Under the pieces are notes generated by a model, which was given only the letters and a program-made list of their open reading frames with translations, had not been told where the DNA came from and ran no database searches. DNA of 64,000 bases from Podarcis bocagei (Eukaryota). The position numbers were made by a program, and so were the translations under genes. The stretch is from assembly GCA_964188305.1 (NCBI GenBank), contig OZ076885.1; one strand, 5' to 3'. Below are positions 1 to 64,000 of this stretch, one piece after another (within the stretch, counting starts at the first letter, position 1; every line of letters begins with the position of its first letter).

Positions 1-797
1 TGGGACTTAATGGCATGTGACTAATGCCAGACTGCAGTCTTCAATGTTAAGCAATCATTTCAAGAACTTAGGATAGGCCTTTCGCTGCCATTGAGTGTGA
101 GAAATATCACCACTCATTTCTATACAAATGTTAATTGAAAAAAAATTGTCCAGCTATTTTATTAACTTAGGCAATATTAATAATTTGTTGTGTGTAGTAA
201 GATCCTGCAGATTTAATTAAAAAATGACTGGTTTGATATCTGTCCTTATTTTTTATTTCATTACACTAGTGGCTTTTCCAGCCAATCAGATTTTAGTGCA
301 ACAAACACACAACCAACCAACCGTTACTAATTTCTTTTGTTGCAGGGATCCTGAACCACTGAATTTGCAATGTTTTGTACATGTTGGTTTTATTGTTTTT
401 ATCTTCTGTAAGCCACCCTGAGAAATGCAAGTGTGCTGGAAGGGTATGACATAAATCTAACCATCACCATAGAAAATGCTATTTCCCCTCGCAGACAGTA
501 CATCTGTTGCTTTTGTGACTGCCACATTATAAGCAGTGTGATGGTATGAGTGTCAATCAAGTGATATGAATGGTAACGAGTGGGCTATTGAATATTACCT
601 GTGATATGATTGGTAATGAGTGGCATAAATTCTCTCTCCTCTGTACTTGTGCTGCTTTGAGATTTCTAAAATGAGGCAGTCACTGGAATTACTCCTGCCA
701 ATTTGAGGATGAAACCAGGGAGAGTTTGAAAGATGATCCTCTCCACATGCACAGTAACACACTGTTGTTTCAATAACCCTTTCAATGCAACCCGATA

Positions 798-1023
798 CAG
801 TGGTACCTTGGGTTAAGTACTTAATTCGTTCCGGAGGTCCGTTCTTAACCTGAAACTGTTCTTAACCTGAAGCACCACTTTAGCTAATGGGGCCTCCTGC
901 TGTCGCTGCACCGCCGGAGCATGATTTCTGTTCTCATCCTGAAGCAAAGTTCTTAACCTGAAGCACTATTTCTGGGTTAGCGGAGTCTGTAACCTGAAGC
1001 GTATGTAACCTGAGGTACCACTG
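798..1023. mobile_element. Tc1/mariner-type MITE
   Basis: TA|CAGTGGTACC...GGTACCACTG|TA; similar copies at 2019, 5550 and 27352. Confidence 0.9.
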
Positions 1024-1469
1024 TACATGCTTACTTGGAAGTAAAACTGGCTATGTTTGGTAAGGCTTACTCCATAACAAGTATGTTTAGGATTTTAGCC
1101 TAAATTTTTATTTTATATTATTTGAGTTCTTTAAAGATTGAGTGTTATTTCCTTCAACACTGTTCACTTCTCCTCAAAGGGTTTAATAATGCTATAGCTA
1201 TCCCCTCTTATTCATTGCATGTAGAGTGTATACTGTATTTTACTGATTTCTTTATATGGGAACTTAAGGGAGTAAACACAGTTCAGGCATCCATTCACTG
1301 ATTATCTGGAGATGCTTTAAGGAAACTGGGTACAATCCTGCCAGCATTTATTTGCAAAGAAACTGAACCATCTACTTGAGCTGCAAAACTCACAGATTAA
1401 TCAAACACAAGGTTGGAAAGTTTATTTACAATGGGTTTTGTTCATGTACAGCACAACCAAAGATAATGA

Positions 1470-1473
<4 letters not shown>

Positions 1474-1502
<29 letters not shown>
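1474..1502. repeat. (CT)n microsatellite
   Basis: direct reading. Confidence 0.95.
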
Positions 1503-1504
<2 letters not shown>

Positions 1505-2018
1505 AATTGTTATAATACATATACCAGAACCTTCACATAAACCTGCCCAAGAACTGAAGCCTTCCACTGATATCCCTACCATAAAGTGACAGTGCTCAAA
1601 GGGGCATTTTCTGTTTGTGGCCCCTTTACCTCTGGAATGTTCTACCTCAGTAGACCCAAATATGACCTTCACAGCTTCTATTTAGGAGAGCAGTTAAAAC
1701 TTTTCGTTTTAACTAAACTTTAGAGCCCCCCCCCCTAATTTTGGGGAGTGGCATGAGTTCTACAATTGTTAGTGGATGCTGCCCTGTGTTTTTAGTGATG
1801 AAGAGCAGGCTATAAATGATTTAAAATAAATCCAGTGTAGAAAGCAGAAGTCTGATGGGTTTTGATAAAATGCTTGTGATAATAGGCCGCTGAGCAGCCA
1901 AGTGAAATTTTGGCACAGCCGTTTAAGCTGTAGTAACTGCCTCCCCTCCTCAGGATTGGATAGGAGTCCCTCAGACAGGACTTCCATATTAATCTCTGTG
2001 TTATACTTCAGCCTAATA

Positions 2019-2244
2019 CAGTGGTACCTCAGGTTAAGTACTTAATTCGTTCCGGAGGTCCATACTTAACCTGAAACTGTTCTTAACCTGAAGCACCACT
2101 TTAGCTAATGGGGCCTCCTGCTGCTGCCGCACCACCAGAGCACAATTTTTGTTCTCATCCTGAAGCAAAGTTCTTAACCTGAAGCACTATTTCTGGGTTA
2201 GCGGAGTTTGTAACCTGAAGCGTATGTAACCCGTGGTACCACTG
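2019..2244. mobile_element. Tc1/mariner-type MITE, same family
   Basis: TA TSD; CAGTGGTACC TIRs. Confidence 0.9.
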
Positions 2245-4926
2245 TACAGATAATCTATAATTAACACATATTACGTACATAGTGCCTAGAATGGACAAAA
2301 ACATTATGCACAACTGCAAAATCTGCTGTTTTCTAAAAGTAGTTCTGGCTGTCCATGAAGGCTTTGCCAAATCTAGTTGTATACCTGTCAGTACCAATTT
2401 AAAGCCATTCATTTCTACTCTAAAAACATCTGTCAATTGGCCTGGGTATTGAGCTATTGATAATTGTTCTAATATGAAGACAGGCAGATAGCCCTGCTGA
2501 ATTGTCGGCTTACCACCAAATTTGTGCAGACAGACTCCTCACAAATTCAGACGTTATGCCTCTCATCTCACTTCTTTTGCCTTCCCCTGCCTGGCTCATG
2601 GTTGATTTGTTGTTGCTGCTTGTTCATTTTTATTATTTATTTCCCAATTGGCCTCGCAAGCATTGTAGGCAGCATGGTCCTACATTTTTTGCAGTCCTGT
2701 TCCTATATACAGTGCTGCTCCTATATAAATGCACAATAGCTCAACTATTCATTGACCTTTTAAAATCTAAGAGTGTCTGCCAGGCAATCTTGCCCACACA
2801 TCTCTAAAGGAAGCCCAGATATCCCAACATATGTGCCCCAGAGAAAAATAAAATATAGGTTAGATTAGGAAGGATGGCAAGGGATGAGATCACACAAGGC
2901 AAATTGTACTGTCAAGTTTGGCGATCAAAATCCCCCGTCCTCCATTGCAGAAATATGAGGCGTCATGGCTACTTTCTGAGCAAGATGCATGAATGGGACC
3001 GTTGTTAAGGTTCAAGTGCTGAAGTATGAGGTTATGGTGAGGAAATATTTTTTTCTGGAGAAAATTTGGCCTTTCTCAGACTACCTTGAGAAAGAAGTGA
3101 TCACCTCCTGGGCTGTTTGGTGTGGGGCAGGAGAACAATTTAAGGACATACTAGGCCACCCTGAGGGTTTATGAGGTTGTGGGCACACAAGAGTCAACCC
3201 CTTGAGCTACAGGCTGAGATGGGCTCTGGGGCATCCATAGGGATGGACAGGTACACTAGAGTGAACACTTTGTTGTGGGGCCATGATGAATATGCTCAGC
3301 CTCCACATACCTCAAGGCTCACCAGGAAAAGCTGGGGAGATACACCCAATTCTTGGCTAGAAAGCTACTGTATGCAGCAGTGGACATGCCCAGGGGATGC
3401 GAGTGGGGTGTTCCCCCCTTTATACTGTTGGGAGGTTGCGGAGACAATCTGTATTGTCCTTTCTAATAGGAAAGCCCTCGCTTAATAATTGGCTCTTGAT
3501 TTGCAGATCTCATATTATATTTCAATAAATTTAACCATTCCACCAACATGCTGTCTCTTGAGTCTTCTTCAGTGGTGTAGAGGAGAAAGAAGCAGGGAAT
3601 GATGGGATTGGGATTGCTTCGAAAACAGCACCTCACTATTTAACATGTTTTTATTACAAAACAGAGTGTGAATTATTGGAGATGTTGTTTTGAAACGTGA
3701 AAAAAAAAGAAATAGATAGCAGATCTCCTTTTGTAAAAAGACCAGAAAAGCAATGAAGAAATTAGAGGGAAATGTCACTTCCTTCTATTCCTTTTAAAAA
3801 GTCTTTAGAAATGTCACATCGTCAGAGATCCCATCATGATCCACAAAAATAAAACTGGAAAACTGGGACATTTGATACTGAATTATATTGTTCTTTGGAT
3901 GTGTTCAGCAACAGCATTATTTGAAAAGTACATCATTATTCAATATTTTTTTCCATTATTCAATGTCATGGTTGGAAAATGAGAGTATTACCGGCAGTTT
4001 CACTTTTTAATTCTGTGCCCTTGGAAAAAAAGGGTAATATCATGTCAGCTTAATGGACTTTTTGGTGACATGAGTAAAACAGGAAGCTACTGTTAATGCA
4101 ATATCTTTATTGAAAGCTGGGTACAGCTGTCTCTCCTGCCTCTTTTCTCAAGGTAATACTATGCTCCCAATCCTGTCATACCCAGGAATCAAATTATTTG
4201 AATTCTGGACACATCAGCAGAAAACTGAAGACACTCTGCCAGATCCATAGTATGCTTGGAAAAGAACATCGTACAGCATCACTCATTTATACGACTGTCA
4301 GTATGGTGCTGTAAATTCACAAGATATGGAGGCCTCAGGTGCCACACTTTTTGTCTCTCTGCTCCTCAATCACCTTCCTTCAATATCTCTACCCTATGTA
4401 AGCTAACATTTCATCTCTGAGCCATGTAGCTTTCAAATATCTGCCAGGATACTCAGAGGTTGTCCATGCTGTAAATTTGAATGGAAAACTATGCATTAAG
4501 GTGACTAGTTGATTACAGTCACCCAGAAAGATTCATGCCAGTTCTGAGATATGCCCTTGGAGAAGAATCTGCAAAAAGTTTGGTAGATCTAAACTAGAAT
4601 ATAGTTGGCACCTACTGACTACATCTATGGTAGGTTTACCCCCTGCTCCTCTTTTATTAGATGGTTCATTTGTGGGCAGAGGAAATTCAATAGGACAACT
4701 CATTTTCTCTTCTGCTCTTTGCCAAAAAGAAAATACAGTGCAATACTTAACAAAAATTCAAGACACAGATTGTTTAATTAACATTCATATTCAGTAACCA
4801 CCTAGATTAAGGTGAGGCTCACATAAGATTAAGCCTTCACATAAACAACGTGTATCAACTTTTGTGACATTGGAAAAAGGAATCTATCTAATAAATATCT
4901 AAACAAATCAGCAAGTTACTTAATAA

Positions 4927-5027
4927 GAATAGAATAGAATAGAATAGAATAGAATAGAATAGAATAGAATAGAATAGAATAGTTGGAAGATATCACAGGG
5001 GTCATCTAGTCCAACCCCCTGCAATGC
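4927..5027 (-). mobile_element. CR1-type 3' end with expanded (ATTCT)n tail
   Basis: (AGAAT)x11 followed by GTTGGAAG...GGTCATCTAGTCCAACCCCCTGCAATGCA; similar end at ~30170-30230. Confidence 0.7.
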
Positions 5028-5385
5028 ACGACTCAAAGCTAAATAAAAGAGTAATCTGTTTTAGTGGTGGGTGCTGGGGGGTTGAGGGACAGAACAGCAC
5101 GTCATATGGCTTTCCCTGGGTGCCCTACACTAGCCTGCTGTCCTCAGGTGTGATAGAAAATGATGTTCCACCATCAGTGTTGAAAGTACTTCTTAAACAG
5201 CTTTCCGGTTGGCTTCCGCACATGAAAATTGTGGAGGCACCATCTTGCCCTTTGACTCTGGCAGCAAAATTCTTGGAATGGTTCTGAATTTTCTCACTAA
5301 ACTATCAGCAAGATCATATGTGTGCAGTAAGTTGTGAGCCGGCTTTCACATCAGTGAGTTGTGTTTGGTGTTCTCAACATGCTAA

Positions 5386-5408
5386 GTGTGTGTGTGTGTG
5401 TGTGTGTG
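5386..5408. repeat. (GT)n microsatellite
   Basis: direct reading. Confidence 0.95.
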
Positions 5409-5549
5409 GAGACAATGGTCCAGTAAGCTCTGTGCAATGGAAGTGGCAACACATTGCGACTGGAATTTATTATGGTTTAAATTTATATTGCGTCTTTTTG
5501 AAACCAGGCACCAAGGCAGTTAAAACAAAAGTAATATACAAATACAATA

Positions 5550-5754
5550 CAGTGGTACCTCAGGTTACATATGCTTCAGGTTACAGACTCCGCTAACCCA
5601 GAGATAGTACCTCAGGTTAAGAACTTCAGGATGAGAACAGAAATCGTGCTCTAGTGGCGCGGCGGCAGCTAAAGTGGTGCTTCAGGTTAAGAACAGTTTC
5701 AGGTTAAGAACAGACCTCCGGAAGGAATTAAGTACTTAACCCAAGGTACCTCTG
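5550..5754. mobile_element. Tc1/mariner-type MITE, same family, opposite orientation
   Basis: TA TSD; internal sequence is the reverse complement of 798-1023. Confidence 0.88.
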
Positions 5755-6156
5755 TATAAAAGTCAATGTAATGCAACAAATTAAACACACAAAAAACACA
5801 GTAAAGAAAAACAAAAGCAGGTTAAGGACAGTCGCCAGCAACAATGCAAACTAGCGGTCTCTTTCCTTATTTGGATGGTGGATGCATTTGGCTTACCATG
5901 AGGTTCTATTCCCTGTACATGGGAAGTTCGGACACTTGTGGCTACAGGGGTAAGTATGCTGAAGAATTGCCTTTGGAGGGGTACAGACTAGATTGACACT
6001 GAACATTTATTGGTGTTTAGCACACATGGGAAATGTGACATTGTGTCTGATCAATGGCAGGGGAGTTGCTAGGGATGCTGTGGGGTCTGCTGCCAATGTT
6101 GCTATGTTAGTAAAATAAAAAAGTAAATTATAAGTAAAATAAGTAAAATTGACATC

Positions 6157-6416
6157 CTTCCGCAGGGCCTGCAAGACAGAGCTGTTCCACCAGGCCTTTG
6201 GCCAGGGCACAGCCTGACTCACTCCCTCGGCAATCTTCGCAGAGCTCTGGCCCAATGGTTGCTAGTGGCTTGAATTAATTAATTTTTATAATGAATGATT
6301 TTAGAATGTTGTTTATGTTGTACTCTTGTACTGTTTTATTGTTGTTAGCAGCCCTGAGCCCGGCTTCGGCTGGGGAGGGCGGGATATAAATAAAATTTAT
6401 TATTTATTTATTATTA
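6157..6416 (+). mobile_element. L2-like 3' end
   Basis: ...GCCCTGAGCCCGGCTTCGGCTGGGGAGGGCGGGATATAAATAAA followed by a TTA-rich tail. Confidence 0.65.
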
Positions 6417-6457
6417 AAAAGTAGAAACAAATGCTATCTCCTTTGCTGTTGGAAGTA

Positions 6458-6646
6458 CAGTCATACCTCGGGTTAAATATACTTCAGTTGAGCATTTTCA
6501 GGTTATACTCCGCGGCAACCTGGAAGTAACGGAACACGTTACTTCCGGGTTTCACCGCTCGCGCATGCGTAGACATGGCAAATCGCCGCTTCAGGATGCG
6601 AATGGGGCTCCGGAACAGATCCCGTTCGCATCCAGAGGTACCACTG
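6458..6646. mobile_element. Tc1/mariner-type MITE, related subfamily
   Basis: TA|CAGTCATACCTCGG...GAGGTACCACTG|TA. Confidence 0.8.
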
Positions 6647-7954
6647 TATATAAATTCATACACTCGTGTTAGCCTTGGCACAACAATCAGCCCAGCATAG
6701 CTGAACCACAGGACCAGCCTATGTTTAGGATTGCAACTAAAGCGAAAGATTTGGGGATGTAAATATGACCTCTGCCAGGCACATACTGTTGATTTAGAAA
6801 GCCAAACGATCAACATGCAGTTTGTTTACACCTTAGTCTTGACTTGACTATCTCTAAAAGAAAAAAGGCAACATGTGTTACATAGATACGAGCTCACAGA
6901 AAGCAGACACGGCATCAGTGAACTTCAAAGGAGAATTTCTAGCTCACTCACTTGGGAGTTACAGTAGTTACATTGAACTCAGTGGGACTGACTTTTGAGT
7001 TAACATGCTTTTAGAATAGAAATGGGTGGAATTGTGGTTTGTTAATAAGATGTACACAGTAATTACTTTCCATAATAAAAGATACTAGGGCTAAAATATG
7101 TCTAGATATCTCATCCTACATTCCTGGAAATCTTGCTCCAAATCCAGATGCATCTGGGAATCAGTAGTGAGAAAGGTTATTTATGACAACATGGGTAAGG
7201 GCAATCTGCCCATTATTATTTCATGTATTCCACGGCTGAACCAACATTATGAAAAACATATTCTGGCACTCAGGCCTGACTGCAAGACCACTTTAAAAAA
7301 TAGCATAAACAAAAGTTATCATAACCATTCGATAGCAGCTTTTTAATTAATTCCACCCAAAGTAGATGTGTTCTATGGAAGGCAACAAATTTTGGGATTA
7401 CCATTTTATTTAACCCTTACATTAAAGCTCTTCAGCTGTAAAACATCTTCTTTTTACATAATCCAAGTTGTTACCCAAGTTTCTGAGAAGTGCAGCACAC
7501 TGAATGTGCATTTCATAGATTAGGGTTATCAGCTATTTCATTACACAGTTACAGGCTCCCTCCTAAAACAGCTGAGTTTTTCTTGAAGGAATGGAATTGG
7601 TGTCTTGGGCAAATCTGACACATGCTCAGGGCTGGATTAAGATATTTAGAGGTCCTAAGCAATGAAAAGATTATGGTGCCCCCCTCCCCAATAATTCAAA
7701 ATAAAATCCAGATCAGTAATTCAAAATAAAATCCAAGAGCTTTAGGAGGAAACCGATTTTCTAGATCCATCTCAATCTGGGTTTAGGCCCGGTTTTGGCA
7801 CAGAAACTGCTTTGGTTGCCCTGTATGATGACCTCTGTTGGCAGAGAGACAGGGGGAATATGTCCCTGTTAATTCTCATCGAACTCTCAGGAGTTTTTGA
7901 TATTACTGACCATGGTTTCCTTCTAGAGCAGCTGTATGAGTTAGGGGTGGGTGG

Positions 7955-8368
7955 CAGTGGGGGAGCTTCATGCTCCTGCATTGGGGGCAGGATAGCAGGC
8001 GGGGCGGGGCTGGTGCGCATCCTGGGGGCATGGTGCGCCACCCACAGGGGCGGGGCGTGCATCCTGGGGGCAAGGCATGCCATCTGCAGGGGTGGGGACA
8101 GTCACGATGGCACATAGCTGTCAACTTTCAGATTTGAAAATAAGGGATCAGCAGCCTCGAAAATAAGGGATCAGCAGCCTCACCTGTCTTGGGGACAGTC
8201 TACGGGATATCTAACAATCCGAGATAGCAGCGGGAAACGGTGCTGGAATAAGGGACTTTCCCGCAAAAAAAGGGAAGGTTGACAGCCATGCGATGGCACC
8301 CTACTGGGATCGCGCTGCCGGGGGCGGTGCGCATCCCCCCCCCCCGCACTCCTCTTCCTCTGCCAGTG
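7955..8368. mobile_element. GC-rich hAT-type MITE
   Basis: Degenerate TIR CAGTGG...CCA(g)TG; perfect 8-bp TSD GTGGGTGG at 7947-7954 and 8369-8376. Confidence 0.75.
8113..8290. mobile_element. hAT MITE (CATAGCTGTCAAC family) nested in the previous MITE
   Basis: TIR CATAGCTGTCAAC / GTTGACAGCCATG; perfect 8-bp TSD CGATGGCA at 8105-8112 and 8291-8298. Confidence 0.9.
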
Positions 8369-8519
8369 GTGGGTGGCATCACTTTGCGGTAGTTCAGGTT
8401 CTACTTGGATTGGTTCTACTTGGATTGTACACAGCCTGGCGGTACTTCTGCATCCTATTGCTGTCGCTTGAAGCTCAGGTGGCCTAGAGTGGAGTTACCG
8501 GAGTAGGGTGCGAGGAAGT

Positions 8520-9800
8520 CTAATGAAGCCCCGCCCTGCCCCCAGTGATGCCTACTAGTTGATAGTTCTTTTTTAAATAAAATTTTAAATTAATTTAATT
8601 AAATAATTAAAATTAAATAAATAATTTTAAATAAATAAATAAGCAAACAAACCTCAAATTCAACCTGCTTCGCTGGCGCCCTAACTAAGCACGTGCGTCG
8701 CCTTGCCTACTGCGCGTGCTCGAAAGTCAAATCTTGCAGACCCAAAATTGGGAAACGGGAAAGCTACACCTGTTGCATTTCTGCCTGCTGCAGTGCCGCT
8801 GTTCAAAGGAGCCCTCGCGCCCACAACCCTCCAGGCGAGAAGCGTTTTGTGAGATCGAGGCTTTGAATGCAGCAGCGCGTCCCTTGAGCCCAGCCCAGCC
8901 CAGCCCTGTGTGTGTGTGTTTGATAACAAACCAGCGTGAGGGGCGGGAGATGCGTGCCAGGCGGGCAGGAACAAGCCGTAGGCCGCGCTTCGCCCTTGCC
9001 CAGCCCGGCCCCAGCTGAGCGAGGAGGAGGAGCCTCCCACTCCGGAGCCGAGGCCCGACCAGAGAGGCGCCAAGATGGCGGCGTCCGTTGAGTTGGACTT
9101 GCAGCCCCTGAGCCTGGAGTCGCTGCCCACGGACCCGCTGCTGCTCGTCCTCAGCTTCCTGGATTACAGGGACCTCATGAGGTGCGGGGAGCCCGGAGCC
9201 CGGCGGGGCTTAATGCGGGGAGCTGGCGGGGCAGGGCGGCGCTCTCGGGGCTGCCTTTGGGTTCCCTTGGCGGCGCCAACCATGGGGAAATGGGGAGGAA
9301 GAGGAGGAGGGTGGCGGCTGCTGCTGCTGCTGCCGCCTTCTCGGGGGAAGAGAGGGCCATGGCGATCCGTCTCCTTTCACCACAACCACCACCCAAAAAA
9401 CCCATCAATGGCGGGGCTGCGCGTGCAGGAAACAGCTCCATGGAGAAGCTTCCGAATGGGAAGGAAGAGTAGGGGATGCGAGGCTTGGGTTGAGCCGAGT
9501 GGGGAAATGGGGCGAGGGATAGCCCATAGCCCTGGTTATGGGAGCTGGGTCGATGGCCCTGTCTGTGGGGAAACAGCCCCCAACCCATCTCTCCCCCCCC
9601 CCCCGCAAGAGCTCCTAGTTCTCTGGGCTGCTCTGCATTGCACATTTCTGGAGAGGCTCCTGCCGTGGGTCCCAAGTGGCTTCCAAGCTGGCCCTGCGCT
9701 GATAGACAGGTTTTCTTTCACCACAGCGCGGCTGTGTCAACAGGTGCTTGCTCTGGGCAACGTGCTCGAAGCCAGCCCTGCCCTAGTGACATCACATGGT
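8520..9800 (+). promoter_or_regulatory. FBXO3 CpG-island promoter
   Basis: CpG-rich stretch around exon 1; GC boxes (GCCCCGCCC ~8528, GGGGCGGG ~8940); E-box CACGTG 8690-8695; YY1-type AAGATGGCGGC overlapping the ATG; no TATA box. Confidence 0.75.
9075..9181 (+). CDS. FBXO3: FBXO3 coding exon 1 (start of F-box)
   Basis: aagATGg start; MAASVELDLQPLSLESLPTDPLLLVLSFLDYRDLM; donor AG|GTGCGG. Confidence 0.95.
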
Positions 9801-12800
9801 GGATGCTTAAAATCCTCTCGGTGGCAGAGGGTTAGATTGATAAGGTTTATGATATGGGGTGTGTGTCTTCCTTTGTGCAAGGTAGCTGGGGGCTGGACTT
9901 GATTGAGCACCACAAAGCTTAGGGCCAACTAGGTGATAGGTGAGTGTAACCATCTCCTGACATTGTTTTTTAAAAATAAAAAGTAACCCTCTCCTGACAA
10001 AAAGTAGCCACAGTGTGCTGTCCTTATCAGGTAGCGAAATACAGGAGGTGAAATTAAGCCTTTCCTTTTCTACTTCTTTAAACTCAGAATTGTCCCTTCC
10101 CAGGCTGCTTTTCCACATGCAATAGAAAATGTATTGGCTCCCATATATTTTCCCTTAAGAAGTGACCAGAGAAGAAAAGTAGCCCCTCTTCATTCCTCTG
10201 ATTAAATTTGAAACCTGCTGAGGCTTCTTCTCACTTAAAGCAAAACCACAGGACTATTTTTTCTGGGAGATGCATTTATGTCTAGTTTGGCCCTTGACTG
10301 CACATACTTTAGATGAGGCTAGCATTGACAATTCAGCTTGGAAGTGGAACCTTTTAGTTTGAGCCAAGCTTGCAAAGTGCTGAGAGCAAGTTGTTTTGTT
10401 AATCATGAAAGCATAGTAAAACTTTGACATGTTCTGCATTCCTTGCAATGGAATTATTCACTTCCAGAATGTTTCTGTGACCCTCTGTTTCAAAACCTGA
10501 GATAATCGTGGAGCCAAAATAGATGGACCTCTCCCCTGAGGGAGTTTCCATATATTAATATAAAATTGACTTTAAAAGAAAAAGCCTTTGTTTTACTCTC
10601 CTTTGCTTTACAATTTCTTTAAAATGGCTTGTGGAGTGTCCCTAAATTTCCAATTATTTGTATTTTTTGTGTTTAATGTTATAGATACTATAGTGTCTGC
10701 CTCAGTTTGTCTCTATACACTATGATCTAATCTGATGGTGGTGGTAAATATATTCTGCTGTATGTACTGTGCACCCAAATGACAATTCATAGTTTTTCAG
10801 TGTTAATGGAAATTCTGTAGAACCTGTAGGGAGGTGTGTACTCCATTGTATTAGGATATCTTGTTTAATGTGCTGAGTTTGACATCTGTTAAAGCCAAAG
10901 TTAAGCACAGATAATTGGTGTGCTTTATAAGCAGCCCAACAAAGGCTTGGCAGAATTCCCAATGGTTGGAAGATGGGACTTAAGTATCCCCTTTCCTTTC
11001 CTATGGCAATGATTCCACATTCCCTGCCATTTATTTCATCTGTCCAAAATCTATATGCTGAGCTCACCTTAACACCATTTAGTCCTTTCCAAAAGGTGCA
11101 AATTAATACAACAACCAAAGCTGAGAATTGTAAACACTTGGCAAAATAGCAAATACATACAAATGTGCAACATTACTGGGTTTATGTTACCATGATGTTG
11201 CCTCCCATGTATGTCACAAGTAGTACAATTCAAATAATTTATACCAAATAGGTTTCTGAACATACAGTTGAACAAACTCTAAATTAACTTGCTCTTCCTG
11301 AAGTAGTGATTACGACATGAATTGAATCTCCTGCCCTGAGAGGTATCTCTGATGAGAATAGATGAAAAACCAAAGCTAATTTCTTTTAGCTTTTAAGATT
11401 AATTTTCTCCCTTGCCTTCTACAGACAAGTTGGAAGCTAATGCCCTAACTTGGAGAACTCCGGTTATTTGAAAATTTGATCTGTATCCAGCCCATTACCA
11501 AATCCAAGCACCAGTCCAGTTCCTGAACAGTCTCACTTGATTCTGATGAAATAAACAAAGCTGAATGTCATCAACATACTGATGACTCCTCACTCTAAAT
11601 CGTCTTCTGATCTCACCCGGCAGCTTCATACAGATGCTAAAGAGCATGGGGTGGAGCACAAAATGAAAGTGTCCAGAATTCCACAACACAGCTGCCACAT
11701 AGAAAATGTACAAAAATGTGGGTTAATTTATAGAATTGAGTCTTAAAGATAAGTGTGAAATCATGTGTCAAATTTAACTTTAAAAACAGGAAATTCTCCA
11801 GCATTTCTGTACAAAGTACAAGTGCAATCATTACTGAACCTGCTTTTAGTCTGACTTGTAGAGAAATTTAAACTGACTTTGTATTTGCAGCTGCTGTTGC
11901 GTAAGCCGTAGATTAAATCAGTTTTCAAGTCATGATCCACTGTGGAGGAGGCACTGTAAGAAATATTGGCTTTTGTCTGAGTAAGTATGGCTAGTGTTTA
12001 ATTTACATAAAATGAGAAAAATATTCAGTTGTGTTACCAGTTTTCTGTCTGGTAAATTTACAAGTTTTTGTAACTACTTCTTGGATTAAAAGTTGTGTGC
12101 ATTAAAAAATAAATTTTTAAATAGCTGAAAAAGTATGCAAGGATCAGCTCAATATGAAATAATCTGTTAGTAAATAATAGCTTCCTCCTGCAAAGATACT
12201 AGGTGGTGCTGATTCTCCAGTAGATATACTAGAATAGCTTAGCTTGTCTAAGTCGTAGGGTAGTTCTATGAAAAATGATGCAATATTCTTATCCCATAGG
12301 TTTTAATTGGAATCTAATTGGATATCAGAAAATTGTATGTTTGTGTTTGAGTTTGAAACTTGGATTAATTGCCGCTCATTTTGACACACAGTCACTTTTA
12401 CAGGTTTCCTTGGTAAAGCATGCATGAAAATTCACATGGCACTATGCCCCCCCTTTTTGCTAGCCAGCCCTGTGTTTCTTATGCATAAGGATTCTTTATT
12501 CACACCTGTGGCAAAGCCTTGACTGTTTTTGTGACATCCTCTAGAATGAATTCATAAAACATTAGCCAATTATCAGAATGGTATTTTGCTTTCCCTTTTG
12601 TAAAATCTTATTTCTGTTGTTTCTGTACAATATTACACAATTATGAGGCTTATACTTCCTTCCTGCTTTTTGTGTGCATATTATTCAAAATTAAATACAA
12701 CTCCAGTTGATTTTTTTTAATGGGATAGTTAAACACTTATGCAAATCCTGCTCATTGAACTGTAATCCAAACTTCTGAACTGGAATTTACCTTAAAAAAT

Positions 12801-15800
12801 TGGAAATTAGCAAATGGGGGGGGGTACTAAGAGTTAAAAAAATGCATATATGCAATATTCTTACTACTTATTTCTGTTTAGATATTGTTTTTTATCTTTT
12901 TAGAGCTGAGAAATCTCGGAGTTGGAAAGCAATCTTTATAGATACGTATGCTGATCTCGGAAGGTATATTCAAATTTATGCTACACTTAAAAAGGCCTGG
13001 GATGATTTAGAAAAATATCTGTTTCAGCGTTGTCCTCGGATGATTACTTCTTTGAAAGGTATTGTTTATAAGTTTGCTGTTTTATACAACTTCAGTTGTA
13101 CTTGCATTTTCTCTCTCTAAAGTTATCGTTTTAGATCAGTGTCAAGTGCCACTTAATGAACACCCTAGATTATTTAACTATTGCCAACATGCCTGTTAAG
13201 CTGAGAACAGTTCTGTCCTCCCCCTTTTTTATTTTAGCCTTCTTTGTGTGTGTGTGAATCACAATAAATTGTGCTTAGCTGTCAATCTGGCATAGTGATC
13301 TAGAACAGGAAAAGGAAAACCAAATGGACCTCGAAAGCATAATATAGTAATGAGTGTGGTATTTTTCACAAACTGTTAAATAATGTACAGTATCTGTAAA
13401 CATGATGAAATTAAGGAAAACTTAAGGACCCGATTTGTAGTGGGTTTTCTGACTTTGATTTGAATTGGTGCTAGCCTGTCCAGTGCGGACTGGCAAAACA
13501 CTATTGAATTTTGCATTTTATTTTTGTTAATTCTAATTCCCAGTTTTGTACAAAGGCAAAAGTGCAGCAGCAATAGAGTTTTGAAGAAGTAGATATGAAA
13601 AGCACACACTGTGAGATTTGAGGAATGGTTTGAACAAGATGTTCTTACCCCTGAATGCTGCATCTTTCCATTAATCATTCAGCAACTGGTTTGTTGAGGG
13701 TGGGGGTAGAGATGCTCCTTAAAATACCAAAATGGGGTCCATGTGTGTGGATCTTTTCCCAGAGGTCTCACTGCTTTTCTGGAAATCTGAGAAGATTATG
13801 GGGGGAAAGGAGAATCCCTTTCAGCTGCACTGAATTTCAAAGAGGTTTGCAAAGCAGCTATATGTCTCAATCTTATAGGCTTCTAGACAATGGGGGGCAA
13901 CAGGAAGTCTTAACCCTAAATTCAGAGTTTTTTAAAAGCTCGACAAATTATTATTTTTTTTAAAAAGCATTTCATTGTACTTTTGCACACTAATGAAGTG
14001 CAGAAATGTTTTTCAAAGCCTCAGGATCAGCTCTTCCTCCCCCACTTCTCAGAGGAGCTTCTTCAAATGACACCCACCCCCCGAGTCTGGAACGTGCCCT
14101 GCCCTTTTCCTGCCTTTCTTCTTGTGGGGGGAAAAACAATAATACATGCTTTTAAAAGTTTAATCAGTGTGCTAGAGCAGATGTGCATTTTTATCAAGCA
14201 AAACCAACCATATATTGCAAGTGGTCTCTTATTTTTCTTTAGCAGCCAGTTTTGGAGCAGCTGTTTCGTTGTTCCTCTTTCCTTCACTATAGAGACATGC
14301 AAGGGGAATGTAACTCTCTAGTGCCATTTTAATTTCACTTGCAGCTGATAGTGTCTCAGCATTACTAAAAACCCTAGAATGGAAGCAGCCATACTAGGTG
14401 AGAATGATTGTTACTGTAGGCTTTGGAATACATGAATCTCTTTTGGGGTTACGAAGAGTTTGACACGACTAAATGACTAAACAACAAACATTAACACATG
14501 CCATTTTCTCTCTTATATGGCCCTTGAAAATTATTTATTCTCCTCCTGAGTAATAGTTGGCAAATATTTTAGCCACAAATTGCATAGGGCAGGAGAATCA
14601 GACAAAAACTGCTTCTGAGTCTGGACTACAGACTACTAGTTGGCCTTCCTTGTTTTACAACAGTGTGTCCCTATTCAAATTATATGTTGTGGCTTGAATT
14701 AAGACAGACTTCTATCTCTGGTTTGTCTTAAAAAGAAGCCCACCACTTTGGAGTACATAGGTGTTTTCCAAAAGCAAAAGACATTATGCTGTTCGTGTAG
14801 TGTTTCTGACATAAGTATTAATGTCTGTTTCAGAAAAAGTAAACTGAAGGAGCCCTAGGAAAATATATGATTCTAAACACAGTTGTCACACCTGCTGACT
14901 TGAATGGGGCTTGCTAAAGAGGTTTTAACATCACATCTTAAATAAGTTACTGCAAAATGCATTGTTTATATTGTCTGAAGATAATCTGCTAAATGGTATA
15001 GTTTTTGAATGCTCACAGAGAGTGTTCGGGAGGAAGATCTGGATGCTGTGGAAGCACAAATTGGTTGCAAACTCCCCGATGACTATCGATGTTCATTTCG
15101 GATCCATAATGGACAGAAGCTAGTCGTTCCAGGGTGAGAAGCTAACGTTAACTGTCATTGCTAATTGGCAGTCGGCCGCTACGTAAGCTTGCACATACTT
15201 GAAATTTGTTTCTTCCAATGGTTAATAATGTCTCCCCCCTTTTCTTTCTGTCTTTCCAAAGGTTGATGGGAAGCATGGCCCTTTCCAACCACTATCGCTC
15301 TGAAGATTTGCTGGACATCGACACAGCAGCTGGTGGCTTTCAGCAGCGGCTAGGACTGAAACAGTGCCTCCCCTTAACCTTTTGCATCCACACTGGATTG
15401 AGTCAGTACATGGCTCTGGAAAGCGTGGAAGGCCGCAATAGTTACGAGATCTTCTACCAATGCCCAGTAAGAAAGACTTGTAAATAGACACTTTAGGCAA
15501 CACTAATGCTACTCATTATCTTCAGTAGATTAAATTGGTGCAGTATATGTGTGTAGAATGCTTTAAAAAATCTAAAATCAGCTGTCTTTCATCTCTGAGC
15601 TACTTCCCACCATCCACAAAAGGCCACATAAATGTTCAAACATTCTAACTTGTGAAGGATAGGGGCTTTTAAATGGCAGCAATTGCTATAATTGTCAGGG
15701 AAGAGAAGGCTGATCATTAGGACCTGGAGCTGAGAGACAGGCAAAGCAGGGCTACTAGTGAAGAAGCTGGGGATGTGATGATGGGGAAGGAGGATCTTGC

Positions 15801-18800
15801 AAGTTGATTAGAAGTTTGCCTCCAAAAAAATGGGCTTCATACAAATGTGTCTAGTGCATAAAAATCAAACTTCACACTTTGAAATAATAGTAAGTTATTG
15901 ATTAACAGTGCATTGAGGGGGGGATCAAAGCACCCTATTGTTATAGTGGTACATAAAACACAAATTGGTTTTTAGCTACAGGAAGGGCCATAACTAAGTA
16001 GAAGAACTTCTGAAAGCTATTTAATAATAAAAAAGAACATAATGACTGTTTCATTGATACTATAATTTCAAAGAAATAAATCTTAAGTTTTCAAGTTGAG
16101 TTTTCTACCAAATGTTCACAGACGAGATGGGAACATAAAGTGACTTGCACAGATGAAACACTTAATTTTGTTCTCTTTTTTACTACTGGTTACAGACTAA
16201 TATTTTCCTGCAGTATTGTATGGTACAAATGTCACCTGTAAATCCAGTTTTTAAGGACACAAATAAACTTTTCCCTTTTTCCTTTAAAGGATCAAATGGC
16301 CCGCAATCCATCTGCAATTGATATGTTTATTACAGGTAAAAGTATTTTGGAACTTAAATGGGAAACAATTTAGAGAAGTCAATATGAATTGGAATATGTC
16401 TGGAACTTTATCCACTTACCTCAACATGCAGCATTTGCTCATTCTAGATCTTTTGCACATTAGAGGACAAACTATCTGTTAAACTGTGATCACGTGTAAT
16501 ATTGCAAGATGTTGGGAGAGTGCATTTATAAGCAGAGAATGAAAGTAAGCGTAACTCGTCAGGTGCTAGAACCCAAATCATATCTCTTGAAATCTACCCC
16601 CACAAGTTCTGTATTTGCAAGATAAGTTTGGGCACTACCATTGTATCTAAAAGCAGCCAGCTGGTGGAAGATAAGAGCACTTCCTTTCACTTCACTTCCA
16701 TTCTTTGGCTTGGAGTGCCCTCTCGAGAGGGAGAAGGAAAAAGCAAATCTTGGTTGCATTTGTTCGGCATTGCAATATGAAGTTTTGCTTGTTAAATTTT
16801 GATGATACTCTGGGCTTCCGCAATATATATATATATTTTTACAGTTTTAGAGGGGTAGCAAAACATTAAAAGGTGGGTGCACGCTCACAAAAAAAATTGA
16901 GAAGCATAGTGCCTGTACTTTTTGCTTATTGTTTCTAGAAAGGAAATATAGTTACTTCCAATTGTTTTAAATGAAAGATGGGAAGCTAGGGATTATAGTT
17001 CAATGTGATGGTGGTGGCGGCTCTGAATTAGAGTAACAGCAAGTCTAGGAATGCTGGATGTCACATCTCCACTGCAAAGTGATGGGATGATGTGCAGGGA
17101 AGAAGTAGGTGTTAGAGGAGTGCTTGATTCGTCTTCCTCCTGGGTTTCCCAGATTCATGTTTGCTGCATCGGCTGGGGAAAGCACTTGGTGAGAGGATTA
17201 TGCAGACCCTACCAGCCAGCTCATGCAAATTGCTTTTCATCCCACCTTTTTACTTTGTCTTAGAGAAGTAGCAATCAGGGTTTCTCAAGCTTGCATTTTC
17301 TGCAGTTCTTGTAGCTCAGTTTTTGAGCAAAGCAACTGCAGTAACACCATCAGACCCTCTTTTCATAGACCTGTGATATGTAATTGAGGCATAATTACAT
17401 TTCAAAGGTTATGGCAAATCAAAAATAGCATGCTCAGAGGATCAAGGATGGGAACAGCTTTGGGAAGGGAAGTTTAACAAATGGAACCATCTATGCACAC
17501 ACATCCCTCAAAGCTTTTTATTTGTGCTTTGCATTGGGAGGAATGATGGTTTATTTGTATTTTAAAAAACAAGAGCCAGATTCAATTAAATAGTTGTACC
17601 AGCATTGTTGTTGTTGTTGTTGTTTAGTCGTTTAGTCGTGTCCGACTCTTCGTGACCCCATGGACCAGAGCACGCCAGGCACTTCTGTCCTCCACTGCCT
17701 CCCGCAGTTTGATCAAACTCATGCTGGTAGCTTCAAGAACACCATCCAACCATCTCATTCTCTGTCGTCCCCTTCTCCTTGTGCCCTCCATCTTTCCCAA
17801 CATCAGGGTCTTTTCCAGGGAGTCTTCTCTTCTCATGAGGTGGCCAAAGTATTGGAGCCTCAGCTTCACGATCTGTCCTTCCAGTGAGCGCTCAGGGCTG
17901 ATTTCCTTCAGAATGGAGAGGTTTGATCTTCTTGCAGTCCATGGGACTCTCAAGAGTCTCCTCCAGCACCATAATTCAAAAGCATCAATTCTTCGGCGAT
18001 CAGCCTTCTTTATGGTCCAGCTCTCACTTCCATACATCACTACTGGGAAAACCATGGCTTTTACTATACGGACCTTTGTTGGCAAGGTGATGTCTCTGCT
18101 TTTTAAGATGTTGTCTAGGTTTGCCATCGCCTTTCTCCCAAGGAGCAGGCGTCTTTTAATTTCGTGACTGCTGTCACCATCTGCACTGATCATGGAGCCC
18201 AAGAAAGTAAAATCTCTCACTGCCTCCATTTCTTCCCCTTCTATTTGCCAGGAGGTGATGGGCCCAGTGGCCATGATCTTCGTTTTTTTGATGTTGAGCT
18301 TCAGACCATATTTTGCGCTCTCCTCTTTCACCCTCATTAAAAGGTTCTTTAATTCCTCTTCACTTTCTGCCATCAAGGTTGTGTCATCTGCATATCTGAG
18401 GTTGTTGATATTTCTTCCGGCAATCTTAATTCCGGCTTGGGATTCATCCAGCCCAGCCTTTCGCATGATGAGTTCTGCATATAAGTTAAATAAGCAGGGA
18501 GACAATATACAGCCTTGCCGTACTCCTTTCCCAATTTGGAACCAATCAGTTGTTCCATATCCAGTTCTAACTGTAGCTTCTTGTCCCACATAGAGATTTC
18601 TCAGGAGACAGATGAGGTGATCAGGCACTCCCATTTCTTTAAGAACTTGCCATAGTTTGCTGTGGTCAACACAGTCAAAGGCTTTTGCATAGTCAATGAA
18701 GCAGAAGTAGATGTCTTTCTGGAACTCTCTAGCTTTCTCCATAATCCAGCGCATGTTTGCAATTTGGTCTCTGGTTCCTCTGCCTCTTCTAAATCCAGCT

Positions 18801-21800
18801 TGCACTTCTGGGAGTTCTCGGTCCACATACTGCTTGAGCCTTCCTTGTAGAATTTTAAGCATAACCTTGCTAGCATGTGAAATGAGTGCAATTGTGCGGT
18901 AGTTGGAGCATTCTTTGGCACTGCCTTTCTTTGGGATTGGGATGTAGACTGATCTTCTCCAATCCTCTGGCCACTGCTGAGTTTTCCAAACTTGCTGGCA
19001 TATTGAGTGTAGCACCTTAACAGCATCATCTTTTAAAATTTTAAACAGTTCAGCTGGAATACCATCACTTCCACTGGCCTTGTTATTTGCAGTGCTTTCT
19101 AAGGCCCATTTGACTTCACTCTCCAGGATGTCTGGCTCAAGGTCAGCAACCACACTACCTGGGGTGTACGAGACATCCATATCTTTCTGGTATAATTCCT
19201 CTGTGTATTCTTGCCACCTCTTCTTGATGTCTTCTGCTTCAGTTAGGTCTTTACCACTTTTGTCCTTTATTATGGTAATCTTTGTATGAAATGTTCCTTT
19301 CATATTTCCGATTTTCTTGAACAGATCTCTGGTTCTTCCCATTCTGTTGCTTTCCTCTATTTCTTTGCATTGCTCGTTTAAGAAGGCCTTCTTGTCTCTC
19401 CTTGCTATTCTTTGGAAATCTGCATTCAATTTCTTGTATCTTTCATTATCTCCCTCGCATTTTGCTTGCCTTCTCTCCCCCGCTATTTGTAAGGCCTCGT
19501 TGGACAGCCACTTTGCTTTCTTGCATTTCTTTTTCATTGGGATGGTTTTAGTTGCTGCCTCCTGTATAATGTTGCGAGCCTCCACCCATAGTTCTTCAGG
19601 CACTCTGTCCAGCAAATCTAAATCCTTAAACCTGTTCCTCACTTCCACTGTGTATTCATAAGGGATTTGGTTTAGATTGTATCTTACCTGTCCAGTGGTT
19701 TTTCCTACTTTCTTCAGTTTAAGCTTGAATTTTGCTATAAGAAGCTGATGATCTGAGCCACAGTCAGCTCCAGGTCTTGTTTTTGCTGACTGTATAGAGC
19801 TTCTCCATCTTTGGCTGCAGAGAATATAATCAATCTGATTTCGATGTTGCCCATCTGGGGATGTCCATGTGTAGAGTCGTCTCTTGTGTTGTTGGAAAAG
19901 CGTGTTTGTGATGACCAGCTTGTTCTCTTGACAGAACTCTATTAGCCTTTGCCCTGCTTCGTTTTGATCTCCAAGGCCAAACTTGCCAGTTGTTCCTTTT
20001 ATCTCTTGATTCCCTACTTTAGCATTCCAATCACCTATAATGAGCAGAACATCCTTCTTTGGTGTCACTTCTATAAGGTCTTGTAAGTCTTCATAGAATT
20101 GGTCAATTTCAGTTTCTTCAGCACCAGTAGTTGGTGCATACACTTGGATTACTGTGATGTTAAAAGGTCTGCCTTGGATTCGTATCGAGATCATTCTATC
20201 ATTTTTGAGACTGCATCCCAGTACAGCTTTCGCCACTCTTTTGTTGACTATGAGGGCCACTCCATTTCTTTTACGGGTTTCTTGCCCACAGTAGTAGATA
20301 TGATAGTCATCCGAACTGAATTCGCCCATTCCCGTCCATTTTAGCTCACTGATGCCGAGGATGTCAATATTTATTCTCGCCATCTCATTTTTGACCACAT
20401 CCAACTTACCCAGGTTCATGGTTCTTACATTCCAGGTTCCTATGCAATATTTTTCTTTACAGCATTGGACTTTCCTTTCGCTTCCATGCATATCCCTAGC
20501 ACAACAAGGCTCCTCCTTTCTTCTTCCCCTGTGCTCTCCCAGTTGACTCTGGGGGAGGGGAGTCAGGGGGAAAATCCCAGAACAATTTGTGGGACAAGAA
20601 GGGGGAAATCTCTCCATCTGGTAAGAGGAAATGTTTTCTGATACCGAGATACTGAATTCCTCCTCCTATCTTGCTAAACGTAACAATGTATTTATTGCCA
20701 TCTATAGTGAAATGAAGCTTCATAGTAAAATGGAATGAGGCAAGCTGATCTGTAAGGAAGTATGGATAGGGGACAAACAAGTGGGGACTTCCTCTTTCTC
20801 CCATGCCCCAGTTTCATTCAGATTTTTGAGTTCCGGACTTAGATGAATGAGCAGCTTCCGCTTGCCTAGTCCTAAACCTCAGCACTCTAGTGCTATAGTG
20901 CCTTACCATGTACTTGAGACTGCTAATGGTCAGAGCTAGGTGACCACCACCTGGGAGGTCTGAACTGTTCTTTGTTTTGTTTTGTTTTTAGTCATAGAAT
21001 ATGTAATCGGCATACTGGCCTTTTTATGACCTTGTGAAATGTTTCTCCCCCTTTGCCATTAGGTAGCTCCTATTTGGAATGGTTCACCTCCTATGTAAAC
21101 AATGTAGTAACAGGTGGCTATCCCATCATCAGAGACCAGATTTTCAGGTATTATGGCTTTGGTTTACAATCTGTGGTATCTTATTAAGACAAAATGTAAT
21201 AATCTTAAACTTGTAACAAAAATAAATTATCATCTTATAATATTTGTTAGACATGTATGTGAGAATGAGGTGGTAAAGCAAAGTACACTTATTATTTACA
21301 ATAATAACATTGTAATGTTAGCAATACATTTGCACTATGTTCTGCAGAAACAGATATAGTCTAAAAGGCATTAAGCAGGTGCAGAGAATGCCTTCTCTTA
21401 TTATGGAGAGAAATAGATGCACAAATTGTAAGGTGAAAGTTGGTTTTATACAAATGAATTTTTCAGTATTTGTTTATTCTTTAAACTATCAGACAAGATA
21501 ATGCCTTTTTCTTTATTTGCTAGATACGTTCATGACAAGAGTTGCGTAGCAACAACAGGAGATATTACTGTCTCTGTCTCCACATCTTTTCTACCTGAAC
21601 TCAGTTCTGTACATCCACCTCACTATTTCTTTACTTACAGAATCAGGTAGGAGCAGTAAATGAATGCTGATTTTATCAGTGTGTTACTGACACATCTTGA
21701 AGCTTTCTTTGCTCACTGGCAAAATTCTAAGCGACCTAAAATATAAACTAGTCCTTCCAAAACCACAATTTATCAGTGAGAGATAAAAAGTAAGAATGGG

Positions 21801-24800
21801 GAAATGTTAAATGCTTTTTATAAGACTGCACTGAAGTTACTTCTTTGCTTTTGACTTCCTTTTCTGTAGTGTTCTATAGAACATATTCTTTCTTCTAACA
21901 TCTGTTCAATTATTATTTTTCCTGTGTAATAATTACAGGATCTAGATCTTCCCCCTTAGGGTAGTATTTCTTGGACAGTCAAATTGCTCTACATTGTGTC
22001 AGAGAAAAACATGACTCTTATGCCCCTGCTAATGAGTGTTGTTTGTAATGTGGTCAGACGAGTGTCACAACTATTTCCTTCCTCCTCTCAGGGCCCTAAA
22101 ACATTTAAAATATTCTGGATAGTATTTTAAGGAAGGTAATAGTTTTTGACTAGTGCTTTTGCTCTCTCACTAAAATGAGTATTTTGCCTAATTATTTAGA
22201 ATTGAGATGTCCAAAGATGCTCTTCCAGAGAAGGCTTGTCAGCTAGACAGTCGGTACTGGAGAATAACCAATGCCAAAGGTGATGTGGAGGAGGTGCAAG
22301 GTCCTGGAGTAGTAGGTAAGGAATAGTTAAAGAATGTAACTGTTTTAAAAACAACAACAACAAATGCAGGGTGCAGTTAGAGGAACCTTGATCCTTTTCT
22401 TCTCAGCCATGATTCCAATCTAAGCAACCATCGCTGCCCCCGCTGTGTGGCAATTACACTTTAAAAAAAAAGGTTTCTTTGTTGCAAGTGCACCATCACT
22501 GAGGAAGGACTGAAAAAGAAGCCTGCAACAGTGGGATGAAAACGAAAGAGACGTTCTCTCCTTTGCTTCCCTGCAACAGCACATGGAGCCGAAATGAAGG
22601 AGGGGAAGGCTTTCTACCCTTTTCCCTGCTACTGCTACTGCTTCTTCCTTCAGCAAGGAGCGGGGAGAAGGAAGGGGAGAAACATGTGTGGTGGGCAGTG
22701 GCATCAGAGCAGGATGATTTCTTGGGAGCTGCCCCAGACTGTCCTGCCTGTTGCTCTGTGGCTTATCTGAGGTGGCTGCCACAGTTACTCACCTGCTTGC
22801 TTGGGCTGCCTGCTCACTCGCTCTGTCTTCCTGCCTGCCTGGGCCTCACACCAACTGCCTATCAATAAGCCATGCAAACTGCAGCATGGCAGCACCCTTA
22901 CAATTTTATACTAAAATTAAAATCTATAATAGTATAGATTGCTCGCTCTTTGTTTCTTCGAAGCCTGTGGCACAGTTCTAAGGGCCAAACTACACATTAC
23001 AATAAACATGCTGTTTAAAAAAGCGTGCTTAAACTGGCCAATTTTATTGGGGCGAAGGGGAGTAGTTTTGAGGCCCTTCACTGAAACTTGTTCTCAGTCT
23101 AAATTGGAGCCCAGTTTTTGGTGAAAAACACTCCCCCATGACCATGGCTGATAAACTGCCAAATGTGATAAATATCACATTTGAGGGCAAATAGCAGTCA
23201 AGAGGGTGGGTTTGTTTGTTTTTGTCAAGAAACTGGTATGGGGCCTGTATTGGAACCAGTCTTGTGGCTGTATTTCTTTTAGAAATAAAAGTGACTAGTT
23301 GGAAGCACACTTTTTAAACAAGTTCATTGCAATGTTAAGTTTGATCCTAATTGAAGTATTTTTGGTTCCAGAGGTTGAAGTCCTCTGTTAACTTTGTTTC
23401 TACAGGAGAATTTCCCATAATCAGCCCTGGTCGGGTTTATGAATATACCAGCTGTACGACATTTGCCACTACTTCAGGGTACATGGAAGGATACTATACA
23501 TTCCATTGTCTCTACTATAAAGACAGATTTTTTAATGTTACCATTCCTAGATTTCATATGGTTTGCCCAACGTTCAAAGTATCTACAGCACGCATGGTAA
23601 GTTAAAATTTATGTTTTTAGGCCTTAACTCTTCTCTTTGGTTTCCAGAAAACAATTGGATTTTGTGTTTAAATATAAATAGTGATCTCCTTTTTGCATAA
23701 AACTAGGTTAATAGTTTTTAGAAGCTATAAGGTGAGTAAAGTAAAAAAAACACTTTACCTAGTTTAAAAATGCATGTGCTCAAGTATCATACTTGCTTCT
23801 TTATCAATTATGAGCAAAAATGCAGTGAGGGGATCGAGAACAACTTTCTCATATTTGGGATTATGAAATGTGTATAAAGGTCCTGGAACATTTGGGAAAA
23901 GCCCAAGTAGTAAAATGTCTTTTCTGACTGCTTGTTTTGTTGTTTTTTGCTTTGCTTTGCTTTGTTTTTTTGAGTAATGCTCAGTTTGGGGAAGAACAAA
24001 TATATTAGATATATTAACAATTTGATATTGCCAACATATTATATAACTGCACTGCTGTTTATGTGCTAAATGAATAACATAAAATAAGTGGGAACTTATT
24101 GTTGGATAGAAACATTTATTTAGTTACAGCAGATCATTTGTTCTGCTTTGCTTGTTCAACCCTTGTCCATGTTGTCAACATACACATTATGTGCCTTGTC
24201 TTGAAAGTAGTTTTAACATTGTTTTCCACAAATGACAAGGGATAGGACATTTTTAAGCATTCCAGGAAAGCTATTGTCAGAATACATGTTTTTATAGAAG
24301 AGTGTTTGGATGGGCATTCCACTTTTTAAAACGCACTGTCTACTTGGATATCTTATTTTAAAATTGAGCCTTTGACTGCTCTTACTGAAAAAAAAACTGT
24401 AGATGGAATACGGAACTTACTTTTAATTAGAAATATTTATAGACTGCCTTTATGAGTAGAACTTTTTGGCTTACACAAAAGTAAAAAGTTTTCAGTGGTA
24501 ATATGATAAAATACCAACTGGATTTATATTCAGTTTGTCCAAAATACACTTAGCAAACAAATCATGTTATATCTTGGCTCCTTTACTGTAAAATGAGAGT
24601 AGCATGGCCTTCCTATAGAGTGTTATGAAGTCCAGTGATATAAGGCTGTTAACCACTTTACACAATTGGAATAGGCACGTTTAGTACATTCTCCCAAGTG
24701 TTGTGTGTGCTACAATTTGCTAAGAATGGGTGAAATCCAACAGTGTCAGCGCACTTGCACAAACTCCCCTTCCTTTTCTTTCCTGCTGCTGCTCCCTGCA

Positions 24801-25310
24801 TGCCCCCAGAATCTGTTGTGTCCACTGGCATTGTTTTGGATCTTGCCCAATGCCTACTAAAGAACCAAAGAAGTGTCCTACTGTCTAGTGTCTAATATAT
24901 AGCATAATGCTATCTTGCATGGCTGTGACAGGAATTTCAGCCCAGCCCCAGGCTTTCTGTTGGGTAACACTTTGGCAAGCTGTTGGAAACCAGACATAGT
25001 TGTATATATGCCATAACAATTACAAGAGATGTTAAAGTATTTTACTTTTTCTGTGGTGCTCATTGATCCTTTTGTTTGTTTAAATAGCTTGATAAACATG
25101 ATCACATTTAGTTGGGGTAGTTTTGCAAGGAAACTTTGTCAAAGAGCTTACCTATATTGCTTCTGTTCCTGCATTTAGGAAACCAATCATAACGAATGCG
25201 CGATGGATGAAGACGAAGACTCAACAGATACTGATGAATATGAAGACAGACGCAGAATTCTGGACATCCCTGTTCCTTCTGGACGTGGCCGTTGTCCGCG
25301 TCAAACCTGA
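9075..25310 (+). CDS. FBXO3: F-box only protein 3 (F-box, SMI1/KNR4-SUKH, ApaG domains, acidic tail); 11 coding exons, 454 aa
   Basis: Exons 9075-9181, 11891-11980, 12904-13058, 15019-15133, 15262-15466, 16290-16335, 21063-21147, 21524-21646, 22200-22315, 23406-23596, 25179-25310 sum to 1365 nt. All introns are GT-AG and phases are consistent. The translation (LESLPTDPLLLVLSFLDYRDL...HDPLWRRHCKKYW...GSMALSNHYRSEDLLD...[44 protein letters not shown]) matches vertebrate FBXO3 as recalled. Confidence 0.97.
11495..11660 (-). mobile_element. degenerate L2 RT fragment
   Basis: Minus-strand translation PMLFSICMKLPGEIRRRF...HQYVDDIQL (decayed YADD region). Confidence 0.65.
11891..11980 (+). CDS. FBXO3: FBXO3 coding exon 2
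   Basis: tttgcag| CCCVSRRLNQFSSHDPLWRRHCKKYWLLS |gtaagt; absent from the ORF track. Confidence 0.95.
12904..13058 (+). CDS. FBXO3: FBXO3 coding exon 3
   Basis: ttttag| AEKSRSWKAIFIDTYADLGRY...CPRMITSLK |gtattg. Confidence 0.94.
14445..14488 (+). mobile_element. tiny 5'-truncated BovB 3' end
   Basis: GGGGTTACGAAGAGTTTGACACGACTAAATGACTAAACAACAA matches the 3' terminus of the large BovB copy. Confidence 0.75.
15019..15133 (+). CDS. FBXO3: FBXO3 coding exon 4
   Basis: cacag| SVREEDLDAVEAQIGCKLPDDYRCSFRIHNGQKLVVP |gtgaga. Confidence 0.95.
15262..15466 (+). CDS. FBXO3: FBXO3 coding exon 5
   Basis: ccaaag| LMGSMALSNHYRSEDLLDIDTAAGGFQQR...EIFYQCP |gtaaga. Confidence 0.95.
16290..16335 (+). CDS. 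FBXO3: FBXO3 coding exon 6
   Basis: ttaaag| DQMARNPSAIDMFIT |gtaaaa. Confidence 0.94.
17605..20495 (-). mobile_element. BovB (RTE clade) LINE, near full length, antisense in FBXO3 intron 6
   Basis: 3' end on the minus strand reads GAGTCGGACACGACTAAACGACTAAA(CAA)n. The ORF has APE endonuclease motifs (GTWNVR, GISE, VYAPT, GDWNA, IDY, SDH) and RT motifs (QAGFR, DYAKAFD, GVRQG, YADD). 5' boundary approximate. Confidence 0.95.
17624..20491 (-). CDS. BovB endonuclease/reverse transcriptase ORF (955 aa from the Met at 20491; open upstream to 20617)
   Basis: 997-codon ORF in the track with no stops or frameshifts. The first ~40 codons appear to come from host flank. Confidence 0.88.
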   Translation of the reverse strand: MHGSERKVQCCKEKYCIGTWNVRTMNLGKLDVVKNEMARINIDILGISELKWTGMGEFSSDDYHIYYCGQETRKRNGVALIVNKRVAKAVLGCSLKNDRMISIRIQGRPFNITVIQVYAPTTGAEETEIDQFYEDLQDLIEVTPKKDVLLIIGDWNAKVGNQEIKGTTGKFGLGDQNEAGQRLIEFCQENKLVITNTLFQQHKRRLYTWTSPDGQHRNQIDYILCSQRWRSSIQSAKTRPGADCGSDHQLLIAKFKLKLKKVGKTTGQVRYNLNQIPYEYTVEVRNRFKDLDLLDRVPEELWVEARNIIQEAATKTIPMKKKCKKAKWLSNEALQIAGERRQAKCEGDNERYKKLNADFQRIARRDKKAFLNEQCKEIEESNRMGRTRDLFKKIGNMKGTFHTKITIIKDKSGKDLTEAEDIKKRWQEYTEELYQKDMDVSYTPGSVVADLEPDILESEVKWALESTANNKASGSDGIPAELFKILKDDAVKVLHSICQQVWKTQQWPEDWRRSVYIPIPKKGSAKECSNYRTIALISHASKVMLKILQGRLKQYVDRELPEVQAGFRRGRGTRDQIANMRWIMEKAREFQKDIYFCFIDYAKAFDCVDHSKLWQVLKEMGVPDHLICLLRNLYVGQEATVRTGYGTTDWFQIGKGVRQGCILSPCLFNLYAELIMRKAGLDESQAGIKIAGRNINNLRYADDTTLMAESEEELKNLLMRVKEESAKYGLKLNIKKTKIMATGPITSWQIEGEEMEAVRDFTFLGSMISADGDSSHEIKRRLLLGRKAMANLDNILKSRDITLPTKVRIVKAMVFPVVMYGSESWTIKKADRRRIDAFELWCWRRLLRVPWTARRSNLSILKEISPERSLEGQIVKLRLQYFGHLMRREDSLEKTLMLGKMEGTRRRGRQRMRWLDGVLEATSMSLIKLREAVEDRSAWRALVHGVTKSRTRLND
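21063..21147 (+). CDS. FBXO3: FBXO3 coding exon 7
   Basis: cattag| SSYLEWFTSYVNNVVTGGYPIIRDQIF |gtatta. Confidence 0.94.
21524..21646 (+). CDS. FBXO3: FBXO3 coding exon 8 (start of ApaG)
   Basis: tgctag| YVHDKSCVATTGDITVSVSTSFLPELSSVHPPHYFFTYRI |gtagga. Confidence 0.95.
22200..22315 (+). CDS. FBXO3: FBXO3 coding exon 9
   Basis: atttag| [38 protein letters not shown] |gtaagg. Confidence 0.95.
23406..23596 (+). CDS. FBXO3: FBXO3 coding exon 10
   Basis: ctacag| [33 protein letters not shown]...FKVSTARM |gtaagt. Confidence 0.95.
25179..25310 (+). CDS. FBXO3: FBXO3 terminal coding exon 11 (acidic tail)
   Basis: atttag| ETNHNECAMDEDEDSTDTDEYEDRRRILDIPVPSGRGRCPRQT* ; acidic run followed by RRR-hydrophobic-D-x-P, as in the mammalian C-terminus. 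Confidence 0.9.
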   Translation, partial: ETNHNECAMDEDEDSTDTDEYEDRRRILDIPVPSGRGRCPRQT

Positions 25311-26286
25311 GCAAGCTTCCAGAAAAACAAAACAAAGACCTATTGATTCTGCAGAAAATATTTCTGTGGAAGATACCATGTAAAAATATTTCTGAATATT
25401 AAGTCATTATTTGGCAGAGGAACAACTAGCATGAGTGCTGGTTCTGGCTTGCATCTGAACAGATTATACAAACAGGGTTCTCTTTTGTCATGTGTTTGCT
25501 TCTCGAGAGAGAATATGTTGGGTAGAGGTGGGAATACAGTAGTGTGGTGAGCTTTATTCTTCCAAACAGCTTTGCAGTTGAAAGTAAGCATTGTACATTT
25601 AAACTTCCTTAAAACCAGAATGGTGCTGCCCATTTTTCTTTCCGTTCCTTTTTTTAATTAAAGCAGCAAACAAAATGGAAAATTAGGCATGTCATTTTCA
25701 CAATGATTTTGTATTACTATTTCATCTCTTGACATATGTGAATGAAATAACTGAAGTTAAATCTGTATAGCCATTGGGACGAATATGTATGTTTTTAATG
25801 GGACACTGAAATGTTTGAAAGGAGCTGGTCTAATGTTTTAAATCCTGCATCATGCGCCTTTTTGAACATGGAATATGCATATTGCCTACTGCATTTCTTC
25901 ATTTATTATATAATATAAATATGTAAATAGCTTGATTTTCCTCTTCAACTGCCATTTAACTATTGTGATACGTGTTTAGAATTTTAAGTATAAACATGTT
26001 TTCTTGAACACTAAATGGTTTTCTTTATAACTGTCTCACTAAAAATGAAGAGAACTTGAAATAAGTCTTAACTGGAACATTTACATTGATGGGTATTAAT
26101 ATATATATATAGCAAAGGACAGGTGAGATGTAGTTTCATACAGCAGTTGCACCATTCTATAAAGTAGTGGGGGCTTTAGGCTGCAATCCCATACACACAT
26201 ACCTGGGAGTAAATCCTATTCTACTCCCAAGTTGACATGTCTAGGACTGTACTGTTAAGCAGCAGTGGTAGAAAGGATTCACCTGT

Positions 26287-26292
26287 AATAAA
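26287..26292 (+). terminator. candidate FBXO3 polyadenylation signal
   Basis: AATAAA about 1 kb after the stop codon, following an AU-rich 3' UTR-like stretch. Confidence 0.4.
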
Positions 26293-27351
26293 ACTGGAAA
26301 ATCTGTCATAGACTTCTATGCCAGGATAGGGACCTGTAGGGACCTCCAGATGTTGTTGGGACTACAACTCCCATCATCCCTGGAAATGCTGCGGATTGAA
26401 CCTTGAGCCGTCTTCCTGCAGTGCAGATGATATACAAATAATCTGTAGCCCTTCACTGATAGTGTGGCCCAGATGTTCCTGCAAATGATATATAATTAGG
26501 TTTTACCAACTTGTACTTGGTACACAAGGGGGGGGGGGTAAAAAGAAAAGTAAAATTCATAATTAAGAAAATATCAAATTGATACTCCTAGCTGAAGTAA
26601 ACTGCAACTATAATTTCCAAAAAGAGTGAACTTGTTACATTGTGGAAAGCGTTTGAATTTTCTCAATGCCATAGTTGTATAATAATTTATTGTAGAGTTT
26701 GTATTATACATTTACAGCATAATCTACAGCAAAGGGAATCCAGGTAAAGTCAGGATGCAAACAGTTTTTAAATTAACTTCTAAACTTGTTTTTTCTTCTT
26801 CTTTTGGCTAGAACAAAAACAGTACTTATCGCAGATGGTGATTTGGGAAAGGGGGTTAAAATAAACCAGCATCTCTGATTGCCCCCCCCCCTTGTGATTA
26901 CAGGAAGGAGCAAAACAGCCACGATCAGTTTATGATGACGTTTACCATGGCATGCTACCAAGGCCTATCAGACCCCTTTATCCTATGAGATGATATTTTA
27001 CTGAGGCTAGATAACCTCAGTAAAAAAAAAAGATCCTCATTCCAGGAGGTTTAAGATATTTTCCGATATATGATTGTTTACATGTCAGTTGAGAGCTAAA
27101 CTTGAGGAGGAAGTAAGCTCTACAGAAACTTTCACTGTATGTAGTAAACCTGACAATGCTGAAGTCCATGCTATTCCCAGTTCCCATAACTGCATAGCAT
27201 ACAGCCAACTTGAGAAGGGTTTGAAGTTTATATGCCAAGGCACATTTTATATGCTTTAGGCTACCTCATGTCATCCTTATCTTCCTTATCCCAGTAGGTA
27301 ACTGTTCTTGAAGTTCTTTGAATATCAGAAGCTAGCATCCCATTTGATATA

Positions 27352-27558
27352 CAGTGATACCTCGAGTTAATTCGTTCTGGAGGTCTGTTCTTAACCTGAA
27401 TCTGTTCTTAACCTGAAGCACCACTTTAGCTAATGGGGCTTCCCGCTGCCACTGCACAATTTCTGTCCTCATCCTGAAGCAAAGTTCTTAACCCGAGGTA
27501 ATATTTCTGGGTTAGTGGAGTCTGTAACCTGAAGCATATGTAACCCGAGGTACTACTG
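27352..27558. mobile_element. Tc1/mariner-type MITE, same family as 798
   Basis: TA TSD; CAGTGATACCTCG...CGAGGTACTACTG. Confidence 0.88.
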
Positions 27559-27723
27559 TATACCATGTGCCTTACTCTATCCTTTATGGAAGCAAGGATA
27601 TACAGTATGTTAAAAACAAGCTTTGCAATCTGGATAAAAAGGTCTCTGATGTAGGTGTTGTATTGCTTTCAAATACATACAGTATTCAGAACCAGTTCTC
27701 AATGTGGAGGCAGCGTTTAGCCT

Positions 27724-28066
27724 AGGTAAAGGGTAAAGGGACCCCTGACTATTAGGTCCAGTCGTGAGCGACTCTGGGGTTGCGGCGCTCATCTCGCTTT
27801 ATTGGCCGAGGGAGCCGGCATACAGCTTCCGGGTCATGTGGCCAGCATGACTAAGCCGCTTCTGGTGAACCAGAGCAGCGCACAGAAACGCCTTTTACCT
27901 TCCCGCCGGAGCGGTACCTATTTATCTACTTGCACTTTGACATACTTTTGAACTGCTAGGTTGGCAGGAGCAGGGACCGAGCAACGGGAGCTCACTCCGG
28001 TCGCAGGGATTTGAACCGCCGACCTTCTGATCTGCAAGTCCTAGGCTCTGTGGTTTAACCCACAGC
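27724..28066 (-). mobile_element. Sauria SINE
   Basis: Reverse-strand (ACCTTT)n tail; conserved body GGGTCATGTGGCCAGCATGACT...GTACCTATTTATCTACTTGCAC; tRNA-derived B-box. Confidence 0.9.
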
Positions 28067-28089
28067 CTAATTAGTCTTAATTCTCAAAG

Positions 28090-28375
28090 GCCTTCAAGTT
28101 GGAAAAACTCCTTTCCTCTGCCTGTCCTGAATCGTCTTAACATTCAGCTTCGGTGGCTGGCCATGAGTTCTAGCCTTAGGAGGGAGAAAACCTTTTTTCT
28201 GTATCAACTTTCTTCGCACTTTTAAGCAAATTAAAACCCCACCGTGCTGCCTCTCCCTGAACTAAAAAGTCCCCAATGCTGCAGCCTTCCTCAAAGGGGA
28301 GCCGCACCATCCCGTTGTTGACGGGTGGCTTTTCTCCGCTCCCCAACTCTACAATATCCTTTTTGAGGGGAGGCA
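28090..28375 (-). mobile_element. degenerate CR1 fragment
   Basis: Minus-strand sequence resembles the CR1 ORF2 C-terminal region (KKDIVEL...). Confidence 0.5.
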
Positions 28376-28399
28376 ACAATGCCTGCGGTTTTATTCCCA

Positions 28400-29520
28400 A
28401 GCCCAATTTGCCACCCTGACGACGACGACGACCCCCTCAAGGCCTCGCTCCTCCCGGCCAGCCGTTCATAGGTACAGGCCGAGCCCGCTCCGCTCCGCCC
28501 TCTTTTCGCTTTTCCCTCTCGCTCGCTCCCATCATTGAAACACTTATTTATAGTTCGCTGCTTCGGCCGCTCTCCGCATTGCCGCAGACCAGCCTCGCCG
28601 CGCGGGAGGCGGAGCGTCCTGGTGCCCGAGAAGAAGCGGCGCGCTCTTCTGGGCGCGAGGGAAAGCGGCGGGCCAGGATTTTGCTGCAGAGAGATTGCGG
28701 CGGAGCGTCGAGCTGCGGGCAGGAGGGTGAGCGGCGGGCCGAGGACTTGGCGCGCGAAGGGCCGGCTTCGAGGGCTTGCCCTCCGTTTTTTGCTTCAGGA
28801 TTCGTCATTTAATCGCTTCAGTCCCGCTTGGAAGGTGGGAAAGGGACACCCCCAGAGCAGGCGGGTCTCCGGAGAGGATAGGGATAGGGGCGAAATGAGC
28901 CTAGACCAAGCAGGTTGCATTTAGGGGTTAATTTTGCGGGGAAGGGTAGGGAGCAGAAGGCATCCTCTCCAACTAGGCTTGGGAGAGACCCCCCTTTCCG
29001 AAAGGCTGGGGAACTGCTGCCGGCCAGTGTAGGCAATACTGATCTAGATGGGCGGGGTAAGGCAGCTTCAATTGCTCTGCCGGGCGGAGTGCCTCGTAAA
29101 TCGCGGTGGTAGGTGGGGGGTCGGAATTCGCGCCAGGATCATTGGCGTAGCGTGGGGGGTGCAGGGGGGGGCCGGCCGCACTGGGCGCAATATCTGGGGG
29201 TTAGGGTTAGGGGGCGCAAATCCACGGGTTAGGGGGCGCAAATTACTTGCCTTGCCCCGGGTGCTGACAGCCCACGCTGTGCCACTGGCCAGGGTATATG
29301 GTGCGGGGGGCGTTGGGTGTGCATCGACTACATTGGGCTCCCGTGCTTTTTGCTGTGTCCGTTCAGAAGCGATTCCATTCAGTTGGTGCAGCTTTCCAAA
29401 CCTTTGCCTCCCCATTGGCATGAGAAGGCGATCCCATCAAACAGCCCCGCCCCAAAGCGCCCCTCCTGTTGTCCGAGACCGTCCTAACTAGGGTCTGTCC
29501 TCTTGCTGCTTTCTGCGGGT
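28400..29520 (+). promoter_or_regulatory. CpG island, likely CD59-A promoter and non-coding first exon
   Basis: Dense CpG and GC boxes (CCGCCC ~28495, GGGCGGGG ~29050) about 4 kb upstream of the CD59-A signal exon. Candidate donor ATAG|GTACAG at 28470/28471 is uncertain. Confidence 0.6.
29140..29287. mobile_element. GC-rich hAT MITE inside the CD59-A CpG island
   Basis: TIR CATTGGCGTAGCGTGGG / CCCACGCTGTGCCACTG; TSD GCCAGGAT / GCCAGGGT (7/8). Confidence 0.8.
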
Positions 29521-30919
29521 CTCAAAGAGAAGGAGGACGTATCTAAGACTGCAGAGGCAATGCTGAGAGATAAAGGATGCTCTGCCTGCATCAAAGCCCT
29601 GGTTCTGGTCCCCTTTCCCATGATCTAAGGTCACCTGATACATGGCTGCTCCCCAATAATTCTAGCTTTGGTAACGCGCCAAATTAGGATCCCTCTTCTC
29701 TGTTTAGTATGCCTGCCATGGTGGTGCTGCATAGTGCAAATTTAATCAAGGCACTTTATGTTTTCTTCCTGTTAACTCATTGCTTTTCCTAGTGTGAAAG
29801 AGTAGGTCGTTTTCTCTGAGAACATAAAATATCACTGAAACATAAAGTAATGGAATCCCCTAGAGCCATTGCTGTTAGTGTGGCAAACTGTGTGTATGTT
29901 TTTAGCATGTTAGAAGGCAGAATTCCCACCCCAAAATTTTGGTGTTCCAAGTGGGAGTTGGCAGCAGTCTGTAAAATTATTTCAAAATAACAACAACAAC
30001 AAGCCTGCAGTTGTATCCACACACATGGCATGTTTGGAGCTGAGGACTTTGGCTGAGAGGGTATGTGTGATATGTTACGGCCCTGCCATGTAGTCCACTT
30101 TATTTTAGAAAATATAGTACAAATTTTATACTATTCAAAATTCAATACTGTATTCACAGAAACGTAGTAATCTAGAGTTGGAAGGGACCCCAAGAGTCAT
30201 CTAGTCAACCCCCCTTGCAGTGCAGGAATCCTATCTAAATCAGTCATATGTTGAAGACAGATTAATACTGGCATATGAAAAGATCTGTATAAAGTGCCAA
30301 ATGAATATCTACCCTCAGATTTGCAGCAGCAGCAGCTAGTAACATCGGGATCTCCAAAGCATCCAGCGTCTTCAGTACTGATCATTCAGAATATTTTCGT
30401 AGCTGTCCTTTCTTTCCATCAGGTTGTTAAAAAAATTATGTTTGGACCGCCTCACCTTTCAAAACAAGTGAGAGCATTAGCAAACCAAAATACAGAAGGC
30501 ATTTTTAAAAATGAAGTCTAGGACTACTTTATTGCATATGCTTCTAAAAAGGGAATATAATTGTCAGCCACCATCAACACATGGAATGTTGTGTGAGGAA
30601 CTCAAGGTGAAGCAGAAGGGCTGGACACATGACTTGACACCATGTTCACATCACTGCTTGGATTACAGGGCAGTTGATAACACTGCATATTGTACTTACA
30701 CTCTTATTTGTTTTGGTTTGCTTACTTGTTCAGTTAAATAATTAACAATAAAAATGGAAGAGCAACGAACAGCAACAACAACAAATCACAAGTCTGTACA
30801 CTTGGCCATCTTCACAGTGGAAGCAGACCAAAAACCTTTTAGAGAGCATACTCAAAGTGCCTGCTATTTCAGTACCACCAATCCCTAAATGTATTATTCT
30901 GAAACTTCAAGGGTACAAG

Positions 30920-31161
30920 AGCTCTGGAGGTCAGAACCCAAACCAACGGATCCAAATGACAAGAAAGGACATCAGGAAGAACTTTCTGACATGAAAAGCT
31001 GTCAACAGTGCAACAGACTCCTTCAGAAGGTGGCAGACTCTCCTTCGCTGGAGGTTTTAAAGGCAAGATTGGATGGCCATCTTTCCGTGATTCCTGCACT
31101 GCAAGGGGTTGGACTAGATGACCCTCAGGGTCCCTTCCAGTTCCCCAATTCTATGATTCTA
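30920..31161 (+). mobile_element. CR1 LINE 3' fragment
   Basis: SPSLEVLKARLDGHL remnant; ends GGTTGGACTAGATGACC...ATTCTATGATTCTA. Confidence 0.75.
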
Positions 31162-31534
31162 AGTACTATATTGCAAAATACAAACCTGGAAAAGGGATCT
31201 TGATTGCAGACCTCCATTATCCAACTTAATCGAAAGACAGGATGCTTAAGAGGAGACGTACCAAGAGAACAAATGCACATCTGTGACAGCCACCCACATT
31301 TTGAAGAGTTAAATGCTTGTAAACTAGATCTGAAACAGATAGCTGGGTGGCTATTTGATGAAGAAGCTGTAAACCTCTCAGGAAGACATGATGGATACAA
31401 GCTTTTCTTATTGAAACTATCCCTACTCTCTCCTATACCCACTGCAGGGCCATCTACTGCATGTAATGGTAGTATGATTGTATAATCTTCAAAATACACT
31501 TTAAAAGCAATACATATAGTGTCTGTGTTATACA

Positions 31535-32358
31535 GATTGAGGTTGAATCCTGACAAGACAGAAGTACTGTTTTTGGGGGACAGGAGGCAGGCAGGTGTGG
31601 AGGATTCCCTGGTCCTGAATGGGGTAACTGTGCCCCTGAAGGACCAGGTGTGCAGCCTGGGAGTCATTTTGGACTCACAGCTGTCCATGGAGGCACAGGT
31701 CAAATCTGTGTCCAGGGCAACTGTTTACCAGCTCCACCTGGTACGCAGGCTGAGACCCTACCTGCCCGCGGACTGTCTCGCCAGAGTGGTGCATGCTCTG
31801 GTTATCTCCCGCTTGGACTACTGCAATGCACTCTACGTGGGGCTACCTTTGAAGGTGACTCGGAAACTACAACTAATCCAGAATGCGGCAGCTAGACTGG
31901 TGACTGGGGGCGGCCGCCGAGACCATATAACACCGGTCTTGAAAGACCTACATTGGCTCCCAGTACGTTTCCGAGCACAATTCAAAGTGTTGGTGCTGAC
32001 CTTTAAAGCCCTAAATGGCCTCGGTCCAGTATACCTGAAGGAGCATCTCCACCCCCATCATTCTGCCCGGACGCTGAGGTCCAGCGCCGAGGGCCTTCTG
32101 GCGGTTCCCTCATTGCGAGAAGCAAAGCTACAGGGAACCAGGCAGAGGGCCTTCTCGGTAGTGGTGCACGCCCTGTGGAATGCCCTTCCAGCAGATGTCA
32201 AAGCGATAAACAACTACCTGACATTCAGAAGACATCTTAAGGCAGCCCTGTTCAGGGAAGTTTTTAACGTGTGATATTTTACTGTATTTTTGGTTTCTAT
32301 GGAAGCTGCCCAGAGTGGCTGGGGAGGCCCAGCCAGATGGGCGGGGTATAAATAATAA

Positions 32359-32407
<49 letters not shown>
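31535..32407 (+). mobile_element. 5'-truncated L2-clade LINE (RT C-terminal part, 3' UTR, (TTA)n tail) upstream of the CD59-A signal exon
   Basis: LNPDKTEV...SRLDYCNALY...LHWLPV ORF remnant; candidate TSD TTATACA at 31528-31534 and 32408-32414. Confidence 0.9.
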
Positions 32408-32412
<5 letters not shown>

Positions 32413-33123
32413 CATTTTCAGCAGAAATTTGGATTGTATGAACAAACAGAAGATGTTTGGGAGCTGAAGTTTGGAACAGTCCAGCTTGCTGGTTTCTCTG
32501 GCTGTTGTCTTAAAATTATTGCCACTATTACCACTGACCTTGAAGTATTAAACTGCCAGCCAACCATTTTCCTCCTCTCTGTCTCTTTCTGCAGTTCTCC
32601 TTTCCTGTTTCTCTTTTCAAGCTGACTCAATAGTTTTGGTTGCTGAGCATACTCAGTTCTTCTTGGGCTGGGCTGGACTTGGGTTGTTTCCCCCCTATTA
32701 GGTTTTCTTTTTAAAATATTTTGGTACGTGTTTCTCCAAACCTCCTGCAGGGTCCCCAGAGCATGCTGCTACTTGCTTCTTTTCCAGTGCAGCCTAAAAG
32801 CAAATAAATAAATAAATAGTAAAATCTTATTAAAATGTATAACATAATTTAATTTGAAAACAGCACCATTATCAAACTAGAGTTCCCGGGAAGCTATGGA
32901 AGCTATGACTGTTAAAACTGATGTAATAGTGGAAGGGAGGGGTGTATTAGTGTAAAAAAAAAAATGTAAGAAGGTAACTTTGTTCATTTGCCTCCTTGTC
33001 AAGGCTCAGTTGATTTTCTCTCTCCTAGAGGCTAATAACAGCTTTGGATGGGAGGCTTTGACTAGAGCAAACAAATTATGGCCAGTCTCATGTGTGTTTC
33101 TCTTTTTAGACTCCAGGGGAGCC

Positions 33124-33187
33124 ATGGACAAAATGAACAGCATTCTGCTTACAATATTCATTATTGTAACTGTCTCCTGCAGTTCTG
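33124..33187 (+). CDS. CD59: CD59-A signal-peptide exon
   Basis: Acceptor tctttttag| with exon start at 33110; strong Kozak gccATGg; donor G|gtaggt. Confidence 0.88.
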
Positions 33188-35898
33188 GTAGGTATCCGCC
33201 TTGAAGCTCCTTGAAGGGAGTGGCTCAGTGATGTAAATTTGATGGAAACCTATAGAAAGTTTTTTTCTGTTGTATTTGTTCAAGTGCTGTACAGAATACA
33301 GCAACTGATGTGAACATAGCGGTTGGCATACAGTTAACCAGAAGGGATTTTAAAGCCTGAGAGGAGAAGATAGGGAATGGTCCTGAACAACACACAACCT
33401 TGCAAGCATTTTGTGTAGTCCTTTGGTGGAGGTGTCCACCAAATAATTGTTTTGTTGGTAAACTTTGAATTATTATATTTAATGCACAGCCTAGGAAACA
33501 CAGCAGGTTAATCAGCAAAAACATAATAGTGATGTGATAGTGACCTATCAGGTGCTTAACACATATGCTTGGGTTTACATATCCCATGTGCAGGCACCAA
33601 AAATGGGAAATTTGTTTAGTTCCATCATACATGACAGGTGAGTTTCTTTGATGTAGTCAGTCAGGAATCAGCATGGCAGGGACAGGGAACCCATAGCTCT
33701 CCAGCTGCTTTTGGACTCCAGCTCCCATCTTCCCTGACCATTGGCCATGCTGGCTATGGCTGATAGGAGCTGGAGGCTATAAGTTCTCTGTCCCTGGAAG
33801 AGGGTTTCACAGCAATTAGTGGAAACAGGTAGAGTTGGATGGCAGTTGAGGCAAAATGTTCCACCATATCTGCCTGGATATTCTACATAATGAATAATTT
33901 GTTTTTAGATGTCAAACTACTATTGTCTAATTCATAATGCAGATGCACTTAAGCCTATTGATTTCTTAAGACTGAACTCTCAACAGGAGCCAAAAGCTGC
34001 CCAGTTCAATCCTTTGTCCAGTAGGGGGCTCTTCCACTCTATTTGTCTCATTACCTACTACTGTGTCAAAGTGATCAAACTTGGACAGGAGAGTAGATTT
34101 CCTTATTAGTTGAATCCTAGATCAATTTAAAAAACAACAACCCTGCCTTTAAAAGTGTCCTGTATAAGGTCTGTAAAAGCAAAAAGTATTTTACACTTTA
34201 TTATTGGAGACGGTAAAGCAACAACAAAAGCAAAAAATAAACTTTTGGCGTAGTGATCAAAGCAGTGATGTGTCGTCAGTTTTCCTTTTACCAAAAATTG
34301 AATTGGGTTCTGAAGCAACAGCTACTCAGGTGAGCTGGAGGTCCCCAAATCTTACTCTAGCCACAAACTATTTAAGTGGCATTAGGAAAGCTGCCATCCT
34401 CTCTCCTCTCCTCCTCCAATATTCATTATGATGTGAGTAATCATATTGGCCTAATGTTTGTTTACTGTGGCAGTGTACGTAAAATACTTTAGATTATCAT
34501 GCTATATAGATATTTTGTTAGTTTAACAAAATCTCCCTTTGTATCTCAGGCTATGCACTCCGATGTTACACTTGCGAACAAAGCCCCTTCCTGTGTAGGA
34601 CAAACCTTACCTGTAGCTACGAAGAAGATGCTTGCTTGCAAATTAGGTTTGGTATGTATAATATGCAGCAGTATATCAGTCTCACTCTTGGTTTGAGTGT
34701 CTCTTGCAGCACGATCCTATACTACTAATAAGCCCTTTCTGAACACTTTCCAACTCTACGATCTGCTTTTTGAGATGAGACAATCTGTACTGCACACAGT
34801 ATGCAAAGTGCAGCCGCACCATAGATTTGCATAGTGGCATTATATGAGAAGCCCTTTTCTCAGAGAGCCCGTTTCATACAATCATCCTTTGGGGCCCATC
34901 CTTATCAGCCTTTCTCAACCTGTGGGTCCCCAGATGTTGTTGAACTACAACTCCCATCACCCCTAGCTAGCAAGGCCAGAGCTCAGGGATGATGGGAGCT
35001 GTGGTCCAACAACATCTGAGGACCCACAGGTTGAGAACCGCTGTGGGCTTAGCTTATGGCAGGCTTCCTCAACCTCGGCCCTCCAGATGTTTTGAGACTA
35101 CAATTCCCAGCATCTCTGAACATTGGTCCTGCTAGCTAGGGATCATGGGAGTTGTAGGCCAACAACATCTGGAGGGCCGAGGTTGAGGAAGCCTGGCTTA
35201 AGGTTATATTATATTTTTACATATCTGCTTCTTTCTTTTGCATAATTTAATTCCAATGTTTAGGGTTTCTTTTTTTAAAAAAGAAGTGGTTTGTTTTTGA
35301 GATGGAGTAGAAGCTAGGAGTGACATGAGTAGATGATTTATCTGCTTGACATGGGATGAGGGCAAAAGCTACGTAGTGCACTAAAGCAGCCCCTTCTGTG
35401 AACAGGAGTCCTTCCGTTCACAAAAGAGCAACTCAAGATCCATTCCAATATTCAATAGGATTATACCCTACATCTATGCAAGAGTACTGCAAAGTACTGA
35501 GACATTTGGTTATTTTTTTTAAAGCTTCCTTATTTACCATATAAACCATATTATAAGTTATGGTATCCTTATAAAGTTATCAAATTAGCAGCTTTTGTTA
35601 AACTTTTTTTTAAAAAAAATCAACGGAAAGCAAATGTATTTTAAGCTGACAAGTTTTCAATTGCTTATTTTGGGGTGTCATTTTTCTTTTTTCTTCTTTT
35701 ACAGTGCATTTGAGAACCTATAGCTGCTGGAAAATGTCACAGTGTACCACAGAACAAGTTGCCAATTACTTTAACGCTGACAGTTTTAGATTCCTTTGTT
35801 GCCAAAGAGACCTCTGCAACAAAAGTTTAAACACCATGGTCAGTACAGTTCCTCTAGCCATTTCTGCAATGACTGTGATTTGGATGATGTTCCTGTGA
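33124..35898 (+). CDS. CD59: CD59 paralog A (GPI-anchored Ly6/uPAR three-finger complement regulator), 119 aa
   Basis: Exons 33124-33187, 34550-34651, 35705-35898 (64+102+194=360 nt; phase-1 introns). Protein MDKMNSILLTIFIIVTVSCSSGYALRCYTCEQSPFLCRTNLTCSYEEDACLQIRFVHLRTYSCWKMSQCTTEQVANYFNADSFRFLCCQRDLCNKSLNTMVSTVPLAISAMTVIWMMFL has a signal peptide, 10 Cys with CD59 spacing, CWK, CCxxDLCN and a hydrophobic GPI tail. It lies downstream of FBXO3, as CD59 does in other amniotes. Confidence 0.93.
34550..34651 (+). CDS. CD59: CD59-A LU-domain exon (first half)
   Basis: tctcag| YALRCYTCEQSPFLCRTNLTCSYEEDACLQIRF |gtatgt; 102 nt; this frame is not in the ORF track. Confidence 0.92.
34906..35195. mobile_element. 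two adjacent hairpin hAT MITEs (34906-35043 and 35060-35195)
   Basis: Near-palindromic elements with CAGATGTT...AACATCTG arms; the second has TSD GCTTATGG / GCTTAAGG. Related copies at ~33680-33795, ~37805-37935 and ~38415-38548. Confidence 0.8.
35705..35898 (+). CDS. CD59: CD59-A terminal exon (second half of LU domain plus GPI signal)
   Basis: Polypyrimidine tract then acag| HLRTYSCWKMSQC...CCQRDLCN...IWMMFL*; AATAAA at 36110-36115. Confidence 0.93.
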
Positions 35899-38800
35899 TA
35901 TGGAGCTTTTAAAAATGTGTTGTCTATACACATCACACTTTTCCATCCTTTTTTTAGTTGATATGTCTGCAGCATTTGGAGAAGGGGTGCATTGTCTTAA
36001 ACCAGAAAAGTATTCAGATACACAAAAGAGAAGGAGCTGCCAGGACAGGTTAAAATCCCCTTTTCAGATAACTTGGAAAACACTCCTGAATGAGAGAAAC
36101 CCATTCTGTAATAAAATGTTCTCAGCCAGTGTATTCTGATGTCCTTTAGCAACTGAGCCAACTCCATGATTCTTAGGGCTGGTCAACAGCCGGGGGGGGG
36201 GGAGGGGGAGGCTGCTTTAATCTGCTCCAGATGGCAGTTCTTATGTAGAAACAAACACATTCTTTCTTAGCTATCTGGAATCTTTCATATCCAACACTTG
36301 CAGAGATGAAAAGAGAACTGTATGTAAAGAGCCATCTACTTAATGGACCTAATACATAAATCATCCCTATTTGTATGGCACATTACATTTCTAGGCGCTT
36401 GATGGCAGAGCAGAGGAATTCCCAATAAAATCAAAATTAAGTCGGCAAGAAAAAATTGACACCAAGACATGACGCTTACTGGCTTAGACTAGCATCCAAA
36501 CCCCCTTGGTACCAGGCTGGGGAAAATTCAGACTGGGCAGCAGTGTCTCTCTGCCTAGCCCTGCAACACAGTCCCTCTGCTGGTGCAGAGCTTTCCATTC
36601 TGCCTGCTGAATGGGTGGGCAGAAGTACTACTGGTGGGATCCTCACCAGTGGTAGGCCACAGTAAGCCCCAAAATTTGGCGTTCTGGGAGGAGCGGAGCC
36701 AGCTGGGATCCCATGCAAGTCCTGCTGCTGTCATTTGACGGCATCGGGCCCAATCTGGGTCTGCTTGCTGCTCCCGTCTGGCACGCAGCAATTTGCCTCT
36801 CCCGCCCGCCCTGCCCCCCACTTCCACCTTGACTGACATAAGTGGCAGGGCAATGGATGCCATGGTGGCTCTGCCAGTCCGTCTCAGTGCATTGCTACCC
36901 TCTCAGCCTCTTTATCTCGCCCTCGGGACTCTCCCTATCCTTACTCCATGCCTTCCTCGAAGCTGGAATGGGTCCTTGACCTGTGATAATGCCTCCTGCT
37001 TCCTTCGATGGAAATGATGCACATAGAAGCCTGCCCTATAAAGAAAAGGGTTGTGTCTACTGATCACTTTGGTCTCTAGCCCTGCTCACCATTGACCTTC
37101 TTGTCCCTGGAAGGAGAAAATTCAGCCCTTGGTCCATGGGCATAGCCAGGATTTTTGTTGGGAGGGGCAGAACCTCAGTTAGCTATGTATTTTTATTGAT
37201 TTAGGGGGGCAGCTGCCCCCTCTTCGCTGAAAAGAACATACCCTGACCCTAGATTCACAGGCAGCTTGTGTTGATGACAATGTTGTTGGTACTGTAGTTT
37301 GATTTGGTCAAAGTCTTATATAAACATATGGAGTGGTGGTGAGTAATTTGCCTCTGCTCAGCTTTAAAATGCTAAAACACTGCAGCAAAATGCTTGTATC
37401 ATTGTTTCATTTGCAGAAGTCTTGCTGCTAAATGTGTAGTAGCCTATATCTGCTGTTTGAACACTTACTTCCTGATCCTTATAGCCCACTTTCATGCAAT
37501 TCCCTCATATAGCAATGAAGCTTACCTTCAGGAAGTGCATTTAGAATTGCAGCCTAATGACATTTCAACTTTGAGTTTAGTGTGAAGACTTTGTCCAATG
37601 AGGGGAGGCTCTTTATACTGTAATCAGATGTGAAACGCATTAGCCTACTATTAGCTGGTATATATGACGGCCTATAGTTATTACTCTTTCTATAGTCATT
37701 CAAGAAACAATGCACTTCTTGCCATGTTTTTTAAACTGCCAATATACTACTAGCATTGCAATAAATGCATTTACTGTGAATAATGCTTATATACTATGTA
37801 TATAGCAAGGGTGGTGAATCTGTGGCCCTCTGGATGTTGTTGAATTCAGATTCCCATTAGTCCTGACCACTGGCCATGCTTGTTGGGACTGATGGTGTAA
37901 CAACTTCAGGGCAGCCACAGGTTCTTGATCCCTGCTATAAAGAGCACATTGGCTTTGTTTACAATTACACCCATTGAATAGACAGTAGCTACTTTTTAGA
38001 ATTCTTCTTTCTTCTGCAATAGTCTTCCATGCATTGGTCTTCCATGTTATTCTTGTGTGTGTATCCTTTCAGGTGGTAATGGGCTAGTTGTGGGGACAAA
38101 AAGCTCTCTCTCCCCACCCAAAAACTTTAGTTGCCGTTAACTTTCACTCCAGGATAGCACACATCTAATTTTCAGCCATTGTATGCAGATAGTGCCACAT
38201 TTTCCATTTATACACAATACATGTTTCATCAACATGGATTTGTTAAACAAACTGTTCAATCACTTGGAACATGACTGGTGATGGTTATTTTTTAAAACAA
38301 CAACTATAAAACAGTAAATAAAACACACTTCTGTGTAATGTGTGGTTGTTTGGAAATTAGGAACATAAGAAGCTGCCTTCTATGAAGCCTTAGCAATGGT
38401 CTATATAGCTTGGTACCAACTTCTCCCAACCTGAGGCCATCCAAATGTTTTAGATTACAACTCTTGTCAGTCCCATACAGCCCAGGCAAAATTCAGAAAT
38501 GATGGGTGATCAAAAACATCTGGATGGACCGAGTTGGGAAAGGCTGGTTTATACTAACTGGCAAGGGAATTTCAGACAGGGCCTCTTTCTAGCCCTTCCT
38601 GGAGATCCCAGGGGTGACATCTTCTGTGTGCAAAACATATGTTCTACCAATGCTATCTTCATACTAAAGCTGTGTCCCCTTTCCAAGTTGTGTTGCATTG
38701 AAGCAATAGCCAAGATCAGGGGTAGACAATGTGATGTCCTTTGCTTGATAAGGACCCCAGCTCCCATCATCCCTGACCAATGCTGGCTGGGAATTGCCGT

Positions 38801-39262
38801 CCAAAACATCTGGCTGGCACCACATTGGCTACCCTTCTCCAAGACTCTTGGACAGTGAAAGCACTTTTTAAGAAGCATAATGTATATGAATGGAAAGGTC
38901 ACATTTCTGCAATCCTACATTTGGGAATCATTGTTCATATTCCCAACTCTTGTCAAATATTTCCTATAGAGTGTAGGCCACATAGAGCCTATAGCAACTT
39001 TGAATCAAAACATTATCCTGTACTGATTACATGTCTATGTTCTGTCTTGATCTTTTTTTAACAAATGTCCACTGAAAAAAATAATACCCAGCTTGCAGCA
39101 TTGTCAAACAGCAGCAAAATTACACTGAGATCAATGGTTATGTTGCACACACAAAGCATTCATGCAGTATTGACACACGGTTTGAAAGCAGCAAGTTATT
39201 TATTTCCAGAAGACTCCAACAAGTGCCTAAGTGCACAGTGAAACCCATTAGCTCACTACAAT

Positions 39263-39393
39263 CAGTGCTTTTTTTTCTTTAGAAAAATAGCTGCTGGTAT
39301 CATGAAGCTGTTATAGCAAGTGGCACACTTTTTAACAACAAAAAAGAGGTGCCAGTACTGCATACCTTTGAGTACCACCTGAAAAAAGCACTG
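39263..39393. mobile_element. hAT MITE
   Basis: TIR CAGTGCTTTTTT / AAAAAAGCACTG; perfect TSD ACTACAAT. Confidence 0.88.
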
Positions 39394-39640
39394 ACTACAA
39401 TAATGTGTAACTATAATAATTTTTCCAATAAAGATTCCAAGTAGAAATGTTGCCAAATTTACCAAAATTTCTACCAGAGCCAGTATTGCATACAGCTTGA
39501 CACAAACATGATTATGTGCATAATATATACATTTTGTGAATAATTTTGCATCTAATCAGTCTGACTTTTTAAAAGAAAAAAGTTCAAACATCTGGTGGTC
39601 ATCAAGTTGGCAAAGGCTGCTGCCAGGCAATATGGAAGAG

Positions 39641-39642
<2 letters not shown>

Positions 39643-39690
<48 letters not shown>
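39643..39690. repeat. (GT)n microsatellite
   Basis: direct reading. Confidence 0.95.
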
Positions 39691-39696
<6 letters not shown>

Positions 39697-41101
39697 GGTC
39701 AACTCCAGGCTGAAGGAGCTGAGGGGTCAGGGGGATGAGAAAAATAAAAATCCCTTTAGGATGGCTAGGTGCAAAAGATGACAGGGGCTCCTAAACTTTT
39801 AACAGTATCTGAGGGAATTTCAGCAGATGTCGTTTGCCTGATAAGCTACACCTGCTGAAATTCCTGCTCCTGCACAGGTATTAAAGGTACAGGAATGTGT
39901 GACTTGCACGTAGCCACCCAGCTTGAGACTGAGGGCTCACTACAGCCCTATTTTAAGCCCCACTTTGAACCTGACTCAGTTGCTGCTGGCAGAGCACTCC
40001 TATATACATCTGCTCAGAGTTAAGTCTCATTAAATTCAGCGGAGCTTATGCCCAGGAAAGTGTGCCTAGGATTGTAGCCTAAGCACCACAGCATCTGAGT
40101 TATATAAATTGGCATAGTTGCAGTGAGTTCCCTAGCCATCAGTTTTATTTCCCCATGTTCTCCAACTTGTGCCTAACAAGCCCTGAAATGACCCTATCAG
40201 TATCCCCAAGGATTGCCCTTTTGTGAATTAATGTGAATGAAATAATCTAGTATAGATAAACAAGCAGGCATGCTTCCTGTAAGTAAAAGAGGTTGAATAA
40301 TTTTTTATAAAGCCATTTTCCCAGTAAGAGAAAGAGAGAGAGAGAAAGCGCATCACACCAGCCAGAATAAGGAAGGACAAAGATACTGTGTGCTTTGAAA
40401 AAGATACAGATATGGATGTGGTGAAAATTGGCTGCAAGCCTGGGAATCAGTTATTGCTAACTGGTGAGAAGAAAAAAAGAAATAGAAGATTAGCAGAGCC
40501 CCAGGTCAGAAAAAGAACAGACACAACAGGATTCTGTCATGGCTGCACAAGATATCACCAAAGAGGCACAAGTAGATAGCTACCTGTGCAAGTATGAAGT
40601 GTAACTGGTAGTGTAAAAACCTGCTAAAGTTAATAACCTGTTAAAGTTAATAAAAAGGTAAAAGAAAATCAAACTGTCTAGATTCCTGCTCTTGCACAGT
40701 GGTTTTGATCACCCACAGGGCACTTTTAAGAAAATAAAAGTAGGAACACCCCCTCAGCCTCTCATTGAGAACACAGGACAATGGTATAGTGCCAAAAGAA
40801 ATTAGCAGTGCTGCAGGCCAACGGGGTAAGCAAGAGAGCTAGGGACTGAAGATATGCACCCACCCAGGTTTGATGTTTAACGGAGCAAACCTATACATGT
40901 CTTCTCAGAACCAAGTTTCACCAAGTGCAATGGGATTTACGCCCAGGTAAGTGAAATAACTCCCTCTCACAGTAACCTCAGGTGATGAGGACCAGCTGAA
41001 ATGGACCCCAAACTGAGCCAGGAACAATGGTATTTAATGAATTCCTACTAAATGTCAGTGTCATATTAGACACAATATTATCCCAGCAATAAACTCCACA
41101 A

Positions 41102-41189
41102 CATAGCTGTCAACTTTTTCCTTTTTAAGGGAAATTCCCTTATTCTGAATAGGATTCCTCACAAGAAAAGGGAAAAGTTGACAGCTATG
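41102..41189. mobile_element. 88-bp hAT MITE (CATAGCTGTCAAC family)
   Basis: TIR CATAGCTGTCAACTTTT / AAAAGTTGACAGCTATG; perfect TSD CTCCACAA at 41094-41101 and 41190-41197. Confidence 0.92.
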
Positions 41190-41893
41190 CTCCACAACTC
41201 AGCCCCTGTAAAATGCACGCATTATTAATATAAACAATTCATCAGAACATTTAAATAATAATACCCCATTAATATGTACAATAAAACATGCAGTCTGCAT
41301 ATTTTAAAATGTCTGAAGGTTCTCCCTCCATTTCATAATCCCCTATAACAGCACATTTATTGTGCAGATCAAGCCCAGCCCACTGAACCTTCACAAGAAT
41401 TTGCCAGGCTATTTATTCCATCCCGCAAAATGTTGGAAGGTGTGTCTTCCTTTATGGCCACGTGGCCAGCCTTGAACTTCTCACACACCCCATCTAAAAG
41501 GGGCCGCCGCTACAATTCAGGGCTGCTCAGAACTGACTTTGTGGAGTAGCAATGCGCACATTTTAGTTTTTCCGACCTGGCACCTGTTTAAATAACGACC
41601 GAGAAACCTCTGACTGGTGACTTTTTCCTCTGATAGCCTTTTTCTCCTTTGGATATTTGGTTTTCAGTAGGCGGGTTCCCAGCTGTGCTTCAACATAAAA
41701 TACAGACGCAGAGCGTCCTTCAGCAGACAGACTCAGATACGGATCTTAAAACTGAAACCCTACTCCGGGGAGGGAGGAAGCGGCGGGGAACCTGCTGGAT
41801 TGGATAGAGAACATCCCGTTTTCTATTTCCAGGCGCTGCAGCTGAGCAATAATTAGCAGGTGATATTTGATCGAGGATCTATCAGAGTTCCGT

Positions 41894-42140
41894 CCTGGGC
41901 GTAGCCAGGAATTATGTTTGCGGGGGGCGGGCGGGCAGGACACCCACCTGGCACCATCCTCTGGCAGATTCGGAATGAAAAGTCTCAAGAACAGTTGTTT
42001 TGAATTACTTTCTTTTGACCCCAAGTGCTCAGAAAAAAATCTCTCAAATTCTTTCTACAGTTTCTACATTTAGTTAAATATTTTTATTGATTGACTTGAT
42101 TTAGGAGGGGGGCAGATGCTCCCCCCCCGCTATGCCCATG
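41894..42140. mobile_element. hAT MITE (CATGGGCGTAGCC family) upstream of the CD59-B promoter
   Basis: CCTGGGCGTAGCCAGGA...GCTATGCCCATG; TSD AGTTCCGT / AGTAGCGT (6/8). Confidence 0.65.
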
Positions 42141-42379
42141 AGTAGCGTTTATTTACCTTTCTTTCACCAGCGACAGAGAGGAGCTGTGTACCATGCATTT
42201 AAAGCATATAAAGTCCCCCAGGTATCCTGGGAACTATAATTTACCTCTCGCCGAGCTACAATTTCCAGCACCTGTAACAAACTACAGCCCCCCCCCCTTT
42301 TTTTTAATGGGAGTCCTGAGCTACAAATTCCTATCAAAGACAGTTTTGGATTTACTGGCAACCGAGCCGTTCCCTCTAG

Positions 42380-43050
42380 TTAACCCATGACGTCACCCTC
42401 TCCGCTAGCCCTTAAGCCAATCAGGAATGCCGCCCTCGGCCAATGAGGCTAAACCGAGGCTGGCTTTTGCTATATAGAAAACAATTTCCCAAGGCAGAGC
42501 AGAGCAGAGCAGAGCAGCCGAGAGGCGTGTGCAGGTAGGAGCACGGAGCAGCCGAGGAGGGGTGAGTGCAAGGGGCCTTTTCTTCCGCCAGGGTTTTCTT
42601 GATCATCAGCGAAACTCCCGCGGCTTCTTCTCCAGTCTTTCCAGCGCCTTCACTCTGTCCCTTTGCGCACCGCGTTGCAAGATGCGAGCGGCGCGAATGG
42701 GGTCGGATCCCTGGGCGGATCCGGGAGGTGGGCGGGGAAAGCGCGTGGAAGGCATTCGGGAGCGGCAGCGGGACCGAAATAGTTGCCCACTTAGCAGGCC
42801 GGTCTCGCGGAGAAGCCGAGGCAGGCGCAGCAATGCCCGGTTTCAGCGCGGGGCTTGGAGGACCCGGCGCCGATATCCCCCCCTCCCGCGGTACGAAGCG
42901 AAGGGAAATGCGCGCCTTTAGATGCTGGGGGAGAGGTTTCCGTCACGCTGGAGATCATTATCGTTATTTATATAATAAATGCACAGGCGTGTCGTATATA
43001 AGACCCTTCCCAGCTCGTTGCTCATTCCGGCGCATGGGCAGGGCCATAGG
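42380..43050 (+). promoter_or_regulatory. CD59-B promoter, non-coding exon 1 and CpG island
   Basis: TGACGTCA (CRE) 42388-42395; CCAAT at 42417 and 42440; CCGCCC ~42430; TATATAGA 42471-42478; strong donor GG|GTGAGT at 42561/42562 (alternative CAG|GTAGGA at 42534); CpG-rich to ~43050. Confidence 0.75.
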
Positions 43051-43164
43051 CGTAGCCTTAAATATAAATAATCAATAAATCAATAAAAGTGCTTAACTGA
43101 GGCTCTGTCCTCCCCCAACAAAAGCTTGCTGCCCCCCCCCCCGCAAATCCTGGCTACGCCCATG
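43045..43164. mobile_element. hAT MITE (CATGGGCGTAGCC family), inverted relative to the 41894 copy
   Basis: CATAGGCGTAGCC...GGCTACGCCCATG; TSD GGCAGGGC / CGCAGGGC (7/8); a third partial copy lies at ~37135-37230. Confidence 0.78.
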
Positions 43165-43357
43165 CGCAGGGCCTTGGTGGGGAACTGGATTCACTACATT
43201 TCTGTATGATCCGGATCGGTTGCACTGGGAGTTGGGGGGAAATAATGGAAGTCTGTCTCGGTCTCTAGAGGCGGTGGCTTGTCTACTTAGCGATGGTCTT
43301 TGAGGTACCTACCTGACTATATCTCGCAGTAGGAACCTGTAATGTGCACACCTGCCA

Positions 43358-43594
43358 TTTGGATTTGATATCCCGCCTTTCACTCCCCTTCAGGAGTCTC
43401 AAAGCGGCTCACATTCTCCTTTCCCTTCCTCCCCCACAACAAACACTCTGTGAGGTGAGTGGGGCTGAGAGACTTCAAAGAAGTGTGACTAGCCCAAGAT
43501 CACCCAACAGCTGCATGTGGAGGAGCGGGGATGCGAACCCGGTTCCCCAGATTACGAGTCCACTGCTCTTAACCACTACACCACACTGGCTCTC
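43358..43594 (-). mobile_element. tRNA-derived CORE-type SINE (MIR/Squam3-like)
   Basis: Minus strand reads GAGAGCCAGTGTGGTGTAGTGGTTAAGAGC (A box)...GGGTTCGCATCCC (B box), then a CORE-like body and an L2-like 3' end. Confidence 0.8.
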
Positions 43595-45979
43595 ACCAGT
43601 GTTTATTCTCCTGGGGGGGGGGGATGTTATTGTAAAGGTATGAAATTTAACAAGAGGAAAGAGGGGAGGTGTAAAATAGCACCCTACATTTCACAAGGCA
43701 AAATGTTACACGAAGGTGCTGCAGACCCAGCCTGGTATGACCTAACCCTACTTGCTTGTGGAAAGTTTGCTGCCTACTGAGGAATATGTATGGGTGTGGC
43801 CCCTGGCTGATTTTTCATCTGGGCCTCTAGAGCAGAGCTTTCCAGACTTTCCATGTTGGTGACATGCATCATTTCGCAAAACAGTAATTAAGTTTTACTA
43901 GCAAACCAGAGGTTAAACTCTTTCCAGCCCTGGGAGGAGCGCCCTGAGCATTCACGCAACACACCTACACACTGCAGCCCACACACTAACATGTCGGAGC
44001 ACCTCTTCCGTTGGAGAGGAATTCATCCTGTTTTGTTATTACTTCAAAGTGAACTGTTGTGTGGGGCAACCAAAAAAGGGAATGAGCTGCATTGCTGAGT
44101 TCAATTCTGGTCCAGTCTGTAGGCACCATGAAAGCAAAACTGAAGGAAGGAAACTTTGGCCAAGAAGCTTTGACTGAGGTGTCAAACAGGCAGAAATGTT
44201 TTGTTAGAAGTATAAATACTGATAAGACCGCAGTCCAGATAAGAGGGTACACCAGTTTTAAGAAGAAAAGAGCTTTGTTACTCCATGCAGCTAGCGGTGC
44301 TGGGTGATAAGGTTTGATACCACATCAAGCCCATAAATAACGGAAACCGTTTTTGCAGTTTTCTCGTCTTGTCACTGCTACAGAATGAATTTTAGTTGAG
44401 TGTAAAAGAGAGAATTAAAGCAACAAGTCATCAAACCGGAAATGGTTTTTTGGATGTTTGGGAACAGAGTAGTCTTATTTTTATCCTCTGGATTCAATCT
44501 TAGTTTCATTGTTTCCACACAAAGTTTTTCCTGATGTCTTTTGTGCTGTGGTATATTTTGTCTGCAGAAGAAAAACATCGCTTTCAGATTCCATTCTTGT
44601 TGCTAGTAAAGAAACATTTTTCTTTGATTTTTACCTGGGCTAATCCTCAGTTTTGAATTTCCTGGATGCTATATATTGGCTGTGAATCCAAGAACTAAGG
44701 AGCTTGTTTCCATTCCTGGGATTCCATTGGTAGATAAGTTTTTCTCAAGCTAGAAGGCCAAGTAGTTAGGACAACTAGGCTTATACAATATGCTTTTAAT
44801 AGTGGTGTTTAGGTGGGGTGTTTAACTGGTGGAGTTTTTGTGGTCCAATATAGTATTCAGCAATGGTTAAATAAGTTGTACTTGATTACAGTACATAAGA
44901 TTATAATTTTGTACATAACAGCCACTTTGTATTTTCCTTACCCGAAGATTCATCCATATATGATGCGCTATTAGATTTCTCTTTGGTCAGAGGAGGTTGG
45001 TCCATGAGGGCAAATGGGGCACTACCCCCAACTTCAGTTGACGCTCACCTGCCTCCTTACTTAGAACCAGCCCAGAGGGTGGCACTGGCTATCCATTTCC
45101 ACCTCCTCAATGTTGGCGTTGTAGCCTGATGAGGGTGGGGGACAAGCCAAGACTTAGTTGTCTCCACCTGTCTCTGGCTCGAACTACAATTGGTCTCCTT
45201 ACATTCTGCCCCTGTGGTAACATAGGATAGGGCATATAGAAAATGGGTGACATGCCAGTCCTTGTAATTTTTTTCTGCACCACACATTCGCAGTATTACC
45301 AGTTTTGTGCAAGACTGCTGTTTTGGCCTTCTCATTAGTGCTGCTACTTTTTTCTTGCTCCAGAACAGCTTGATTAAACTACGATTTGCCAAAATAAATA
45401 GAATTGTGGCTGCAAATAAAGTTATTGGCACCAAAGAGGGATTGGAGTGGTTGTGCATCACTGGGTAAAGGGTCTCATTAAGGGGTGGCAATGAGAGTTT
45501 GGTGTAGAAATTGGGCGGATTTGCCCACAATTTAAGAGATGCAAGCAAATTTCACTCTTGTGTAAGACCTCTGTTAAGCAAACAGAAATGGGTGTTGCGC
45601 CCCACAAAAAAGCACATGCCTCCATTTTGCTCATTGTGAGGCATGTTAACAAAGGATGGTAACATTTGCTTTTGTGGAATTGTGCAGGTTGGTTGGTTGC
45701 TGTAGTGGAAGTCTACACAAGGTTTTCCACTAACACAGCTGGGCTTGCCTCTCTTCCTCCAACAAAATGCTCTGAAATTGGCTCTGGTGGGGGTTTGGAG
45801 GATTCCAGAACAGCTCAAGGATGGGAGGAGATAGGAGATTGTTCCATCTGGCAAGTTGAAAAGATTCTGCTGACAGAACAGTTGCCGTAGTGCTACATTG
45901 AATTGTTTCAGAACATCCAGTACCAACCAAACTGTGTTTTTGCTTTATAGTCTAAGGCTGGAAAAATAATAACTGGAAG

Positions 45980-46043
45980 ATGAAGACTCTAGTTACCACC
46001 GTTTTGATCGCCACATTCGTTCTGACTTTGTTCAGCCACTTTG
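45980..46043 (+). CDS. CD59: CD59-B signal-peptide exon
   Basis: Acceptor tgctttatag| with exon start at 45951; aagATGa; donor G|gtaagt; not in the ORF track. Confidence 0.88.
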
Positions 46044-49000
46044 GTAAGTATGCAAGTGCGCTATTAAAAATATTGCGAACTTAGAGCAAGGCACTGAGCA
46101 GAGGAGGTGGGCTTCACAAAAAGGGGTTCAGGGGCTGGGAGAGAAACGTGGACTTGAACAGTTGTTGCTGGTATTTCCCCTAAAGAGTAATAGATATGGG
46201 GGGTGGTTTCTGGTGGGCTATGATTCTAGTAGGCCAAGGAGGACTTGCTTAATTTTGACTCCTGGAGGCAAACCTACTGGGATGTGGTAGGTTCTTCCTT
46301 TGTAGGTAGGTAGTTCTTCAGAGATGCCAGCCACTGCTTATGGCTTATAGCTTAATCTATACTTGTGATATTATACTTGCGGTATTGCTGTTGAAACTGG
46401 TTTGTGCTGACTCCAGCTGTATTGTAGTCAGATCTTCTAGAATTGAATCGGGAACTCTAGAACAGACTTCTTCATATGGCTCTTTTGCATACATACTAGA
46501 TTATACTTAGTCCCCTCAATGAGAAAAGCCTTGCATTAATGCCACAAACTATTTTTATTTATTTGGTTCAAATTTATAACTCCTTTTTTCCTTTCCATGG
46601 GAAACCTGTGATAACACACAATAAAATTACATAAAGTTGTTCAAAACAACTCTGCGGGATGGTGAATGCTTCCCTCTGTGAGGGAACATTCCCAGACCTG
46701 CTGAAAGAGGCGGTCATTAAACCGTTTCTTAAAAAACCATCTTTAGACCCGGCCAGTATGGCCAACTATCGCCCAGTCTCAAATCTTCCATTCTTGGGCA
46801 AGGTGATTGAGCGTGTGGTTGCTGAACAACTCCAGGCACGCCTGGAGGATGCGGACCATTTGGATCCCTTCCAACCAGGGTTCAGGCCTCATCATGGGAC
46901 TGAAACTGCCTTGGTCGCGCTGGTTGATGATCTCCGGTGAGCTAGGGACAAAGGTGAGAGTTGTTTCCTAGTTCTGCTGGATCTCTCAGCGGCCTTTGAT
47001 ACAATCAACCATAACATCCTTCTGGACCGTCTAGAGGGGCTGGGAGCTGGGGGTACTGTTATACAGTGGTTTCGCTCCTTTCTCCTGGGCCGTGTTCAGA
47101 AAGTGGGGGGGGTGAGTGTTCAGACCCTTGGGCCCTCACTTGTGGGGTGCCTCAGGGTTCCGTCCTCTCCCCCATGCTTTTTAACATCTCTATATGAAGC
47201 CGCTGGGAGAGATCATCAGGAGGTTTGGGCTGGGTGTCCATCAGTATGCAGATGATACCCAGCTCTACCTCTCTTTCAAATCAGAACCAGTGAAGGCGGT
47301 GAAGGTCCTGTGTGAGTGCCAGGAGGCAGTTGGAGGATGGATGGCAGCGAATGGATTGAAGTTGAATCCTGACAAGCCAGAAGTATTGTTTTTGGAGGAC
47401 AGTGGGCGGGCTGGTGTGGAGGACTCCCTGGTCCTGAATAGGGTAACTGTGCCCCTGAAGGACCAGGTGCGCAGCCTGGGAGTTATTTTGGACTCACAGC
47501 TGTCCATGGAGGCGCAGGTCAATTCTGTATCCAGGGCAGCTGTCTACCAACTCCACCTGGTACGCAGGCTGAGACCCTACCTGCCCGCGGACTGTCTCGC
47601 CAGAGTGGTGCATGCTCTAGTTATCTCCCGCTTGGACTACTGCAATGCGCTCTACATGGGGCTACCTTTGAAGGTGACCCGGAAACTACAACTAATCCAG
47701 AATGTGGCAGCTAGACTGGTGACTGGGGGCGGCCGCCAAGACCACATAACACCGGTCTTGAAAGACCTACATTGGCTCCCAGTACGTTTCCGAGCACAAT
47801 TCAAAGTGTTGGTGCTGACCTTTAAAGCCCTAAACGGCCTCGGTCCAGTATACCTGAAGGAGCGTCTCCACCCCCATCGTTCTGCCCGGACGCTGAGGTC
47901 CAGCGCCGAGGGCCTTCTGGCGGTTCCCTCATTGCGAGAAGCAAAGCTACAGGGAACCAGGCAGAGGGCCTTCTCAGTAGTGGCGCCCGCCCTGTGGAAC
48001 GCCCTCCCATCAGATGTCAAAGCGATAAATAACTACCTCACATTTAGAAGACATCTTAAGGCAGCCCTGTTCAGGGAAGCTTTTAATCTGTGATACTTTA
48101 CTGTATTTTTTGTTTCTATGGAAGCCGCCCAGAGTGGCTGGGGAAACCCAGCCAGATGGGCGGGGTACAAATAATAAATCATTATTATTATTATAGAATA
48201 CATTGATACAGGCAGGGATGTTCCTCCAGAGGTAGTTGGACTCCACATCTCATATTTTTTTTCCTATGCTGACAGGACTGATGGGTTTTGAAGTCCAGTA
48301 ATCTCTGGAGAGGGATGCGGGTGGCGCTGTGGGTTAAACCACAGAGCCTAGGGCTTGCCGATCAGAAGGTCGGCGGTTCGAATCCCCCGGACGCCCATTG
48401 CTCTGTCCCAGCTCCTGCCAACCTAGCAGTTTGAAAGCACGTCAAAGTGCAAGTAGATAAATAGGTACTGCTCCGGCGTGAAGGTAAACGGTGTTTCCGT
48501 GCATTGCTCTGGTTCACCAGAAGTGGCTTAGTCATGCTGGCCACATGACCCGGAAGCTGTACGCCTGCTCCCTCAGCCAATAAAGTGAGATAGATGACTG
48601 CTGCAACCCCCCCCCCCAAGTCGGTCACAACTGGACCTAATGGTCAGGGGTCCCTTTACCTTTACCTTAATCTCTGGAGGATTGTAGCTTCCCCTGTTGG
48701 AAGGACAACAGAGATCATTCAGAGTGCAACTTAAGGATGAATTCTATTGTTACTGTTAAAGTGAACTAGGTGGTGGTGGGGAGTTTTACATAGCAACCAG
48801 GTAAGGTGGCATGATCTTTACTAAAACAGTATGTGCTCTGATGAGCTGTGACATCTGATATGCCTTTGCGGTACGCTTAAACACTTTTAACTTATCTTTT
48901 AATTATTTCTACATCAATATTGTAGTTCAAGCTTGTTACCAGGAATCTAGTTTCATGATGGAAGCCTGCAATAAGACCATCTTCTATTCTCCTCCCCTCT

Positions 49001-51855
49001 TTCATTTAGGAGCTGCCTTAAAATGTTATCAGTGTCTGGATGGTATAGGTCCATGTAAAACGAACATCACATGCTCGGGTGATACTGATTCTTGCATATT
49101 GGTAAAGTTGGGTAAGTATGCTGCCTTATTTGATTCATGTGTAACTTGTGATTAAGTACAATTTTTAAAGAACTATTTTCTTTACTTCATTATGGTCAGC
49201 ACTTGTATTTTATGCATTTTTTCCTCCCAACTCACTGAAGTGAGGCCTTTTCTTCAAATTACCGTATTTTTCGCTCCATAGGGCGCACCTGACCATAGGG
49301 CGCACCTAGTTTTTAGAGGAGGAAAACATAAAAAAAATATTCTGAATCAAATGTTGTACTAAACTATTTAAAGCAGCAAAGCGGGTGGCTCCTGTCCGCT
49401 TTGCTGCTTTGAAGCGAGCCTCAGAGGAGGGAAGGAAGGGGAACCATGGCTTATCTAAGTCCAGTTAATAATGCTGAGCCTGATTTTATATGCATCTCAA
49501 AGCCCTTGACATATATACATTATAATGTCAAGCCAAGATAGGCCTCCTGCATAGGAGGAGGGGAGGAGAAAAGAGGGAGCCATCATAGCTCAATGGGGAG
49601 AGCATGGAGAAGATCCCAAGTTCAGTCCTTGAAAGCTTCTCCGGGTAGGGCTGAGGGTGTGTCTCCTGAAACCCAGGTGAGCCTCTGCCCATCAGTGAAG
49701 ACAAAACTGAGCTCAATGGGCTCAGGGGTCCTGACGTGGTACAGGGAAGGTCCCTCTGTTCCTGTTTAAATTAGCCCTTTCTTCAGAACCATGGGGACTA
49801 CACTCTTAGTTTGTTTTTAAAGGGAACAGCTGTAACCTCAGTGGCTTTGCATGCAGAACACCACACGTTCAATCCCCGGCTTCTCCAGGCCTGAAACTCT
49901 GGCAAACTGCTACCAGTCAGTGTTGACATTACTAAGCTAGATGGAGTAGTGGATCCAACTCCTTATAAGGCAGCTTCCTAGGTTCCCATTTATGCTTCAG
50001 ATCTGGGCGTGAGGCTTGCTTTCACTTTTAGTGTCAAGAGGGTGGTTCTTTGCACATCTGGAAGATGACTGTGTCACCTCCCATCACCCTCTTGAAGGTG
50101 CTTTTACAGCTCAGGGGAAAGGGCAGGCAGACGCAGCATCTGTAAACTGTAGCATCCTGAATTAAGGGGGGGAGGGAAAGAGCTGATCTTCAGCTTGAAA
50201 CCAGGACTTGCTCTTTAACCATGCTGCTCCTCCAGCTGCCAATGCCATCCATGTAACCTGTGTGAATATCAAGTGTGGGTTGTGTCCAGGAACCTGGGAG
50301 GATTTCTTTCACATGAGTGCATGTTTTTGTCTTTAAATAAACAGCCCATGCAAGTTTCCAGCTCTTATGGCCATGCCTGGCTGTCTCAGTGGAAATCTGA
50401 GGAGGCTGAGGTGGACTTTCCAGTGGTCAAAGTCTTCCTGCCCTCTTTCCCCACTGAACTCCCGCACCCTGCTTCAAAGCAAGCTACGGAGGGGATTCCC
50501 TCTGCTTTGAAGCAGGAAAGTGGAAGAGGAGCTGCTTACACGAGTGTAAGCTGCTCCCCTCCCACTTTCCTGCTTCAAAGGGAGCCTGGGAGGAGGGAAT
50601 CTGCTGCAGCCTCGAGCAGCGAGGAGGATCCATGGGTCCCTCCTTCCCTCCTCCGTGGTTGCTTTGAAGCAGGAAAGTGGGAGAAGAGCTGCTTACACGA
50701 GTGTAAGCTGCTCCCCTCCCACTTTCCTGTTTCAAAGCGAGCCACGGAGGAGGGAGGGACCAACGGAATCCCCTTCCCTCCCTCCTCCCCGGCTCAGCTC
50801 AGCAGCCACGGCTCTTGCTGGCTTTACAATGAGCCGGAAGGAGGGACAGATGGCAGTCCCTCCTCCCGCCTCCCTGTAAACCCAGCCAGAGCCGCAGACA
50901 CACTGTACGCAGCTCTTGCTTTAAAGGGAGAGCTGCGCAGAGCTTGTCGGCAGCAGCGGCTCTTGCTGGCTTCGCTCCATAAGACGCACAGACATTTCCC
51001 CTTACTTTTTAAGGGGGGAAAAGTGCGTCCAATGGAGCGAAAAATACGGTATTTTAGGGATAGGTTGTTGAGGAGATTGCATTGGTTTAAGTATGGCATT
51101 AGGCAAATTTAATTGTCCTGCTTCTGACTCTTCTCTCCCCATCCTCATTAACATTCTTCATTAATGTTGAGTGATAAAGCATACAAATTACATCTTTTGT
51201 ACTTAAAGAAGTAAAGTAGGTCTTGGATTCAATGTGAAATTATTGTACACATTTTCATTTCCCCTTAATTTTCTCCTTTGCCCCTGTGCAGAGAAGCAAA
51301 TGGGTGTTGGATGGTTACTTTGGCTTGATACTATTGCCTTTGTTACTGGAATAGGAAGCTGGCTGCTTCTTCAAATAGCTCTTGTAAAGTAAAATATCTC
51401 AAAGAAGATTTGGGGGCAAACACATGGTTTATTTTTTTCTTTTTAGATGCTGTCTCTATATTTTTATGACAGTATTTTAAAAGCCACCTTGCGTGTTTTG
51501 AACATAGGCAATATTTTTTAAAATAACTGTAAGGAAGGTATGGAAGACTTAAATAGACATTCTTAAACTCTTCTCCCCCTCCCCCAATTTTCTTGCTCAG
51601 CAGGAAAGCAAACTACTTTCCATAAAATCTTGTCTTTGTGTTGTTGTTTTTTAAGATACTGGAAGAAATATCTCTACGTGCTGGAAATACTCCAACTGTG
51701 AATTTGACTTTATTGAGAAAGAATTCAAGACTGGAAACTTCAGATTTCATTGCTGCCAAAAAGATTTGTGTAATGGCAGCCCAATTACAGCAGGTAGTAA
51801 GATGGTCCTTGGCTTAACTTCTGTGCTGATCGCAATCCAGATGCTCGGCTTCTGA
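45980..51855 (+). CDS. CD59: CD59 paralog B (GPI-anchored Ly6/uPAR protein), 121 aa
   Basis: Exons 45980-46043, 49010-49111, 51656-51855 (64+102+200=366 nt). Protein MKTLVTTVLIATFVLTLFSHFGAALKCYQCLDGIGPCKTNITCSGDTDSCILVKLDTGRNISTCWKYSNCEFDFIEKEFKTGNFRFHCCQKDLCNGSPITAGSKMVLGLTSVLIAIQMLGF has 10 Cys, CWK, CCQKDLCN and a GPI tail. Exon sizes and phases match paralog A. Confidence 0.92.
46650..48194 (+). mobile_element. 5'-truncated L2-clade LINE with RT domain in CD59-B intron
   Basis: NYRPVSNLPFLGKVIE, GFRPHHGTETAL, DLSAAFD and YADD motifs; premature TGA at 46938-46940 and a frameshift near 47105; same 3' UTR and tail as the 31535 copy. Confidence 0.92.
48311..48667 (+). mobile_element. Sauria SINE, full length
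   Basis: GTGGCGCTGTGGGTTAAACC...GGTTCGAATCCC (A/B boxes) ... CCTTTACCTTTACCT; 12-bp TSD TAATCTCTGGAG at 48299-48310 and 48668-48679. Confidence 0.93.
49010..49111 (+). CDS. CD59: CD59-B LU-domain exon (first half)
   Basis: catttag| AALKCYQCLDGIGPCKTNITCSGDTDSCILVKL |gtaagt; 102 nt. Confidence 0.92.
49262..51049. mobile_element. Tc1/mariner (pogo/Tigger-like) non-autonomous element containing a ~1-kb foreign segment
   Basis: TA TSD; 27-bp TIRs CCGTATTTTTCGCTCCATAGGGCGCAC / GTGCGTCCAATGGAGCGAAAAATACGG (25/27 match); internal palindromes at 50490-50740. Confidence 0.82.
51656..51855 (+). CDS. CD59: CD59-B terminal exon
   Basis: ttttaag| TGRNISTCWKYSNC...CCQKDLCN...IQMLGF*; AATAAA at 51954 and 52164; not in the ORF track. 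Confidence 0.92.
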
Positions 51856-52959
51856 TCTGGAGTAGGAAATACTTTGAACAAAAAGAAGTCATTTCATACC
51901 TATTGACAAATAGCCTTGTAAGAGAGAGCACCACACATTGAGAACAGAGACCGAATAAATCAGGGAAAATGGAAAGTAGAATAGCAAAACTTGTTTACTA
52001 CATTGTAGTCACTGCATTGTGGGTTTTTCTTTGTGGTGCTTCATTCTACTTGTAAACTTGTATCACTTTTGTGCACTTCAACTTTTCATAGCGGAGTTTT
52101 TGAATCTAATGAAACTGCCAACTTATTTTCATCTTTTCCTATCTGTAAGACTTTTATCTCAATAATAAAAGTGTCTACTTGACATTTGAACTGCATACCC
52201 TTTCATCATGGGTCTCTGTTTCCATACCACAACTTGCAACCAGTTGCACCCGTAGAAAGCATATTTTTGCTGGCTACTGTCAAATACACTTACGGTTCCT
52301 ATTCTTTCTTCCCAACATGGCTATAAGGAAGTATTTCTAGTGAGGCATATTTCACATGGTGGGTAAGAGTTCAGAAGGCGTTATTTGGACAGTCCTAATC
52401 TCCACTTCATCATAAGTTTCCTCATGCCAATGCTTGCAGTAACCTTGTAGTCCAGTGACCCTGAGCAGCGTCTTGTGACATCCCATTACGGGTCCGAATG
52501 TATTATTGTACTCTAGGATTAAATGGGGCAGCATTTCAGACAATGTTTTATCTAGATCTGCAGCTCACAGATAATATAATAGACACTCACTGTCTAGTGC
52601 CAATTTTTCTGTGTGTTCTATTTAACTTGCCTCCCAACAATCCCTGGAATCTCAGTTCTGCAGCACATGTTTAACTTACCCAACAAGCATGATGGGATAT
52701 TTTATAATTTGCTATACAAACAGCAGCTTGGTTGGTGATGTTTTGTTGCTTTTATACTTGTTTATGCACAACCTTTCACATGTTTAAAATATTTCTAAAA
52801 CCACAATGGTACTCTCACTCAATAAGTCGTGTCCCTTGATAAGGGTTGCTAAATTAGTTGAAATGCTCTCCAACTATGAGTTCAGAGCAATGGTGGGGAT
52901 GTCACTGGCTATTATCAGTGTCACTGGATAACATGAAGGTTACTTGAACACTGCCCAAT

Positions 52960-53229
52960 AGTCCCCTGCTGCGAGAAGCCAAGTTACAGGGAACCAGGCA
53001 GAGGGCCTTCTTGGTAGTGGCACCCGCCCTGTGGAACACCCTCCCACCAGAAGTTTGGTAGCTATTTTTCTCTTTGACATCTAAAGGCAGCCCTGTTTAG
53101 GGAAGCTTTTAATGTTTAATAGATTATTGTATTTTAGTGTTTTGTTGGAAGCCGCCCAAAGTGGCTGGGGAAACCCAGCCAAATGGGTGAGGTATAAATA
53201 AATTACTACTACTATTATTATTATTATTC
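52960..53229 (+). mobile_element. L2 3' fragment, same family
   Basis: GCGAGAAGCCAAGTTACAGGGAACCAGGCAGAGGGCCTTC...GGTATAAATAAA followed by (TTA)-rich tail. Confidence 0.85.
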
Positions 53230-55750
53230 ATCCATGCCAAAGCTGCTATAGGAAACTGGTTCACCAAAGCTGTCATGTTTAAAAGTAGGGACCCATCACA
53301 AATTTTGCACAAGTGGGTAGAAGGAAATGAAGGTCATTTTCAAGGCGACGTGGATAACATGTTGCTACCTGAGACGAAATAGGCTACCTTTAGGAAACTG
53401 CTGCAGCTTGTTTATTAACCTATTTGGATAGGCTTTAAATCAAAACGAAGGCAAGGAGATGTGCTATAAAACGTAACAGAAATGGAACTCCCATGTTGAA
53501 GGCTAAGGTGTTGTAAAAGCACGCAATACCGTAATTAGGGCAGAAACATGACTCTGGACTTCAGTATACTTAACAAGGTACCTAATAATTTTCAATATAA
53601 AATACTATGGTTTAAATTGAAGCCCCCAATTATACATGCAAAGTTATTCAACTCCTCCATGGTGAGTGGATCTACTGCAGCTGGCAATTCCTTCCTCCTA
53701 GAAAAACAACATAAGATTGTGGAACCCATCACAATGATGTAGCACAGGAGTTGCAGCCACCTATCTCTGGAATATGAGTAGCCCCTTGCTTACAGATAAG
53801 TATACTTGCTTGCACAAATAGTTTTAGATCCATGCCCCCCTTTAAAATATGCCTAAAGCAACTCCTTATGGTTAATAGTACAATAATGCTCATGTATAAG
53901 CAAACTATTATTAACAGCTTGGCTGGTAGCCAGATTCTACGCCCAGATTTGTAGGCACAAATCATCCTCTAGAATAAAATAGTTTACTAGGGGAAAGCTG
54001 ATGTCGCCCTTGGGGCGCCTCAGGGTCAATTTTTATGGTAGCCCAAATCTCAGTTGTACGCGTATATGTACAGGTATATATCTCAATTTTAATTCAGGAG
54101 CTACTGCTGCAAACTGCTCCAATTGTATATTTTATCTTTATGAATGCTGTCATTATTGTGTTATACAAGCTGGTCTGACCGTAATAAATTTGTCTATTAT
54201 TAATTAAATTTCTATTCCACCCTTCATCTGGAGATCACATGGAGATTTGCAATAGATTTGCAGTTGGAGTTCACTTAGAAGAGCATTGTTTTAGGCAACC
54301 GCTCTCAAAAAATACATCCATCATGCAGTTCAGTTATTCAGACATCAATGATTCAGTCACTCTCAACCATTTTTCCATGGAATGTTTAACCAAGAGTGTC
54401 TGTTAATGGTTCACTGAGAATGGCTCACTTCTGTTGGGCTGGTGGAATTCTACTGGAAATGTTTACATATTTTACTACAAAACACTTGGAATAATATAAA
54501 TTCATTAATGTTTGCTGAAGTCCTGAAAAAAAATCAGAGCTATTATCAAATTTCACAAATGCATTCCCTGTGTTGCTGCTTATTGTTCATCTGCTCATCT
54601 TATGAAAAAAAATGGTATTACCTTCGTGTTAAGAAAGCATAGTTTTATTTATCTCCAGAAGCAAATGAACTGGCATGCAAATAAAACCGGTAAAAAGCAA
54701 TCAGTAAATCTTTGCATGTAACCTGATCCTGAAATTAGTTATAATTGCAAGATAAAACATCATTAAACATTATAGGCAGGTCAAAAAAAAATAATTTACC
54801 TGAACAAAAAAGCCCTGGGACAACAACTGTGTCCCTGCAAAGTGAACTGCAAAGTAAGGGAGCTGTTATTGAAAAAGCCCTGTAATGGGAATCTGTCTAT
54901 CTTATCCTCCAGGGTAAAGCCTGAGCAGAACCTTATCAGCTGCTCTTGAAAAGGATTACGTGTGGGATAACCAGCCTCATACAATCATCATACTTAAGTC
55001 TGATGAATGCATGAAGGGGTAAGACCATAGAGAAAACGTATCTTGCCAGGCTTACCTCACTTTGGGAGCAACTAGGCAATCAAGCCTATTGTTTTCTCCC
55101 AGTACCTGAGAAGCTCAGTGTGTGAGGTTTCAGCTGGTTGCTCCAAGGCCAGACCGCATGGTTCCAACAAGCCACTCTTGAGTTCCTATACCAATTAAGT
55201 TAGGAATATTCACTACTTCAGAACTAAGCCAAGTTTTATTGCCTGTGCAACATTTTTTTGAATGCTGTATGGAAAAGCACATGAATCTGGCCTCTGTAAG
55301 CAAACCATTTTTAATGTGTTTATATCTTATTGAAAATATTTCAATTAAATGAAATAAAGTGAAGAAATAAAAAAAGGAATAAGTAAACCATTTTAAACTT
55401 ACTGAACTTGTGGTCTTTTTGTATGCTAAGGGAAGAGGGGAACTTTGGAAGGCACTGAGCAGAGCATATTTTAAAGGTCTAACAGCCCATCTTTCCACAT
55501 TTTACTTTGCTGCATATTTTGTGATTTTAAATCTCTGCTGGGGTTCTCTCACCAAAGAGTACTTGCCCCAAACCTGGATCTAGGCATCCAGAAATTCTTG
55601 AGCTCCCAGTATTTGTTGGGGCAAGCCATGACTGTTAAAGTGTATAATATAAGATGTAGGTGTAGCCTTTGTAGAGTCCTCCTTAACCCCTTTCTGTTTT
55701 AACATCCTGAATGTAATTTGATATCATTAGCAAACTTGGCCACCTCACTA

Positions 55751-56050
55751 GGTAAAGGTAAATGGACCCCTGACCATTAGGTCCAGTCGTGGCCAACTCT
55801 GGCGTTGCAGTGCTTATCTCACTTTATAGGCCGAGGGAGCCGGCGTACAGCTTCTGGGTCATGTGGCCAGCATGACTAAACCGCTTCTGGTGAACCACAG
55901 CAGCGCACGGAAACGCCGTTTACCTTCCCACCGGAGCGGTACCTATTTATCTACTTGCACTTTGACGGGACCTGTTTATCTACTTGCAGGGATTCGAACT
56001 GCCGACCTTCTGATCGGCAAGTCCTAGGCTCTGTGGTTTAACCCACAGCG
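55751..56050 (-). mobile_element. Sauria SINE with internal deletion and short duplication
   Basis: Same body and tail; flanked by GCCACCTCACTA and GCCATCTCACTA. Confidence 0.9.
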
Positions 56051-58083
56051 CCATCTCACTACTTAACACCAAATATAGATCATGGGGTGGCCATGGACAC
56101 AGTTTTGAAAGGTAACAGTGACAAATAGCTGGAAGCAAACAACCATTTGGGGAGGGGGTGGCTATGAACACAGCTCAAGATGGCAAATGGTGTTGGAGGC
56201 AACACACAGGTTGCATTAAGAGGCTGAGAAACATAGGTGGGGTTTGGGGGGCGTTGACCACTGATGAAATTTTGAAAGGTAGTGATGACCAAGTTGGACT
56301 TGAAGCTGTAGCTTCTTCTCGATACTCAGCCACACCTGTAGCTTGAGGCAGCTGCCCCAGGAACTGAAGGGGAGGCCCTGGTTTGGTTAAGGTCTTTGTA
56401 AGAAGACTTCAGCTCAAGCAAGACACTGAACACCTCCTTGTAAGGAGCACAGGATTGAGAGGAGATGCTGTTAGGTAAGGATTTCTTACCTTCAGACTGT
56501 GGCTGATGCTCTAGGGAAGTTTATATGGTTCCCCCCCCAAAGGACCCACATGAGTCCCTATATGCTTTAGCTTACACTAAAGCTTGTGCTTGGTCTAAAA
56601 TGATCTTTCTCACAGAGTCCACCTTAGCTTGGCGGTGGGAGGCATTTGACCTTCTCCAGTAGTTTCTCCCCATTCAGAACTGTCAGGTGAGTTCTGGCTG
56701 TTTCTTGGCTCTTGAGGAAACATCCACCAGCTATCATGGATATCTTCCTAATAAATGGCATGGCCAGGCCTGCCTGCTGGGTTTGGCCAGCATTCCTGAC
56801 TATATACACACACACACACCCAGAATCATCCCTCTCTGCAGGAACCTGACCTTAAAGTTGATATCTGAAGTTTTCATTGCATTTGTGTCGTAAATCTGCT
56901 GGAATAACTTCCCTGTGGTAGACTGAGAGCTGTATTGATTGATGGCATCACAGTCTCCTTTTGTTAAGCTTCCTCAGCACTATGTATTTCTTCAGAATTA
57001 ATAGAATCAATGGTAAATAATTTCTCATTGAAGAAAATCTGGGTCCAGACTAGCTGTCTCATTTTCCATTATGTTGAATCTTTGCAGATTCCACAATGGC
57101 AAGCCTTACGCAATGTGTTGTATTGACCTTTCTCAGGCTCTTGTTATCAAAGCTCACTCACAACTAATTAAACCTGGCATGTGATGATTCATCCTGCATG
57201 TTTGTTTCCTTTTCTTGTGAAAACTAGGTGGTTATGAAGCATTTTCATGGCAGCTAGCAATTTAAAATCCCAAAGAGACGACTTCTGTCCCTGTCATTCT
57301 GGTCCCTGCTCCTGTTTTATGATGAAAACAATGGACAGGATGCAGTCATATCCTAACCTCACTTAGGACCGCTTTCTACACAAACCTCTGAAAGATTCCT
57401 TTATTGCTGTCCCAACAATGTCTGAAGTATGTTTGGTGCCCAGGCTGTGGAACTTCCATTGCAGGGAACACCATTTAGCCCCCTCTTTGTTGCTCTTCTG
57501 AACTAAATTTAAGACACCTTTTATTTAAACAGGATTTTGACCTGTCAAGTTTATATGTTCTATCTGCTGTTGTTTTTAACAGGCTGTTTATCTTTTTGTT
57601 GATGTTGTTCCTAGTTGTATGTTGGTTGTTGTTAGCCACGTTGGCCAACGCTATGTAGCAATGGTGATGATAAAAATATTATTCCACCTCCTAAGCAGGG
57701 CAATGTATGCTTGCACACCTATTGGCAAAATCTGTGTGTGTTATATGTGAGGATTGTTAAACCTGCTTTCCCTCGTGCCATGGTCCCAATCCATATCAGG
57801 GTTCCCAGCAGCTATATTTAACCTTTTATAAATCTGAGATCCAGTCATGAATTTCCCACAACCCCATCTTCTTGTGCTGTCAGAATCATACACTGCTATG
57901 CCTCAAACAAACACAAAGAAGTGCCATTTCTTCTATTTCGTAAAAAAATGTTACTTTGGTATTCATTAGTCTTAAGCTTCTTACATGTTTTCCCCAATAT
58001 ACATATTTCTGCATGGACAGTGGATAGCCCAAATAATATGTGTATTGTTTTTAACTATTTGTTAATAACCTTTTACAAGGGGA

Positions 58084-58265
58084 CAAGGGTGCCAGCTTGA
58101 ATAAAATATTGTGGGAGCCCTGGTAAGCCCCATCCCACATAATCACATGACACATTGCACACACACCATTTGAATGGAAATCTCCATCAACTGTGGGAGG
58201 CAGCCCCTCAGATATTTTACTGTGGGAGGCAAAGCCCCCATGGCCCCTAGTAATTGGCTCCTGTG
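58084..58265. mobile_element. hAT MITE about 400 bp upstream of the GCAP2-like ATG
   Basis: CAAGGGTGCCAGCTT...AATTGGCTCCTGTG; TSD CAAGGGGA / CAGGGGGA (7/8). Confidence 0.65.
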
Positions 58266-58670
58266 CAGGGGGATTGCAACCAACAAGTCATCTAACTGAA
58301 TGACCTTGTCCTCCTTTTCCAATTGCAGGATGCCTCCGCTGTAGCCATGTTGTTGCTAAGGTTTGTTGTACTTTGTTGCAGCCCAGTTCCAAGACTGCAC
58401 GCAATGTGGTCAACATGAGTGCATTGGCATTATTAGAACTCCAAAAATATAACTATGATGCAAGCTACTCTGCTAAGAGAAAATGCTCTCAATTGTCTGG
58501 ACACAATAAGAAAGGCATTGTGTTTGGATTATAGAAGCTGCCCATTGTTCTGGTTTAAAGCTTTAAGACAAATCTTTGTTTCATAACATCACTGTAAGTT
58601 ACTTACACTTTCAGGGTAGAATATTTATAAGGCATTTGAAGCCTCACTGGGGTTTAACTGTTCTTAGAGC

Positions 58671-58865
58671 ATGGGGCAGCTCCACACTGGTAACATGAAA
58701 GGAACAGAGGTGGCAGAATTACAGGATATGTACAAAAAGTTTGTTCTAGAATGCCCCAGCGGAGGTCTCCATTTGCATGAATTTAAGCAGTTTTTTGGCA
58801 TTACCAGCCAGAGTGAAGCATCTGAATATGCTGAGAATGCATTTAAATCCTTTGACACGAATGGG
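58671..58865 (+). CDS. GCAP2-like exon 1
   Basis: agcATGg; MGQLHTG...[21 protein letters not shown]...FDTNG |gtgagt. Confidence 0.93.
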
Positions 58866-61800
58866 GTGAGTATAATTTTCAAAAACACTTGTAGATAACT
58901 TCTGTGTACATCCATCTAATTCAGGTTGGAGGCTTATTATCCTAGAAGCACCCAGCAAAAATTATGATTGTTCTGCCATTTCTGTTTGGATAATTTTAAA
59001 AATATTGATGTTTTCAAGTGATTGCTTTTCTATTAATGTTTCAGGATAACATGATAGACTTTTTGGAATACGTAGCAATTTTAAACCTAGTACTCAGAGG
59101 GAAACTTGAGCACAAACTGAAGTGGTCATTTAAAGTGTACGACACCAACAGGAATGGCTTTCTTGATAAGGCTGAACTAAGGAAAATGGTGAAGGTAAGA
59201 AGTCCTTCTAGAGGAAGAGGGGCCCCAGCAACGACTTGGCAGGATTACGCCAAACCATGAGATTGGTTGAACCTCTTTACCATGAATTATTATTTATTTC
59301 ACTGCATCTGCATCCCACCTATTCTCCAAGGAGCTCAAGGTGGTGCTCATGATTCTCCCTGTCTTCACACAATCCCAACAACCCTGCGAAGTAGGTTAGG
59401 CTGAGAGGTGGCGTCTGGAGGAAGGCCATCCAGTGAGCTTCATGTGAGATCCAGTCATGAATTTCCCACAATAATGGAGTGTCTCACCCCAGAGAAGTTG
59501 CACCAGATCTTGGCCAGTGTGTGTGTCATTAATGCACACATAGTAGGAGTATTGATTTGTGCAAGAAGATTTATCATACATTGCTTAATACCCAAACAGT
59601 CTCTAAGTGGTTTGCAAAAGGATTTGCATGGACTGCCAGTTTGTTACCAGGCCAAGTCAAGGTTTTACTGCTGGTATATAAAACTGCTAATGGCTTGGGA
59701 CTAGTTTACTTGCGACATTATCTTGCCTCATACATACCTGTTCAACCACTTTGATCAACGGAATTTGAAGTTTACAAATGCCATATAATGTTTGTTCTGC
59801 ATTTGAGAGGAACAATTTTTTTACTGCAGCAAAATCTATCCTTTACAATGCCCTGCCTACTGACATTAGGCAAATGCTCTCACTACTGTAAATTGATTTA
59901 GGTGCCTGCTGAAATCCTGTTTATTTCAGCAAGCCTACCCAGGCATGGGTTTTAGTTCGCTATGTTTGTTACTTTCTACCCCTGCCTTCGTCCCCTTCCT
60001 CTCCTATTTCCCTTGTGTGTTGACAACCAATTTGTAAGTGACTTTGTAAAGTGCCATGTATGGACGGTGCCATATAAATACGTGTGCTTTTTTTAATTAT
60101 TAAATTAATTTCTCCCAGAGTGTCTATAATGTCAAACAAGGATGGGCAAGAAATATGGATACTCAGATGTCAACCCTGGAGGAAGTGTGTAACAGAATAT
60201 TTCAACTTATGGATGAAAATAATGATGGTAAATGTACTTTATTGTTAGAATTATCTGTGGGCTTCCAAAAAGTGGCAGTGGCTTGTAAGTGAAAGTGGGT
60301 CCAATGGCTCTGCATTTGCTGTAGAGGGGGAAGTGAGGGGCAGATTGGGCTCGTCAGCCTGGGCAAGTACCGTATTTTTTGCTCTATAACACGCACCAGA
60401 CCATAACACGCACGTAGTTTTTAGAGGAGGAAAACAAGAAAAAAAATATTCTAAACGAAATAGTGGATATACAGTGGTGCCTCGCAAGATGAAATTAATT
60501 CGTTCCGAGAGTTTTTTCGTCTTGCGGTTTTTTTGTCTTGCGAAGCATGGTGTCGGAAAAGTTTTGGAAAAGCTTCAAAAATCACCAAAAACCTCAAAAA
60601 AGGCTACCACACCGCGTTCTATGAGTTGCTCCTCGAAGTCAAGTCGTAACTGTATTAACGGTGTTAAGAAAAAGGAAACAAATTGCAAGACGTTTTCGTC
60701 TTGCGAAGCAAGCCTATAGGGAAATTCGTCTTGCGAAGCAGCTTAAAAACCGCAAAACCCTTTCGTCTAGCGAGTTTTTCATCTTGCGAGGCATTCGTCT
60801 TGCGGGGCACCACTGTATGATTTTTGTGGTTCATGCTGTGGCCACAGACATGTGATCTGACAGTGTGTTTGGAGTAGCCCAATGCAAAAATCCTGAGGAT
60901 CCATGTGGATCCATGCTTTGTAACCACGGAGGAGGGAAGGAAGGGGAATCATGGATCCTCTGCTCACGACTGCAGCAGATCCCCCCCGCCACCCGCAGGC
61001 ATTCGCTCCATAACATGCACAGACATTTCCCCTTACCTTCTAGGAGGAAAAAAGTGAGTGTTATGGTGCAAAAAATACGGTAGCTCTTCTAGGAGAAGGA
61101 ATCTCTGATCCCAAACTTCCACTGCTTTGTAGGGTATCTTTGAGAGAAAAATGGTTAGGGAGTAAACCCTACATAATTCCAGAGTAGAGTCCCTAACACA
61201 GGTGGCACCTTGTACACCTCCTTCCGGCAACTCCTGCAGCCAAGCTGTTGCCAAATGTGTCACTCTGCTGTCTTTTGGACCACATCAGTGAGTCTTGTAG
61301 TCTGGGCAGCCCAGGACCTCCACACACACTGCCCAGGTTTGTGTCCTGGGTAGGTCACCTTGGTGCGGCTTACACAGTGGTTTGACTTCACCCCTGACTT
61401 CACTCCACTGTCTTCTGAGACAGAGAGATGCCAACAATTCCTCTTTGAACAAATATGTTGAGATATACTACCTGGGAACAATGCTGACCATTCGGAAAAA
61501 ATGAACTGGCAAGTTTTAGCTTTCAGGCTCACTGCCAAAAAAGGAAAGTGCCAGGCTGTTTCTCCCCCAGCATCTGTGTCTTTTAGCTGTGCACTTTAAG
61601 TGAATGGATGGCTTTTGTATTAGGTGCTACTCCCATATCTGCTCCAAAAGTGAAGGGTTCTGTTCTGGACCCACAAAAGAGTGCTGGGCTCAACCCTAGG
61701 CTAATCATCCAAATATTCTGGCTTCTGCCTCTAGGCCCTGTCAGGTACCACACTTTAAGTTCAAGAGCCTGCAAGCTCTAATATTGTTCCATAACACAGT

Positions 61801-63739
61801 GCCGTCAGTGCAGTCATATTTTCAGTATAACACAGAAATACTAGTTTTCAGACATATCTCTGCTCTTGACACATCACGTTTCAAGAATAGAAGACAAATA
61901 TTTGAAGCCATTTGGCTCGAATGCTATTCATATCAACAGACTGTTGCATGCTATGTAGCTCACTAATTTGTGGATGAAGACCTGCATTTTGAGAATTAAT
62001 CATACAGGGCTTAAACCGTCCTAGCCAGGAGTGAGAGGAACTCCTCTGTCCAGAAGCTCCCACATACCCACTGCCTCTCTGTAGCTTCCAGTTTTAGCAC
62101 AGCAGCCTGGTCAGTTTTATACTAAAGCTTTGCTGCTGAGAGAGAAGTGCCCTCCAGGCTCTGCCTATTGCTGGATCCTCTCTCTCCGCCCAGGGAAACA
62201 CATAACAGTTTGCAAACTATTTGCAGAGCCCTCTCATTTTGCCTTCCAGTTTTTGGTTACACTGGTGTGTGACGGAGTCTTGAGCATTAGCTGTTATGGA
62301 CGCTTGGTTGCTGCCAGTTATGCAAGACTGGCAAATGCCACTAACTTTACAGCTGTTTGTTCAGAGGCAAGTCCCACCTTATTCAATGGGACGTCCTCCC
62401 TTGAAAGTTTGTTTAGGATTGCAGCCTAAGTTAATTATCTAGGGGAATTTGGGAAGAATGGCCAATCATGTAGAAAAGAGGGCTAAGCTTTTCTGATAAT
62501 GCTTCAGCTGTGAGCTATGATATATACACAATAGAGGTTATCGAAATAAGACTTCTCAGGACAGCTGCTCAGTTGCATAACTGTTTGGCTGGCAGAACAA
62601 TACAGTTCTTAGTGACTCACTTAAAAGACTCCCTGGGAGGAACCTAAGAGTCACCAAAACTATACAGAAAATAATGTTTTGACTTTATTGTTTATTAAGA
62701 AGTATCCTGGTTAAAAACTGAGGTCAGTGGCTTGGCTTCAGGAAACTGCAAGTACAACATGCCCCCATGGCTCCTCTTGTCCTTCCATGTCTGACCAACA
62801 ATGGCTGGTAGGAAGAAGAGCTGCAAAGCAACACTCTGCATTTGTTTCCCCTTTCTGTTGCTCCCATTTCCGCTATGTAAATGGGAATAATACTGGCCCA
62901 TCGTATAATATGATGGAGCTCAGCAAATGAAGTACTTTGTATGTAAGATAATATTCATTTATGGGTAATGATAACAGATAATCTACTTTGGTCTTTCCGT
63001 GGCAGAACAAGACTCCACTCTACAGAACACTTGCTCTGAAGCAAAGATGTCAAACTCAAAGAGCTCAGAGGAACAAATTTCATGCTTAGTAGAGGACCAG
63101 GAGTGTCACAGGCATATTTTCACCAACAAATGTAGTAAGATGCCAAACCACCAATTTCAATCTGATATACAACTAAAGGGCTGGGGGGCTTAAGCTCTCT
63201 TTCTTTAAACATTTATAGCAGTAAAAGGGAAATAAATGAAATATTGCTGTGCTCTGGGGGCTCCTAAAGCAAATTTCCTGAGTAACCATAACTACTCACC
63301 CATCTGGGAATGCACAGCAATTCTCTTCTTAGAATATACACTGCAGTCACTACACTATTCAGTAAGAGCAAATGGCAAGCCATCCCTTCCATGATACGAA
63401 AGGCGTTGGCTTCCCAGTCCCAAAGATGATTCTGACCTTTGTTGTGTACACGGGAGATTCCTTAAAGTTCTGATGTATCTCCTAGCTTGTGTTTGATACC
63501 CTGATCTACTAGTTTACGGTAAGTTATGGCAGAACCTCTTTTAATCCATTTTTGAAATTATTCTTCCAGGAAAAATTTCACTGAAAGAGTTTGTTGATGG
63601 AGTGCAAAGAGATGAGTGGGTAAGGAAAATGTTAAACATAGATCCCACAGAATGGATCCTTGAACACCAAAGAAAAAAGAATGCAGATGAAAAGGACCAA
63701 ACACTGGAGGAGAAAGACATGTCATCAGACCTTCCCTAG
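58671..63739 (+). CDS. Guanylyl cyclase-activating protein 2-like (GCAP2/GUCA1B paralog; neuronal calcium sensor), 207 aa
   Basis: Exons 58671-58865, 59045-59194, 60119-60227, 63570-63739 (624 nt) follow the 4-exon GCAP layout. Motifs: MGQLHT myristoylation site, disabled EF1 (ECPSG), EF2 [14 protein letters not shown]3 [14 protein letters not shown]4 DENNDGKISLKE, and GCAP2-type VAELQ, LNLVLRG-x-LEHKLKW, RD-x-WV-x-KML. Confidence 0.93.
59045..59194 (+). CDS. GCAP2-like exon 2
   Basis: tttcag| [50 protein letters not shown] |gtaaga; 150 nt. Confidence 0.94.
59290..59444 (-). mobile_element. older CORE-type SINE fragment
   Basis: CAACAACCCTGCGAAGTAGGTTAGGCTGAGAG...CCAGTGAGCTTCATG body; truncated at 59444. 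Confidence 0.6.
60119..60227 (+). CDS. GCAP2-like exon 3
   Basis: ctcccag| [36 protein letters not shown] |gtaaat; not in the ORF track. Confidence 0.9.
60370..61080. mobile_element. pogo/Tigger-like MITE (same family as 49262) in GCAP2-like intron 3
   Basis: TA|CCGTATTTTTTGC...GCAAAAAATACGG|TA. Confidence 0.85.
60472..60815. mobile_element. Tc1/mariner MITE nested in the previous element
   Basis: TA|CAGTGGTGCCTCGCAAGA...TCTTGCGGGGCACCACTG|TA; internal TCGTCTTGCG repeats. Confidence 0.88.
63570..63739 (+). CDS. GCAP2-like exon 4
   Basis: cttccag| [55 protein letters not shown]; not in the ORF track. Confidence 0.9.
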
Positions 63740-64000
63740 CATTGGTTATTGTATGTGAAATATTTTCAGCATGATGGCCCTTTGATCCCATGAAATGAGA
63801 AGTACAAAATGGGTCAAGGCATTTTAGCTATTATATAATCTAAGGAGTAGTTATGAAGTTGAGTACTATCTCTTGATCATTTTCCAGAATAACATCTTTC
63901 AGATAACGAAGCAGAAAAAATAGGTTCCAAGGGTATGTGATATCCTAACATATCAGAGATATTAACCTGAACATATTTCCAGAATATTTCTGTCTGAGAA

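Follow-up and report, generated by a model that had tools for sequence, protein, structure and literature searches.

Sauropsids possess only one visual guanylyl cyclase, which in lizards has as many as five GCAPs as partners. Least studied among the lizard GCAPs is a paralog that is already catalogued, as the earlier note on this DNA had suspected, and that bears three names: GCAP2-A (Lamb & Hunt 2018, PMC6170504), guca1bb (Gesemann & Neuhauss 2023, PMC10061024) and GUCA1B2 or GCAP2L (2025 preprint, 10.1101/2025.10.31.685797). A published alignment holds members from Anolis (XP_008115612), bearded dragon and Xenopus, and a supplementary table lists Guca1Bb of Lacerta, Varanus and Pogona with exon sizes, for Lacerta viridis exons of 195/150/109/170 nt and an intron 1 of 179 nt (PMC10061024). 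GCAP2-A has no mammalian or avian counterpart, therefore no assay or knockout exists; our literature search revealed no published assay of GCAP2-A and no biochemistry or cell-type work in any tetrapod. The sister paralog GCAP2 (GUCA1B, e.g., bovine 1JBA) shares with GCAP2-A the four-exon layout, the predicted myristoylation motif, an ECPSG EF-hand 1 and three canonical EF-hands. GUCA1B is paired with GUCA1A (in Lacerta viridis both are on one scaffold, separated by ~15 kb; PMC10061024 data), whereas GCAP2-A is located on a different chromosome. The closest further paralog is GCAP2-B (zebrafish GCAP7; a 192-aa gene in gar), reported in ray-finned fish only and arranged head-to-tail with GCAP2-A in gar. 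GCIP, the frog guanylyl cyclase inhibitory protein, is likewise a little-studied non-mammalian member of the GCAP family; according to Lamb & Hunt it represents a separate deep branch lost in amniotes (PMC6170504).

The 64-kb window, i.e., the whole stretch of Podarcis DNA analysed, contained an intact and transcribed GCAP gene (Table 1). The complete four-exon, 207-aa GCAP with GCAP2-type signatures proposed from the letters alone was recovered in its exons, its EF-hands and three junctions in RNA contigs. The gene is very probably the wall-lizard ortholog of GCAP2-A/guca1bb/GUCA1B2, which arose as the sister of GUCA1B by whole-genome duplication; its product is an NCS-fold protein with a putative role in cyclase regulation. 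The class has to be regarded as known, because it is catalogued under three names and the Lacerta viridis ortholog is listed with equal exon sizes.

Table 1 Features of the GCAP locus in the 64-kb window
Feature	Position	Strand	Details
FBXO3 (synteny anchor)	9075..25307	+	F-box exon 9075-9185; ApaG exons 22192-22323 and 23351-23602; further exons read
Two tandem CD59 genes (synteny anchor)	33124..51852	+	Pfam CD59 PF25152 on four exons; matches 34522-35895 and 48859-51852
5' UTR, minimum extent	58500..58670	+	covered by record 1 of X1 (from 58509) and record 13 of X5, RNA contigs contiguous with exon 1
GCAP gene	58671..63739	+	four exons, 207 codons, 624 nt in total
Exon 1	58671..58865	+	195 nt, 65 codons, donor GTGAGT; translation with MGQLHT myristoylation motif (predicted), disabled EF-hand 1, first half of EF-hand 2 loop (DTNG)
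Intron 1	58866..59044	+	179 nt, GTGAGT..TTTCAG; removed in X1, still present in X3 and X5 contigs
Exon 2	59045..59194	+	150 nt, 50 codons; translation with remainder of EF-hand 2, then EF-hand 3; matches Pfam EF-hand_1 at 1.5e-8
Exon 3	60119..60227	+	109 nt, phase 1 end, donor GTAAAT; translation with SVYNVKQGW linker and first five residues of EF-hand 4 loop (DENND)
Cassette	63006..63134	+	129 nt, 43 codons, flanked by AG and GTAAGA, phase 1 to 1; in NCBI models
Exon 4	63570..63739	+	170 nt including TAG; translation completes EF-hand 4 (G-KISLKE), with C-terminal helix and charged tail
3' UTR	63740..64000	+	leaves window end; X1, X3 and X5 contigs are continuous from exon 4 past 63990

Spliced contigs of three RNA runs from three studies, with contig depths of 6.6-47.5, defined the junctions 58865/59045 (skipping 179 nt), 59194/60119 (skipping 924 nt) and 60227/63570 (skipping 3342 nt), all GT..AG. 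Upstream, one contig (X5 record 13) started before 58500 and extended the 5' UTR by ~105 nt beyond that boundary. In the RNA contigs, the count of coding differences came to about 8 synonymous against 2 non-synonymous. Retention of intron 1, observed in an assembled contig of two of the three runs, would add ten codons before a stop and truncate the product to 75 aa; the Logan ORF P0271 (75 aa) is this read-through product. In one raw RNA run of unstated tissue, a search for exon reads yielded none.

The GCAP gene is situated downstream of FBXO3 and two CD59 genes, and these domain matches bore out the FBXO3-CD59 locus proposed before. A CD59 gene is likewise upstream of the P. raffonei ortholog. 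In human, FBXO3 and CD59 are situated at 11p13. In the GCAP literature, gar GCAP2A/2B were placed on LG27 amid orthologs of human chromosome 11 genes. The location is the human-chr11/chicken-chr5/gar-LG27 block of the phototransduction paralogon, not beside GUCA1A. A GCAP1-like gene was found neither in the window nor within 10 kb downstream in P. raffonei, in line with the expected lack of a GUCA1A partner, and a second GCAP-like exon was absent from the entire window.

Phylogenetic analysis, with the public model P0066 representing the Podarcis gene and its 9 intron-derived residues masked, joined the protein to P. raffonei and then to ten other lepidosaur 'GCAP2-like' proteins (support 100/100). 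This lepidosaur clade was nested in a GCAP2-A clade of 28 rows (93/82) together with lungfish, amphibian, chimaera and ray-finned fish members; the suggestion of an ancient non-mammalian GCAP2-type paralog was thus substantiated. GCAP2-B formed the sister of the GCAP2-A clade (86/96), and the Podarcis gene grouped with the 2-A members, not with 2-B. With regard to GCIP, of which the tree held no named sequence, the best relatives of the Podarcis protein were all of GCAP2 type. Lizard GCAP2 fell outside the GCAP2-A clade, and a single lepidosaur clade with lizard GUCA1B, as expected from a lizard-specific duplication, was rejected in the AU test (p = 1.2e-5). In P. raffonei the true GUCA1B sits on a different chromosome from that of the GCAP2-A ortholog, so the claimed distinction from GUCA1B stood on both grounds. 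The stem branch of the lepidosaur clade was long, 0.47 changes per column, which leaves room for a functional shift. Exon-summed identities were 83 % with the Elgaria 2-like protein, 70-73 % with Anolis, Pogona and Sphenodon, 54 % with GCAP2 of Podarcis or Lacerta and 38 % with a GCAP1-like protein. Exon 1 was 84.6 % identical to Elgaria GCAP2-like and 55.6 % to P. raffonei GCAP2, exon 3 was 91.7 % identical to Elgaria. The exon sizes fit the GCAP2-A signature of 195/150/109/137-170 nt, in which an exon 3 of 109 nt is specific to Guca1Bb, against 115 nt in Guca1B and 91 nt in Guca1A (PMC10061024, Table S1). Tree, exon sizes and synteny place the Podarcis gene in one orthogroup with GCAP2-A/guca1bb/GUCA1B2, without a family-level difference. 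Deviations from other GCAP2-A proteins were a two-residue deletion (NID-PTEW against VDINPTEW), DTNRNG instead of DTDGNG in EF-hand 3 and a longer, charged tail.

The protein probably adopts the four-EF-hand NCS fold of the GCAP subfamily. According to its sequence, EF-hand 1 is disabled and non-binding, with Cys-Pro in the loop (ECPSG); the residues E27, C28, P29, S30 and G31 were invariant in 64 relatives. The canonical EF-hands 2, 3 and 4 (EF-hand 4: DENNDGKISLKE) satisfy the rule of D, D/N, D/N/S and E at loop positions 1, 3, 5 and 12 as quoted from PMC6170504. The N-terminus MGQLHT fits the motif M-G-x-x-x-T and is a predicted myristoylation site, with G2 nearly invariant among the relatives. 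The SVYNVKQGW linker is a mark of lepidosaur GCAP2-A. Sequence matches were obtained to GCAP2, GCAP1 and GCAP3 structures, and bovine GCAP2 1JBA was the top solved-structure match for exon 1 (5e-16), exon 2 (6e-19), exon 4 (4.5e-9) and exons 2-4 together (P0066:41-182, 6e-42). For the fold, the Elgaria ortholog served as stand-in for the Podarcis 207-aa protein: its predicted structure ranked 2R2I (GCAP1) and 1JBA (GCAP2) first, at a core pLDDT of 70-87. In the alignment, all GCAP2-A and GCAP2-B proteins carry Met or Leu where GCAP1 and GCAP2 (GUCA1B) have Trp before YKKF. In GCAP1, this Trp belongs to the interface with the cyclase. Lepidosaur GCAP2-A lacks the conserved C-terminal end ..EQRRKSA(L/M)F of GCAP2 (GUCA1B), with its RRKSA(L/M)F motif; in Podarcis the charged tail stands in its place.

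By analogy to GCAP1 and GCAP2, the myristoylated GCAP2-A would bind GC-E, which sauropsids have as their only photoreceptor membrane guanylyl cyclase. In the dark, with Ca2+-loaded EF-hands, it would keep GC-E off; in the light, Ca2+ would drop and Mg2+-bound GCAP2-A would turn GC-E on, and the activated cyclase would restore cGMP. Candidate cell types are cones or rods of the lateral eye, or pineal/parietal photoreceptors. Counting against the proposed identity and mode of action are the Met or Leu before YKKF, the lost C-terminal motif, the long stem branch, the contigs with retained intron 1, the raw run devoid of exon reads and the cassette of the NCBI models.

Among amniotes, the finds of GCAP2-A were limited to tuatara, Iguania, Anguimorpha, Scincoidea and Lacertidae, lineages that all possess a parietal eye. 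The gene was missing in geckos, teiids, snakes, turtles, crocodilians, birds and mammals, and none of these groups has a parietal eye. Teiids, birds and turtles are diurnal and highly visual, and nocturnality fails to explain their losses. A matching distribution is documented for parapinopsin, parietopsin and lepidopsin (Romero et al. 2025). The parietal-eye pattern of GCAP2-A, which mirrors that of the parietal opsins, is newly pointed out here; in the library searched, no paper tied this pattern to the gene. On a tentative and rather unlikely reading, lepidosaur GCAP2-A would be chiefly a cGMP-feedback calcium sensor of the photoreceptors in parietal eye and pineal complex, discarded at each loss of the parietal eye. 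An action mainly outside the lateral eye, as GCAP of these photoreceptors, is possible though doubtful. The limitation to parietal-eye lineages within amniotes argues for it, and GCAP2-A was seldom recovered from frog eye transcriptomes, with a non-visual role in frogs suggested by the authors of the preprint (10.1101/2025.10.31.685797). However, expression was reported for the eyes of gar and bowfin (PMC6170504 Table 1), one squamate eye transcriptome yielded the full coding sequence (10.1101/2025.10.31.685797), and most GCAP2-A losses coincide with nocturnal or fossorial bottlenecks too. If the co-distribution reflects function, GCAP2-A would provide the Ca2+ feedback component that is missing from the chromatically antagonistic cascade of the parietal eye, and a non-opsin gene would join the set tracking third-eye loss.

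Before GCAP2-A can be expressed and tested, its gene model has to be correct. The public Podarcis models of 182, 183 and 250 aa conflict with the RNA-supported form, a discrepancy newly pointed out here; the correct model has four exons and 207 aa, and the public models are without RNA support. A cassette is included in the NCBI models, for P. muralis in that of 183 aa and for P. raffonei in the isoforms X1 (250 aa) and X3 (183 aa); from its position it would interrupt the EF-hand 4 loop, with DENND on one side and (G/R)KISLKE on the other. That this five-exon form is the main product is improbable; it would be a GCAP with 43 additional residues inside EF-hand 4, just two EF-hands at work and a changed response to Ca2+. 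Gnomon models of two Podarcis species do carry the cassette, which preserves the reading frame, is bordered by AG and GTAAGA as splice sites and shows 95 % conservation between these species. Yet exon 3 was joined directly to exon 4 in all three runs, and no junction to or from the cassette was present in the RNA contigs, which may overlook minor isoforms, so that a rare cassette form is possible. A tblastn search with the cassette gave no match in Elgaria and Anolis. The differences from P. raffonei, 0 synonymous and 2 non-synonymous, both alter the protein. In the predicted fold of the 250-aa isoform, the cassette reached a pLDDT of only 30-48, and the confidence for EF-hand 4 and the C-terminus was lower than in the canonical Elgaria ortholog.

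A silent or decaying relic, a pseudogene in the making, is highly unlikely. Vertebrates have lost the gene on many occasions (PMC10061024; 10.1101/2025.10.31.685797), it evolved faster than GCAP2 in the tree, and the contigs with retained intron 1 could be read in this direction. Against decay stand the open frame, the consensus splice sites and the fully intact set of Ca2+-coordinating residues, as well as the spliced transcripts of three studies. The dN/dS ratios of 0.064 against P. raffonei, 0.171 against Elgaria and 0.160 against Anolis indicate that the gene is under purifying selection. Because the gene is transcribed, under purifying selection and apart from GUCA1B, neither of the two outcomes named beforehand as adverse, a true GUCA1B with GUCA1A downstream or an unexpressed gene with dN/dS near 1, was observed.

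A true GUCA1B (GCAP2) ortholog, simply diverged or relocated, was rejected as extremely improbable: the top structural match to bovine GCAP2 and the UniProt label 'Guanylyl cyclase-activating protein 2' would agree with it, but tree and AU test set the gene apart from lizard GCAP2, a GCAP1-like neighbour is lacking, a separate, 54 % identical GCAP2 is present in P. raffonei (there on the other chromosome) and Lacerta agilis, and the exon sizes fit Guca1Bb (195/150/109/170), not Guca1B (204/150/115/122-128; PMC10061024).

The earlier note had read a four-exon, 207-aa GCAP gene beside FBXO3 and CD59. Re-reading of positions 58000-64000 and translation of all proposed exons reproduced this model exactly, and the flank was borne out by exon reading and Pfam domains, additional FBXO3 exons being recognised by eye on the plus strand. 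The gene is real and was correctly read: its exons sum to 624 nt, and every intron is bordered by GT..AG. The translation starts with MGQLHT, a predicted myristoylation motif, followed by an EF-hand 1 with the Cys-Pro loop of the non-Ca2+-binding type and by canonical loops in EF-hands 2-4, that of EF-hand 4 being DENNDGKISLKE. In an exon-wise search, bovine GCAP2 (1JBA) was the top solved relative of exon 1 (5e-16), exon 2 (6e-19) and exon 4 (4.5e-9), with GCAP1, GCAP3 and other neuronal calcium sensors ranking behind; exon 3 alone, too short for scoring, had no significant solved-structure relative. Pfam searches with single exons yielded generic EF-hand matches only, those of exons 1, 3 and 4 under threshold. 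P0066, P0269 (both public models) and the Elgaria ortholog took the place of the 207-aa model in searches and folds.

Features located in the window
Feature	Position	Strand	Basis
FBXO3 F-box exon	9075-9185	+	
FBXO3 ApaG exons	22192-22323 and 23351-23602	+	
ORF in FBXO3 intron	17627-20665	-	1013 stop-free codons, Pfam
Two tandem CD59 genes, after FBXO3	33124-51852	+	Pfam CD59 on two exons each
Stop-free segment, 262 codons	31486-32271	+	
Stop-free segment, 302 codons	47185-48090	+	Pfam
GCAP2-A exon 1	58671-58865	+	translation, reading of 58000-64000
GCAP2-A exon 2	59045-59194	+	translation, reading of 58000-64000
GCAP2-A exon 3	60119-60227	+	translation, reading of 58000-64000
GCAP2-A exon 4	63570-63739	+	translation, reading of 58000-64000
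Nested inverted-repeat elements, intron 3	60368-61082		
Outer element, 29-nt terminal repeats	60368-60396 / 61054-61082		
Inner element, 25-nt terminal repeats	60469-60493 / 60794-60818		
Cassette of NCBI models	63006-63134		

GCAP2-A is an intact, constrained and transcribed GCAP with all hallmarks of the family. Three runs, each from a different study and with two organism labels between them, supplied contigs that were placed on 58500-63990; runs labelled 'RNA?' were taken as cDNA, since spliced contigs have no other source. The joints 59194|60119 and 60227|63570 were present in all three runs, the joint 58865|59045 in one (run X1, depth 42). Intron 1 (58866-59044, 179 nt) was kept in the contigs of the other two, which share one organism label, X1 bearing another. 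Its retention ends the frame after 75 residues, and the Logan-derived 75-aa ORF P0271 is that product; regulated retention or pre-mRNA could account for it. Exon reads were absent from the 12% read of a raw RNA run (X23, tissue not stated). The coding exons of the RNA contigs differed by ~8 synonymous and 2 non-synonymous changes, and dN/dS ratios (Nei-Gojobori, counted per exon, then summed) were 0.064 against P. raffonei, 0.171 against Elgaria and 0.160 against Anolis. A pseudogene is rejected by the intact frame, these ratios and the spliced transcripts, a retrocopy by introns at the positions of the family.

None of the three public protein models for Podarcis GCAP2-A appears to be correct, as the RNA contigs support neither a cassette nor an internal exon-1 donor. 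A search of representatives with exon 1 returned mainly exon read-through fragments; the useful match, found without a profile, was P0066 (UniProt A0A670HWH1, Podarcis muralis), whose residues 41-182 match exons 2-4 at 100%. In this Ensembl/UniProt model, exon 1 is cut at an internal donor following ECPSG and the acceptor is an upstream one, with the result that 34 exon-1 residues are lost and 9 intron-derived ones gained; exact look-up of P0066 among the contigs gave no match. The NCBI models are XP_028584198 of P. muralis (183 aa), starting within exon 2, and isoform X1 of P. raffonei (250 aa) with a complete exon 1. Both hold a cassette of 43 codons between exons 3 and 4, whose inclusion would interrupt EF-hand 4. 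Between the window and the RefSeq P. muralis protein two cassette residues differ, so that the window must derive from a different individual or assembly, or from a closely related animal; two differences from P. raffonei are both protein-changing, and no cassette match was obtained in Elgaria or Anolis. Joints at the cassette or at the Ensembl-type donor were absent from the contigs of the three RNA runs. AlphaFold assigned the 250-aa isoform a pLDDT of 30-48 over the insert and 51-66 near EF-hand 4 (60.7 for the fold, too low for a fold search), compared with 76-87 around EF-hand 4 of the canonical Elgaria ortholog, whose fold first matched GCAP1 2R2I and GCAP2 1JBA. The cassette is a weakly supported, lacertid-specific annotation feature; as a minor isoform it may be real, since contigs alone could miss such a form. 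From the RNA joints avoiding the cassette, its divergence and the poor fold of the insert relative to Elgaria, we conclude that the functional product is the four-exon, 207-aa form.

The gene had been proposed to be a GCAP2-type paralog distinct from GUCA1B, of a class that might already be catalogued; phylogeny, AU test and chromosome location agree with the first point, and three publications confirm the second. Word searches with P0066 and the full-length Elgaria protein found as closest relatives only 'GCAP2-like' proteins of tuatara and lizards (Elgaria, Sceloporus, Phrynosoma, Hemicordylus, Varanus, two Anolis, Pogona, Tiliqua, Sphenodon, Podarcis), then amphibian, lungfish, chimaera and ray-finned-fish proteins of 193 aa, likewise 'GCAP2-like', and after these GCAP2 proper. 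Summed over exons, the protein is 83% identical to Elgaria 2-like, against 54% for Podarcis GCAP2 and 38% for a GCAP1-like protein. In a maximum-likelihood tree (LG+C20, 61 rows), which the window gene entered as P0066, its protein grouped with that of P. raffonei (100/99) inside a lepidosaur clade (100/100), itself enclosed in a GCAP2-A clade of 28 rows (93/82) with gar and paddlefish GCAP2-B as sister (86/96). The GCAP2 of Podarcis, Lacerta, Elgaria, Tiliqua, Salvator and Candoia fell outside the GCAP2-A clade. Enforcing a single clade of lepidosaur GCAP2-like and GCAP2 cost 42.5 log-likelihood units (AU p = 1.2e-5), by which a lizard-specific duplicate is rejected; the GUCA1B ortholog is rejected by the tree, the AU test and the location of the P. 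raffonei GCAP2-like and GCAP2 genes on separate chromosomes.

The class itself has been described before. It was defined as GCAP2-A by Lamb & Hunt 2018 (PMC6170504), in whose alignment the Anolis, bearded-dragon and Xenopus members can be seen to match the window protein. According to Table S1 of that paper, gar GCAP2A/2B lie on LG27, where the surrounding genes have human orthologs on chr11 and chicken orthologs on chr5, and neither human nor chicken has a copy; the two gar genes stood head-to-tail at the spotted gar locus, in agreement with that study. Gesemann & Neuhauss 2023 (PMC10061024), who count five GCAPs in Anolis, name the gene guca1bb, and their Lacerta viridis Guca1Bb has the same exon lengths (195/150/109/170) and intron 1 (179 nt) as the window gene. 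A 2025 preprint (10.1101/2025.10.31.685797) names it GUCA1B2 and reports no copy in caecilians, archelosaurs, snakes or mammals, rare expression in the eyes of frogs, and recovery from the eye transcriptomes of one holostean and one squamate. A functional study of GCAP2-A was not found in the literature searched; the present analysis adds a corrected model of the gene and a link with the parietal eye that can be tested.

This link draws on parietal-eye states tabulated by Romero et al. 2025 (PMC12043008), on the genome survey PMC10061024 and on our database matches. Gene and parietal eye are both present in tuatara, Iguania, Anguimorpha, Scincoidea and Lacertidae, and both absent in geckos (Gekko, Sphaerodactylus and Paroedura by genome survey, Eublepharis and Euleptes by protein database), teiids (Aspidoscelis by genome survey, Salvator by protein database), snakes, archelosaurs and mammals. 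The protein database holds only GCAP2 for Lacerta agilis, though L. viridis has Guca1Bb; as such absence is unreliable for gene loss, the absence calls are based chiefly on the tBLASTn survey of genomes tabulated in PMC10061024. The same pattern was reported for parapinopsin, parietopsin and lepidopsin (PMC12043008). Neither GCAP paper, nor other literature searched, connects GCAP2-A with the parietal eye. The match across the amniote groups surveyed makes it conceivable, if rather doubtful, that GCAP2-A works mainly in this organ and that gene loss tracked its loss: several losses coincide with nocturnal bottlenecks, and the eye expression in holosteans and one squamate speaks against an exclusively parietal role.

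By homology, GCAP2-A would be a myristoylated Ca2+/Mg2+ switch acting on GC-E, the sole sauropsid visual cyclase. All GCAP2-A and GCAP2-B proteins have Met or Leu before YKKF, where GCAP1 and GCAP2 have Trp (GCAP alignment A1, columns 20-25). Lepidosaur GCAP2-A carries Phe in place of Cys at position 7 of the EF-hand 3 loop, and a variable charged tail instead of the ending ..EQRRKSA(L/M)F of GCAP2 and non-lepidosaur GCAP2-A (A1). In GCAP1 and GCAP2, roles have been ascribed to the Trp and to the serine at the C-terminus. Together with the long lepidosaur stem branch (0.47 changes per column in the 61-row tree), these substitutions could shift the properties of GCAP2-A.

Other GCAP exons were not detected across the 64 kb by tblastn with GCAP1, GCAP2 and GCAP2-like proteins. 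In P. raffonei, a CD59 gene lies immediately upstream of the GCAP2-like gene, as in the window. A GUCA1A tail-to-tail with P. raffonei GUCA1B was not seen in the 10-kb flank; published Lacerta coordinates give a gap of ~15 kb (PMC10061024). The next downstream gene on the same strand in P. raffonei (locus L001, 23105-25247) and spotted gar (locus L005, 16521-22209) is a giant model of 3727 and 4945 residues, respectively, with no Pfam match and, in Podarcis, abundant tandem repeats at its start; it may represent either a neighbour that has been conserved or an artefact of annotation. The nested elements of intron 3 reached a depth of up to ~55,000 in RNA runs, and many reads jumped from 60467 to 60814, skipping the inner element, which points to a MITE-like family that is transcribed, has a very high copy number and includes both filled and empty copies. 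The ORF in the FBXO3 intron, with an endonuclease domain (Exo_endo_phos 3e-16) and a reverse-transcriptase domain (RVT_1 6e-40), may be an intact LINE ORF2. The two stop-free segments, the longer of which resembles the C-terminal part of reverse transcriptase (RVT_1 3.2e-6), are near-identical, one directly ahead of each CD59 gene; this repeat may have been carried along by the CD59 duplication or may have mediated it.
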